From assembly GCF_001194135.2 (NCBI RefSeq), contig NC_068984.1:24926999-24990998 (forward strand): DNA of 64,000 nt. Direction: 5' to 3'. The position numbers and the translations under genes are program-made. A model generated the notes under the pieces. That model was not told the DNA's origin, did no database searches, and saw only the letters and a list, made by a program, of their open reading frames with translations. This DNA comes from Octopus bimaculoides (taxonomy: Eukaryota). Below, one piece after another: positions 1 through 64,000 of the stretch (positions within the stretch are counted from its first letter, which is position 1; every line of letters begins with the position of its first letter).

Positions 1-315
1 GTGCGTGAGAAAACCCGGCAAGCCAAGTGAGATCGTTGCCAGTGCCCCTGGACTGGCTCTTGTGTGGGTGGCACATGGGATGCACCATTTTGAGCGTGGC
101 CGTTGCCAGTACCGCCTGACTGGCCCTCGTGTGGGTGACACATAAAAGCACCCACTACACTCTCTGAGTGGTTGGCATTAGGAAGGGCATCCAGCTGTAG
201 AAACTCTGCCAAATTAAATTGGAGCCTGGTGTTGCCATCCAGTTTCACCAGTCCTCAGTCAAATCGTCCAACCCATGCTAGCATGGAAAGTGGACGTTAA
301 ACGATGATGATGATG
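1..315 (+). mobile_element. RTE LINE 3' end (family 1)
   Basis: Starts with the ORF2 terminus VREKTRQAK*, then the shared 3' UTR and a (GAT)n tail. Confidence 0.85.
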
Positions 316-549
316 AAATTGGTCTGTAATGTAATTCATGAAAATCTACTGAAGTTTGTTACTACTATTATTTAGCCCTAGGTCTGACATAATTGAGTAG
401 ATCAAAGATATTCCAACGATGATCATCCTGTGAGGTTTTTTTTTTCAAGGTACATATTGTACTTAGGACCACCATATCCAGTGTGTCTTTTCTGTTTTTA
501 AGAATGCACATTATGATTTAAGGGAAATTTGAATGGCATTTGTAGTGAG

Positions 550-1245
550 CAGTGGTAGGCAAGGTTCTGCTAATCCGCAAACAGCTAATTAATTTGTTTA
601 GCAGATCAGCATTTTTGCTAACTTTGGAATCTGTTAGTGGACCAATTAGCTTCCGCTTACTTTAAGTCCGCTAATAAAATTCATATGTTTGTTCCTGTCT
701 GTTGTGGGTATATCTCAAAGAGTCCGTCAGATATGATTGGTTGACACAGTGCAGCATTGTGCAATTCTGCAGTTTTGAGTTGTATTCATTTACAATGTTG
801 TCACATTACAGACAGTCTTACAGTGTCAGCAACAGAGGTGTATGTTATTGGCTTATCAAGTTATCATCGCTTATCATTATTTTTGATTCATTTGATATTT
901 TTTGTACAGTAAATAAAGTGTATGTTGGCTGAAAAACTAATGTTTAATTTCATTTGTTCATTTAATTATTTGCATACACCTTGATCATCATCTGATCTTG
1001 GCATGCTATACCCTTTTTGGAAAGCTCTATGTCTAAGCTACATGAAAATTTCAGCTCTCTAGGTATGTTTTTAAGGGTTTTAGAGCAAAAAAACCAAACC
1101 AAAGCTAAATTTGTATGATAAAAGTTAGTGGTTTCCAGTTAGCATAAGCTTCCACTAATTTTTTTACCTTTTTAACATTTGCAAAGTTAATTTTTTACTT
1201 CGCTGAGAGCGAAGCTAACTTTTTGCTTAGCCATGCCAACCACTG
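550..1245. mobile_element. hAT-like non-autonomous DNA transposon
   Basis: TIRs cagtggtaggca / tgccaaccactg. 8-bp flanks gtagtgag (542-549) and gtcgtgag (1246-1253) match 7/8, consistent with a TSD. Confidence 0.75.
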
Positions 1246-1689
1246 GTCGTGAGTGTAGTGACTGCATTGAGACTTCTCTGTTGGCTCGATGGCCAATGTT
1301 GTTTATTTCAGTAGGTCACTAAATAAGTAAGTAAAGTTGCTTTGCTAGTGGGGATATATTTAAAGCTCATTGCTGTAAACTAACCAAACATTATATACTA
1401 AGATTTTGACAGTGAACTACACCATCCCGTGGTATTTATTTACAGTTAGGTAAAGTAATCCCATGTGCCTTGCTTCTCTTCATTGCCTTAATTGTTATCT
1501 TAACTAGCCTATAAGTTTGGTAGATGAGTATCAATGTTCTACTGCTTCTCAGAAAGAGATAGATTTGCTGGGTCATCAGTCTCTAGCTAATTCTGTACTG
1601 CTTCAAAATGTTATACTCATCAGGCAATTTGTTTCCTTTTTATTAATATATGTATGGTTTGGTCTGGCTGAAGGAGCTTTATCTTTTAT

Positions 1690-2090
1690 TTTTACTCGGT
1701 TCAGTGATTAGACTGCAGCCATGCTGGAACACCACCTTGAAAAATTTTTAGTTGAATGGATCAACCCAAGTACTAATTTTTATTTTAGGCCTAGTACTTG
1801 TTCTCTCAGTCTCTTTTGCCAAACCCCTAAGTTAAAACCAACACTGGTTTTCAGGTGGTGGGGGACAAATACAGACAAAGACATGCATCCATGCACATAC
1901 ACACACACGCACACACACACACACCTATATGACAGGCTTCTTTCAGTTTCCATCTACCAGATCCACTCACAAAGCTTTGGGTGGCCTGAAGCTCTAGTAG
2001 AAAACACTTGTCCAAAGTGTCACACAAAGGGACTGAACACAGAACCATGTGGTTGGGGTGCTAGCTTCTTACCACACACCTGTGCTTGAG
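1690..2090 (-). mobile_element. tRNA-headed SINE family A
   Basis: Same head (tggctgtgtggt...ggttcagtccc), central (CA/TA)n and gaaacaagtaaaaga tail as copies at ~9778-10095, 13569-14350, 30203-30590, 30645-31005, 32685-33230, 39555-39720 and 56080-56555. Confidence 0.8.
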
Positions 2091-2529
2091 CTGTGACCAA
2101 TGCCAGCATAGGCTCTCTGAGATTAACATTGTTTGTTTTTAACTAGTATCAGTTTGGTATTTCTTTTTTCACTAAATTATGGACAGTTCAGTCTGACTTT
2201 CACAATACCTATGCTGACTTCATAGAAAAGAAAAAAACATCTTTTGTGTCCATTCTAAGGAGAATTGTGAGAGCTTATGGATTACCACTGAAACTGAGCA
2301 TATTTTGTTATCTTAGATCAGTGATAAACAAAAGTAAATTTATCTCCAATATGCTTCCCTTCTAAGAATACCCAACATAGCTCTTAGATGGACACTGTTT
2401 TGAAAGCTAAAGTGACTGAAGTGGAAGAGTAGGGACTTTCTGAATACAAGGTTGAAAGTGTTATTTTCTTTGCTTGTTCAGCTTTCTAAAAGTATGTTTT
2501 ATTAACAAAAACTTTTCTTTGTTACTCCA

Positions 2530-2710
2530 CTCCTCTTTGAAGTCAGCACCCTTGCTGACTTTAATATTCTCGATTCTTCTGGATTATCCCATTCCTGCTA
2601 CACTGACACAGTTGATGCAAAATATAAATCTTTTGTAATCCTTAACTCTGTATCATTCCCTATGTGCATAACCGATAAACACCCAGGTCTTCAAATCCCC
2701 TTGATCTCAA
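2530..2710 (+). mobile_element. Degenerate LINE APE-endonuclease remnant (tentative)
   Basis: LADFNI...LSHSCYTD...FVILN resembles the GDFN-containing endonuclease segment. Heavily decayed. Confidence 0.3.
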
Positions 2711-3142
2711 AATATTTGTGGAGATTTGGCTGCTATTTCTAGCAAGTCAAGCAACAACTTCCACAGACATAACAGTTGTTTGACCTCAACAGCAACCCCA
2801 TCAATCTCCCCAGCCTTGGTGAATCTGTGAAGGTGAAGGACAGACTCCTTTCTTACCTCCTGACTGAAACCATACACAAAAAATAGTGAATTTGTATTTC
2901 TGAAACTCTTGCCACTTTTGTCATTATCAACCATTGTAGATAAATACATAATGCTTGTCTACATATCGCTGGAGGCTTTTTATAAAACATACTGTACTTA
3001 CTCATTATTGTCCTAATTATATATGACTTATGGTGCTTACAGTAACATGTGGCCTCCATGTGTAATAGTGTGTAGGTTAAGGTTATTTTTATATTGTAAA
3101 AACTGTAGAATACTTTTGTTTTAGGAATATATCTAGATCACT

Positions 3143-3350
3143 CATCATCATCATCCATCATTTTGAATCTGGGTTTTGCCCCTGTTAACAGGGGTGGCTG
3201 AATCTACCTCAATGCCATAGCAACCGCCCTCACACCATCTTGCCCGGTTTTGGGCGTCCTCCCTTCTCAGGTCAACCCTCCCAATCTCCTCCTCCACCTG
3301 TCCCCTCCTCATTTTCCTCAGTCTACTTTGCTTTCGCTGTCCATTCACCT
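3143..3350 (-). mobile_element. RTE LINE 3' end (family 2)
   Basis: Encodes ...GRVDLRREDAQNRARW... and has a (GAT)n tail. A sister fragment lies on the plus strand at ~62292-62396. Confidence 0.7.
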
Positions 3351-3636
3351 CGAACTCTGAGCCATTATAATAATGGCTCAGATTAAGTTCCTCATTTAAC
3401 CTAATTTATTTCTACTGCTAATGAGATTTTATGGTTAGAGATCATATAATTTACTGCAGTTTACATCTTACTGTTTACATCGACTTATCTATAAACAAGA
3501 ACTTGTTTTTTTTTAAAGTGAACCACAAAAAAAAAAGCTGTTCAACTTAAGTCAGAATAGAAAAATAAATATTAAACTGCTTCTATATTTTATATCATGA
3601 TGCTCACTTTACGGTGATATTTTTATATTTTGTCAG

Positions 3637-3816
3637 GGAACACCGCAATGGATTCTTGTTGATTTAGGTATTCAAGCCGAGATTAAAGAGATTGCTATCA
3701 GTTTCCAAGGTGGGTTTGCTGGAAAAGACTGCTGGATAGAAACCTCTTCATCAGTTAATTCTAATGAATTAAAATATCTATGTAAATTTTATCCAGAAGA
3801 TAATTCAACACTACAA
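3637..3816 (+). CDS. NR2C2AP: Nuclear receptor 2C2-associated protein, internal coding exon (upstream exon(s) not found in window)
   Basis: Acceptor ttttatattttgtcag|G. The 180 nt encode GTPQWILVDLGIQAEIKEIAISFQGGFAGKDCWIETSSSVNSNELKYLCKFYPEDNSTLQ, matching the recalled NR2C2AP/TRA16 motifs QW..FQGGF..FYPEDN..LQ. The exon is followed by the U12 donor ATATCCTTT. Confidence 0.9.
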
Positions 3817-4766
3817 ATATCCTTTCTGCTATAAACTTGTGTGAGAAATTTTACTTCTGTTGGCAATGATTTTGTAATTCGGTTAACGATGTTATAATTT
3901 GTGTTCTCCCATCGTTTTAGAGCAAGCTACTTGGAAATTTCAGTGCATTATCTTATTTGCCCATTTTTCAACCTACTTCATTTATATCTCTTTGGTACAA
4001 TTAGATAACATCAGTGGGAGAAATTGAATGACATTTTTCTCTTTCCTCTTGCTTTCTCACTTCTCAACTAATCTGCTAGCATTATATTGTTAATGGAAAA
4101 ATAACATCAGCTAGCTAGGAATGAAATCTCAGAATTGTTTATTGCATGTCACACAAATATTTCTATTAATCTATATAATATAGATCAGGCCTGGCCAACT
4201 CAAATTACAGAATCAAGAATTTTTCATACTTTTCGTTTGTCTAAAATTATAAAATTGTAGGCTATTGCTTTATTCTCTTTCATGCCTTTAACCCTCCAAT
4301 GCAGAGTATAGGCCACTTATAATTGAATTTCTTGTCGCATAATTTTTCGCTTTTGTACTTATACTCTGCCATGAATTTCTCTGCCTTTCTCTAGTTCCTT
4401 TTGTGTTGATCTACGCCACGAGTTCTTAGGCCTACCTTTCTTTCTATATCCATCCGGATTCAACTATAAAGCACTTTTTGCTACATTTGGTGTGTCCTTT
4501 CTAATTGTGCTACCAATTCACTTCCACTTTTTCTTAAATATTTGCTCCCTAATCGAAACTTGGTTCGTTCTTTGCCAGTACAGTACAGTTCAGTACAGAA
4601 CTGAAGTGTTATATTATGGGACCAAAGGGAGTGCATAAGTTAGTTTCAAGTGTTTCTTCAAGCCTATTCTCTTGATTTACATTGTTAATGCCCTTTGTCT
4701 TTTTAAACTAACATTGCACAACTGTTTATTTCATAATGTTTTTGATTTTTCCTTAACTTTGCTCAC
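3817..4766 (+). other. NR2C2AP: U12-type (minor spliceosome) AT-AC intron, 950 nt
   Basis: 5' end ATATCCTTT at 3817, branch site TCCTTAAC at 4750-4757, terminal AC at 4765-4766. Removing it joins two homologous protein segments in frame. Confidence 0.9.
4270..4700 (-). mobile_element. Degenerate RTE LINE ORF2 C-terminus (family 3) inside the U12 intron
   Basis: RTNQVSIREQIFKKKWK*IGSTIRKDTPNVAKSAL*LNPDGYRKKGRPKNSWRR matches the RTE motif W.W.GH..R...WNP.G.R..GRP..TWRR. Confidence 0.75.
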
Positions 4767-4895
4767 ATTTTCCCACTCAAAGAGTCACCTACAGCACAAT
4801 TGATTAAAATAGTGTTTCATACAAGTACAGACTTCTATGGCCGAATTATTGTCTATAAACTGGATATTATTGGAGTTGATCTAACAGAAAAGTGA
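4767..4895 (+). CDS. NR2C2AP: NR2C2AP terminal coding exon
   Basis: Follows TTCCTTAAC and ...ctcAC|. Encodes IFPLKESPTAQLIKIVFHTSTDFYGRIIVYKLDIIGVDLTEK*, matching the family C-terminal motif TDFFGR(V/I)(V/I)Y. In frame with the previous exon (phase 0). Confidence 0.9.
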   Translation: MFPLKESPTAQLIKIVFHTSTDFYGRIIVYKLDIIGVDLTEK

Positions 4896-6538
4896 TTGAA
4901 ATGTTAACAGTTGGATTTTATAAATTTTTAAAAAATATTTAATTCGCCATGCAATATTGGTTTGACTTCATAGAACAAGCTACCATATTGGCTGAAATTA
5001 TGTTGATTCAACCAAAACTATTGAGAATACATTTTTTGTGTTGGAAAAACAATGTATTTCTTCTCCATTAGGCTTGACTTGAAAACTGGAATGCAATATT
5101 TTCATCAGATTAACAATTAATTAAGAATGAGCAACAACAATTCGTAAGTATTCTGATATGAGAATTTCAATTTCAAATGTACCATGGGCTGATGTGTTAG
5201 TTTAAAGCACAAAGATCAAGAATTAGATTTGATATTTTTTTTTTTGTCAAATAGTTCTACAGATGATGTCACTATTTCTAGTAATGACCAGAGCAGAAAC
5301 ACATTTCCAGACACTTTGTTGATGAAAACCAGCAAAGCTGTACATTTGACTGGCAAGGAACAGCATATCAATGTCTCACAAATCATTGGTTTGTGTAGCA
5401 TTATAAATTAACTCTATAAATTAACACTGGACTTTTAATGAAAATTTCAAGAAGATTACCTGTAAATATTATTACAAAAAGTAATAACAAACCTGCATTT
5501 ATAAAGAAAATGAACGTATTTAATTGATTATGCATTTTTATTTGTCCATAAATGTCATTATTTTCAGGAGACATTGTAGTTCAAAATCTAATAACTTGTG
5601 CAGATGAGCTAGGCTCTATATAGTCATTTGATCTGCTTGAAATGGTAGCCAATCGCCTTCTAATGATGCTCTACCAGCTTTGAAAACACAGGAAGGATAT
5701 TGCTGGAACACTTGATCATAAGTCTGTTCTACCAAGACTGACCTAGAGCTAATCTATCTGAAAGCTTTTTAATGGATAGATGCTTATAGATCCAGTTCAT
5801 GTAAAATAGCTGAATTAAATTTTGAATCAGTATTTAGTCTAATTTTATGTTGTGAATCAATTTGGTCAGTAATATTACCAAAATAATCTGGGAATTATTC
5901 CTAATAGCAAGGTAGACTGGTCTGCTCTGCTTTTGAACAAAATATTGTACATTTTATAGTATTCCAATGGGTTTTATACCGGTAGCACTTACTCCTTCCA
6001 AGCTTCACTCCCCCTGATCCGCAACCACTGTTGTGTTTATCATCTTGATTTTTTTTATCAACCTTGGCTGGGCCACCTAGATGAAGATGTCTGATTGTTG
6101 AAAGACCCAAAACACTAAATAACCTCAGGAAGCATCACTATTGATGTGCCCGTATGCATGACAGGGTGATGTAAGGGAAAACATCCTACAGTATTTGTGT
6201 CTATCTTAACAAATTAGCAGAATTGTTAAGAGTGTCAGACTGAATGCTTAGCGGTATTCAATTTGGGTTCAAATGCTGCCAAAAGCAATCCAGTAACAGA
6301 TTCTTCTCTGGATTGCACTTGCAACTCAAATGCTTAGTGTGTGTGATGCATTGTGACAAGACTGATCCAGACTCAGAGCTTCACTAAGGCACACATATCT
6401 GTGGAATACTCAGCCACTTACATGTTAATTTCATGAGAGAATTCAGTGCCTATACAGAATGAGTTTTTTTTTTTCTTTCCAAATAGAACAGCCCATTTTG
6501 TGTGTATTCTTTATCAAAACAGTATTTGCAGTTTTCTA

Positions 6539-6814
6539 GGTCGTTGCCAGTGCCACTAGACTGGCTCCCGTACAGGTGGCACGTAAAAAACACCATTTTG
6601 AGTGTGGCCATTGCCAGTACCGTGTGACTGACCCTCGTACCGGTGGCATGTAAAAGCACCCACTACACTCTCGGAATCATTGGTGTTAGGAAGGGCATCC
6701 AGCTGTAGAAACCCTGCCAGATCAGATTGGTGCCTTGTGGCTTGCCAGTCCTCAGTCAAATCGTCCAACCCATGCTAGCATGGAAAGCGGACATTAAACG
6801 ATGATGATGATGAT
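6539..6814 (+). mobile_element. RTE family 1 tail
   Basis: aaaagcacccactacactctc...ggaagggcatccagctgtagaaa...(GAT)n. Confidence 0.85.
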
Positions 6815-6850
6815 AAAATAAAAACAAGATATGTTTTGTTAGTAGAAAGT

Positions 6851-6856
6851 TTTATT
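6851..6856 (-). promoter_or_regulatory. Possible NCX polyadenylation signal AATAAA
   Basis: tttatt on the plus strand at the end of a repeat-free AT-rich tract ~770 nt past the stop. Other hexamers occur nearer the stop. Confidence 0.3.
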
Positions 6857-7623
6857 TATATCAACACATCAACAGTTAAGTAACAAGGTTATATTGAACA
6901 TGAGATACCATTATAAAGTGAAAGGAAAAACTTACAAGCATATTTTCTCTCATTTCATGAATATGAACAATTTCATTTCTTAAGAAATGTAGTAATGATT
7001 TTTTTAATTTTTAAAATTTTTTGCAATGATTAGTATAAAAAGATCACTTTAAAAAATATTTTTCAAAGCAAATATTAAAAATTTATAAAAGCATTAACTT
7101 CCAAAATAACTGTATTCAGTTTACACATGAGAAAATAAAGTTAAAATTTTTAAAGGAAGGTATAATCTTTGAATAAGACATGAAGCAAAATTTCATCAAT
7201 GAATTTGATTGCTTTGTGATTTTTTTTTTTTAATGAGAAAATATTAATTTTAAGAAATTAATGCTTAGAGAAATATATCAAAAATGATTCAGTGGACTTT
7301 TTAAAAATATATCCATGGGAGAATCATTACAGAAAATGTTAGATTTGTTTATTATTTCCCTTGCCCTACTTTCATTCATTTAGTTAGACTAAAATAATTG
7401 ATATAAATTTTTTTATATACTTAGACATACACTTATTTTTATTTGCTTAATTTATTACCCTTTATTTGATATTTTCTATAGTACTTTTACTTCTTTTTCA
7501 TTATAAATATTTTCTTAAAATATTTATATTTCTTAAAACAGATGTTTTAGCTGGTGTTACCCAAATTTTTAATCAAGCTATAAAAAAATATACATAATTA
7601 AAAAAGAATGGTGGGGTTGGTTT

Positions 7624-7866
7624 TTAAATTGAAACTTCAATAATTTGCTTTGTTTGCAATGATGACAAAAGGACATAGAGAACCCAGAGGAATATAAAAA
7701 GTACTCCTGTGACCATCTTCGGGACAGTAGCACCACCAAGTTCAGCTTTACCAAAAATCTTCAGACTTCTTCTCATAACTAAAAGTAATATAGCAATAAT
7801 TGCAAAAGTTGTGTAGATAATTACAGAGAAACCCAATGATCCTGCATCCACAACAAATATTTGGCC
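7624..7866 (-). CDS. SLC8A: NCX terminal coding exon J
   Basis: tttgtttttcag|GGCCAA..., encoding [15 protein letters not shown]...RR...AELGG...[21 protein letters not shown]. Stop TAA at 7624-7626. Confidence 0.95.
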   Translation of the reverse strand, partial: GQIFVVDAGSLGFSVIIYTTFAIIAILLLVMRRSLKIFGKAELGGATVPKMVTGVLFIFLWVLYVLLSSLQTKQIIEVSI

Positions 7867-8896
7867 CTGAAAAACAAAAGAGAAATTGATAACTACTGTT
7901 ATTTCTATAAATCCATCTTGTCTAAATACAGTGCAAACACACACAAAACATTAGATGGGTTTCAGCTTTGGGCATTACCATGCATCACCATGGTACATAC
8001 ACAATTCTTCATAATATAACACTGACCTTAATATAATTCTTTCATGATCTTATTTCTTGTAAATAATCATGGCTTTGGAGGGATTTAGTAGAATTTAATT
8101 TGTTTCATTGTTTAGCTGGTGTTTGAAAAGTCAATAGAAATCCTTTTTGGCAAAAGACAGGAATTTAGGACAGCTTATAGGTTATGCAATGTATTAAGGC
8201 AAAAAGAAATGTTTCATTTTGATAATTTAAAAGTTAATAATTACTAGTTGTCTGGGGGGATAGTTTCCATCAATAGAAAATCATTTAAAAAAACTGAACA
8301 TGAAACTACTTATGTCTTGGAATACCATTTTCCAACAATGGTTGTTGGGTTTATATATATCATCATCATGCTAGCATGGGTGGGACAGTACCACAAAAGC
8401 CGGCCAGGCAAAAGCCTGCATGAAACTTCTGCAACTGCTTTGGCAGGATTTTTACAACTGGATGCCCTTCCTAACACCAATCACTCAGCAGAGTGGACTT
8501 AGTGCTTTTTATGTGGCATAAGCACAGACGAGGTGAGTAACTACTAATTAAAATTTTGATCTGTGCCATGTTGAATCTTAGGTCTTTGAACTCTAGACCA
8601 TTCTTTCTCACTTGAAACTCTTCATGCTACTCTTCAACAGATTTTGCAACGAGAATCAGATTCTTAGCATATGTTTCCATGAGTATCTAATCATGAACTC
8701 CAGCTGTGTTGCTTTAAAAACAAGAAAGAATAGACTGTGGGGCTGACAATAAGGTCCTCATGAAGACCTACATAGACACTAAATTCTTCATTAAGCATGG
8801 CTTAACTACATGGCTTGAATAGCTTTTACTAATTGTACACATTATTTACTCCTGTTACACAAACATCAGGACTTGCAAATTCATCCAAAACATGGC

Positions 8897-8935
<39 letters not shown>

Positions 8936-9308
8936 CATCATTTAACATCTGTTGTCCATGCTGGCGTGGGTTGGACAGTTTGCCTGGGTTGGCAAACTGC
9001 AAGGCTGTGCTAAGTTCCAGTCTGATGTGGCATGGTTTTCTACAGCTGGATGCCTTTCTTAACATTAATCACTCCGAGAGTGTAACGGGGGCTTTTACGA
9101 GCTACCGGCACAGGTGCCATTTGCATGACACTGGGGTGCGTTTACATGCCAATTTGTGTGACACCAGTATCTATCACAACTGTGATTTTGCTCGGCTTGA
9201 TGGGTCTTTTTCTCAAGCACAATATAATGCCCAAGGTCTTGGTCATTGCCTCCGTGAGACCCAACACTCGAAAGAAACTCGGCCACTTCTCCTCCATGAG
9301 GCCCAATG

Positions 9309-9350
<42 letters not shown>

Positions 9351-9728
9351 NNNNNNNNNNNNNNNNNNNNNNNNNNNNNNNNNNNNNNNNNNNNNNNNNN
9401 NNNNNNNNNNNNNNNNNNNNNNNNNNNNNNNNNNNNNNNNNNNNNNNNNNNNNNNNNNNNNNNNNNNNNNNNNNNNNNNNNNNNNNNNNNNNNNNNNNNN
9501 NNNNNNNNNNNNNNNNNNNNNNNNNNNNNNNNNNNNNNNNNNNNNNNNNNNNNNNNNNNNNNNNNNNNNNNNNNNNNNNNNNNNNNNNNNNNNNNNNNNN
9601 NNNNNNNNNNNNNNNNNNNNNNNNNNNNNNNNNNNNNNNNNNNNNNNNNNNNNNNNNNNNNNNNNNNNNNNNNNNNNNNNNNNNNNNNNNNNNNNNNNNN
9701 NNNNNNNNNNNNNNNNNNNNNNNNNNNN

Positions 9729-9782
<54 letters not shown>

Positions 9783-12700
9783 ACTTGTTTCAGTCATTGG
9801 ACTGTGGCCATACTGGTGCACTGCCTTGAAGAGTTTAGTCAAATTAACCCTGGTACTTATTCTACTGGTCTCTTTTGCCAAAGGGCTAAGTTACAGAAAC
9901 AAACAAACCAGTACCGCTTTTCAACCTATGGTGGGGACAAGCACTAAGACACACGTAATAGGCTTCCATAGGTTGTCTACCAAATTCACTCACAAGACTA
10001 TACTAATAGAAACATGCCCAAGATTCCACAGAGAGGGACTGAACTTAAAACTGCGCGGTTGCAAAGTAAGCTTAACTAACACAGCCATGCCCGAGCCTCT
10101 AGTTATTAGTTTATGGAAGTAGGGAGTGAAAGTTGACATTCTTCCATTTTATATTCTGGAAACAGGAAATGTGTACTAACCTTTAGAAGTTGTGTATTTA
10201 TTATGATTTGATGTAAATCATGTCTTGGAAATACAGAGTTTAGATGTCACGCTAAGTTTTTAATTACTATTTCTGATTAGAGTGTGTTTATGTAAAATTA
10301 ATAAACAATAGGTCTCTTAATGAATTTTACTAATTTGTGACTATGTAGACATAACAATCAGTTTGACAATGAAATTGAAATAAAACTCTTACAGAGAAAA
10401 GTAATCTTACCTTTGTGTGCCAATAGATAGCAGCTATTAGCCAAGGCAAACCTAATCCAAGAAATACGTTAACAGAATTACTGCCATTCACATTTCCAAC
10501 AGATGCATCTGCATACTTTTCCATGAGAGCTGCAGTTCGACTAGCAAATGTATCAGGCATACTGGTTCCCAGTGCAACAAGGGTGATAGCTGTAATACTT
10601 GTATCAAGGTTGATTAAACAGCCGAATATACCAGCCAGATCTCCAATAATAGCAGTCATTAAACCAATAACAGCCAGTGAAACGAAGAAAGTTGGCCATC
10701 CTCCCCAAAGAGATGGTGGAGGCACACAAGCAAACAAAGCCTGAAAAATCACAAATCATAAATTAGATCATTTAAGGACATTTCTTACTTTCATGCATTT
10801 AATTAAACAAAATACTTGCTACTTCAAAAAGATCCATCTACTAGAGATGGGAATTCTTTAATGTTTTTAGGGATTTCTTAATCCTTTTCAGCAACTTTTA
10901 TCTATGGAAGTATGTGAACCCATTGAGAGAAATGAAGGCAGTCACAATTAGCTAAATCATTAAGTCTTCAAACCTCCAAATAAAAGTCATACTTTATCAC
11001 CATTGTTATTAATAAAGGCACCATTATAAGCTGTGCTTCAGTGAGGAGGTACATCTTACCAATGTAAATAGATAAAGCCATTTATATAACAGACATATAC
11101 AGGGATGGCTGAAAGTCACCCGACAGTAAATCAAAATTCCATAAATACTATCTGTAATTCTTTATTGACTCGAATGGAAAAATATGTCACTCAAGGACTT
11201 CAGTTTGAACAATTTTCATGATGTTTCATATTTAGATGCTTTTATTAAATTCATTCAGTTGTTAAACATAAATAAATCTTGGAATTAAATGGTTTTGATT
11301 AAATGTAATAGCTGTCAGAGTGGAGTTCAAATAATATTGTTGCAAATCCTATGAGACTAATAAGTAGTTTAGCAATATATCCTTTGAATAATATTAATGC
11401 GCTTATTGTGTACAGTGTTGCACAGATGCACTGCAACTCATTTAAAAAGAATAAAAGTGGGGACAGAAAGAAAGCAATGAAAATCAAAAGTTGTTAAAAA
11501 TTAGATTCACCAGTGACTTCCTAGCTAATACTCAGCTTATCCCCATTGAATTGGGGTGATGCATCTGATAAAGTCATACTCCATCAATCTAAATCATTGT
11601 CACTCAACTCTATAAGGTAAATCAAAGATGATGCTGAAAGAAGCACTAGAAAAGATGTCTTACCTTCCATGCAAATGATGCAAAGTGTAAAATATAGTCG
11701 CCTGCAGTAGCAGTTTCCAGGTCACCACCATTAACATTTAGTGCATTCTCAAACTGTTTACCCCAGCTGATAGTGTCTAATTGAAGGGCGTCTAAATTAA
11801 GTTTAGTCATGTTAACAATTCGACCGACCAAGCTATTGAATTCTGTAAAGATATGAAAAAAGAAAAAGGATGGCATAGCATGAAAACCATAATCAACAAT
11901 TGATCTGAAAGTTCTGTTAAAACACTATTAGATATTGACTACAATTATCTTCTGTACAAGAGAACTTCAAAACCATTATTGTTGCTTTATCATTAGTCTG
12001 TATCTTTCTGCAGGTACTGTACTAAATCTCTGAGACAATTTCTGTTTTTTTTCTTGGAAAACAAGTATCAGCTGAGAACTGGAGTTGATGTAGTCACTAG
12101 CCCCCTCCCTCAAAATTTCATGCCTTGTGCCTATAGCAGAAAGGATGATTATTATTATATAGAGCAGCGAGCTGGCAGAATCGTTAGCATGCCGGGCAAA
12201 ATGCTTAGCAGTATTTCGTCTGCCGTTATGTTCTGAGTTCAAATTCTGCCGAGGTCGACTTTGCCTTTCATCCTTTTGGGGTCAATTAAATAAGTACCAG
12301 TTATGCACTGGGGTCGATGTAATTGACTTAATCCCTTTGTCTGTCCTTATTTGTCCCCTCTATGTTTAGCTCCCTGTGGGCAATTAAGAAATAAATAATT
12401 ATATAAGGCAGCAAGCTGACAGAATTAGCATATCAGACAAAATGCTCAATATTTCTTCTGGGTCTTTATGGTACGAAGCTCAAATCCCACCAAATTCAAC
12501 TTTACCTTTCATTCCTTTGGGATCAATGAAATAAAATACTAATCAAGTACTGGGATCAGTGCAATTAACTTGTTCCACTTCACCTCAAAATTACTGGCCT
12601 TTTGCCAACATTAGAAAGAATTATTTTTATAGAAATGAGTAATATTCAGGAAAATCATTTTCAAATCCCCTCTTGAAACCATTTCACTTGCATTCTATAG

Positions 12701-14068
12701 TTAATGTTTGAGAAAACCTTTAATTTTACATCTCTATAAATGTGATGCATCGTGTTTGTTTATACGAAATAATTGTTGTTAGAGCATCAAACTAGCAGAA
12801 TCATTAAAGAGTCAGAAAAAATACCTTGTGACATTTGTTTTGGCTCTTCACATTCTGAGTTCAAATCTCACTTTGGGATTGATAGAGCAAAATTATTACA
12901 AGTGAGAATCAAAACTAGGTTTTAAACTTTGCTTATCAGGAGCTTCTCCTTTATGATGCTTCTAACACTAAGTGTTCGATCTCTTGTAATTCTATTTATG
13001 AATCTAGTTTAGAGCTAAACCAGACAGATTCTCTACCTTTCTCTGGCTACTTATCAAATCCTGATCAACCTCAATGGATTAAACTTTACAATGGACATTA
13101 AAAGGTGTGTTTATTTGAATAGATCATTAAACAAACTTGTTAGATAGACTACCACTGAACTGGAATTACTTCTTTGAGGAAATACTTGAAAATGCTTACC
13201 TTCATCCTTAACTATGGTAACAATAGTTTTGGTAATTTTACCAAGTGTAGCTCCTCCGCCAGTTTCCAGTAAGCTTAGCTGGAAACACTCATCTTTCTCG
13301 GCTGTCTGAAAATAGAAGTAAGGCAGCTTATTGATCACAGTTGAATTATTGTCTATCTGTGTTTGAAATTCCTTATCAGTCTATGTTGTCCAAAGTATAT
13401 TCATAACCTGATGACCCCTAGACTTCTCTGTAGCTTTTCTGTAGTCTTCTTCAGCTCACTAAAGGTATGTTCTGTGCTATGAACTGCCTATCTGATATAT
13501 CAAACTATTGGCCTATGTGAGATGAGGTTTGGTATATAAACTATAGATTCTGAACTTAATGCTTGGGTGTTTTACTCTTTACTCTTTTACTTGTTTCAGT
13601 CATTTGACTGCGGCCATGCTGGAGCACCGCCTTTAATCGAGCAAGTCGACCCCGGGACTTATTCTTTGGAAGCCTAGGACCTATTCTATCGGTCTCTTTT
13701 TGCTGAACCACTAGCATCGGTTGTCAAGCAATGCTAGGGGGACAAACACAGACACACAAACACATATATACATACTATAACTCTCCGCTTATAGATATAA
13801 TAATCGATTCCTTTACTATTTCTGTCTCCGATGAAGGGATGCATTGGATCTTCCCTGAAACAGCTGTAAGACTCTATCCATAAAATATATTTCTAACTTT
13901 ACCATTGTTCTCTTTATCATTTTATATATTTATACATACATACGCTAATACACGACTTATAATCCCCAATCCTGTTCATACAACGATTGGGGCACAACTA
14001 GCCGGTATACAGCACTTACTCGGTATTACCTGTATCTTTGGGTTTGGTTAAATTCAATACCCTCCTTA

Positions 14069-14106
<38 letters not shown>

Positions 14107-16181
14107 NNNNNNNNNNNNNNNNNNNNNNNNNNNNNNNNNNNNNNNNNNNNNNNNNNNNNNNNNNNNNNNNNNNNNNNNATATATATGACGGGCTTCTTTC
14201 AGTTTCTGTTTACCAAATCCACTCACAAGGCTTTGGTCAGCCCAAGGCTATAGTAGAAGACATTTGCCCAAGATGCTACGCAGTGGGACTGAACCCAGAA
14301 CCATGTGGTTGGTAAGCGAGCTACTTACCACACAGTCACTCCTGCGCCTAATAAATAAGATATATAATATTTGACACGTAAAAAGCACCATTTGAGTGCG
14401 ATCGTTTCCAGCTTCGCCTTACTGTTTTATCATCATCGTCATTTAACGTCCGCTTTCCATGCTAGCATGGGTTGGACGATTTGACTGAGGACTGGTGAAA
14501 CCGGATGGCAACACCAGCCTCCAATCTGATTTGGCAGAGTTTCTACAGCTGGATGCTCTTCCTAACGCCAACCACTCAGAGAGTGTAGTGGGTGCTTTTA
14601 CGTGTCACCCGCACAAAGGCCAGTCAGGCAGTAGTGGCAACGGCCACGCTCAAAATGGTGTATTTTATGTGCCACCCACACAAGAGCCAGTCCAGGGGCA
14701 CTGGCAACGATCTCGCTCGAAAGATTTTAGAAAAATACACTCATCATCGTTTTGAAGTCTATTTTTCTATGCTTGATTAAATCTAATGGAATTTGTTGAG
14801 GCAGATGTTTTTTGTGTCAGATGTCCTTCTTGTCCCCCAACCTTTAACTGGTTCAAAGCAAAGTTATATTGCTTCTTTTAAATAGATTGTATTAATTAAA
14901 AAAGTAAATTTACCTTAGTATCATAAATAAAGACTTCAATGTTCTTAAGAATTTCGCCATTTTCAAAGGTAAGTTCACCTTCTCCACCAAAATAATCAAC
15001 ACCAGCATGAGCTGTCATGTCCTTTGTCTTCCATTTTACACTGACATGTCCATCAGCTCCATTTGATCTTTTTACAGGAATTTTTACTTTCCGAGAGCTT
15101 TCAGTGACAAGAACACTTGGTTTGGTGAACTCCAAGACTCCAGGTTCTGAAATGTGAACAATTTGCTTTTGATCAAATAACAATGGAGAGTTTCATCAGA
15201 TTATGTATATAATAGATTCAATAAACCTTTGTATATTATATTATTTGTGTGCTACTGGGAAGAAGATAATTAACTAAGTAAGCATTTCATTAACTCTTGA
15301 TTTAAAAGAAGCTAAAGATTTTTGGAGTCTTATTTTTTTTTCAATGTTTTTCTTATGACTGCAAAAATTTTATTAAAATTTTTTCATGATTGACATTTTA
15401 TGAAACAGCAATAGATGAAAATCTAATCTTAAAACAGCTTTTAGATAAAAATATCAATGTGTATAACACAATGTATATACAAATGTAGAACAGTGCTGGT
15501 TGTGATATATTGTCTCAGAGAAACTTCTCTTAGCTTTTAAGTATTAATAATACAGAGCTCACTCAGAATGTCATTAGTAGTGTTTCAACCTCCTCGGTAA
15601 CAACCACACTCAGACACTCTGGACCAAGATGAAATCTTTGTTCCAATATGGCAGTCAGTAAACAAAACATTCTTTGGTATATGTGAAAGTTGGCCAGGTT
15701 AAAATTAAATCAATATACACACTTGAAGCAACATTACATTACAATAATGATGTATATATGACATAAGTTATATACAAACATAGAATCCTGCTTGCTGTGA
15801 AATTTTGTTTGAGAGAGGCTTCTTTTAAGAGACTCTGTATGTTAAAAACACAGAGCTGCAACAATCCCATCTATTATTCAGACAGTATATCTAACACGGC
15901 AATATCTTATCTGTCCTTCTATAGTATTTGAAGCAGTTTTGTTTGTTATTTCCAGCAGTTATTTCCACAAAGGCTCCCAGCTACCTTCTCTTTTGCCCAA
16001 AGGATACTTATGGCAGTCAAGGGCCAGTGAGAAATACATTTCTTGGCTATGGACACTATGCATGGTGAATCATCTTGTTTGTTGTTGACACAACGTTTTG
16101 GCTGATATACCCTCCAGCCTTCATCAGGTGTCTTGGGGGAATTTTGAACCTGGGTTCTCATTCCTAAGGTATTTTTCGATG

Positions 16182-16219
<38 letters not shown>

Positions 16220-16307
16220 ATCACTGCCTGGAATCGAATGCAGAATCTTGGGGTTAGTAGCCCGTGCTCTTAAACCCCAAGATTCCAAGTTCAATTCCAG
16301 GCAGTGA

Positions 16308-16361
<54 letters not shown>

Positions 16362-19300
16362 CATTGAAAAATACCTTAGGAATGAGGACCCAGGTTGAAA
16401 ATTTCCCCAAGACACCTGATAAAGGTGGAGGGTATATCAGCCGAAACATTGTGTTAATAACAAACAAAATGAGGACAAATATCCGCCAATTGTAAATAAT
16501 GTACATAATTCCTCATCTCTTAAATATAGAACTATAATACAATACATACAATAAAAACATATGAATAAAGGAATCTAGGAGAAAAAGAAGACCAGAAAAT
16601 GATTATGCAAAATACAGTCAATGAAGACAGTTACATCAAGAGGTGCCAATTTCTAATTGTAGAGGGAATATATGGAAGGGGTAGACCCAGGAAGGCATAG
16701 GGCAAAATGGTGAGAAAGGATCTACAGACATTGAGATTCATACAGGAGATGACAGGGAAGCTGGGACACCTGACAGTTTGCTGTGCTTGAAAAGACAGAG
16801 CAAGCTGAGTAAAAGCATGGTTGCCCTTGCCTTTTGGTTCATCTCCTGCAACCCTCTCCAGCTGAGCATCCCTTATCTTGTAGGTTCATAGGTGCTGGTG
16901 CCACATAAAAAGCACTCATGCCAATGCTGTGTAAAAGCACCCAGTACACTTTGTAAAGTGGTTGGTGTTAGAAAGGGCATCCAGCCATAGAAACCATGCC
17001 AAAACAGACATGAAGCCTGAACTGTCCTTCAGCTGGTCAGTTCCTGTCAAACCGTCCAACCCATGCCTGCATGGAAAATGGACATCAAATGATGATGAGC
17101 AGAACTCAGAAACAACATTTCTAGGCAAATTCACTCTTTTGCTTCCCACATGCAGGTGAAAATGTATAACGTGAGAAACTAAAATAGTACTTCTCTGATC
17201 GTTCTCAACCTTCTTTATATTTATACTTAAGGACACAGACATGGTTGTCTGGTTAAGAAGTTTGTATTAAAACCATATGATTCTAAATTTGATACTACTG
17301 CACAGCATCTTGGTGCATGGGGGAGGGGGGCTTATTTTCTCAAGTTATGAGTGGAATTTGCTACACAGAAACTGTGAAAGCCAGTCATATTTTACATGTA
17401 TATATGTAAATCATTTGTTAATATCTTTTAATGAAGGATATGAAAACATTGAAAACTTAGTTCTCTTCAAACAAAGTCCCCTGTTCATATTTGTTCTACA
17501 CTAAGTTACATAGATATTTCTCTGTCACTCTTGGTGTTGGAAATACAGTGAACAAATGATTTTGACTGTCAGAGGGTACACGAAATTGTGATGTAAAAGA
17601 AAATAAGGTGAAAAGCATTTCGTTGGAAAATAAAAAAACGAAATGGACCAGACAGAACAGAAGGAGGTATGTGAGGTGGAGAGTTGCTGAAGAGGTTACA
17701 GGATATGGGACAAAAAGTTTCCAATGGGAATAAAATAAGAACAACAATAAACAAGTGAAGGATGAATATATAGTGCATGTGTCTATTTGGCAAGAAAAAA
17801 AAATGACCATCCCAAAATATAACAAAAAAGAAAATGTGTGCATTTAAAGATATGAATAGAGTACATAACCTACCGTCATCATTAATGATTGTCACTTGCA
17901 TGATATAATTTTTAGCAAGAGTGACTTCAGTGTTGTCAGGAAGAAGTGACAACTGAACAAAGAAAAACTCATCAGGTTCCCATTCAAAGTCATCAATAAT
18001 CTCCACATAGACAGTGCGTAACATTTCATTTTCTTGGAATTGGATGATTTCATTCAAAGGTTTATAATCACTACCTGGTGTAGCAGTGCCAGGAACTGTT
18101 TCAACTCTAAATAGATTAAATGGACACCAGTTAATAAATCTGCATGCATCAATCAAAAGAAATATGTGTGACAAGAATAAAGCATCTAGTTCAGTGCTTA
18201 ATTGTTTACTTTTGTTAAATAGGATGAAGAATCTATAGTCTGATGGGAAATAACTTATGAAATATATCTAATGAAACAATAACATTTGCTTGGGAAATCA
18301 TCAAAAAATATGATTGATTTCAGTACAACTGTAAAACATGAGAGGAGGAAGGGAGACTACTGGGGAGTTGACTGATTCTTCCTGGATGGAAAACACATAA
18401 GTAAACCACAGTAAATATTGTAAACTAGACTTAGAAAGTTTACAATGAGGCTAATATTAACCTACAGTAAATACAGAATACAGATGAGGTAAAAACACAT
18501 GATCAACAAATCAAGTACACAGAAAAACCAGGAGAGACGTACTACTTCTATACATGTTGGTATATACACAGAACTGGTTTTATCAGGAATAGAGATGTTT
18601 CAGAAAGAATTTAAAGGGGTATTAAATTGTACAGGGGGTCTCTCAGCAAGTAATAGTTATTAACAACTCAACAATTTAGATAACCATCAAGTCTTGGTTT
18701 TCAGTTCCCCACTGCTTATTATAGTGCTTGAACCTATGATAGGAGTTCAAAACTGGTTGTACATAGTAACTTCTGAATGCTGATGAAGGGAAGTTCCAAA
18801 CAGGGATCGGAGTTTAGAATTGAGAAGCCCAAAGGTCAATTTATCAAAGACCACACTCCATACGCAGATAAGGAGCAAATAGGAACTCTATACTGTCTAC
18901 CTGAAAGGGTACATAATATAGAGCTAACAGAAAAATATTGAGAATGTGTCCGCATGGATGATGGTTCACTTGCACCAAACGAGGCTGCACAGAGAGAGGT
19001 TTGGACACGCCACTATAAAAGGTTGCTAAATAAAGAAAATGAATGGGAGAAAGAGAGTCTGCTGAATGTCGATCCAACAGAGGGGCCAGCTATCCGAATT
19101 GACAGTACCTTGGTAGATAAAGCAATTAAGAATATGAAGACAGGGAAAGCCCCCGGCCCACCAGGAATCACTGCAGAGATGCTCAAAATATCTGGCGGTG
19201 TTGGCTATAGCCTAGTCACCTGTATAGTTAACCATGTGATACAGAAAGGAGTCATACCCAATGACTGGTGAAACAGCACAATAGTCAACTGCTACAAAGG

Positions 19301-22300
19301 TAAAGGTGATGCAAAAGAAGAATGTATTGGTATGTGTATCATCATCATCGTTGTTTAACATCTGCTTTTCATGCTGGCATGGGTTGGATGGTTTGACTGA
19401 GATCTGGTAGGCCAGGAGGCTGCACCAGGTTCCAATCTGATTTGGCAAGGTTTCTACAGCTGGATGCCCTTCCTAACGCCAACCACTCCAAGAGTGTAGT
19501 GGGTGCTTTTTACATGCCAGTCAAGCAACACTGGCATCTGCCAAGCTTGAATGGTGCTTTTTGCATGCCACCAGCATGGATGCCAGTCAGGTGGCACTGG
19601 CACCAACCACACTCAAATGGTACATTTTACGTTTCACTGGCACAGGTGGAAATCAGGCAGCACTGGCATCAGCCACACTCGGATGGTGTTTTTTGCATGC
19701 CACCTGCATGGGTGCCAGTCAAGCAACACTGGCATCAACCACGACTACAATTTCACATGCTGCAACAGGTCTTCACAAGCATGGCATATCGCCCAACGAC
19801 TGAAGAGTGCTTTTAAGTGGGCCAGTTATGCAACACTTGCATCAGCCACACCTACGATCTCACTTGCTGGGTCTTCTCAAGCACAGCATATTTCCAAAGG
19901 TCTCAGTTGCTTATCATTGCCTGGCTGAGGTGCATAGGCTGAGATACTGGTTGCTATTCCTTGTTGCAGCACTAAAAGAAATGCAAGTAAATGAATCCTG
20001 TAAAGGAGAGACACTACAGAAAACAAGCAGAAGGGAGGAAAACCGAAGAAGACATAGGTAGAGTAAAGGATATTTCGGGATATTGAACCACACACAGATG
20101 ACAAAAGACCATACCAAGGGGAGAGAATTTGTGCTGAAAATTAACCATACAACCGATGCAAGTGTAGAAAAGGCAGCATAAAGATGATGCTGATGACATC
20201 TGGATTATTTATTCTTTAGATAATTTCATTTTCCTTCACAAACCAACGTACAATTGTGTGTTTTTGATTATTGTTGAAAGAATCATGTCACCAAGTATGA
20301 TGACAGTTATGCTTCATTGTTGTGTTCATAATAAGGCCAAAATAGGTTTCGAATCATTTTCCATACTTGCAGAAGAAAATTAAAATAGCATCAATTACTG
20401 ATTAACGTTGTTTTTTTAACTCACTGCTTAATTATTTCTAGTTAACTTTTGAGTGCTCATAACACAAGCTACTGTTTTTCATACTACCTATTAAATATGT
20501 TAAAACTAACTGTTTGTCATGTGTCTGAATTGTTCTCTGAATACTTCTATTTTACATGAAATGGAATGTCTATTATATAGAAATAGCTAATACAATAATT
20601 TGAACCCAAAACATGCCCACTTACAGGTGTCTCTTATTTATTCACAAGAAAATGTCATGCCAAGTTGTACAACTTACCTTACTTGCACAGGAATATCCAT
20701 TTTACCAGTTCTCCTAATACCAACTCGGACCTTCTTTTCACTCTCCAGTACAGCCACTCCTGATGCAGTAAATTCTACAACAGCTTTTTTACCACCTTCA
20801 GAGTGGTCTTTTGCACGGCGAACACGTGAGGCCTCACGTTCTTCTTTTGGTAACTTCAACTCCTCATGCAGCTGTCAAAAACAATGGGAATGAAGAAATC
20901 AGTCAATTAGACAAAGAAAACAGCATCAACAAGCAAAGGAACCAATTAGACCAGTGGTTGCCAAGGAGGTGATGTTTTCCCTTGAATAAAATGTGAAATT
21001 GTTGCACTTTACAAATTGCTATAGAATCCTGGAAATTGCTGTTTTTTAAAAATTATTTTGGGGCAGGGAGGAGGAAGAAGCTATAGCCATGACTTTCCAA
21101 GACCATCAAGATTATTGTAGTTAACATTCTTCTTGAATAGTTACAAGTTGATGGTTGCAGGTAAAACATGAGCAGAGAGAGAATTCCAGAAGGATAACAG
21201 TCTGGGGCTGAAGGACTGAGAAAAGTGGTTAGTGTAGAGCCAGGAAGTGGATAATTTTTTTTTAATATGGCACAGTTTATGACCTGCAGTGAGGAATAGC
21301 AGAGAGACAAATAAGTTTGGGAATAACTGATTAGATGTTTAGAAAAGTTTAAAGAATTCAAATTAATCAATGCTGTCAAAATAACTTCAGAGAAAGAAAT
21401 ATTTAAAGGAAATAAAAACAATAGAATTTCATTATAGAAAAGTCATTTAAGAACACAAATTTTGCTATATTCACTTTTCATTGTAATTCTGTCACCTGGT
21501 AACTGCTAATTCCACTGCTCTTTTGAAAATCTGTTACTGATGAGTTTTATAAGCCTCAGATTTGTTTTTACTTTGTTTTTTGACCTGTAAGTCTATATAA
21601 TACATTTCATGGTTGACCTTTTGATAGGCTGAAAGAGAAAAGTAGAGGAACCTAAAAGGGACCAATGGTAGCCCATGTCAAAAGACCTGACAGCAACTAT
21701 GCAGTGAATCCACAGTCAAACATTTTAAAATAAAAACCCTGAGGTTTATAAAAACTCATCAGTGATTGATTTTTAGCAAAGCAGTGGAACTGCATCAAAT
21801 TGCAGAAGAGCAACAAAAATGTTGGCACCTTATAAAAAAAAGATTAATATAACATTTCATGAATTCTTAAATGGCTAAGATAACTTCTCCATAATGTAAT
21901 TGCTTCAGTTTCTACACACAGTCTCAGGTCAATTCACTTGCCAAAAAAGAAATATTATTAACATTATATACTCATTCAATATACTGTCTTATCATGGTTA
22001 CATAAAGAATTACAGCAATGTTGGGCTCCACTTTAAGTGAAAGAGAATGAATCATTTTCATGCCAAATTACCAAAATAATAACCTATCACAACTGTTGCA
22101 ATATATCTATGGCAAAGACATTTAATTCCTACTGGTTGAATTCATCTACTTTTACAAAACAGCTTACTATTTTATATAATTAACAAGTATGGTGTTAACT
22201 GACATTTCGGAAATGACATGTTCTTATGCTCCCGGAGAAAGAAATAAGAAGCTGCTTTATGACTGGCAGACTTGTTAGAGCTTTGGAAAAAGTGCTTTGC

Positions 22301-25300
22301 AGTGTTTGTTGCAGGCCCTTACATTCTGAGTTCAAATCATGCTAAATCAACTTTGCCCTTCATCCAATGAAATAATATACCAATCAAGCACTGGTTAGTG
22401 GTACCAACTAACTACTTGTCCTCAAAATTGCTGGCCTTGTGCCAATATAAGAAACAAATATCTGGTCCCATATCAGAGTTTCCAATGACATTTGTTACAC
22501 CTGTTATTGATCTGATCCTCATTTCTGATGACTGTCATCATAGAATGGCTACTGTACTACAGTGTTCTAAGATAAGCTCATCATTTCCAAAGATTCACCA
22601 TCAGGTGGATATCTTACTTCACTAGAAGAAATTCAATGATAGTAACATCTAAATGTAGTTCAGTCAGATCTCCAGGCTTATCAAAGGAGGCTGGCCAGCA
22701 CAAATATGATACTGATGTCAAGAAATAATTTATTGACAGTGAGTTTCTTTTACAAAAAATATTATTTCAAATAGACAATTAGTCCAATTAAATGATGGAA
22801 TTAATAAAATAAAGAAATGACAATCAAAAGTAAATAGAAAGTACCTCAACTTTGCCAACTAATTACTATAAAGATATTTTGTTCTTGACCCATAGAACTC
22901 CATTAGACCTGTTACTCAGTTTCCATGGTTTATAAGTGACTGAGAATCACAACATTCTCCCTGAATGAACCACCAGTCTATTGCAGGGTTTAAAGGTAGC
23001 AATTCTGGAAGGAGGAGACATCAATTACATGGGGGCCAAGTACATCCTGAAAGGATGAAGAGTAGCGGTGACTACAACAATATTTAACTCAAAACAGAGA
23101 ATCAGTTGGAAAAATGCTCAACAGCATTTTTCTAATGCACTAACAATTCTACCAGCTCACCTCCTAATAAGGAAATATAAATAATATTGCTCTCCTGTTG
23201 GATAATCATGCCATTTCAATTCTGTATGCAGTACAGAAATTTCTATTATCTCCCATCATTGTATAGTCTGCATAGTCAGAAGCCTTCATATAATTTACTA
23301 TGTCACACTATGTTGCTGGAAGTGTTTGTTTATTAGAATGAAAGAATAACTTAACAAAAATGAACAGGTTTTATTCACACAGATGAAAGATCAAAACTCA
23401 AAAATCTTCCCCTTCTGATTCATAATTAAAGACATTTTATATATGAATATCTTCTGAAACCTGCAACAACTTTTCTTCCTTAGTCATATACCCTTTGCCA
23501 CTTTAGTGTGATAGGTAGATGTCTTAAAAAAGAATTAGATAGTTAAAGGATTCATATCATTGGGTAAGTTAATATATTTCTGTTGTTTAGGAATTTCAAG
23601 TAGGATATCAACAGAAATTATTAGAAAAGGAAATAGTCTTTTTAATGAAACATAGACATAAGCTGTAGATCATGTTGTGGAGAAAAAGATAATGAATTAA
23701 ATGGTGTTACAACATAGAATGCAAGGTTATTAATTAAGGTTCAAACCATACTGTGCAAATGTGCATACATGCTGAAGTAATATGATTAAAATATGCAAAA
23801 TATAATGTGATATAGAAATCCATGCAACATGTCAAGTTTGTTCTGGAAGAATCCAATGCTAAACCAAAATACATAAAGGAAACAGGCAAATTTTCTTTTA
23901 AAAATGGGTGTGTCATTAGGAAATGGGGTGTATTAAGAATGCCAGTAAAAAAATTCTTACTTTTAATTCACTTACCTGTGCACTGTCTCCATCAAAGAAA
24001 AATGGAATTGTGCCATAAAAATAAATTTATCAAGTCTCTCGGACAACCAAGGTTTCACCCACATAATCTCTTCCAAAAGATGAACTAGTACACTTAAAAG
24101 CTCCTACATTTTGTACACATCTGAACAAACTTCTGAGTTATCAAGTCAAAAAGAGCCTAAAGAAACATTTCATCAAGACTTTACTATTCATTATTCCACT
24201 CTCTTTAACCCTTTAGCATTCAGATTATTCTGTCAAATGTAAAGCTTATGTATTCACACCATGTAAAATTAATCTTGCATCATTTCATGGCTTTGAGATT
24301 TCAATTATGTGATTGTTTATTTTTAAAATGACACAATAAGGTAGCTATGAATGACCATATCTGACTAGTTTGAACATAAAACAGGTAGATTATTTTAGCC
24401 AGATATGGCCGGTTTAAGTACTAAAGGGTTAAAGTTAGACCAAATGAACAGATACTGATCTGGATTTTCTTACCCTAAAGCTCAATAACTAATTCATTTC
24501 ACAATCCAATGTTAAACTTTAGCTAAAAAGATAACTCATAACATTTGTCTCTAAAACATTTTATTGATGGGGCTTTTTTTTATGGAGCTTAAATTTCTCA
24601 GAGTTTATAACTGCTCCAAATACAAACCAAGAGTCACACTATCAGGGATAAGATAATTAAGTTTGCAGATGTATGGTCTAAGACCAGATAGCTTCTAAGT
24701 TCAAAGTTTCTGTAGTGCCAAGACAATCCACTTAGAATGCTTATCTAATGGGTAATATCTGCCAGACAGGGCAAATGAGAATGAACTCATATTCAAAGTG
24801 TGCTAGTAGTACACACCTTTACTGTTTCTAAATATAACACACTTTTTGTTTTTACTAAACATAGTATATTGTTATTTAAACACTAGTATTAGTCTTATAA
24901 AACAATATTCAAGTTATTTCATTCTCATGGTCAGTACGCTTCATTTCCACACCACTAAGAATAAAATATTTTCCTACTAATAAAATATATGCTGTAAAAT
25001 TGAAATTCATGACCCGTCACATGTAGCCTATTAACAAGCTTGCCTACAAGACACTTTAGCCATGAAAAAATAAAATTTACATGCATAAAAACAGATGACT
25101 GACAGAAGTATGTAATCTTTTTAGAGCACCCCAAAATACTGTACTAATTAGAAAGGAGCTATGAATTACAGAATTACATCATAGGGTGGTACAAAATAAC
25201 ATCAGGAAGTGTAAAATAATTACTTGTAGTAGTCCCATAGTTTAAGTGTTTATTGTACAGTATTAAGGGGACAGGGACACAAACACATGAATTAAACCAT

Positions 25301-28300
25301 TGCTTAGTTTTGAAACCAACAGTTTATTAATGACACTTTGTTTCAATCAACCCAGCTGAAAATACACATCACTAACTATTTCAAAACTAATTGGGTGATA
25401 ATATGAAAATGTAGATAAATGCAAAATTATATGAATTTGCAGGACCATTCTACCCATGCTGGCATGAAAATGATATAATTGTAACACATTATAAGAACAA
25501 AATAAAAAGATACAGTAAAACAGAATCAGGAAACTCGATTAATTATTGAGAAAAAGACAAGAATTATTTAAGAATTTGTTTGAAATGAAGGTCATTATGC
25601 AGTTCTTCTTTTGTTAAGTAGATGATTGCTCAATATTTTAATTAAGGTGTTTTATATAAAGAAGATAAATAATCAATTAAGCTTTTGTTATCTAGTTTAC
25701 TTTGAGTTAAATATTTGGAAGCAGACTTCAATTTATAAACTTATACAACAGTGCATTCTTCAAATAAATTCATTTATATATATATATGAGGTGGTGAGGC
25801 AAGACCTTCGTACATTGGGCCTCACCGAGGCGATGACTACGGACCGAGACCTTTGGAAATGGGCTGTGCGTGAGAAGACCCGGCAAGCCAAGTAAGATCG
25901 TTGCCAGTGCCCCTGGACTGGTTCTTGTGCGGGTGGCACATGAGATGCACCATTTTGAGCGTGGCCGTTGCCAGTACCGCCTGACTGGCTCCTGTAGGAT
26001 TTTCGAGCGAGATCGTTGCCAGTGCCCCTGGACTGGCTTGTGCGGGTGGCACATAAAAGACACCATTTCGAGCGTGGCCGTTTTCGTGCGGGTGACACGT
26101 AAAAGCACCCACTACACTCTCTGAGTGGTTGGCGTTAGGAAGGGCATCCAGCTGTAGAAACTCTGCCAAATCAGACTGGAGCCTGGTGTTGCCATCCGGT
26201 TTCACCAGTCCTCAGTCAAATCGTCCAACCCATGCTAGCATGGAAAGCGGACGTTAAACGATGATGATGATGATGATATATATATATATATATATATACA
26301 GTATTAAATTCATAAAAGAGGAGAAACAAAGTTATATAAAGTTCATGCTTTTCTCAAGAACAATTATGTAGAAAATGGCTGCAATCATGAATGGAAACAG
26401 GTTTTCAAACTGACTTTATAAATTACTTAACAAGGTTTGTCACACTCAATTAAAACATGGTTAAATATACATTTATAAGCTTTTAATGCTTAAACGGTGG
26501 CTTATACTAAACTTCTTTCAATACATTAGTTAAAAGCTAAGTGCAGTCATCTATTTAACAGATAATCCTCCAGAAAACAGTTTTTAACCTAGAAAGAGCC
26601 TGATACAAATAATAGTTGCATATCTTTTTGTTGATCACAAACTTGATTTAAAATAAAATGATAAAAATAGACTGAAGATAATCATAAAAGGTCATTTCGG
26701 TGAAATGATATGATAACTACAACATATATATACGTGTGCGCGCATATGTGAGTTAACATGCTTACCTGTGGATTATCCAACTGTTATGCAAAAAGGAAAT
26801 AATCAAAATAAGGATTAACTATAAAACTTTACAAACAATATATCAATGAAATATATTGATGAAATAAAGCAGTATCTTTCACCCTTTTTCAATAAAAGCA
26901 TTCAAAGACATATCAATGAATGCCACTCTTTACTGTTTATTCTCTCACAACCTTTTCAAAAATTATTTCCATTTTACCTAATATTGTAAGTTTATTAATG
27001 TAATGAGCCTAAAAATCTGGGTTTCTTGCTGTACCCAGTAGTTCCTGACAGGGCTCTTTAACCCATTTGTTACTATATTTCTGTTGAAATGTGGTACCTT
27101 TTGCTTTAACTAATTTCTAAAATGATGAAGAATTTAGTAAAATAATTTTGGTTGATGTTTGGAACATAAACTAATAAGAATTTGGATGGAAGATTTGGAT
27201 CACTTCAAAATAAGAAGTTTGTGTCATAGAACCAGTGATGGTCTGTGGGTTGGTTTTGAAAAGGTTATATGTCAGGGCACTGTAGCAGAGGAATAATTTC
27301 ATATTGAACTCATAAGAATTTAAAATGCACCTTGTTAATATATGCTACAAATAGCTTGCTGGTTTAATATCATTTAATCATAAAGTCCATGTTCAATTCT
27401 AAAATGAGTTGGATGATTTGACAGGATTCAATGAACCCAAGAACTGCATTATGATCCAGTGCCTGCTTTGGTATGGTATATATGACTGGATGCCCTTCTC
27501 CACACCAATTATTTTTCAGTATGTACTGATTACTTTTTTCATAGCAGCAGCACTACTGAAGTTATCATGCAGCTCACAAAACACTATGAACCCTGGTAGG
27601 TAACATTATGCTAGGAAATGAGGGCTAAATGTATGAGAAAAAGGGCTAGAGCAGAACAGGTCTGTTGCTGTAAATGAGCTACATAACTACTCACAGGTTT
27701 TTACTGGAACACAGCTTTATTGCTGAGTAAGGGTGGTAAGCAAGTGTCTAAAGAGATAGAATTAGGGAAGAGAGTAGGAAGTGGTAGTTTAATGTGAGAG
27801 AAAGGATGAGTTAGGAAGTGATAAGAATAGTGGGTTGAGTCAGAGATTTAGTTACAGGTAAGGAGATTGGTGCATGAATGAGAGATAAGGTGATGGCGAA
27901 AAACCAGAGAATATCCTCAAGATAACACACCTAAGAGAACATGGTAAAAAAGAATTGGGGACAGTGGGTAAAGGCTATCAGAACGAAAGCCCTCTTAGTC
28001 GAGCATCCTGATTTGGAAGGATAGACAAAGTGGGGGCAGCAAGATATAGGTGATGGAGGTGGCAGGGTTGCAGATATTTAATCTTTTTGATACCAAACTG
28101 GCTGAAACTGCCTCTGGCTCTGTAGTACAAATGTCTTGTTTTCAAAAGTTCTGAATTAAAATCTTCCACCAAACCTTAGTCAAAATTTATGTTCCTAGCA
28201 CTAGCTTAATGATAACTAAGTTATTTTGTTAAATTCTTTGCTATATTTAAAATTAATTGAAAGAAACAACAGAAATATAGTAACAAAAGGGTTAATATGA

Positions 28301-30592
28301 GAGGTTTTGGGTTTCCTTTTTTATTATGAATATCATAGTACAAGGAGTAGAAGAGGAGACAATGGGTAAATGTGAGGGTATATAATGGGCAGTAACATCC
28401 AGGTATTATCTTTTTTTTAGAGTTTATATATATATATATTTTAGACTAAAGCAGTAAACATGTTGGGTATTCTAGTTGATATCTGATCTAAAAACAATGC
28501 TGAGTTCAAGTTTGGTACCTTGTTTTCTGAGTTTACATTCTGATGCACCTTTTGTCTTCCTGGAGGTGAGAAAATATATTTGTCAGGTACATCTTTACAC
28601 TGTGAAATTTATTAACTCTAAATTAATTAAAAGTTGATAAAATGGCCTCTAGACTTATCTGTGTGATTCAGTGGTGAACATGAATAATCTAAATCAATAT
28701 ATGCAAATATACACTAGTGAAATTTGGTTAATGAGCATCTATTTATTGATAAATATATCAAATAACAGCTGTTGCACCCCAGAATATCTATAATATTTTG
28801 AGAAAAAAATAATAAAAACTTGGGAAATTGCATAACAGCTGTTTTATACCTCAAAATAACCATGATTTAACTATTATATACAAAACTATGTAAAAACAAC
28901 TATACTCTAGAACTACTAGTGACACCTAGTGAAGGGTTGACTACTTAATGTGCCATATTACATATATATATCTGTATGGGTGTGAAATGGAATTATCAAT
29001 AAATTACAAAATGAAATTATTACAGTTTTTGACTGTGTTATCTTTTATAGTACCATGCAAACTAGCATTATAAACAGTTTCTTATAATGAAGGTAGGAAG
29101 AAAATGTAAGAGGAAGGGGTAAGATTATAGCAGAAAATTGTGAAGCAGCTCAAAAGGTTGTGGAACCTCTGTACCAGAACAATAGTTGTGAACAGCAGTG
29201 AGAAACCATTTTATTACCAAAGATGTATAGAAAGTCCAAAAGAACCCACCAGGTATAGCAGCCCTGATAAAATAATGAAATTTTCTTTAAATTTACAAAT
29301 TTGTAGGCATGCGACTTATATTAATTTACTGTTTTTGGTCAGAAGATTCAAACCAATTTTTCATATGGATTTTCAGAGACTTTTCAGTGAGCAGTTTCAA
29401 ATATGAATGCATGCGAAATTTCACCCTTGAGCACCAGAGAACATATATAGAAGTTCTACAACAGAGGAGTTAAAATACTGTTACCATAGACTAAAAACGC
29501 ACTTTGTTAACAGATTTATCTCAATGAAGGAACATTTACTTTAGGGGTGTCAAATTCATTTGGCTTTATGGGCCAAGAAGAAACATAAAATAGATCTAGC
29601 AGATCAGATAGGGACAATTATTGTTAAAAACCCTATTCATAATGTTAACCAAAATAAATGGATAAAAAGGGCCAATATACCTTACAATTTTATTAATAAC
29701 AAATGAAAAGAATATGAGATGTTAGCAAACTGTGTAGAGGTGTGTGTTTATATTATGTATATGTATATGTATGTGTGTGTGTGCGTGTGTTATTAGATAG
29801 GAGTCTGTAGTAGGCAAACAGAGTTAGAAAGTGTCCAAACGAATGCATACAGCTCTTGGGAAGAGCAATACTTGATAGGAAACTTGCAGTGTTTCAGGGT
29901 CACATCTTACAAGATGGATTCATAATCTTTTCAATTAGTTGAGATAACAAAAGAATTTCTAAAGTACACTGATTTGATGAATCAGAACCAGTTTTCATCA
30001 CAACTCTGGACACATGCTAGCAATATATATTTCACAAAATATCCTTACATAAACAAAAAACCAAAAAACAAAGTTTGGTTAGAGAGTATTTTGATTTGAT
30101 AGAATGACGTGTCTCTCTAAGAACTCAATCCAAATCCGATTGGGATTGAGTGAGGTTCATTAGTCCAGGGTCAATAAAATATATTTTTTTTTTAGCTTTA
30201 ATTTTTTACTTGTTTCACTCATTGGACTGTGGCCATGTTGGGGCATTACCTTGAAGGGATTTAGTCAAACAATTTGCCCCTTGTACTTATTTCTGGGTGT
30301 GGTACTTATTTTATCAGCCTCTTTTGCTGAAGGACTAGGTTATGTGTATATAAACAAACCAACACCAGTTATCAAGGTGACGGTGGGAGACAAACACACA
30401 CGCATTTAAATATATATATAACAAGCTTCTTTCAGTTTTCATCTACCAAATCTACTCACAAGGTTCTGGTCAGTTCAGGGCTATATTAGAAGACACTTGC
30501 CCAAGGTGTCATGCAGTGGGATTAAACCCAGAACCATGTGGTTATAAGGCAAGTTTTTTTTTACCACACAGTCATGCCTACATATATATGCC

Positions 30593-30631
<39 letters not shown>

Positions 30632-32075
30632 TATAAACAGATATATGTAGCATGGCTGTGTGGTAAAAAGTTTACTTTCCACATGGTGGTCCTGGGTTCG
30701 GTCCTACTGCCTTGTATCTTGTGCAAGTGTTTTCTACTATAACCCTAGGCTAACCAAAGCCTTGTGAGTGGATTTAGTGGACAGAAACTGAAAGAAGTCA
30801 GTCATGTATGGGTGTCTATATCTTTGTGATGTCTCACCACCACTTGAAACTGGTGTTGGTGTATACGCTTCCCATAACAGTTTGGCAAAAGAGATTGGTA
30901 TAATAAGTGCCAGGCTTAACAAAAGTACTGAGATCGATTCATTGAACTAAAGATTCCAGGCAATGCCCCAGCATGGCCACAATTGAAGGACTGAAACAAG
31001 TAAAATATATGAGAGAATTGCAGTTGGCCAAGTGTCATACTATCAGTCAACAATGCATATCCTGTGCCAAATCTATGTTGTGTCTATGACTAAGATTACG
31101 TATGTGTGTGTGTGAGGCAATGACAGAACTTTGGCATCACGTTGTGCTTAAGAAGACTCATCAAGCCAAGCAAAATCACAGTCATGGCAGATACTGGTGT
31201 CATGTAAATGGCACTCATGCTGGTGGCACATAAAAGCACCCATTACACTCTCAAGAGTGGTTGGCGTTAGAAATGGCATCCAACTGTAGAAAACCATGTC
31301 CAATCAGACTGGAGTCTAGTGCAGCCTTCCAGCTTACCAGCCCTAATCAAACCGTCCACCCATGCAAGCATGTAGAACAGACATTAAATGATGAGGATGA
31401 TATATATACACACACACACACACACATAGATAACACTCACACATACACATTCATTCACACAGACACACACAGTTTATTCAGACTAATGCAATAACCTTTT
31501 ACTATGGAGTTTTGCTGGCATGTTGGTTCCTTGAACAGAAAAAAGATGGGAAAACTCCACAGTAACAAGTGACTAAATCAGCCAAAGAAAATTCTATGGT
31601 ATTTTTTTTTCTTCTTTTATTCCTTGAATCCATGGATATATATATATGTTATAAAGGGTCTTTATATAACTGAATATCCAACACAAGTTAGGCAACACAA
31701 CAAATTTATTGAAATTTTTAGGTGAACAGCAGCATCAGTGTCTAATAAATTTAAGTTGTAAGAATATATCAAAGGTTTACAGTTTCATTCAATTTGCAAA
31801 GTACCTATTTAGGGAATTTCATCTTAGTTTCTCTGGCTCATACAGTTTCTCGTACAGAGATTCTAGGTGTAATTTATACAGTCAAATACAAGAAAGAAAT
31901 TAAGTAAAAGGCAAAGGAGAAAGAGGAACTGAAGTTGCCAAAATAACAGGATTGTTCAGTTCCTCTGCAACCAATTTATGAAGTAATACTTAGCAGATAT
32001 TGTAAGAAATAAGATAAGGCGTGGCAGTTTTTGTATCTGTTTATCTACATCTAAAGTGTGGGTGTGTGATTAATG

Positions 32076-32110
<35 letters not shown>

Positions 32111-33626
32111 CTTTGCATGTGTATATAAATGTGCATGTTTACTTTTCACCTATTACCTGAACTGGAGGTAATAACTTGCATGTGTGAGTAGTTCTGTGTG
32201 TGAGTAGATGTATGTGTGTGTGTGTGTGCTTGTGTGTATGAGTAGGTGTGTGCCTGTGTGTATGAGTAGGTGTGTGCATGTGTGTGTGTGTGTATGTGTG
32301 TAGTTTGCTTAATATGCATGGCTGCTATATTGCTGACATCCTTCCTTAGTTAATTCCAGAAATTCCAAACATCTGACTGAGAACTAGTATAATATTCATA
32401 GGATAACACTATAATGACACTATCTCCCACCACCACTTACAAATAAATAAATGAATAAATAAATAAATAAATAGAAAAGTGGGTGCCATAGGAGAATGTA
32501 TGTAGTAACAGCCTAATTAATTTAAACAGTAACAAACTAGGCAGAAAGTAAAGCAACTGGTTGTCAACTTCACAGAATACCTTTCAACTAGATGACACTT
32601 ACTCTAGACTTCTTTCTGTTTCTCAACCATATTTCCTTTTAATACACATTACTATTCTACTTTATCAATCTGATTTCTCTGGTATCTTTTACTTGTTTTA
32701 GACACTGGACGACCCCAGTATTTCTTTTTAAGCCTGGTACTCATCATCATCATCATCGTCGTCGTTGTTTAACGTCCACTTTCCATGCTAGCATGGGTTG
32801 GACGATTTGACTGAGGACTGGTGAAACCAGAGGGCTACACCAGGCTCCAACCTGATTTGGCAGAGTTTCTACAGCTGGATGCCCTTCCTAATGCCAACCA
32901 CTCAGAGAGTGTAGTGGGTGCTTTTACATGCCACCAGCACGAAGGCCAGTCAGGTGGTCATCATATCAATCCCCTTTTGCCAAACTACTAAGTTATGGGA
33001 TGTAACCAACCAACACTGCTTTTCAAATGGAGGTGGGACAAAAACACACACACACACACACACATGTTGGGCTTCTTTCAGTTTCCTCTTACTAAATCCT
33101 TTATTGAATCCACTCTCAAGACTTCGGTTGGCCCAGGACTATAGTTGAAGACACTTAACCAAGAGGCACATAGCAGGACTGAACATGGAACCATGTGGTT
33201 GAGAAACTCACTTCTTATTACATAGCAGTGCCTGCATCTTTTTTTTTCCTTCTTAAATTAAAGTTAAACATTCATACCCTCACATACCCTGCCACTGTGG
33301 TTGAGTAAAGCTTAAAAATACCACCACCTCTAATTCACATCTCTTCCTCTCAACTTATATCGTCAGACAAATTTTAAAGTAATAAAACACTAAAATGTCT
33401 TGTTGAAACAACAAAAAAGAAAAGTTTACTTTGTCATCGTTGTTGTTGAGTGACCTCCCATTAATAACAACTCGAGGAAGTCTCATAGCATTCATTTAAT
33501 CAACCAGATGTTGAATGTTTAGGAGCATCTCAGATGTCCAGAATTCTAGACATACCACATATCTACACATGCATATATCTGTCTGTACATGCACTCATCT
33601 TCATCTGCACACACATATACTTAGCC

Positions 33627-33665
<39 letters not shown>

Positions 33666-35171
33666 GGAGAGAGATCGAGAGAGAGAGATCAGATGTATAT
33701 GCCCACACACATGTTGGCTTTGGTTGATAATCTAATATTCTAATTAATGAATTTATTCCGTGTTTATCCAAACTTTATAAGTCACATTTATCCTGAAATT
33801 GAGAAACTTAAAACATTTGCTCATCTTAAAAGCTATAAATAGAAATGTATCCATGACAAAATAAATTGAGGTGGAGTTTCCCCTTATTATAACTGAAATG
33901 CTATGTACTGTAGGATTAGGGAAATCTCTTAGCAAGCCCATTTTGTGACCCAATTTTGATTCCTTCAAGGCAAGAATCCACTTGACTTAATTACTGAAAA
34001 AGAGGAAAGAATATCATTCATTCTCTTTTTATAGTATTGAGCTGAACTAAAACTTTTATATTAATCACTGACAGTCTAATGAGATTTTCTTTTTCTTTTT
34101 AAGGCATGGCTGTGTGGTTAAGCAGCTCACTTTGCAGTTATGTGGTTTGGGGTTCAATCCCACTGTGCACCACCTTGGGTGAGTGTCTTCCATTCAATGT
34201 CTTGTGAGTGAATTTAGTAGCCAGAAGTTGTATGGAAGCCTATCACATTTATGTGTTTGTGTGTGTGTATGTGTGTATGACTCTCTTAAGGTAGCCAAAT
34301 GCCTAGTCATCTGAGCTCAAATTCTGTTGAGGTCGACTTTACCTTTCATCCTTTCAGGGTCAATAAATTAAGTACCAATTGAGCACTGAGGTCGATGTAA
34401 TCTACTATCCCCCTCCCCACAAATTTCAGGCTTTGTGCCTTTAATAGAAAGGATTATTATCATCATTCTTGCAGAATTGTTAACACACCAGATAAAATGC
34501 TAAGGGACATTTCTTCTGACTCTTTACATTCAAATTCCATTGAGGTTGATTTTACCTTTTTATCCTTACAAGGGTTGATAAAATATGTACCAGCTGAACA
34601 CTGGGGTCGATGTTATCTATTCGATTTTCTCTTCACAAAATTTAAAAACTTGTATTAATAGCAGAAAGAATTATTATTTAAATTTGCAATAAAATAGTAG
34701 ATGGGTGTTGTGAACATGATGCTAGCTTCCAGACAGCTGAATTTGTGACCCAGTCTCAGCTCTCAGGTGAAGCCATTTCTCTGAGATTGTTAATGCTCTT
34801 CAGAAAACATGAATAATGTACACTTATTTCTTTCTCTGTAAATATGAGATCTACTTAATTAGGAAATCTTTATATTATTTTAAATGAAATTTATAAAGAG
34901 GAAAATTACCACTTGACGATGAGTAAGAGTGTGGATGTTAGAACTGGTAAGCTTATTTCTTAGGTTGAAGAAACAGTTTTTATCTACTCAAAATGTGTCA
35001 AATACAACAGAACAGACTTCGTGATTAAGCAAGTGCTTGTTGTAGAATATGTTTTCAAACCAAATACTAAATCTACTTAACTGAGCCAACAAGGGTGTTG
35101 CCACAAGATGACTCAATATGCTAAAAATATCAAAATTCTCTCAATTCACTATATCTACCTATCTGTCTATC

Positions 35172-35205
<34 letters not shown>

Positions 35206-35851
35206 GTCATATTTTATCATGTTTCCTATAGTTACATGGGATTTAATGGGATCTAACAGATTAGAGGACCGTTATAGTCCAATATCTGCTTTGGCATGAT
35301 TTCTACCACTGAATGCCATTCCTAAAGTCAACCACTTTACAGAGTGTACTGGGTACTTTTTTGTGCCACCAGCAGGATATGTAATTTAATGAATACAGGA
35401 GTTATACTTCCAATTTCATGCTTGGATAGTACAGAAATTGTATACTATACAGGCTTGTATTGCATATCATGCACAATCTGACAATCAATCAGACTTAAAT
35501 ATAACATACTATGCCAGATCATGCATAGTATACTATACAACCGCATAAAGTTATTGCACTATTCAAAAAAATTTTCCAAGAGTTCATTTAACTCCTGTAT
35601 TTATAAATTGTATGTTACCCAAACCTGAAATGCGCATATTAAATGATTTCCAAATATCACTATTTGATTTTACTTCATTATTATAACTTGATGCTAATAC
35701 AAACTAACCAGTCTAGACTCCACTTATGCAGATATTATAACAATGATTAAAAGTAGTTTGTTATGTTTGACTCAAGTTGAAAATTCTGATAGTGTGTACT
35801 ACTTCTTAGCATAACAAACATGCACGCATTCAGGTGCAGGCGTGCGTGCGT

Positions 35852-35895
<44 letters not shown>

Positions 35896-36052
35896 NNNNN
35901 NNNNNNNNNNNNNNNNNNNNNNNNNNNNNNNNNNNNNNNNNNNNNNNNNNNNNNNNNNNNNNNNNNNNNNNNNNNNNNNNNNNNNNNNNNNNNNNNNNNN
36001 NNNNNNNNNNNNNNNNNNNNNNNNNNNNNNNNNNNNNNNNNNNNNNNNNNNN

Positions 36053-36089
<37 letters not shown>

Positions 36090-36213
36090 CCTTTTCTCTT
36101 AGACTTTCCTCTGTCTCGTTTCCTTCCCTGAATGTCTGCTAATACTTTGCATGTACCATGTCCTTGCTTTGTTGTTTTTTTCTTGTGTTTTTCTTCATTT
36201 TTTTAATATTAAT

Positions 36214-36248
<35 letters not shown>

Positions 36249-36467
36249 AAATATATGTCTGGTCATAGAGAGACCAAAACTCCCTAAAACCTGAGTTGAA
36301 GAAATATATGCCTTCGGCTTTACAGTCTGACAAGTCACCCATGGGGCTAAGCCCTTTATGAATGCAAAACCATTAGTCACTATAACCGACATAGACTTAA
36401 CTACTTATAAATACATTGATGTTCTATGCTTTAGAGTGTGATTCTTTTTCAGATATATGACACACTG

Positions 36468-36515
<48 letters not shown>

Positions 36516-37121
36516 TCATCAGTTTAATGCCTACTTTTCTATGCTTGCATGGATCACTTGGAATTTGTTCAAGATTTTCTACAGCTGGATGCACTTCCTG
36601 TTTCCAATTCCCACACATTTATTTCTCACTAAGATAATATTTACCCATGCTGAGCCATGTACTTCACAGAAGACTAGAAATGCACAACATCACTTGTATG
36701 ACTGACTATCACTTACAACCGCTACGGGATGTCAAGACACTGGTGCACAATCACACACATTCTTTCATCTGTTTAACATCAGTTGTTCCATGGCTTGGAC
36801 AGCAATTATTTTGAGGAAGGATTTATAGGCTGGGTACTCTTCTAAACACTAATATCCACTTGTTTTTTAAAGGATTTTTATCAGAGGGAAAGCTGGGTTT
36901 TTTTTTCTTTCAAGCCTTCATTGATCTATTTTTATTCCTCTTGTGGATGGAGTTTAAGTGGTAGCAATGTAGGTAGTGTAGAATTGTGATATGTAAGAAT
37001 AATCTTTAGCGATTATAATGGTTAGATGTCATGGAAATAGTCAATAAATTTAAATTAACAAATAACAGCTAATTAAAATTAAGTTAAGCCTTTTCAATAG
37101 ATGTATGTATAGAAGGCATAC

Positions 37122-37152
<31 letters not shown>

Positions 37153-39469
37153 CATACATACATACATAAGGAAAGAAAAAAAGAACTAAAAGAAAGAGAA
37201 AATAAAGAACAAAAGAAAAGGAAAGAAAGAAGGAAAGTGAGTAAGGAAGAAAGTCTGATTTTGTAAGAGTGTCGAGAAAAGGACAAAAAGGACAAAAAAT
37301 ATTCAATTATAATTGTAATGAGGTTATATTTGGTTTAAGAAATTAAGGGTTGATTACATTTATTATAATTTATAATCATTCAAGTATATATATGATGCAG
37401 GTGTAAGGTTAGATTTATATGCAAGCACAGATCAAGTTTGGTAGATTGTGTTGAGAGGTCACATCCAAGCAAATCTTATATTGACTTAAGAGGTTTGGTT
37501 TAAAATTCTGGCCATTGTACAGGATCAGGAAATATTAGTATTTGATGCTTTTATATATATTGCTACTTGAAAGAATGTGTGTATGTAACCGCAAAATTTA
37601 TATTCATTCCTTCATCTTAACATACATTTATGTAAATGAAAACATGAAGCTATTTGTATTATGGTGTATATACATGCCTGTGCATGGATATTATATACAT
37701 ACACACACACACACACAAACAGGAATATATATACAATCATCATCATTGTTATTATTGCTTTAACAGCCATTTTTCCATGATTGCAAAGGTTTAGTGTGAA
37801 TGCCAGATGCATTTCTGCCATATGGGCATTATCAATAGCATGTACTCAAAGCCAACCACATGCTGTGGCTAAATATCATTGGGCAGTTGTTCACAACCCC
37901 CAACAATTGTTCATTTATTGCTTTCCTCTATATCAGCGGGGTCAAATTTATATAATATATATATATAATATATATATATAATATATATATATAATATATA
38001 TACATATAATATATATATATATATATATACATATAATATATATATATATATATATACATATAATATATATATATATATATATANNNNNNNNNNNNNNNNN
38101 NNNNNNNNNNNNNNNNNNNNNNNNNNNNNNNNNNNNNNNNNNNNNNNNNNNNNNNNNNNNNNNNNNNNNNNNNNNNNNNNNNNNNNNNNNNNNNNNNNNN
38201 NNNNNNNNNNNNNNNNNNNNNNNNNNNNNNNNNNNNNNNNNNNNNNNNNNNNNNNNNNNNNNNNNNNNNNNNNNNNNNNNNNNNNNNNNNNNNNNNNNNN
38301 NNNNNNNNNNNNNNNNNNNNNNNNNNNNNNNNNNNNNNNNNNNNNNNNNNNNNNNNNNNNNNNNNNNNNNNNNNNNNNNNNNNNNNNNNNNNNNNNNNNN
38401 NNNNNNNNNNNNNNNNNNNNNNNNNNNNNNNNNNNNNNNNNNNNNNNNNNNNNNNNNNNNNNNNNNNNNNNNNNNNNNNNNNNNNNNNNNNNNNNNNNNN
38501 NNNNNNNNNNNNNNNNNNNNNNNNNNNNNNNNNNNNNNNNNNNNNNNNNNNNNNNNNNNNNNNNNNNNNNNNNNNNNNNNNNNNNNNNNATACTTATATA
38601 AATATATATATATATACTTATATAAATATATATATATACTTATATAAATATATATATATACTTATATAAATATATATATATATACTTATATAAATATATA
38701 TATATATACTTATATAAGTATATATATTATATATGTATACATATATACTTATATACATATATAAATATATATATATACTTATATAAGTATATATATTATA
38801 TATGTATACATATATACTTATATACATATATATATATATATTTATTCATGCTTATATGTATGTACGCACACACGCACACATGAATGTATATATAATTATA
38901 TATACGCACATGGAATGAGGTAATTAGGTGCAGACGTTTGAATGATGGTGATTTGGCATGGCTGATTGGGCACTGAGCCCGATTTGGCAATGGCTTTTTA
39001 GCAATAGTACTTTTTGGCACTGGAGGCAAACATACACAGCATACACACAGAAACATACATTTACAGGCAGACAGGGAGGTGTTTGTGACAATTGGTGTCA
39101 CTTAATACATCTTATTGCTTCTGTTTCTCTCCATGTTTTCTGTATACATTACCAACATTTATATTCACTGTCTATTCTACTTTATCAAAGATGTATAGCA
39201 ATACATTGGCGGATTTTTTTTTTTTTTTCCATGTTCTGTCAACGTTTTACTAATCATTATATGCAGCATGCTAAACAAACTTGTGTACTTCAGTAGTTGT
39301 GATTATAAGTTAATTGTCAACTGTTGTAATTAAATGTTTTACACTTCTAAATGGTCCCTGGGACAAAATGTCTGATGTCAAGTAAGTCACCATCAAAGCA
39401 GCAATTCCAAATAGGTGGGGCCAAAACAGCCATGCCAAAATGCCTCAGACCTATATATATAATATATAA

Positions 39470-39526
<57 letters not shown>

Positions 39527-40746
39527 CAGACACTCAAACATATATATATATATATATGACAGGCTTCTTTCAGTTTCTGCCTACCAAATCCACTCACAAG
39601 GCTTTGGTCAGCCCGAGGCTATAGTAGAAAACACTTGCCTGAGGTGTCACACAGTGGGACTGAACCCAGAACCATGTGGTTGGTAAGCAAGCTACTTTCC
39701 ACACAGCCACTCTGTGCCTATATATATATATATATATAAAATGTTTCTTTGTATTTGTTTTTATAAATTTGTATATATATAATGTTTCTTTGTATTAATT
39801 TTTATATATGTGGTGTAGTCAAAAAGTATCTAAGCTTGATTGTTTTTGCACAAAATAATAATGCTTGAGCAAAAACTGTGTGGGTATTAGGTGGCTGCAT
39901 CCTTCCTGAGCATGCACAAAAACTTTCATTGTGCCAGTCACCCACAATGATGCGTTATGTATAGACATGAAAAGTATGCTGTGCGATTTTTGTTTTAGTC
40001 AAGATGACTGAGCACATTGAGCAAAGATACTGTATCAAATTCTGCCAAAAACTTGGTGATATGCAAGCCCAGACTATCAAGAAGATTCAGAAGACTTTTG
40101 GAGATGATGCTATGTGAAAAACACAAATAAAGCAGTGGTACAACCAGTTCAAAGTTGGCCACACCTCAGTGGACAGTGAGCCATGAATGGGCACCACAAG
40201 GTCAGATAATTAACAAAGAATATTACCTCAGGGTTCTTCATTGCCTTCATGAAGCTATGCAGCAAAAGCAACCTGACCTGTGGGCAGCAAAAAACTGGCA
40301 ACTCCACCATGACAAAGCACCCACTCATTCTGCCCACATTGCCCAAGCATTCCTCATCAAGCAAAATACATCACTTGTTCATCAGGCTTCCTTCTCCCCA
40401 GACTTGGTTCCATGCTACTTTTGGCTATTCCCAAAGCTAAAAAGTACTCAAAGGGAGAAGATTTGAGTCAATAGGGGACATTAAGCAAAATTCGATGACA
40501 CAACTCTACAGCATCCTAAAGTGTGATTTCCAAAAATGTTTCCAGCAGTGGCAGAAGTGTGTAGACTCCCAAAGTGAATACTTTGAAGGAGACTAAATCA
40601 AGACGATGAGTTTTTTTCATATTGCTTGTTTTGGGGTCAAAGGTTGGATACTTTTTGACTACACTTCATATTTGTGTGTATATATATATATATATTTCCT
40701 TGTATTTGCTTTTGCATATTTATGTGCATGTATATGTGTGTATGTA

Positions 40747-40804
<58 letters not shown>

Positions 40805-43800
40805 AAGCAATAGACATGCACACATATATGTACACTTATATACACAGAAAGAGACACACATAAACAGATACACAGATAAACAGATACACCCAATTATACA
40901 TATGTACGGATATGCACTATATAGATATTGAGAAGTCCTTTATGAAATAGTAAAAGGAAAAGAAAATCTCCCCTTTAGAGAAAATGGAAACGGTGGTATC
41001 AGTCAACCAAAATGGGTGAAATATAGTTAAATATTTCCAGACGCTTACCTTGGCTGAAAGATCATCCCGAATCTGCATTTAATAAAAGATAAGAAAATTA
41101 AGATAACAATGTGAAGCATCCTACATAATATTCAATTTATAAATTTGAAAGAACAGAGTGCCATGCATTATTCTGCAATAAAGAACATCACACACACAGA
41201 GTTACTTATATGCTTAAAAATCAAAGATAATTTGTCACTAAAGTAGTATGATACTAATTAGATGATATTTATGATACTGGAAAGAGCCTTGTAGGAAAGC
41301 TCTTGCTACCAAGTCATCTCCAACTTTGAAGCAGCCAGGATTGACACTAATAAAAATAATAGACCCCAGTATAGAGTTGGGTCTAATCTGTCCCCAAATG
41401 GTGGAAACCACTACTACAACAGATCTGCAAATCCTAGGTGGGTCTGAATTCCCACACGAGATGACATGCCAATACATCAAAGAACACTGTATAGCTGTGT
41501 CCTGTTGAATCTTCAGTTTGTCAACGTGACAAGTGAGTCCAATAATGAAACTAAGTACAGAACCATCTAAGAATAAGCTGATGACAATTGGTGACTAAAT
41601 TTATTGAAATAAAGTGTTACTGAAAATATTGAAAAATGATTCAATTCTAATGTTGGAATTAACAGTTATAACATTGTGTTAAAATTATGTTCTAATAGGT
41701 TAATTACCTAATTTTCATGTTCATTAAAAGTGAAACAAACATTGTATTATTTTACTGTATCTTAGAACTTTTCTAATCTATAGTCTTGTGTGTGTGTGTT
41801 TTTTTAAACATAAAAATACTTTTAGCTCATTATCAGAAAAACAATTACTTCTGAAGGTGCATGACTTAGTGGTTGTGAGTTCAATTCCCAATGGTACATA
41901 GTGCCCTTGAGCAAAATACTTTATTTCATGTTGCTGCAGTCCACTCAGCTAGCAAAAATGTGTGGTACCTGTAATTTACTTTGTAAGTTAATAGAATTGG
42001 TAGAATGTGATTAACCTTGTCACATTCTGAGTCTTGCTGAATCATCCTGAGATCTACATTAAGGGTACAGATGTCTGTGGAGTGCTCAGCCATTTGCATG
42101 TTAATTTCACAAGCAGACTGTTCCATTCACCAAACCAATCAGAACCCTCATCGTTGTAAATAATGGAGTTCCAGAAGATTACTATTTCTGAACTATTTAT
42201 CATCAAATGTGTACTGTTTTAGATATTCACATTAATTGTAAAGGAGACAAATGAATCATTTAAGCTATGTTTTAGAAGCATGAGTACAGAACAGATTAAC
42301 TATAACAAACATTTAATATAAATACTAAGTAAGTTTCAATTCAATAGAGAAACCAAAAGATTATTATCAAAATAAGATGTTAATAAGAAAGTTTTATAAA
42401 CAACTTATAGGACATCATGGTAACAGATACCTAATGAGTTATGGACTTAACCTAGCTGCAAGTCTCCTACATCATAAGCATCATTATAGTCTGATTTCCT
42501 TATCTTTCTTTTGAGTCCAAAGAACATTTATGAGAGTAAGACATATATATAACATTCTGCTCTCAGTAAGACATACAGAACATCAGATATCTTGGTTCAT
42601 AAGCCTTGTTCAAAGAATGTGTTTGATGTAATATAATTTTTGTAATTTTCAGTTTTAATGATATTGCTCCATTCCACATATCTGGCAGTTATTACAGAAC
42701 AGAAGGTCATGATGAAACATCTCATCACTTTGGACAAAATTGACTACATAAGAAATATCAGAAAAGAAGCATTAAGCCAACTTCTTTTTTTTTATGCAAT
42801 GTGGCATTATGTCTCATGCTAAAGCTAACTTTAACCCATCCCGGATGATAATTGACTGAAGAATATTAGTTATTGCCAATCTGTCAGTAAAAGAAAACAC
42901 AGTTACCATGTTACCAAGTCTTGTCAATGAGCTAGATTTCATCTCACCCTTTGTTCGCCTTACACCAGTGTTTCAGTGTAAAATATTTTTGGAATTGTCA
43001 TGATACAAGCTACTAGCTACTAGTAGTAGTTCTAATATTCTCTATGAACTATGCCTAACAACCAGCACTTATTTTTCAGGTGCCTTTTGCAGAGACCACT
43101 TTGTGCAAGCATTCAGAACAATTCTCTATACACCTATATTTTTGTAGCATATGTTCAACCTGAACATTAACTATATCAACCATACCGCTCTGGGAGAAAT
43201 CTGCAGAGATCTTGAGTTCTTCTCCTCATTCTCTGTTCAAATTGTAAAAGAAAAAAAGAAAAGAAAAGAAAATGCTCAAACATTCAAGACCAAATAAAAA
43301 TGGTTTATATAAGCTTGTACTTTCTATAGAATGAAGTTCCAGTGAAAGCCTAAAATATTAACTTTAGTTGTTAGATCTCAACCCCCTCTATTAATAGTTG
43401 TTAGTGAGAAATATGTTACAATCTCTGAAAAATAACTTTCAGATTAAACAAAACTGAAAATAAACAGAAATATAACCAATATAGACTTGATAACAACAAT
43501 ATTGTAAAAATTCATTAAATTATTGATAACAAATTCAAAATAAAATGAATATTTTAGATTGGAAAACATTTCTTTATAAATCTAAAATGTAAAACATACT
43601 TTCCTATGTCTACTACCAGCCTGAAATCAATAAACAGAAAAAAAAGAAAGAAAAAAACTACATAAAATATGGAAAGTATGGTATATACATACATTTATGG
43701 AACCTGTGAGAAATTATATTATATATAAATGCACACACACAGAAATTACACAATTGTATGATAGAGCAATATGATAAAAAATGAAAGGGCAACAGACTAC

Positions 43801-46800
43801 AAAGATAGTAAAAAAATGTTTAAATGATCCTCAATGAGAAATAAAAGATTAGTATCGGATCTGTTTTAAAGAAGAGAATTATATAAAATTCATTTGTAAT
43901 TTCTCCACTCTGAAAATTCTAAAGATATTCTGAGATAGTCAGATAAGTTCCCAGATTTTATTCCCAGTTGTAGTTCACTCACTTCATTTACATTATCAAT
44001 GTTTTAAGAATAGTTGAGTTCTACAATCTCTATTTCTTGCTTTCTTGAAAATCCTAAAGGAGGTGCCTGTCACCCAAAGAAATCAAGTGAGAAACATTTA
44101 GTTCCCCATCAGTAGGGGAACTAAATGGCAAGCTACATTACATCTAAAAGTGAACATGATTAAAAATAATATTCAACTCATTCATTTAATGTTACTCCTA
44201 ATTCCTCTGTGTTGTGACAAGAGAAGGAAGAAGTCTACATACACTAAGTGATTGCTAAATCATTATTCACTGATTTCTCACATAAATACTTATTCAAAGG
44301 CATATCTAAAACTGAAGGGAAATAAGATTGTATGGTGTTTCCAAGAGTAATTGAAATAATGAGCAAAGTGAACTAATTGCTCAGAACTGAAACTAGTTTA
44401 TATTCTTGGCTTATTGAAAGCTTACCTCTAGCCTGTAATATTTAACAAACCAGTTAAAATATATTTAAAATTCTCAAATTCCATTAGTAAAATTTTAAAA
44501 AATAACTAACCCTAACCACTCTCTACATTCATTAAACTTAAAACAAGCATGCAGCAGTTTCCATAAGCACAAGCTAATGTGGTCAATATTGGTTTCTTAG
44601 TAACAAAGTCAGTTTTAATAATATAATCAGTAATATTACAAACAACATATATAACTGGAATTTATCTTGCTAGCCCTGCAAAATAAAGGGAAAATAAGCA
44701 AGATTTCATCCCAGAATATAAGTGGATAAAATTAAATACTGTGAAGATTTTCTACAGTTTCTGCAAAATATACTGCAAACTTCAATAATGGAAAAATGAA
44801 AATGCAGTTATCATCGGCAGAATTAGTTGATATGAACTGCTTTGCAGCATTTAGTTTTCTCCAGCTCCATTCTGAATATGAATTGTGCTATTAAATTTTT
44901 CTTCCATCCTTCAAAGGTAAAAAAAAAAAAAAAAAAAAAGGATCCACACAATGCCCTGGAATGAACTGAGTCAACTATATTACTTTCCTACAAACATTGA
45001 CTCCATTCTTAAGAAACCAATATTATAATAATTGTGGCATTATTTAAATTCTTTTCTTGAAAAGCAAAATAAAAAAAAAAACATATATAAAACATGTTTA
45101 ACATCAAGTGATGGCAAAATTTTGAAACAGTAATTTCTGGCACGATTCACACTAAACAGTTTTCATAAATTTTCTTTCTCTTGTAATGACATTATTTTAA
45201 CTGGTTTCAACTAGTTGGCATGGCCGTGCTGGCACATCACATGCTGCATTAACTTTTGAAAAGAAACTTTGATTACTGAAGTCAACAAACAAGGAGTAAA
45301 TAAGAAACATCAAGTTAATTATCTAGGTTACCTCTTTGAAAGCTTCCATAACTACTGGCGTAAGTTTCTGACCACCAGTCAGAGTACGATTGGCATTAAT
45401 ACGGTACCATCCTCTGCCATGGCTCTGACGTTCAGCAAGGGTTGCTGCAGCTAAACGACCAGCGTCTGAATCAGTAATATCTCGTGTACGAGCAAGGTCC
45501 TATAAAAATTCAACAAATAGATAAAACTATACAATCAGTGGAAATAGTTGTTTGAACATGAATGAGTTAAGAAATGGGATTAAACATCAAATTTATCCAA
45601 ATTATGCAAATGTAACAATTGGTTTGAGAATGAGCTGTAATTATGTTACATCTTTCACATTCTTCAATACTAAACCCCACTCAGTTTAGGGCTCTTGTTT
45701 TGTGAGTACTTGGTAACCTCACTAGTGCTGGTGCCACATTTAAAGCACACAATACACTTTGTAAAATGACTGGCATTAGGAAGGGTATCTAGCTATAGAA
45801 ACCATGCCAGAGCAGGTACTGGAGATCAGTGTAGCCTTGTTGGTTTCTATTGGACTATCCATCCTACATCAACATGGTAAAAGGAGCATCAAATGATGCA
45901 AAAAGAAGAAATGCTATTGGTTGAAAGTATAAAATATCAAGAGAGTATGAGATATCAGCAAGCTTTTTACTTCCTTTTTCTTTAACTCTTTTGATACCAA
46001 CCAATCTGCCCAGGGATGCTTCTGGTTCTTTGACATAAAACTGCCTGTTTCAGAATGTTCATATTTAGATTTTAAAATTTCAGTGATTAATTTTATAAAA
46101 AATTCTTTTCTTAAGTAATATTCTTGAAACCAATTCAATGTAGAAGTAAGTGTAAAAGATATTTTACTAAATGCACTAAATTCTTGATTTTGTTTTCAAA
46201 ACTAATTCAAAAGCAAAATTTTAAACTTCTATTTTAGAATATACTGCTTTTCTATTATATTTTATTTTGTCTGATCTCATACATATTAACATTTTTATAC
46301 ATTATTATAAGTGGGATGGTCCTTATAAATTTTACTATGGCATTTGTCTTTACAACAGTTAGACTACAGAGAAATAGAAACTGTCTAGGTTTGCATTACA
46401 GTAACTGTAACAAAATTTTAACTCAACCATTTATGGGATCGGCATATTAACCTTATGGCAATGTTGCTTAGAAAATATTTTGTTTTAAATTTCATTGCAT
46501 GTTTATTCTTACTAATAACTCTTTTTCTGATAATTTTTTTTTTTTTCAAATTTTAGAATTTGGCTTAAGCCATTCCTCGCTGTATTTCTAACAAAAGTTG
46601 CCATCTATGTGTTCCAATTAAATCTGGAAATAATCAAGAAATTGATGGGATTTAAAAAAAAAAAAGTAACTAGTTCCTTTAATTATTAAGCAAGTTTTTG
46701 AAACAAACTTGTGAAATGTGGGAGATATAAATACCTTTAAAAATGGATAGTTTTATATAAAAAAAAAAAGACAAAGAAGCAATCTCAGAAGGGCTGGTAT

Positions 46801-49800
46801 CAAAAAACATTGTAATTATTTTGGAGTGGCTTAGCAGCTTTATAGCATTAAACTGAAATAATTTTTTCTTCTTTGAATAATTAACAGGCTTAAATACTTA
46901 AATTCAACCATAGATTACTTTACAAAAGAGCCAGGTGTTCACTCTTTGCATTTCAATCACTATTGTTTCCCAAAATTTGCTAATTGTTTGAGGTACATAT
47001 AGGGTTGCAAGTAGATACAGATACCTTCAAACCCTCCTATCCTTGACCCAGCAGAATGCCTGGGATGGGACAGCTGAAAGGAGGACTGCATCAGCTCTCA
47101 ACTGAGAACTACTTTCCAGTTGAGTGAGTAGGAGTAACATAAAATGAATTGCTTTGCCCAGGGAAGCAATATGCCACCCAGTCCAGGAATGAAACCCATG
47201 ATCTTATGATCATGAGCCTAACACCCTAACCACTAGGCCACTTGCCTTCACATTATCTTTTAAGATCAATGATATGCTAGAGATAGATGATCAACAGTTT
47301 TAAAGGAAAGAGGATGATGAACACCACCACATCTGTGTATAAGTCTAAACTGAAAAGTCAATGACTAAAGTTTACCGTTTATTTAGCTGAATGTTTTGTA
47401 GTTACTCCCTTTTAGTAAGTTCCTTATTTAACAGATCAACAGATGATTAACTGAACTGTGAGAAACTCACTGGTACGTATAAAGAAAGCATACAATGAGG
47501 GAGGTTATTGCAAAAACACGATGATTCATAAATGAAATGAAATTTATAGCACACACACATACGCAGAGTAGCAAGAGACTGACTCAACCAAAATAGAAAT
47601 ATTAATCTCTATTATGGTATCAAGTACTCTTTCTTCCAAGTCATCATTAAATGGATAATATCATCATCAATATTTAACACCTGCTCTCCATGCTGGCATG
47701 GTTTGGACGGTTTGACATGGAATGGTTAGCAGGGAGCTGTCCAAAATCCAATTGTTTGTTGTAGAATGGTTTCTATGGCTGGATGCCTTTCCTAACACCA
47801 ACCACTTAACAGAGTGTGCTGGGGGATTTTTAGGAGCCACTGGTATAGGTGCACTAATGCAGTACCAGCATGGGTGCTTTTTAAGTGGCACCAGCTCCTG
47901 AAAGAACAAGCCTGAATGTATGGAAGACAGCGATTTTACTTAGTTTGATGTGTCTTTTTAAGTAAAGCAAATCACCACATCTCCCAGTTCCTTGTCATTT
48001 TCTCAGTGAGGCCCAGCATCCAAAGATCCTTTCTCATCACTTCATCCCATGTTTCCTGGGTCTACTCATTTTACAGGTACCCTACACAATTAGAGCTTGG
48101 CACTTCTTTATGCGGCTGTCCTCAACCATATGCATAACACAACCAAACCAGCACAGTTTTCTCTTTCTCACATATGATACAGAGTCCACACACACACACA
48201 TGCATACACAAATGTAAGTAAAAAGTTCTCAATGCATACAATTAATGATAACAACGATTAAAACTGAGGTTTTGCCCCTTTGTTACTGAGTTTCATGTTA
48301 TCATTTTGTAGAAAAGCAGTAACATGAAGCTTGAAGTATTAAGGTTTGTTATTGTATATAATTTTATTATACTAAAACAGACAATAGAGGAAAGAATTTG
48401 GAAGAAACCTACTCTGGCAAGTAAAAACACATTTTCTTCAGTGGATTCGGGTTTGTCCAAAGGTTCTTCTTCTGAGGCCTTTGTTCCTAAAATAAAAATA
48501 ATTTGAAAATAAATGTTTTTGTTGTTAACTTTCTGTTATGTAAAGGTTTAAAATTGGCAATTTATTAAAAATGACAAGTATTATTTCATTAGGATGATGA
48601 TATTTAAGCTTGTCTGACAGTCTTATTTACTTTGTAGCAAAGACTGAATCCAATGTGACATATTAGTTTGCTAAAATATATTCCTGCCATTAGCAGACAT
48701 ATGAAGATATTCGAAGGAAAAAATTTTATTCTTGTGGTATAATCTAAAACAAACAAGATTACACATAGCAATAATAATATTAAAAAAGTAACGTTTCATA
48801 TAAGCAAGTTTCACATTTCATTGGAGTTCTTAAATATAAAAGTTAGGGAAGAATTTCTACCTTTTGCCATCTTTTACTTTTAAAAATAAATTATTTGACT
48901 ACACTGTGTTGAAACTTAACACATTAGAACCTTGCTATTATAAGCAACAACAAAAGCCTTTTAAAAACATCAGCAGCAACACAAGTTTAAAAGACAATAC
49001 ATTACAATATTAATAAACAATTTCATTTACACTTCATTTCTCAGTAAACTAATTAGTTACAGTTACATGCTTGGTGTGATAGTTTATTGGTTCTGATTAT
49101 CAAATGAACTGAAAAAAAATGTTTCAAGTGACAAACACAAATATTAAAAAACAAAAACCATAAATCAATGATACTTTCTAACATTTAACATCCATCAAAC
49201 CTAAAAAAATGTATTAAATCTTCAAAAATTCAGTTGTAAATGTATATTATCTACTGCTTAAAAGGAATAGAGAAACAGTTGAAAATGTAATTTATTTGTT
49301 TAAGGAACTGAAAAATTATATCTGTTTATTGAACAGAGATTCAACCTATAACGAAATATAAATAGCAACAAATTTTTTTGTCTGACCTTAAACATTTAGT
49401 CAAAAAGTGTTGCCACTAAACTGAAGTATTTATTTTAAAATATATTGACCAATGACAGGTTTATAATTACTAACATCTCATCACTTTTAATTCTAATGTA
49501 ACCTTTAATTAATCTTGTAAATTTATAATTATCTTCACATAAGGCCTCTATTGGTTAGAGTTGCCCATCTAATCTACACAGGGATAATTTCTCTCCTGGA
49601 CACAAGCATTTACTCATATAGTAAGTCTTCTTTCCCCCATTCTCTTGACATCATTCAAGGGCTGATATGACTCATTACTAGTGTCATTGCAGCTGAACTC
49701 AAAATATAAAAGAGCCAGGACAGACAGTGCAAAATATTTTGCTCATTGCTCTAATAATTCTATCGTCCCACCACCCTAGGCAGAGACTAAATTATATCAA

Positions 49801-52238
49801 CCTTAGAAAAATTAAATTCAAAGTTCACCTTGGCAGGATATGAACTCATGATATAACGAGTTAGAACAAATATAGCAAGGAATTTTGTCCAATACTTAAA
49901 TGAATCTACTAATACACTATCATCGGTTGTATTTCCATAAACTTTTGAATAGCAAGAGATGCAATTGATTAAATAAAAATTGCCTTTTCATTGTTAAGAA
50001 ATCAGAAAATACAATAATATTTATATAATGTATAAAAATATTATTTTAGAAAATCTGAAATGCACAACTTATATTAAACCCAGGTACCATCTGGAATCAA
50101 AAAACTTGGAACTCAACAAAAATTAATCCAAATCAGATATAGAAATGGACATGGAGGTACAGTGTATACCTATTTTCCCTTTTCAAGTTGTCTTTTCTTT
50201 TTTTATGTCCGTCTACTAATGGAGTCATTTATAATCATTATTAATTACCCTTTATCATATTTCTATTAACTGATATTTATTGAATATGTACGATACTTAT
50301 GCATGTATATTTTATTCTGTTCTCATAACAAAATGCAAAAATACAAATTTATAGTATCCTAATATTTCTGGTATTGCAGAAGTTTTGTGGTCATGAAAAT
50401 TTTGCCTTTAAGTTTGCCTATAATGCAAAACATTTTGTCGTTAACTTACATTCAATATGGAAATCGATGGAAAAAAAAAAGCTTTTTATTACAGAATCAT
50501 GTTAGTGAAAATTTTCCTTGAATGCAATACTTGTATAATGTGGAAATGCCTGCATACTATACTGTAAGAGTGGTTCAATATTGTGGTTGGACATGCAAGA
50601 CTCAGCTGGAGCCAGATTACACAAGTTAGTGTAAATCAATTACCTTCTTGAAATGATAAACAATTTTTAACTTTTATGTTAGATATATTTGCCATAGGAA
50701 AATTTGCAATATTTATTTTCACTGTAACCACTTTTGGCATAATTTTTGCTGTAAGGATTTTTGCTTTCAAGTATTTTTATTGTAATGGTTAAAAAACACA
50801 ATAGTGGCACTTTGTTTAAACTTACTAGTTTGTAGTCTGCTTATTAGAAACAAAGTACTTTGTCAAAAAACAACAAATAAGAATAAGGTAGACTAACCTT
50901 TAACTTGTTTTAATTCTTATACCTAAATATTCAGCGAGTTATAATAACAAGACTACAACAGAAAACATATTTAATATCTGATGAAACACTGTAAGTTAAC
51001 CTTTCAATCAAAAATGTGTAGCCTGGTGAGTTTGTAGGTGCACAGCAACAAATGGACTTATATCAATGATGATAGACAACATTTTGTTTTATTTTTGTAA
51101 ATACAGTATATTACTCTTCAAATATATATTTTGTAAATATATTATTCTTCAATATTTGATTTGCTATCTTATATCAATATATTTTGCAGTCCATATATGT
51201 TTATACTAGATTTCTGACTTTTGCATAAAGTTATAAATTTGTAGAGTGGGGCTTATAGATAATAGTCAACTGGTTCAACCTCAATAAATTACTGGTACTT
51301 ATTTCATGAGATTTGGAGGAGTGAATATGAGTCAACCTTCTAGCAGAACACAAGTGATAAATTTTACCATTTTATTTTAGTGTCTGTATAATTCAAACTT
51401 CAATTGACCTTCATTTAAATTAAGTTAGTAAAAATAATTTGATACATATTGAGATGAGGATGTGATGACTAAGACTAATATAAAACATATCACTTGGTCC
51501 TAAAAAAGGTAAACAACTGAACTATTATTCATGATAATGTGTTTCATTTTCAAGCTAGGTAAGCTAAAGCAAGCAGAATAATTTGTCTAATTGCAGGTTA
51601 TAACTCAGCTGATAGTTAAATGGCTTATGCCCATCAGCAACTCAGCTGTTAAACTGCTTATACCCATCACTTTATATATATATATTATTATTATTTACAG
51701 AAGTATAGAAACTGACACAACTTACCAAATGATTGTGTGTGTGTGTGTATATGTGTATGTGTGTGGATGGGTGAAAGTCTCCGCATAATTTAAATAAGGA
51801 AGAAATGCATCAAAATGATGCTTAAACATGGGAATCACAAATTCATATAAAAAAAAAAAATTGTCTAATCTGATTAATTATAAATTCATTTGAACTGAAA
51901 TGCATATGTGGTTTGTAAACTATGAATAATTATTAGAAGTAAATAATATGGAAAATCTATTTTTACAAATAAAAACTTCTAAAAGTTAATGGCTACCAAG
52001 AAATCCACATCTAGGATTAATAAGTAACTGCCCAATCAGTCTGCAAATATTTTTTCTTTTTGGTATAAAAAGTAGTAAAAATTATTATAACATAGTTTGG
52101 TAACCTGTGTTTATTTTCAACCATTGTTGACTGGGAGAAATAGGTATCAGTAATATACTCAGTTGAACCAACTTGGCTATTATAGTATCACAGTGTTAAT
52201 AAAAATGCTTTACTCAACAGAAAGATATTTTTTATTTT

Positions 52239-52284
<46 letters not shown>

Positions 52285-55200
52285 ACTCTAGATATTTAAC
52301 AATATAAATGAAAAAATCTTAGACACAAATATTGGTAAAAACGTTAAGAGATAAATCATATCACAATGAGAAGCTTAACTTAATTTTCTGGTGTAATACC
52401 AAAATATCTGGTGCTATCTAGACTTCCATTATATCATACACCTAAACCTTTTTCTATCAAGAAAGTCTATAAGTGCAATGACCCTTACTTATTCTTTAGT
52501 AGATTACAATAATTGAAAGGTACAACATAAAATTTTATATAATGAAATGTAATTTTATAAAATATAATTGCTTCTTTGAGGTTCATAAGAGCTAGTTATT
52601 GAACCTGAACAAATGTAAATGTATTTTTTTTAATCTTATTTTTACTGTAGTATAAAACAGGAACAGTAGAAAGCCAATATTCAACATTCTTATAAATGTT
52701 TCTCTCACCCACACAAACATATTAATTACACACTATTAATTACATAATATCAAGTGTGACTGTGTGCAAGAAGTTTGAGTTGAAGATAATTTCTTCCTTT
52801 TTTTTTTTTTTTTTCTCACTCTCTCACACAAACAAATATTTAAAGCAGTTAAGCACAATTGGAAAAAGCATGCAAGCTGGACATGATGGAAGTTTTTTTA
52901 AAGCTTTGTGTAACAAATGATATTAGTAGTTATAAAATTTTTTTTAAAAATATTCTGGAAAGAAAACACCTTTGTATAGACTAGCTAAAACTTGGTGTTC
53001 ATCTATAATGGTTAGAAGCAAAATGCTTACCTTTGCCAAGCTGTTTATCTGAAGCAACAGAATTTATAGAGAAAAAAAACAAAAGAAACAGAAATGTTAA
53101 GAGAGAAACAGTACATAGAGAAAGAGTAACAGTTTAGTAAGGTTGACTGTAGTAGGTAAACAAGCAACTTTCTTCTTGATACATTTCAATATTGATCCAT
53201 TCAGTATCTACAATGCTAATTTTGGTGAAGTTAAACCCTTTGCCTTTCCAAACCATTTCCATAAATTTGTCCTAAACAGCCATGCTTCTTTTCAGACTTC
53301 TAGTTATCCTTTGTTTTATATGTTCTTAGTAATACATAAATCCCAAGTTACTCTAGCGGTTGAAAGAAATTAGGAATTCATATCATATATAATGCATGGT
53401 TGCCAGGAAAATATGCCCTGTGTATCATATGTGATACAACAGACAGGCAAAATGTTAAGAAGAAAATTCAGGTAAAAGCTGTTAAGAACAATTGAGAATG
53501 AGCATCGACAATAGATTTATGGGGGATGATTTTAGTTAGAGTTATATGGACATATCCAGAGGTTTCAAAGAATAATTTCAAATATGTCATCTAAACTAAG
53601 AGAAAGAAAGTCTTGAGAATTTGTTAAAAAGTCAGAAAGATCAATTTATAAAGATATATCAAAAGGTGATAAGAACTGTTACAAATAGTGAGTTAAATTG
53701 AAAGAGTATTAACTGCTAGCAGAAGTTTAGAAAAAAAAAAAAACCTAAAATAAAAAATAAAAAGTTTAACTAAATATATATAACAAAGCTAAGGGAATGT
53801 ACTGCAGTTAGATAAATGATGAAACAATACAAGAACAATTTTGAAAAATCCTTAAGGTAAAGATAATACTGTTCTTCGTGATAGAAATTTTAAGAATTAA
53901 GTGGTTGCCTTACTACCGTTCTCATCAAAAATATTGTATTTTAAATAGTTTGATTTGAATACTCTAGATATGAGCATGAGAGATCAAGTTAGAAAACAAA
54001 CCACTTGTTCCAAGACAGATTTAGAAAAGAAAACTTAAGGTAGAAGAAAAAATGGAGAAATATTTAGGAAACTGAAATCCAATTTAACATGGAATATAAA
54101 AAATAAATTTTGGATATCTGACAGGAAAATTGAACCCTTTTAGATGTTCCATGTTCTTCTATTACATTTCAGCTCTCATATGAAAGAAAGGTTAGTAATA
54201 TAGAGATATGTAAAGAAAAATCTAGTGAAAGGTTTTGAGAAGAGAGTTAATGGAGTCCACATTGTCAAATAGCTAGAGAGAAAGTGAATGAAAAGAAATT
54301 ATTTCACTACAAATGAAAACAAAATAATTGAAAGAAGAAGCAATTTAGAGAGACAGTAAACAGTGATAAATTGTGAGAAAAGCTTCAGTAATGAAGAGAT
54401 AGCTTTACAAGTGTTTGAGCAAAATAAAAAAGAAATATATATATATATATAAATAGCTGGAAAATGCAGATAGAACTGTAAGATAGAGAAATCTGCTATT
54501 AAGCAAAGCTTCATTCACTTTTAAAATCTCACATGTGTCTCTCAAGAAGAAAACATCTTCAGGTACTTATAACTTTCAGAAAGTTTAAACCATCAAAATT
54601 AGAAATATACCATAATTATTTTCATGCTTTCAATGCTGAATGATGGCACTTCAAAGTTTTGATGATTTCACTAAACAGTTATGAAATTCATAAGTTTTTC
54701 TTTCTTTTTCTTTTTCGTTTCATTGGCACTCAATAATACATTAAAAGCAAGTGAATTATTAAAAATATAGTCCACTGTGGTCCTTTTTTTCAACACAATC
54801 CACTAAAGTGCCACCTCGAGTAAAGCAAACAAAAGAAAGTGCCTTGTTACTATAAGATACAACACAATGACCAATATGTTGACTATTTATTTAGCATTTA
54901 TGCCTTATTCCTAATAATTAGACAAAACTACATCCAATACCAAATATAAGCTTCTTCAACAAAGAAAATTGGCCTTTTCAAATTTGTTCATAAGCTGAAA
55001 AAAAACAAACTTTAAGTGGAATATCAAGTAATTGTGCTTAGACTGGAATGGCTTTTGATAATCTAATTTTTTTTCAGGCAGTATATATAGAAGTATAGTA
55101 TTCAATCTGTCCTTTTAAGTAATGATATTTGAGTGAAGTTTGACTGCTATTTCTAGCAGGCACAGTCAATGTGTAGAGGTTCCCTTGGCTTATAGCTAAT

Positions 55201-56227
55201 GAATTTAGAAACTTCATTAACATTATATCTTAAACTTTGAAACATTTGCTTTTGTAAAATGTGTATTTAAACTATCTCTATTCATTCTTTAGTGTCAAAA
55301 TAAATAAAATTTATTCAGTACATTCAAATTGGCATTAGAAAGGGCTTCTAGCAATAGAAACCATGTCAAAAACATGTGAGACATACTCCACTGCCCATGT
55401 TGAGGAAGAGTAACTCAATAAGAACTGATTCAGGCAATGATAACTGGAAAGCAAGTGTAAAATACTGATGAGAGGTCACATTTGAATGCACCATTTGGAT
55501 TGCAGGAAACCAAGACAATACATACTCTGTAGGTCTGCTTTAAAGGATATACTTTATATTAGTAAAAGAGTGTTTAAAGACCTTATTTTTCATAGTAATG
55601 CATAACACTAAAGCAGGTTTGTAATCTCTCAAATTTTATACATTTTGGAAAGATACATCTATGCTGTAAATGACATCTTGTCTGAAAACAAATTCTCTCT
55701 TTCCTACCTCTACTGTAATAGTTCAATATCAGATTGATCTTTAAAGCAGGAAACTGATATTTTTTTACTACTCAGATACAAAGTTATTTAACCTTTTCAG
55801 TATCATATTACGATTGGAATATATTGTGTGTATCCATAAATTCTAATATTTAAAAATTGGGAAATAATTAGTAAAATAATGATTCAATGATAATTAAGCT
55901 GGTGTCTGAAATTCAACAAACTATTCTTACATAAAGTGACAATGGGAGATTTAAGTCTAAATACAAACACTTTAAAATGAAAGATTTTGTTTCTTAGAAC
56001 CAGAGATGGTTTCAGTTAGATTAACTTCAAGAACCAGATTTTAGATAATATTTACTGTCACAATTAGTTACAATGTTTACAGGCATGGCTGTGTGGTAAG
56101 GGGTTTGTTTTCAAACCACAGGGTATCATGTTCAGTTCCTCTGCATGGCACCTTGGGCAAGTGGATTTTACAATAGCCCTGAGTTGACTAAAGCCTTGCG
56201 AGTGCTAGATGGAGACTGAAAGAAGCC

Positions 56228-56267
<40 letters not shown>

Positions 56268-56317
56268 ATATATATATATACACACACACATACACACACT
56301 CTTGACATGTATGTATG

Positions 56318-56350
<33 letters not shown>

Positions 56351-59300
56351 GTGGGTCTTTGTGTGTCCCCCTACCCCTTGATAATTGGTGTTGGTTGTTT
56401 ACATCCCTGTAACTTAGTGGTTCAGCAAAAGAGACCAATAGAATTTAGTACCAAACTTTAAAATAAGTACTGGAGTCAATTTGTTTAACTAAACCCTTCA
56501 AAGTGGTGCCCCAGCATGGCGACAGTCTAATGATTGAAACAAGTAAAAGATAAAAGATAGATATTAACTTTAATAATGAGATTATAGTTAAAATATTATC
56601 TAAATAACATCTATAAATTTTCTGATCAATGAAACCACTTATTTTGAAAAATTGGAGTAAGAATAAAGTTGAAGTTAAAAAAGAAAGTACTGTTTGCAGA
56701 TATGCATCAACAACATGCAGAAGTTAACCATTTCAAAAGACCAAAATGAAAATACAATAACAGATACATTTTTAACAAACCTTTCAAAGTCATGCTTTGT
56801 TACAGATCAGCACATCAGGAATTAATAAACCATTTAGACATGCATTTAACCATTCCTCATGCCATACAACCAAAGCATATTTCACTCAAGTTTTGTTTTG
56901 CTAACAAATCCTAGTTCCTTTATCAATTGGAGTTATTTTTATGGCACCAGTTTCCTTAAAATGTTTGATTCCACCTCTATAACATCCTTACTATTTTTTT
57001 TTATATATTTAAAAGTACTTTTAATTTTAATAGTGGAGAATCACAATAAAATTTAATGATATCTTAACCAACAAAGAAAATATCAGAAAAAATTAAACTA
57101 AGAAAAACATTGAGAGCAAATGATATTCACACCAACCTAAATAAATACAAACCAAGTAGACTATTGTCTATTCACTAAAAATTATAACATGATCATCTAA
57201 ACCGTTATCCCTCTACACTCATTTCTTAAACACACGGCTCAGTAACTGTACAAGTGTTTACATACAGATAATTGAGAAATGATGTATTTGAGAGAAACAT
57301 TAAATCATATGCTCACAAAGTCTCACAAACTATTCACAGGAGCTGGCTACAGACAAAAATTGAGCAACCTTCTCTAACTGCCTGGTCAACAAATGTTTTA
57401 GTAATTTGATGACAGAAACTGGAAGGAAATCAGAAGTGAAACAATAATGAAAGAAATTAAATAAAAATCAAAACTAAAATGTTACACAAAGGCAAAAATC
57501 TAAGCAAAAGAAGTGAGAGATCTGATAGGATTTTCTTATTTTTAAGCCTGGTTTCATAATACCAACTGAACAACAAAATTGTGATAAAACTTCAAATATT
57601 CCTAAAATTGTAGATGTTTCAACTTAATCTATTCAACTATTATTTGTCACGAGTTCCTCAATAGCAATTAAATCTTGTCTACTTTAACGTCACACCACAA
57701 ACCTTTGTAGCTATGGAAATAGTGTTCCAAACATTTTCATAAAGTAACCTTGAAATTATTTTATTAAATAAATGCAAAATATTTGAATAACAGTCAACTA
57801 TGGTTATAAATAACATAAAAAATAATTAACAAGTAGACACATTATAGAACTAATGTGAAAGACCATTTTGAAAATATACATCATTGTAACTGCCTTTACC
57901 TTGTTATATACAAACTAAAGACAATAAAAAAAAAATAGTAATGTAATCTTCAATATCTTTGCAAAAAAGGATTCTAAACAAAACACAAATGTTCTAGATA
58001 ATCTCAACATGAAATTTCAGTGAAAAATTAAAATATAAACCATACTGTTTACAGGCATATTTCTGCCATTTCTTAATTATCAACAGAGAGAACTTTCTTT
58101 GAATGGTGTTGACACTATTAACAAATCTTAGATTATCACACATCTCATAAACAAATAGAAAACCCTTCAGTTTAACCACTCAAAATGTTATTTTCTAACA
58201 GGCTCCATTTTCTGTACTTTTGAATGACATCATTCTTAGATTATTAAAGAAAACAAGAGCTGCACAAAACAAAAAAAAAAAAAAGAAAATCATCACCATT
58301 AAAAATCATCTATTTGGAAAAATAAATTACAAAACTTATTTGATACTATAATTTAATGTCCTAAACGATGCTAAAGATAAAAGATACAATTTTAAATTCC
58401 TTTTCATATCTGTGTTATAATGAAGAAAGTTTCCCTGGTCCTAAAGAAACATATCTACATTATAATAATTATTATTATTATTTACCTTTTGGTGCATCAA
58501 CTGAAATAACAACATTAATCTTTAAAACAGATATAAAAAATCTCATTCCTGTTAGGAGTCGTAGGTGGGGAACATTTCCTTGGAAGAAGAAAAAAGTGAC
58601 ACAGCAAACAAGTGAAGAAATAAAAACAAAATATACACAAGTCTCCTAACGATATTTTTGCTGTCAGAAATTTCTCTAGAAAACCGTTACATTCAGGAGT
58701 TTTACTTAAAAGTTTAATTTAAAACAAATATAAATTTCAAAATGCATATCAAAACATTATAGAAGGAAAAAGAAAGTAGCTACTAAAATTTCATAAGCTT
58801 AGGAAAACAAAAATATGAATATATTTATCATTAATTTATTACACAGGTACAAGTGTACCTAAATATAATAGAGTAAAGAAATGTAATGGTATAAAGATAA
58901 TGCCTTTTATGAAAGTAATACTAGCATAACTGAAGTCAAATGACCTGCTAGAAATCAAAGACAGGTTATAGGCAGGTTTCACTATGAACTTATCTATCCT
59001 TTATGCCATTTGCTGTTAGAAATCCTTCTGAAAACTTTGTCAATTAGCAGAATATGTAAAGCATTGGGCAAAATGCCTTACAATATTTATTTGCTTTTTC
59101 TGGGGTCAACTTTGCCTTTTATCCTTTTGGGTTGATAAAATAAGTACCATTTGAACACTGGTGTTGGTTTAATAGACTTAGCCCCTCCCACAAACCTGCT
59201 ACTTTGTGCCAAAATTTGAAACCAATATCTATTTGCCTCACTTTACATTCAGTATTTAAATCCTGCCAAAGTCAACTGTGTCCTTCCCCACCTGAGATTG

Positions 59301-62300
59301 CTAAGTACTGGATAAATAAGCACCAGAGTCAACTGGATACCTGGTCCCCACCCCAACAACTATGTGGTATTGTGTTTATGTTAGAAAATTATTTGAAATC
59401 TTAAATGCAAATATATAATTAGGGAAATCTTTCAAAGTGTCATCGAAATTATAAACTACTGCATATGCTTTTATTACAAATGTATTTATATTGAATTGGT
59501 CAACCAGAATAGTAACAAAAATGTCTTACTCTTGCTGATTCTGAGATTATCTATGATTGGCTTAGCCTTCACTCAAAAATGGATATGACTTGATAGAAAA
59601 TATAGACCTCTCCTCTTTGCCCTCCAACTCTTAACCCAGTAGAACATTGAGGTTATGATAACTAAGGAGAGAGCTGCACTAGTAATCAACTGATACTCAT
59701 TTTCAGCTGAGCAATGAAATACCTTACACAAGAATACAACACTCCGCTCAGTCTAGGAACTGAACTCACAACTTTATGATCATGAAGCCAACACAATTAT
59801 CACAAGCCACTTACCTTTACTTGCCTATGATTTGTACTTTGATTTACTACAACTTCTGAATTTAATGGATTCATCCCTTGAATTCATTAAAAGAGGTAAG
59901 TTGGCAGAGTTGTTATGAGGGAGGATGATTTATAGGTAAAAAATTAGAATGTTGACTGTACAAACGTTTGTGAAAGAAATAATAAAGTTTAAGTTTATCC
60001 CCTTTAAGAGTTAATTGCCTCTGACAAGACATCATAATTCTGGAGAAAAACTTTGAAACATTGGCCCTCAACTAACAGTGATAATAGTTTTTTTTTCCTA
60101 GCTATGCATAATCCTCTCTATAAAAAAGTGCATAAAGAAAAATATCCATAGAAATCTCCTATTAGAGTTGAATTTCATAGACTATACACCTATAAGATAT
60201 GATTTTTAGCAGTAACACAAGGTCATAGATTTTTAAGAGAGGGTACAGTTGATACAAATTGTTAATTATCTTGGAAGGAACTGAACTCACAACCAACAGT
60301 GTACTGCAAGCTGTGAGTGTCCAGGGCAAGGCAAGCACTGCAAGGAGGGCATACTATTTTTGTTATTATTACTTCATATATATATATTTTAGTTCTGTTA
60401 ATTTTGTGCTCTTAAGAATGTTTTCCTCAAGACAACCACCCCTATGGCCTCACCCATGCTATGCAACAGTTCAGAATATAAAAGGATGTAACTAAATACC
60501 ACTAAACATTTAGTCAAACTGCTTGACTGTTTCTTTCACTACATTTCCTTTCCAACTAGAAATAAGTCATTTGAATAAGAAAATAAACTCAAATGAATTC
60601 ACATTTATGATAACTAAACCAGAAGGAAGTGTTTTAATAATAGTAAAAAAATTTTGAATAATTAAAAGACATCCGTTTCAGTTGCTTTTAGCTTTCTAAA
60701 TGAAATTTCTGACATAAGAACACAGCTTACCTTTTGCTTCTGGTGCTGTTGTAGTTGAACATAGAAAAAGACATTAGCTTTAGTCTTATTATCAGACATA
60801 GCATAAATAAAACAAGAGGGAGGAGCAGAGCATACAAAAATTACCTGTCTGTATACAATAAAGTAAAACTATTTTTATTTATTATTATTTTATAATAATT
60901 ATTGATTTTATACTATTATTATTATTATTTTGCACATTTCATTGATGAGTTTGCATTAGGATAATGAATAATCTTAAAATTATGACTTTAAAGGATAATA
61001 TGACAGGAAGATAAAGTTGGTGATGATTTGATGAGTAGAAAATGTTGCAGGTATAATTAGCAGTGAATAGTGTGACTGTATTTGTAAGAGTCAGCCAAGT
61101 TTGATAAAACTTTTTTTGACTAGAATTCCTTAGTGCATTTGGGAAGGAAAAAAAGAGTCAGTGGGTTGTGCAATTCACAAGAGCAATTTTTATTCTCCTG
61201 ATGGCCATCTTGCACAAGATTCATTTGCTGAAAATTCTCTTCGTTGTTGTATAGTAAAAGAAGATAAAAAAGAACACATTGCATGATGTGATTCTGGAAA
61301 GGCACATCATGCCTTAAGAAAAGAAAAAAAAAATAGGAGGTTCATGGCAGGAATGTCAGTCAAAAAAATGAAAAATCAACACAGAAATCCTCCTAATTAG
61401 TAACAGTGGGGTTTTCCTCCAAGTATTTACCAGTAGAGTAGCTGCACAGCTTGCTGTGAAACACTTGATGATTTCCAGATAATAGATTTTAGTGACAGCA
61501 ACAGTGGTGTACATGTGTAGTCAGCTGGTGTTGTAAAGTGGGATTGTGTTGATAAGAGGAGATGAGATTAGATGATCAGATGAGCTTTGGGTGTGTAATA
61601 GTGTGACATCTGTATAGAGACTGGATTTGGAAGTGTTCAAGAATGTTTGGGGAATCTATGAGTCAGAAACATCACAAGGGGTAAAAGATTAAGCCCAAGT
61701 AATTCAGCATGGTAACTATTTCAGCTTCAACAGCATCTGGTACCCAAAGCATCACTTTATAAATACACTCATTTCTCTGGTAGGCAGCTGGTGTCATTTA
61801 GATTATTTTAAATTTAGTTGTAAATAAATGCAAATATAAAAATCAGCTATTTATTTATATTTTGTTTCACATTGCTACTGTACTTATCTTTAAAGCATTA
61901 AACTGCCATCAATTAGCTATCGAAGATTTTAACTATGTAGGTGTTTTTGGTATGTTATACAAATGAGACAGAAAACAGAAGTTCACATTGAATGTTCCTA
62001 CTATTACCACACAATTATATATAAGAAATATATATATTACCACACAATTATATATAAAAAAGAATTTCTTTAAAAAATACGAAGTAGATTGTTTATTGAA
62101 GTATAACAAAACCAGAGTGGAGGAATATTGATACACTGTTACATTTTGACACTAGTAGTTTAATACAGTGCAAACCAGCTCTGAAATCATAAGATATGAT
62201 ATAAGCATTTGTCAGTGAATGTTTAAAATGAAAAAGAGTTGTTTTTGTTTCTTATTTTTTGTCATAAGTGAATATTTAGATTAAAAATATCAAGATGGCG

Positions 62301-63770
62301 AGATGGTGTGAGGGCGGTTGCAATGGCATTGAGGTAGATCTGGCCACTCCTGTTAATGGGGACAAAACCCGGATTTAAAACACTGGATGATGATGAACAA
62401 AGACAATCAAATATGATAAATTAAATATAAAAATATCCTTAAAAAAATCTATTAAATTTCACTTGCTGTAAGATAAAATGTAATACATTGGAAATATTTG
62501 AAACTTCTATAAATATTATCAGTCTGAAAAAAAAAAAATGGGAAAACAGAAAAATATTAATGCTGATGACTGGGCACAAGGTCAATTTAGATAGATAAGG
62601 AAGGCAGTGTAGTTAACCGAATTAACCCTAATATATTACTGATACATATTTTATGTGCACAAAGTAATAATAGCACCCAATAGGTAAAACCAAATTATAT
62701 TCACTAAAACAGCCAGTTTATTATTTTACTGTTTTAGCTACCCTCATCAACCTATTTTAAATATTGATTTCTTATGGAAAGGGCCACAAATTCTTATGTA
62801 CTTGATAGTTATGTCTTTCTCAAAGATATTAAGAACAAGGCTAAAAAGAAATTCTTTTAAAAGGGAGTCGAAGCCACGATTAACTGTATTCTACATTGAG
62901 CAGCTTAATTTAAGCAAGTAATGGGCTAATTTAGATGCTTTAACCCTTTAGCATTCAGATTACTCTGTTAAATGAAATGCTTATTTATCCAGTCTTGAAT
63001 TAGTTGCGCATCATCTCATATTTTGGAATTTCAATGATGTGACCCTTTATTTTTCTGATATTGTGGATAAGGTGTGAGAGGCTAGACCTGGCTGATTTTA
63101 ATATATACAAAATATTTGAGTCAGATATGATCAGTTTAAATACTAAAGGGCTTAAAGTTTCTAATTTAGAACCTTCAAGAATATCAGATTATATCAGTGA
63201 ATATTTTAGTTTGTCATTCCATTAGAACCGATATTGATTTAAATTACTATGCCTGATTCCATTCAAGATGTATTGACTTTGTGCCTCATTTAAGAAAATA
63301 ATACACATGCACACACATACACTCATATTAAATAAAATCTTACCCATTGCTATTTCGTAGATTCCTGTGGATTTATCCTCCATACAGCACTTCCGGTCAA
63401 CCAAATAGGCAATAAGGATGAGAAGTGGGAAAAAGAGGAAAGTCACAACGGCTTCCCACAGTTCCACTACATTCGGACTACTGACTAGTAAAACAATGGC
63501 AAGCCACATGTAAGAAAAGAGGCAAAAGAATGAGGTGATACCAAACACACGCATACTTTTGATGCGTCGGAATTCACCTGCTGGAATTGTCATGATACAG
63601 ATACCAGATATGACGAATAAATTGAAAGCAGCTGAACCAACAATGGTTGATGGTCCAAGAGCACCAGCACAGAAGCCGTTACCCAGAATCTCAATAACAG
63701 ACAGTAGGATTTCTGGAGCACTTGTACCAAGAGCCAACAGACTGAGGTTGGCAACAGTGTCATTCCATAC
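7624..63770 (-). CDS. SLC8A: Na+/Ca2+ exchanger (SLC8/NCX family), spliced gene span, 5'-partial
   Basis: Ten GT-AG core exons with matching phases total 2187 nt (728 aa plus stop). They contain alpha-1 ([14 protein letters not shown]), two Calx-beta domains and alpha-2 ([22 protein letters not shown]). The specific paralog is not assignable by eye. Confidence 0.97.
8359..8527 (-). mobile_element. RTE family 1 tail, diverged
   Basis: Reverse copy of the same 3' UTR core. Confidence 0.7.
8931..9311 (-). mobile_element. RTE family 1 3' end with ORF2 remnant
   Basis: Contains LGLTEAMTK-like coding sequence and the 3' UTR. Confidence 0.75.
10411..10740 (-). CDS. SLC8A: NCX core exon I: alpha-2 repeat
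   Basis: gatttttcag|GCTTTG...ACAAAG|gtaaga, encoding ALFACVPPP...[13 protein letters not shown]...[15 protein letters not shown]. 330 nt, phase 0-0. Confidence 0.97.
11664..11842 (-). CDS. SLC8A: NCX core exon H
   Basis: atctttacag|AATTC...TGGAAG|gtaaga, encoding [10 protein letters not shown]...[10 protein letters not shown]...[12 protein letters not shown]. 179 nt, phase 1 to 0. Confidence 0.95.
12060..12890 (+). mobile_element. Tandem cluster of tRNA-headed SINE family B
   Basis: Repeated gagctggcagaatcgttagc...gagttcaaattc...ttcatcctttcggggtc..taagtaccag units at ~12163-12397 and ~12406-12625, with partial copies either side. Also at ~22260-22460, 22880-23165(-), 34295-34680 and 59030-59230. 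Confidence 0.8.
13200..13305 (-). CDS. SLC8A: NCX core exon G (CBD2, second part)
   Basis: ctattttcag|ACAGCC...GAAG|gtaagc, encoding [35 protein letters not shown]. 106 nt, phase 0 to 1. Confidence 0.93.
13569..14350 (-). mobile_element. SINE family A copy split by a Penelope-like insertion
   Basis: 3' half at 13569-13775 and head at 14180-14350. The ~330 nt between them contain a hammerhead motif. Confidence 0.75.
13824..13872 (+). ncRNA. Minimal type I hammerhead ribozyme motif (U4C core variant)
   Basis: GTCT-CCGATGA-AGGGA(12-nt loop)TCCCT-GAAA-C-agct-GTA-AGAC. Stems I and II pair perfectly and stem III is palindromic (ACAGCTGT). Confidence 0.7.
14429..14722 (-). mobile_element. RTE family 1 tail, young
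   Basis: Near-identical in reverse to 26010-26276 (about 5 mismatches in the last ~190 nt, by eye). Confidence 0.9.
14914..15146 (-). CDS. SLC8A: NCX core exon F (CBD2, first part)
   Basis: catttcag|AACCTGG...ACTAAG|gtaaat, encoding [18 protein letters not shown]...RSNGADG...GELTFENGE...IYDTK. 233 nt, phase 1 to 0. Confidence 0.95.
16071..16532. mobile_element. Foldback element: tRNA-like centre, (AAT)n, Penelope-like ends with hammerhead motifs
   Basis: Arms ~16071-16255 and ~16272-16471 are reverse complements. Each arm carries gacac-CTGAT(G/A)A...(G/A)AAAC-gtgt. Confidence 0.8.
16640..17098 (+). mobile_element. Old RTE family 1 3' end
   Basis: GRGRPRK...[12 protein letters not shown] remnant followed by the shared tail. 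Confidence 0.7.
17874..18106 (-). CDS. SLC8A: NCX core exon E (CBD1)
   Basis: ctatttag|AGTTGAA...GACG|gtaggt, encoding [14 protein letters not shown]...[13 protein letters not shown]...VTIINDD. 233 nt, phase 2 to 1. Confidence 0.95.
18940..19311 (+). mobile_element. RTE LINE ORF2 fragment (linker before the RT domain)
   Basis: [10 protein letters not shown]...[10 protein letters not shown]...[17 protein letters not shown]...[19 protein letters not shown]. Confidence 0.85.
19338..19945 (-). mobile_element. RTE family 1 3' end with expanded internal tandem units
   Basis: Shared tail plus several ~55-nt gcacc/ggcact units. Confidence 0.8.
20678..20871 (-). CDS. SLC8A: NCX core exon D (start of CBD1)
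   Basis: tgtttttgacag|CTGCAT...GTAAG|gtaagt, encoding [13 protein letters not shown]...[34 protein letters not shown]. 194 nt, phase 0 to 2. Confidence 0.93.
24209..24428. mobile_element. piggyBac-like MITE
   Basis: TTAA|ccctttag ... ctaaaggg|TTAA. Second copy at 62944-63150. Confidence 0.75.
25787..26276 (+). mobile_element. 5'-truncated young RTE LINE (family 1)
   Basis: Intact ORF2 end [35 protein letters not shown], duplicated UTR units and a (GAT)n tail. Confidence 0.92.
26766..26780 (-). CDS. SLC8A: NCX candidate microexon m5 (15 nt, L-D-N-P-Q)
   Basis: atttcctttttgcataacag|TTGGATAATCCACAG|gtaagc. TGC at -10, phase 0-0, no stop. Confidence 0.72.
27062..27264. mobile_element. TTAA-flanked MITE, second family
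   Basis: TTAA|cccatttgttactatatttctgttg. An inverted copy lies at 28082-28291 and a related one at ~45987-46140. Confidence 0.65.
28082..28291. mobile_element. TTAA-flanked MITE, inverted relative to 27062-27264
   Basis: Ends caacagaaatatagtaacaaaaggg|TTAA. Confidence 0.65.
30203..31005. mobile_element. Head-to-head pair of family A SINEs
   Basis: Minus copy ~30203-30590 and plus copy ~30645-31005, separated by (TA)n. Confidence 0.8.
31150..31400 (+). mobile_element. RTE family 1 tail, diverged
   Basis: agaagactcatcaagccaag... through the gatgaggatgat tail. Confidence 0.7.
32741..32952 (-). mobile_element. RTE family 1 tail nested in a family A SINE
   Basis: SINE sequence runs ~32685-32740 and resumes ~32955-33230. 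Confidence 0.8.
37950..38840. repeat. (TA)n-derived minisatellite spanning an assembly gap
   Basis: ~24-nt cttatataaatatatatatatata units. N-run at 38084-38589. Other gaps at 9351-9728, 14107-14178 and 35896-36052 also abut microsatellites. Confidence 0.9.
39807..40670 (+). mobile_element. Internally deleted mariner (Tc1/mariner) transposon
   Basis: TIRs gtgtagtcaaaaagtatc / gatactttttgactacac in TA context. N-terminal [21 protein letters not shown] is fused to the C-terminal LHHDKAPTH...[17 protein letters not shown]...[12 protein letters not shown]. Confidence 0.9.
41049..41072 (-). CDS. SLC8A: NCX candidate microexon m4 (24 nt, I-R-D-D-L-S-A-K)
   Basis: ttttcttatcttttattaaatgcag|ATTCGGGATGATCTTTCAGCCAAG|gtaagc. 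Phase 0-0, no stop. Confidence 0.7.
41860..42170 (+). mobile_element. Diverged tRNA-headed SINE (further family)
   Basis: B-box-like gagttcaattccc and gcccttgagcaa. The 3' part is shared with ~6330-6440. Confidence 0.55.
45332..45499 (-). CDS. SLC8A: NCX core exon C (helical region before CBD1)
   Basis: ttttatag|GAC...GAG|gtaacc, encoding [56 protein letters not shown], homologous to the NCX motif SRAFYRIQATR. 168 nt, phase 0-0. Confidence 0.92.
47660..48140 (-). mobile_element. Old RTE family 1 3' end with ORF2 remnant
   Basis: [39 protein letters not shown] followed by the tail. Confidence 0.8.
48413..48486 (-). CDS. SLC8A: NCX core exon B (loop N-terminus)
   Basis: ttttattttag|GAACAAAG...GCCAGA|gtaggt, encoding (G)[24 protein letters not shown]. 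74 nt, which supplies the required phase 1 to 0 change between exons A and C. Confidence 0.85.
53031..53048 (-). CDS. SLC8A: NCX candidate microexon m3 (18 nt, D-K-Q-L-G-K)
   Basis: tttttttctctataaattctgttgcttcag|ATAAACAGCTTGGCAAAG|gtaagc. Long pyrimidine tract, TGC at -8, phase 1-1, no stop. Confidence 0.75.
56080..56555 (+). mobile_element. Full-length family A SINE
   Basis: Head, central microsatellite and aaacaagtaaaagataaaaga tail. Confidence 0.8.
58486..58500 (-). CDS. SLC8A: NCX candidate microexon m2 (15 nt, V-D-A-P-K)
   Basis: atgttgttatttcag|TTGATGCACCAAAAG|gtaaat. Phase 1-1, no stop. Confidence 0.6.
60731..60745 (-). CDS. SLC8A: NCX candidate microexon m1 (15 nt, A-P-E-A-K; a 9-nt variant E-A-K is possible from an internal AG)
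   Basis: ctttttctatgttcaactacaacag|CACCAGAAGCAAAAG|gtaagc. Phase 1-1, no stop. Confidence 0.65.
62944..63150. mobile_element. piggyBac-like MITE (same family as 24209-24428)
   Basis: TTAA|ccctttagcattcagatt ... ctaaaggg. Confidence 0.75.
63344..63770 (-). CDS. SLC8A: NCX core exon A: alpha-1 repeat, TM2-TM5
   Basis: tttcatttag|GTA TGG AAT GAC..., [23 protein letters not shown]...[18 protein letters not shown], ends G|gtaaga. 427 nt, phase 0 to 1. Confidence 0.96.
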
Positions 63771-64000
63771 CTAAATGAAAATAAATAAATAAATTTCAGT
63801 TTCTATTGTTAAAAGGGTAAATGAAAGGTTATTGAGTCACAGGGCTAGAAACATTGATAGTAATGCGATAGAAGATTGAGATTACTTTTCTGTGTTATAT
63901 ATTTTAAAATTGTTTATACAAATATTTCCTGTTGATCCCTGACAACAATCGAATTAAGACCCTGCTCTCTGAACTCAACAATTCTAAACCTACCCCCACC

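Follow-up and report, generated by a model that had tools for sequence, protein, structure and literature searches.

Conserved alternative microexons in the linker preceding CBD1 of an octopus Na+/Ca2+ exchanger gene

The window, by which we mean the whole 64,000-nt stretch of Octopus bimaculoides DNA analysed here, contains most of a Na+/Ca2+ exchanger gene on its minus strand, labelled 'sodium/calcium exchanger 3' in RefSeq and encoding products of 824-855 residues. In isoform X4, Pfam recognises Na_Ca_ex (3.2e-37) and Calx-beta (1.4e-40), each in two stretches, and the two Na_Ca_ex repeats are arranged around a loop with two Calx-beta domains, which is the architecture of an NCX (SLC8-type) exchanger. 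Identity to annotated molluscan and arthropod NCX proteins is 50-60%. A search of the whole window with Rfam at gathering thresholds returned no RNA family, and a scan of metagenome contigs for relatives found none. The intron considered here runs from 45331 to 20872 (24,460 nt), is in phase 0 at both ends and separates two constitutive exons (slashes mark splice sites throughout):

45332-45499, minus strand: constitutive upstream flanking exon, 168 nt, DLARTRD...VVMEAFKE, ending in phase 0, donor GAG/gtaacc
20678-20871, minus strand: constitutive downstream flanking exon, 194 nt, (11 protein letters not shown)...VVEFTA...VQV, start of CBD1, phase-0 acceptor

Inside this intron lie three cassette microexons, all of them in single-copy sequence:

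43600-43620, minus strand: cassette microexon 1, 21 nt, AGSRHRK, tgatttcag/GCTGGTAGTAGACATAGGAAA/gtatgt, no TGC near the acceptor
41049-41072, minus strand: cassette microexon 2, 24 nt, IRDDLSAK, ...ttattaaatgcag/ATTCGGGATGATCTTTCAGCCAAG/gtaagcgt, acceptor aaatgcag
26766-26780, minus strand: cassette microexon 3, 15 nt, LDNPQ, ...cctttttgcataacag/TTGGATAATCCACAG/gtaagcat

Each is at most 27 nt long, has AG and GT at its boundaries, and keeps the frame of the phase-0 intron with a length divisible by three. A sequence-only reading had proposed the 24-nt and 15-nt exons as a two-member set that fits the phase-0 intron immediately preceding the CBD1 exon. Both exons prove to be real, being found in RefSeq isoforms and in Sepia RNA contigs and conserved in Argonauta; the intron phase is as described, both exons preserve the frame with no stop in frame 0, and both have the GTAAGC donors attributed to them. 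The set itself has three members, the 21-nt exon at 43620-43600 having been overlooked, and the 32 in-frame combinations first counted become 64 theoretical ones, since six cassette microexons are present in the window. The donors of the 24-nt and 15-nt exons follow the consensus MAG/GTAAG, whereas that of the 21-nt exon is the weaker GTATGT. The acceptor side of the 15-nt exon is also written tttttgcataacag/TTGGATAATCCACAG/gtaagcat.

Splicing the coding exons of the window together yields proteins identical at every residue to ten O. bimaculoides isoforms, from VWNDT to the stop codon (XP_014786863.1 and XP_052822922.1 are among those reproduced exactly), and these ten, the only O. bimaculoides proteins on record for the gene, differ from one another precisely by microexons. 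The 21-nt exon is included in isoforms X1, X2, X3 and X5. For the three exons of the phase-0 intron, the combinations on record are nested only: none, 24, 24+15 and 21+24+15. The isoforms of O. sinensis carry none, 24 or 24+15, and O. vulgaris is represented by one protein with 24+15; across the RefSeq isoforms of O. bimaculoides and O. sinensis, both inclusion and skipping are seen for each exon. RefSeq models are computational predictions whose RNA-seq basis we infer, and the octopus proteins were retrieved only by a 704-residue query, shorter junction-spanning queries having missed identical proteins through a word-index limit. The exons are already present in public gene models, and their novelty is low.

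Transcript contigs from cuttlefish carry the same arrangement. In 10 runs among the matches listed, Logan RNA-seq contigs (2.7-3.4 kb) contain ...TTCAAAGAG/CTTTATGGGGACCTGTCTATAAAG/CTGGATAATCCACAG/CTTTATGAT..., which gives the spliced product FKE/LYGDLSIK/LDNPQ/LYDDLK of Sepia esculenta; the species is assigned because the same proteins occur in runs attributed to it by PMC9538352. The runs with exon inclusion are SRR8281665 to SRR8281694, and Logan contigs of other runs have the flanking exons spliced directly, without 24+15. Because, among the matches listed, the insert-bearing Sepia contigs are confined to one 2018 project and are not found in the runs of the two commonest insert-free isoforms, inclusion appears to depend on sample type.

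Comparison of the octopus intron with its 11-kb counterpart in Argonauta by blastn leaves only three collinear islands (41180-41019, 31831-31775 and 26802-26761), two of which are the 24-nt and 15-nt microexons:

41019-41180, minus strand: conserved block around the 24-nt exon, 77% identity to Argonauta over 164 nt, with pyrimidine tract, donor GTAAGCGTCT and TGCATG
26761-26802, minus strand: invariant 42-nt block, 100% identity of O. bimaculoides with Argonauta hians, comprising 22 nt of upstream intron (TGC at -10), the exon and GTAAG

Proteins of O. sinensis and O. vulgaris contain both exons as well, and the Argonauta hians genome has them intact, with splice sites, length and frame kept; the one Argonauta isoform retrieved is without both. 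The 24-nt exon reads IQDELSAK in O. sinensis and O. vulgaris, LQDHLSMK in the Argonauta genome and LYGDLSIK in Sepia esculenta RNA, so that the peptide pattern [IL]x[DG]xLSxK is retained, and the 15-nt exon is identical in O. sinensis and Argonauta and matches at 14 of 15 positions in Sepia, with one synonymous change. Position, length and frame of these two exons have thus been kept since the common ancestor of octopus and cuttlefish, which implies a selected function. Conserved flanks accompany the 24-nt and 15-nt exons and do not accompany the 21-nt exon outside Octopus. The latter is intact in O. sinensis as AGSRYRE, yet missing from the O. sinensis isoforms retrieved, and a homologue sought in Argonauta was not found; included in O. 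bimaculoides models only, the 21-nt exon may be young or little used. At greater distance, a 2.4-kb intron at the same position and phase in a mollusc contig (L001, ENA ERZ26168041) has no homologous microexon, a result that carries little weight because the same comparison missed exons of the preceding intron that necessarily exist.

Two assembly gaps interrupt the intron:

38084-38589, no strand: assembly gap with (TA)n-rich repeats on both sides
35896-36052, no strand: assembly gap with a (TA)n run on one side and a (TG)n run on the other; no microsatellite at the corresponding O. sinensis position

Both are situated between the 24-nt and 15-nt exons, with 2,460 nt and 9,116 nt separating them from the closest microexon, and neither touches an exon or a reading frame. 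Continuity and frame across them are supported because the gap flanks are collinear with O. sinensis, having the same order and orientation on its gap-free chromosome, and because the spliced proteins equal the ten RefSeq isoforms. The gap lengths as assembled are unreliable, their counterparts in O. sinensis measuring about 260 and 90 nt.

The earlier proposal that the inserts belong to the linker preceding CBD1 agrees with an AlphaFold2 model of isoform X4, in which the microexon residues (331-343) fall between the post-TM5 helices and CBD1, within a segment of pLDDT below 50 (residues 314-365) and ahead of the CBD1 strands, which begin at 373. Such a low-confidence segment of a model would be compatible with disorder and is not proof of it. 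The cryo-EM chain of human NCX1 (8sgi) has no counterpart of the microexon stretch. Taking these lines together, we consider it highly probable (roughly 0.9) that alternative microexons of 21, 24 and 15 nt lengthen the pre-CBD1 linker. With each microexon spliced in or skipped, the linker gains 0, 8, 13 or 20 residues. We suggest that inserts placed in a flexible linker would alter its length and charge and add the conserved serine of a D-L-S-x-K motif. The inserts could in this manner tune the relay of Ca2+ binding at CBD1 to the transport domain, with exon inclusion probably varying among tissues. Calcium clearance in neurons and in muscle is set by Na+/Ca2+ exchangers, whose regulation was discovered in a classical preparation, the squid axon.

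How inclusion might be controlled admits more than one answer. A neuron-specific programme, in which the eMIC form of Srrm234 would bind a UGC immediately preceding the 3' splice site, is a tentative candidate to which we give less than even chances. Like the microexons governed by SRRM3/4 or the Srrm234 eMIC domain, the octopus exons are frame-preserving and fall within 3-27 nt, a range that takes in all three. Deep conservation, flanks included, is a further trait in common, and so are consensus 5' splice sites at the 24-nt and 15-nt exons, the 21-nt exon having its weaker donor. At the 15-nt exon, pyrimidine tract, UGC and AG follow one another in the layout of the published SRRM3/4 and eMIC cis code (10.1101/2024.09.17.613571; 10.1101/2021.02.24.432780), and its UGC at -10 is kept in three octopods. 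The Sepia inserts are in addition missing from the listed runs of the two commonest insert-free isoforms, some of these insert-free runs being Sepia esculenta juveniles (PMC9538352). The TGC positions reported initially are correct, at -10 of the 26780 acceptor and -8 of the 53048 acceptor, with the one at 41072 (-5) overlapping the CAG. As a signature, however, the motif barely discriminates: a TGC lies within 20 nt of 18 of the 76 decoy acceptors in the same AT-rich intron. Among the microexons it is conserved only at the 15-nt exon, where it sits inside a wholly invariant block; Argonauta, with TTCAG, has lost it at the 24-nt exon, and a check of the 21-nt exon acceptor found it absent. The AG-free zones at the microexons, about 40-50 nt, are also no longer than those at the constitutive exons of the same gene. 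In PMC9068888, 10.64898/2026.09.05.749416 and the fly eMIC paper, no passage on microexons of cephalopods or on the splicing of NCX concerns this gene. True 15-nt exons could be detected from sequence alone, and the UGC argument added little.

Control by other factors, for example an Rbfox-type protein acting on UGCAUG, or by a non-neural tissue or developmental pattern, is a reading we regard as unlikely. Some 95 nt upstream of the 24-nt exon, within the conserved block, the TGCATG at 41167-41162 is shared by O. bimaculoides, O. sinensis and Argonauta, and at a motif density of 0.63 per kb in the intron the chance of one within 100 nt is about 6%. The octopus sequence has a GCATG at +4 of the 15-nt exon donor as well, and the nested combinations of included exons suggest graded control. 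Against this stand the failure of Argonauta to keep the GCATG downstream of the 15-nt exon, which leaves one conserved motif only, and the direction of the expected effect. In other animals an upstream Rbfox site usually represses its exon, so inclusion would not be explained by that site alone.

We find it very improbable that the exons are stepping stones for the removal of a long intron, in the manner of recursive-splicing exons and with no protein role. A 24.5-kb intron with strong exon donors deep inside it would suit such a mechanism, but the exon starts (ATTCGG, TTGGAT and GCTGGT) rebuild no 5' splice site (GURAGU) after a first step, and the idea was rejected on this ground. It also fits poorly with exons that are kept in mature coding transcripts, with the conservation of LDNPQ and [IL]x[DG]xLSxK at lengths fixed at 15 and 24 nt, and with the retention of both exons by Argonauta in an intron of only 11 kb. 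Derivation from a transposon was rejected on the single-copy nature of the flanks.

Chance models of the splice signals gave answers that conflict by filter strictness, and for this reason our verdict does not rest on them. Under loose filters (YAG acceptor, at least 14 of 20 pyrimidines, GTRAG donor, 3-51 nt), the sense intron yields 9 candidates, of which 3 are in frame and free of stops, near the 2 in-frame candidates among 5 on the antisense strand and the mean of 1.06 in frame in dinucleotide shuffles, and the candidate count is not above chance. The consensus donor MAG/GTAAG, a filter picked after the candidates were seen, occurs three times in the sense intron and has an in-frame acceptor in two of the three cases, for which a per-position probability of 0.03 gives about 0.003. 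The reality of the exons was settled by annotation, transcripts and conservation. On that evidence the notion of chance pseudo-exons, or of errors spread through annotation pipelines, is refuted with next to no probability left to it: both exons occur in de novo cuttlefish RNA contigs and in the gene models of three separately annotated Octopus species, Argonauta has both intact in its genome, with their splice sites they form two of the three conserved intron islands, their length and frame are kept in four species, and the match to the ten isoforms is exact.

Linker-lengthening by the octopus microexons resembles and departs from what is known of vertebrate NCX1 (SLC8A1), whose exons A-F are likewise small exons in the large cytoplasmic regulatory loop and are used in tissue-specific combinations (PMC2217150). 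Exons A-F belong to the CBD2 region, two of them being mutually exclusive, whereas the octopus exons are upstream of CBD1 and are all cassettes; the octopus region corresponding to A-F is short and shows no variation among the isoforms retrieved. This paralogue varies its pre-CBD1 linker and post-TM5 segment, whereas vertebrate NCX1 varies its CBD2 exons.

Inserts at the same protein position occur in other protostomes, as judged from the proteins, and their sizes are those encoded by the octopus 15-nt and 24-nt exons. Haliotis isoforms have LADRK (5 aa) between ...FQD and LYERIQL (P0017 and P0019 vs P0015), and a Calx-like isoform of Macrobrachium rosenbergii has RLSQCLHS (8 aa) between ...KLKV and VYNAMNE (P0121 vs P0103). 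No homology to the cephalopod inserts can be recognised in their sequences, and the protostome inserts may reflect either common descent or recurrent gain. It would be a doubtful step to conclude jointly that the pre-CBD1 linker is a microexon hotspot of protostome NCX genes and that it is switched on in cephalopod neurons by a putative Srrm234 eMIC mechanism. If true, invertebrate nervous systems would adjust the Ca2+ regulation of the exchanger separately from the CBD2 exons of vertebrates.

Squid NCX-SQ1 is likewise a Na+/Ca2+ exchanger of a cephalopod, with expression in the optic lobe and the stellate ganglion; it is described as a protein of 892 residues with an XIP-like region and with DDD motifs that are conserved (He et al. 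1998, PMC2217150); RT-PCR over its CBD2 splice region revealed no variants (PMC2217150). The octopus gene differs from it in product length (824-855 residues), in having IIDDF and INDDE at the positions of the NCX-SQ1 DDD motifs and in its sequence after TM5 (18 protein letters not shown), and is therefore a different paralogue.

Spliced together, the obvious exons of the window encode a Na+/Ca2+ exchanger whose product carries two Na_Ca_ex repeats and two Calx-beta domains (Pfam), from a gene that extends from beyond 63770 down to a stop codon at 7624. A protein search with the 704-residue spliced query retrieved annotated cephalopod proteins, among them the O. bimaculoides 'sodium/calcium exchanger 3 isoform X4' (XP_014786863.1), in a cluster of ten O. 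bimaculoides, eight O. sinensis and five O. vulgaris isoforms. Queries of 134 and 319 residues failed to retrieve the database proteins to which they are identical; negatives from short queries in that search tool do not amount to absence. With the appropriate microexons included, the coding sequence spliced from the window matches 10 of 10 O. bimaculoides isoforms at every residue between VWNDT and the stop codon, which identifies the window as O. bimaculoides and shows that public models (RefSeq) already contain these exons as cassettes.

The intron before CBD1, the first Ca2+-binding domain, spans 24,460 nt, is in phase 0 at both its upstream and its downstream boundary, and hosts three microexons:

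45499-45332, minus strand, upstream flanking exon, ending ...VVMEAFKE, donor GAG/gtaacc
43620-43600, minus strand, 21-nt exon encoding AGSRHRK, tgatttcag/GCTGGTAGTAGACATAGGAAA/gtatgt
41072-41049, minus strand, 24-nt exon encoding IRDDLSAK, ...ttattaaatgcag/ATTCGGGATGATCTTTCAGCCAAG/gtaagcgt
26780-26766, minus strand, 15-nt exon encoding LDNPQ, ...cctttttgcataacag/TTGGATAATCCACAG/gtaagcat
20871-20678, minus strand, downstream flanking exon, starting cag/CTGCATGAG, LHEELKLP

The sequence-only reading had proposed alternative microexons in this intron, which holds, but as a set of two, which does not, the exon at 43620-43600 having been overlooked. The GTAAGC donors and stop-free frames it described for the 24-nt and 15-nt exons are correct in every detail. 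AGSRHRK precedes IRDDLSAK in isoforms X1, X2, X3 and X5, and the combinations on record are nested: none, 24 nt, 24+15 nt, and 21+24+15 nt, adding 0, 8, 13 and 20 residues. Each of the three occupies single-copy sequence. The preceding region holds a first set of microexons and the exon that changes the phase:

60745-60731, minus strand, APEAK cassette microexon, 15 nt, phase 1
58500-58486, minus strand, VDAPK cassette microexon, 15 nt, phase 1, splice sites intact in the window
53048-53031, minus strand, DKQLGK cassette microexon, 18 nt, phase 1
48486-48413, minus strand, constitutive 74-nt exon, changing phase 1 to phase 0

VDAPK is present only in O. sinensis isoforms and in none of the O. 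bimaculoides isoforms retrieved.

Judged by sequence alone, the case for microexons against chance is equivocal. Loose splice filters returned nine candidates of 3-51 nt in the sense intron, three of them in frame without stops, as against five on the antisense strand (two in frame without stops) and a mean of 1.06 in-frame candidates in shuffled sequences. Only three positions of the sense intron carry the consensus donor MAG/GTAAG; a good in-frame acceptor accompanies two of them (per-position probability 0.03), under a filter picked post hoc, after the candidates had been seen. We therefore sought evidence outside the sequence itself.

Logan RNA-seq assemblies, which are transcript evidence independent of annotation pipelines, contain full-length ORFs that read FKE/LYGDLSIK/LDNPQ/LYDDLK, with the nucleotides TTCAAAGAG/CTTTATGGGGACCTGTCTATAAAG/CTGGATAATCCACAG/CTTTATGAT. 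The insert-bearing contigs come from 10 listed runs, SRR8281665 to SRR8281694, and this form was found only in the SRR82816xx project; in other contigs of the same gene the flanking exons are spliced directly together. The same proteins occur in runs attributed to Sepia esculenta juveniles (PMC9538352), and the contigs are therefore from cuttlefish. The 24-nt microexon (41072-41049) is also similar to the opening 24 nt of the exon downstream of the intron (20871-20848). The two agree at 16 of 24 positions in the Sepia esculenta contigs L002 and L010, including 12 of the first 15 (LYGDLSIK versus LYDDLKMN), at 10 of 24 in Argonauta, and at 7-8 of 24 in Octopus, which hints that the microexon may have been born by duplication of the 5' end of that exon.

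We further compared the genomic loci of O. sinensis (gene L022, gap-free) and Argonauta hians (gene L023). All three exons are intact in O. sinensis. The counterpart intron of Argonauta is just 11 kb, and its sole collinear matches with the octopus intron are three islands at 41180-41019, 31831-31775 and 26802-26761. Within the first, the Argonauta copy reads aaaattcag/CTTCAGGATCACCTTTCCATGAAG/gtaagcg and encodes LQDHLSMK. The 24-nt exon has retained its length and frame as well as the pattern [IL]x[DG]xLSxK. The island at 26802-26761 (42 nt, 100% identity) spans the acceptor region, the 15-nt exon and GTAAG; the exon itself is identical at 15/15 positions in the three octopods and at 14/15 in Sepia, where the single difference is synonymous. 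The remaining island (31775-31831, minus strand) corresponds to L023 24264-24320 and to about 40320-40380 of L022, as part of ~130 nt over which Octopus and Argonauta can be aligned. At its end stands a donor-like sequence (TAG/GTACTT in Octopus, ATG/GTGAGT in Argonauta), and frame 0 is interrupted by stop codons; a poison exon and a regulatory element are both possible readings.

The placement of the inserts in the linker before CBD1, as first proposed, is supported by the AlphaFold2 prediction for isoform X4 (62 homologues), in which pLDDT is below 50 for residues 314-365, the microexon residues are 331-343 and the CBD1 strands run from 373 on, and by the alignment with human NCX1 (cryo-EM chain 8sgi), where the microexon stretch has no counterpart. 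The inserts would tune the coupling of CBD1 to the membrane domain. The conserved serine of D-L-S-x-K matches a minimal S-x-K/R kinase motif, which we take as only a lead.

Targets of eMIC/SRRM3/4 are marked by UGC near the 3' splice site, UCUC-rich pyrimidine tracts and distal branch points, together with strong donors in vertebrates (10.1101/2024.09.17.613571; 10.1101/2021.02.24.432780). TGC lies, as originally reported, at -10 of the 26780 acceptor and -8 of the 53048 acceptor, and overlaps the CAG at 41072. Within 20 nt of the AG it occurs in 3/6 microexons, 1/10 other exon acceptors shown and 18/76 decoy acceptors, and it is conserved at the 15-nt exon only. Neural, eMIC-driven control is plausible; its cis-motif evidence is weak. 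A Rbfox-type motif, TGCATG, lies ~95 nt upstream of the 24-nt exon (41167-41162, minus strand) inside the block CAGAAnAATGCATGGnA, and its conservation in O. bimaculoides, O. sinensis and Argonauta raises Rbfox-type control as an alternative.

Other exchangers vary at the same place. Isoforms of the abalone Haliotis (P0015, P0017, P0019) differ by the five residues LADRK, and Calx-like isoforms of the prawn Macrobrachium rosenbergii (P0103, P0121) by the eight residues RLSQCLHS, both at the alignment position of the octopus 15-nt and 24-nt exons; the pre-CBD1 site may be an old or recurrent splicing hotspot. Squid NCX-SQ1, for which its authors found no CBD2-region variants (PMC2217150), is a paralogue distinct from the window gene. 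DDD motifs are said to be conserved in all NCX proteins (PMC2217150); at these places, in CBD1 and the start of CBD2 (18106-17874 and 15146-14914), the window gene and the listed molluscan orthologues have IIDDF and INDDE. These readings, and a post-TM5 segment unlike the XIP-like basic stretch, indicate a separate NCX paralogue; its regulatory sites may not be the same.

Two assembly gaps and several repeats share these introns:

35896-36052 and 38084-38589, assembly gaps, between the 24-nt and 15-nt microexons, distant from any splice site
40155-40466, plus strand, mariner-like transposase fragment, ~600 nt from the 24-nt exon
26113-26274, 25837-26205, 19442-19816 and 14495-14755, examples of a short repeat family with an ORF motif, dispersed in introns

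Runs of (TA)n and (TG)n border the gaps, and the gap flanks are collinear and in the same orientation with the gap-free O. sinensis chromosome, where the matching intervals measure about 260 and 90 nt; no additional coding exon from this intron appears in the O. sinensis isoforms. Since all ten isoforms are matched from window exons, the reading frames on the two sides of the gaps agree with the annotated mRNAs. The mariner-like fragment scores 22.1 bits against Pfam Transposase_1, slightly below the cut-off, and copies of the short repeat family are also found in the Argonauta intron.

Follow-up and report, generated by a model that had tools for sequence, protein, structure and literature searches.

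Alternative splicing of Na+/Ca2+ exchangers (NCX) in vertebrates, Drosophila and squid is known to concern the CBD2 region (PMC2217150, PMC2217142, PMC10550945); for vertebrates, the earlier note on the DNA analyzed here stated the same. In the Drosophila exchanger CALX, a 5-residue splice difference alters recovery from Na+-dependent inactivation about threefold (PMC2217142). Exons A–F of vertebrate NCX1 (SLC8A1) and the CALX1.1/1.2 variants resemble the octopus cassettes described below in being small, combinatorial exons in the large cytosolic loop (PMC2217142, PMC2217150, PMC10550945). However, the NCX1 and CALX exons lie in CBD2, whereas the octopus cassettes precede CBD1, with one cluster at either end of the XIP-to-CBD1 linker, and are non-homologous; none is an alternative exon within CBD2. 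Another related system is the bilaterian neural microexon program (Srrm234/SRRM4 eMIC), with which the locus shares frame-preserving 15–24 nt cassettes, a host gene coding for an ion-transport membrane protein, and conserved flanking intron sequence.

The minus strand of the window, the whole 64,000 nucleotide stretch of Octopus bimaculoides DNA analyzed here, carries most of a gene for an SLC8-type Na+/Ca2+ exchanger. A Pfam search identifies two Na_Ca_ex membrane repeats (PF01699) around two Calx-beta domains (PF03160), which is the domain layout of the SLC8 (NCX) exchangers, and the protein matches the human NCX1 structures 8sgi and 8jp0 at 511 bits. The gene is named ‘sodium/calcium exchanger 3’ in RefSeq and is a paralog separate from squid NCX-SQ1. 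The spliced model derived from the window has GT-AG boundaries at all 15 introns and is an exact match to seven O. bimaculoides RefSeq isoforms from residue 97 onward. All of its exons are on the minus strand. Exon A (63344..63770) codes for TM2–TM5 and the XIP-equivalent segment and ends in phase 1 (G/gtaag), at a boundary kept in other molluscs; exon B (48413..48486) codes for an acidic linker, exon C (45332..45499) for a helical region before CBD1 (DLARTRD...EAFKE), and exon D (20678..20871) for the start of CBD1. Exons E–J (18106..17874, 15146..14914, 13305..13200, 11842..11664, 10740..10411 and 7866..7624, stop included) span 7624..18106 and supply CBD1, CBD2 and TM6–10.

Cassette microexons after TM5

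The intron between exons A and B is 14,857 nt long and extends from the end of exon A at 63344 (...ATG G/gtaag, phase 1) to the start of exon B at 48486. Three short cassettes had been proposed within it, and all three are found on the minus strand where the earlier note placed them. The first, m1 (60745..60731, 15 nt, phase 1), codes for (A)PEAK and reads cag/CACCAGAAGCAAAAG/gtaagc. The second, m2 (58500..58486, 15 nt, phase 1), codes for (V)DAPK and reads cag/TTGATGCACCAAAAG/gtaaat, and the third, m3 (53048..53031, 18 nt, phase 1), codes for (D)KQLGK, reads cag/ATAAACAGCTTGGCAAAG/gtaagc and carries a TGC at -8 of its acceptor. As proposed, all three keep the frame, lack a stop, and have a CAG acceptor and an AG/GTAA donor, although the pyrimidine tract also claimed for each is weak in m2. 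A final G and phase 1 are common to all exons at this first site, which makes each cassette a unit of its own (A-PEAK, V-DAPK, D-KQLGK). Together with three further cassettes described below, m4–m6, the sizes are 15, 15, 18, 21, 24 and 15 nt, all multiples of 3; a microexon was taken to be ~3–27 nt long and a multiple of 3.

A strict microexon pattern (a CAG acceptor preceded by at least 60% pyrimidines, an AG/GTAA donor and a length of 6–30 nt) matches six times on the whole minus strand of the window, and four of these matches are annotated microexons (m1, m3, m5 and m6); there are no matches on the plus strand of the window. Within the intron, two in-frame matches are observed versus 0.10 in dinucleotide shuffles, and the splice-site pattern is far more frequent than chance. 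The m2 cassette, whose pyrimidine tract is weaker, fails this filter.

Inclusion and skipping are both represented among the RefSeq and other isoform models of three Octopus species; a search with short junction peptides for partial octopus RNA-seq ORFs gave no matches. Six of the eight possible combinations at this site are present in the RefSeq models (none, m1, m3, m1+m3, m1+m2 and m1+m2+m3), which bears out the combinatorial use that had been claimed, and all cassette combinations translate without a stop. The m2 cassette is included in O. sinensis isoforms X1, X3, X4 and X7, and APEAK, VDAPK and DKQLGK occur together in O. sinensis isoforms; VDAPK is absent from the O. bimaculoides models examined, though m2 is intact in the window. 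Each cassette can be included or skipped independently of the others, and the protein thereby gains 0, 5, 6, 10, 11 or 16 residues directly after the XIP-equivalent segment. The cassettes are annotated in O. bimaculoides (XP_052822922/XP_014786862-70), O. sinensis (XP_036358402-6 and XP_029634584-8) and O. vulgaris models, and m1–m3 are thus already part of public gene models. Literature searches for cephalopod microexons or NCX splicing at the exon A-B site returned no description; the suggestion that the cassettes were not known to be described holds for the literature searched but not for RefSeq isoforms.

Conservation and a second cluster before CBD1

The orthologous intron of Argonauta hians is 15.0 kb long, versus 14.9 kb in the octopus, and the two yield only four HSPs, with 2.5% of the intron alignable. 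Three of the four are centered on m1, m2 and m3, with AG/GT sites, length and frame all kept. The peptide APEAK is unchanged in O. sinensis, O. vulgaris and Argonauta; Argonauta m2 codes for VEAPK with intact splice sites, and its m3 codes for DTQLGQ, with a net charge of -1. Relative to O. sinensis, the exons and 50 nt upstream of them are 98–100% identical, against a background of about 90%. The check that had been proposed, conservation of islands and splice sites in related species, thus comes out positive for m1–m3 in both Argonauta and O. sinensis. A hint of duplication between m1 and m2 was not borne out: their flanks are without similarity (z = 0.31), and having CACCA and CAAAAG in common is no more than chance would give.

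Size and frame, AG-GT sites, inclusion and skipping in annotated models, and conservation above the intron background together show m1–m3 to be genuine alternatively spliced cassette microexons of the octopus NCX gene. That they could be prediction artefacts or chance AG...GT pairs is hardly credible and already contradicted. The octopus support does consist of annotated protein models, not raw junction reads. However, these cassettes recur in the annotation of three Octopus species and are conserved in Argonauta, shuffles give 0.1 such matches per intron, and inserts at the same junction in decapods lie within contiguous RNA-seq contigs. As exons, m1–m3 are ordinary, well-behaved microexons; the present analysis adds proof of their strong conservation, as essentially the sole islands in a 15-kb intron, their placement relative to XIP, and a second cluster.

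This second cluster occupies a 24.5-kb intron (45331..20872) that was overlooked when the seven other introns were described as only 0.9–2.9 kb. It contains three further cassettes, all on the minus strand and in phase 0: m4 (43600..43620, 21 nt, AGSRHRK), m5 (41049..41072, 24 nt, IRDDLSAK) and m6 (26766..26780, 15 nt, LDNPQ). The m4 cassette is confined to Octopus, with no match in Argonauta, and two of its residues are changed in O. sinensis (AGSRYRE). In Argonauta, m5 is a conserved island with the peptide LQDHLSMK, and 42 nt at m6 are 100% identical. Like those of the first site, the cassettes of this cluster can be included or skipped independently, here just before CBD1, and four combinations occur among the models of three Octopus species. 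Another conserved island, with a GCATG, lies at 23906..23711 within this intron. In the protein, the cassettes lie at residues 239–254 (site 1) and about 336–355 (site 2), and CBD1 starts near 370.

The exon A-B junction is a hot spot of splicing, and it also varies in more distant molluscs. Decapod (squid and cuttlefish-type) transcripts from RNA-seq assemblies contain ETQKPQ or DEHLA at this junction, 10 kb of a third decapod genome contain a single strict candidate (ESQKPQ), and isoforms of Patella, Haliotis and Babylonia differ there. The decapod inserts and those of other molluscs bear no sequence relation to the octopod cassettes. It can be proposed, tentatively and with considerable doubt, that this hot spot has lasted throughout Mollusca, in octopods, in decapods and in gastropods such as Patella, and that its lineage-specific mini-cassettes, together with the cluster before CBD1, determine from tissue to tissue how this NCX paralog undergoes Na+-dependent inactivation and responds to lipids. 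If so, a further regulatory axis would operate at the beta-hub exit, one not so far known from any NCX.

The sequences of m3 and of the decapod inserts are poorly conserved. Octopod m3 and the 18-nt microexon of decapods code for similar peptides (DTQLGQ versus ETQKPQ), but orthology was considered and not adopted, as alignments of the nucleotides and flanks give no consistent picture (z = 0.7 to 3.8). An m2-like sequence in decapod L001 (16820-16834, TTGACTTACCAAAAA), matched at E = 0.17, is without a GT donor and may be a relic or a chance match.

Position, charge and a possible effect on gating

The earlier note placed the cassettes where the XIP segment normally sits, in the juxtamembrane loop directly after TM5. 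The loop is correct, but the cassettes come after the XIP-equivalent 17-mer and outside it, in a phmmer alignment that is weak in this segment and sets the exon A-B junction at about M239/I240 of mature human NCX1. XIP is a 20-residue basic, aromatic amphipathic segment immediately after TM5. The octopus 17-mer is neither basic nor aromatic, with a net charge of about 0, and the Pfam family Na_Ca_ex_C scores 16.7 bits versus a cutoff of 25, in a match that begins only at profile position 47. In NCX1, residues 219–248 make up beta3/beta4 of the beta-hub, and a long disordered loop runs between XIP and CBD1 (PMC10550945). The octopus locus resembles this arrangement in that its cassettes are inserted immediately behind the XIP-aligned segment, which in NCX1 is beta3/beta4 (PMC10550945); it differs in that this segment has neither the basic nor the aromatic nature of XIP, the cassettes lie outside it, and AlphaFold2 predicts no hairpin.

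The contacts of PIP2 in NCX1 are K164, R167, R220 and K225 (PMC12119087), and according to one explanation the cassettes bring Lys into a basic XIP/PIP2-sensing region, where the added charge would tune lipid sensing and inactivation. This explanation is unlikely. Each octopus cassette at site 1 ends in Lys, and DKQLGK has two, in line with the claim of one or two Lys per cassette. By the hairpin topology, the exit of beta4 would also lie near the beta3 start and the TM5 end, which is the PIP2 site (PMC12119087), where a Lys could reach anionic lipids. However, each cassette also brings an acidic residue, and the net charges of m1, m2 and m3 are 0, 0 and +1. Read in phase 1, the ...AAAG/GT donor consensus supplies the AAA codon of the terminal Lys, and Lys addition is not a conserved property because Argonauta m3 (DTQLGQ) and the decapod inserts (ETQKPQ, ESQKPQ and DEHLA) have few or none. 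The XIP-equivalent segment is itself not basic, with Na_Ca_ex_C under the cutoff; R220 and K225 lie about 14–19 residues upstream of the aligned junction, and K164 and R167 lie in TM4 (PMC12119087). Basic charge for PIP2 is thus a less likely role for the cassettes, and the evidence points only weakly to a role in tuning the XIP region.

AlphaFold2 gives residues 224–278 as coil with pLDDT 25–30 and no secondary structure, a low-confidence region. Both clusters would fall in the octopus equivalent of the lengthy disordered loop that human NCX1 has between the XIP beta-strands and CBD1. It is fairly probable that the main effect of these real cassette microexons is to alter the tether that emerges from the XIP-like strand, in its length, stiffness and local character, and thereby to shift inactivation. 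The cassettes, being Pro/Ala-rich, may change these properties of the tether; such a change would shift the ease with which the membrane-proximal beta-hub/CBD2 inactivation assembly forms or is released, and would appear as changed Na+-dependent inactivation and its relief by Ca2+. Tissue-specific use would be expected, probably in nerve or muscle. If gating is changed, the XIP/beta-hub tether would be a second natural tuning point of Na+/Ca2+ exchange, and the isoforms would provide natural length variants for structural tests of the inactivation-assembly model. The hairpin-exit geometry is drawn by analogy only. The AlphaFold2 model contains the TM1-2 hairpin (E75-82, E90-97) and has no XIP-like hairpin in the low-confidence region.

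Predicted disorder is also consistent with a short linear motif, in which Pro/Ala/Lys-rich cassettes make or mask a site for partner binding, trafficking or Lys modification and so affect localization or turnover, not gating. APEAK is invariant in four octopods and VDAPK/VEAPK nearly so, which fits a recognized peptide better than a spacer, and microexons commonly modulate protein-protein interactions (10.64898/2026.09.05.749416). However, the inserts that decapods and other molluscs have at this site show no sequence relationship, and a linear motif appears improbable as the principal role.

In NCX1, deletion of residues 341–365, in the same loop near the equivalent of octopus site 2, produces an exchanger whose regulation by Na+ and Ca2+ resembles that of the wild type (PMC10550945); therefore, loop length alone may matter little, at least at site 2. 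This tolerance, the predicted disorder of the loop, and the lineage-specific m4 with its two changed residues in O. sinensis would each suit splicing noise, that is, low-level inclusion without functional consequence in a disordered loop. Noise is nevertheless very unlikely: m1–m3, m5 and m6 are essentially the only Octopus-Argonauta islands over 15–24 kb of intron, their frame and splice sites are kept, and the frame is preserved by all six cassettes.

Splicing signals around the cassettes

A UGC close to the 3’ splice site is a feature of eMIC-dependent exons (PMC8797185). It is present in three of the six octopus cassettes, at -8 (m3), -5 (m5) and -10 (m6); m1, m2 and m4 lack it. None of 10 constitutive exons has it (Fisher p = 0.036 for 0/10 versus 3/6), although the 18% background of pyrimidine-rich AG sites is not clearly exceeded. 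The AG exclusion zones of the cassettes are not longer than those of constitutive exons (p = 0.54), and on both counts an eMIC-type cis signature is not established. A possible splicing regulatory element is the intronic island at 58380..58443 on the minus strand, about 45–105 nt downstream of m2; it has no open frame and is the fourth, and only other, Argonauta HSP in the intron.

Exon structure and two microexon clusters

Most of a Na+/Ca2+ exchanger gene lies on the minus strand of the window, its exons having been located with an ORF listing and with tblastn. A protein search identifies it as O. bimaculoides "sodium/calcium exchanger 3", isoform X4 of which agrees with the window exons. 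The gene is distinct from squid NCX-SQ1, an exchanger that has a conserved XIP, the inhibitory segment after TM5, and for which nine clones revealed no splice variant (PMC2217150). The exon table was derived from the longest O. bimaculoides isoform, with split codons then refined. The constitutive exons, all on the minus strand, are A (63770..63344; TM2-TM5), B (48486..48413; acidic linker), C (45499..45332; helical region), D (20871..20678; start of the Calx-beta domain CBD1), E (18106..17874), F (15146..14914), G (13305..13200), H (11842..11664), I (10740..10411) and J (7866..7624; stop included); the first coding exon lies outside the window. All 15 introns of the model have GT-AG ends, and splicing window exons in fitting combinations yields exact matches to seven RefSeq isoforms, running from residue 97 to their ends.

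The 14,857-nt A-to-B intron (site 1) contains three minus-strand microexons exactly as the earlier note described them: m1 (60745..60731; APEAK), m2 (58500..58486; VDAPK) and m3 (53048..53031; DKQLGK). Exon A ends in ...GCA ATG G/gtaag, in phase 1; each site-1 microexon supplies two bases that complete the split codon and has a single G at its 3' end. The same note gave the other introns as 0.9-2.9 kb, which holds for seven but not for an eighth, the 24.5-kb C-to-D intron (site 2). This intron carries a second minus-strand cassette cluster just upstream of CBD1, comprising m4 (43620..43600; AGSRHRK, 21 nt), m5 (41072..41049; IRDDLSAK, 24 nt) and m6 (26780..26766; LDNPQ, 15 nt), all in phase 0. 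The microexon-bearing introns are the two long introns of the gene.

A strict microexon pattern (CAG acceptor, at least 60% pyrimidines upstream, AG/GTAA donor, 6-30 nt) has six matches along the minus strand of the window, including the four annotated microexons m1, m3, m5 and m6, and none along the plus strand. Within the A-to-B intron, two in-frame matches are observed versus 0.10 in dinucleotide shuffles. Because its pyrimidine tract is weaker, m2 misses this filter. A suggested duplication relating m1 to m2 is not borne out, their flanks being no more similar than expected by chance.

Isoform usage and conservation

Transcript evidence in octopus consists of annotated isoform models, not raw junction reads; cluster look-ups returned ten for O. 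bimaculoides, eight for O. sinensis and four for O. vulgaris. Among the models of these three Octopus species, site 1 carries no cassette, APEAK, DKQLGK, APEAK+DKQLGK, APEAK+VDAPK, or all three, in agreement with the proposed combinatorial use. VDAPK is included in O. sinensis models only. The window itself has an intact m2, which matches its O. sinensis counterpart at 100% identity. At site 2, after ...EAFKE, the models show four combinations, among them no insert, AGSRHRK+IRDDLSAK+LDNPQ and another insert that ends in LDNPQ. Since RefSeq models of three species contain the cassettes, their existence was already known. Full-text searches yielded no paper on cephalopod NCX microexons or NCX splicing adjoining XIP. 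A bilaterian splicing survey including an O. bimaculoides transcriptome does not mention the gene. The microexons are ordinary, conserved and already annotated, and the original observation was correct and careful.

The introns of the O. sinensis locus are ~90% identical to the window overall and therefore have low resolving power; the microexons with 50 nt upstream reach 98-100%. At the sequence level, we regard the comparison with Argonauta hians as decisive. First, its A-to-B intron spans 15.0 kb, and the alignment at E < 1e-4 consists of only four HSPs, which together take up 2.5% of the octopus intron. Three are centered on m1, m2 and m3; the remaining one is an island a short way downstream of m2. 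Second, the Argonauta counterparts read APEAK, VEAPK and DTQLGQ, with AG/GT, length and frame all kept. In this comparison, of the kind proposed in the earlier note, m1-m3 come out as conserved islands. Third, the C-to-D intron contains conserved islands at m5 (LQDHLSMK in Argonauta) and m6 (LDNPQ, 42 nt at 100% identity). No match to m4 was found in the Argonauta C-to-D intron; AGSRHRK occurs in O. bimaculoides models only, and the O. sinensis counterpart (about 27104-27124 of its locus) retains the splice sites and reads AGSRYRE. This cassette looks like a young, Octopus-specific one.

The ortholog encoded by two decapodiform RNA-seq contigs (Logan assemblies of SRR21372859 and SRR24189493) has an insert at the site-1 junction, either ETQKPQ (18 nt) or DEHLA (15 nt). 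In a genome fragment from a third decapod, a single sequence within 10 kb of exon A passes the strict pattern, an 18-nt exon, ESQKPQ (11925-11942, 1.6 kb past exon A), that matches the ETQKPQ transcript of another species. The same fragment has an m2-like TTGACTTACCAAAAA at 16820-16834 (E = 0.17), preceded by ATTTCAG and without a GT donor; it could be a relic or a coincidental similarity. Across these species, conservation extends to whether cassettes are present, to their length class and to their modular design in phase 1, and for m1 and m2 to the peptide as well.

Isoforms also differ at the site-1 junction in Patella (18 residues inserted), Haliotis (12 residues inserted, and another four, ADRK, at site 2) and Babylonia (two alternative inserts, or none), and the phase-1 boundary of exon A is common to exon-level ORFs from several molluscs. 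These isoform differences and the shared boundary mark the junction as a long-standing site of alternative splicing with lineage-specific cassette sequences. Alternative or lineage-specific inserts at this junction in other molluscs (P0132-P0142, P0153, P0160, P0161) often have a basic-Tyr motif (NKYTV, SNKRYIH, RYTKK, GRKYQ, KKKYT) that faintly recalls the KYVYKRY core of XIP and is missing from the octopus cassettes. Drosophila Calx is listed with two exons that share one upstream donor, a microexon of 15 nt (chr3R:21008722-21008736) and an alternative exon of 39 nt (PMC8797185, supplement file 4).

Position relative to XIP and functional readings

By phmmer against solved structures, octopus DRKCC aligns to NCX1 DRRLL, the XIP start, and the exon A/m1 junction falls ~17 residues beyond it, around M239/I240 of mature NCX1, where the alignment is weak. 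On this alignment the cassettes, earlier placed where XIP sits, instead directly follow an XIP-like segment. The 17-residue octopus equivalent is neither basic nor aromatic, and the protein scores under the Pfam Na_Ca_ex_C cutoff; many invertebrate NCXs have DK(D/N)FC..KK...(E/V)(L/I)G(F/I) here. An AlphaFold2 model, based on an alignment of 115 homologs, recovers the TM1-2 hairpin, gives residues 224-278 a pLDDT of 25-48 without secondary structure, and covers site 2 with another low-confidence stretch. Both clusters thus lie at the two ends of a predicted flexible XIP-to-CBD1 linker. In NCX1 a "long disordered loop" joins the XIP region to CBD1, and deletion of 341-365 within it leaves function like wild type (PMC10550945). 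Site 2 falls in the part matching this deletion (8sgi chain, RLMTGA/TENDPV), and such tolerance calls for caution on any functional effect, above all at site 2.

The functional reading offered earlier, that cassette lysines tune the XIP/PIP2 region electrostatically, is attractive, weakly supported and, in our estimate, improbable. All three octopus cassettes end in Lys, as claimed, and an antiparallel hairpin would bring the beta4 exit near the TM5 end, but each cassette also has Asp or Glu, so that net charges are 0, 0 and +1. Moreover, the AAA-G at the cassette ends corresponds to the exonic part of the donor consensus in phase-1 reading, both m3 lysines are lost in Argonauta, and the decapod inserts contain at most one Lys. 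PIP2 head-group contacts in NCX1 are K164, R167, R220 and K225 (PMC12119087). That the cassettes make or mask a short linear motif is likewise unlikely. More probably, they would alter the length and stiffness of the linker leaving the XIP-like segment and so shift Na+-dependent inactivation. A precedent exists in Drosophila CALX, in which five alternatively spliced residues change recovery from Na+-dependent inactivation ~threefold (PMC2217142).

Candidate regulatory elements and intronic repeats

Membership of the cassettes in the eMIC-dependent neural microexon program (PMC8797185) is at most putative. The acceptors of m3, m5 and m6 have UGC no more than 10 nt away, those of the ten constitutive exons do not, and the background at pyrimidine-rich AG sites is 18%; AG exclusion zones of the microexons are no longer than those of constitutive exons. 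A non-coding island conserved between Octopus and Argonauta (23906..23711, minus strand; 29538-29722 in the Argonauta locus), 2.9 kb downstream of m6, contains two conserved GCATG motifs, TTGCATG and AGCATGTATGCACATTT, which make it a candidate for a distal splicing element of the Rbfox type. The m6 donor (26765..26757, minus strand) reads GTAAGCATG, with GCAUG at +5, kept in O. sinensis and not in Argonauta. Two further octopus-Argonauta intronic islands have no open frame, at 58443..58380 (minus strand; 45-105 nt downstream of m2, the fourth HSP of the A-to-B intron) and 31900..31772 (minus strand; between m5 and m6).

The introns also contain, on the plus strand, the remnant of a mariner-type transposase (40155..40466; Pfam Transposase_1 at 22 bits, slightly under cutoff) and a reverse-transcriptase-like ORF (18954..19271) that has no Pfam match. 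Dispersed SINE-like repeats lie at about 14429-14628, 19412-19533, 25837-26273 and 32755-32954; none of these elements overlaps a microexon. Runs of N bordered by TA/CA microsatellites, at about 9.3-9.8 kb, 14.1 kb and 35.9-36.1 kb, are intronic assembly gaps.
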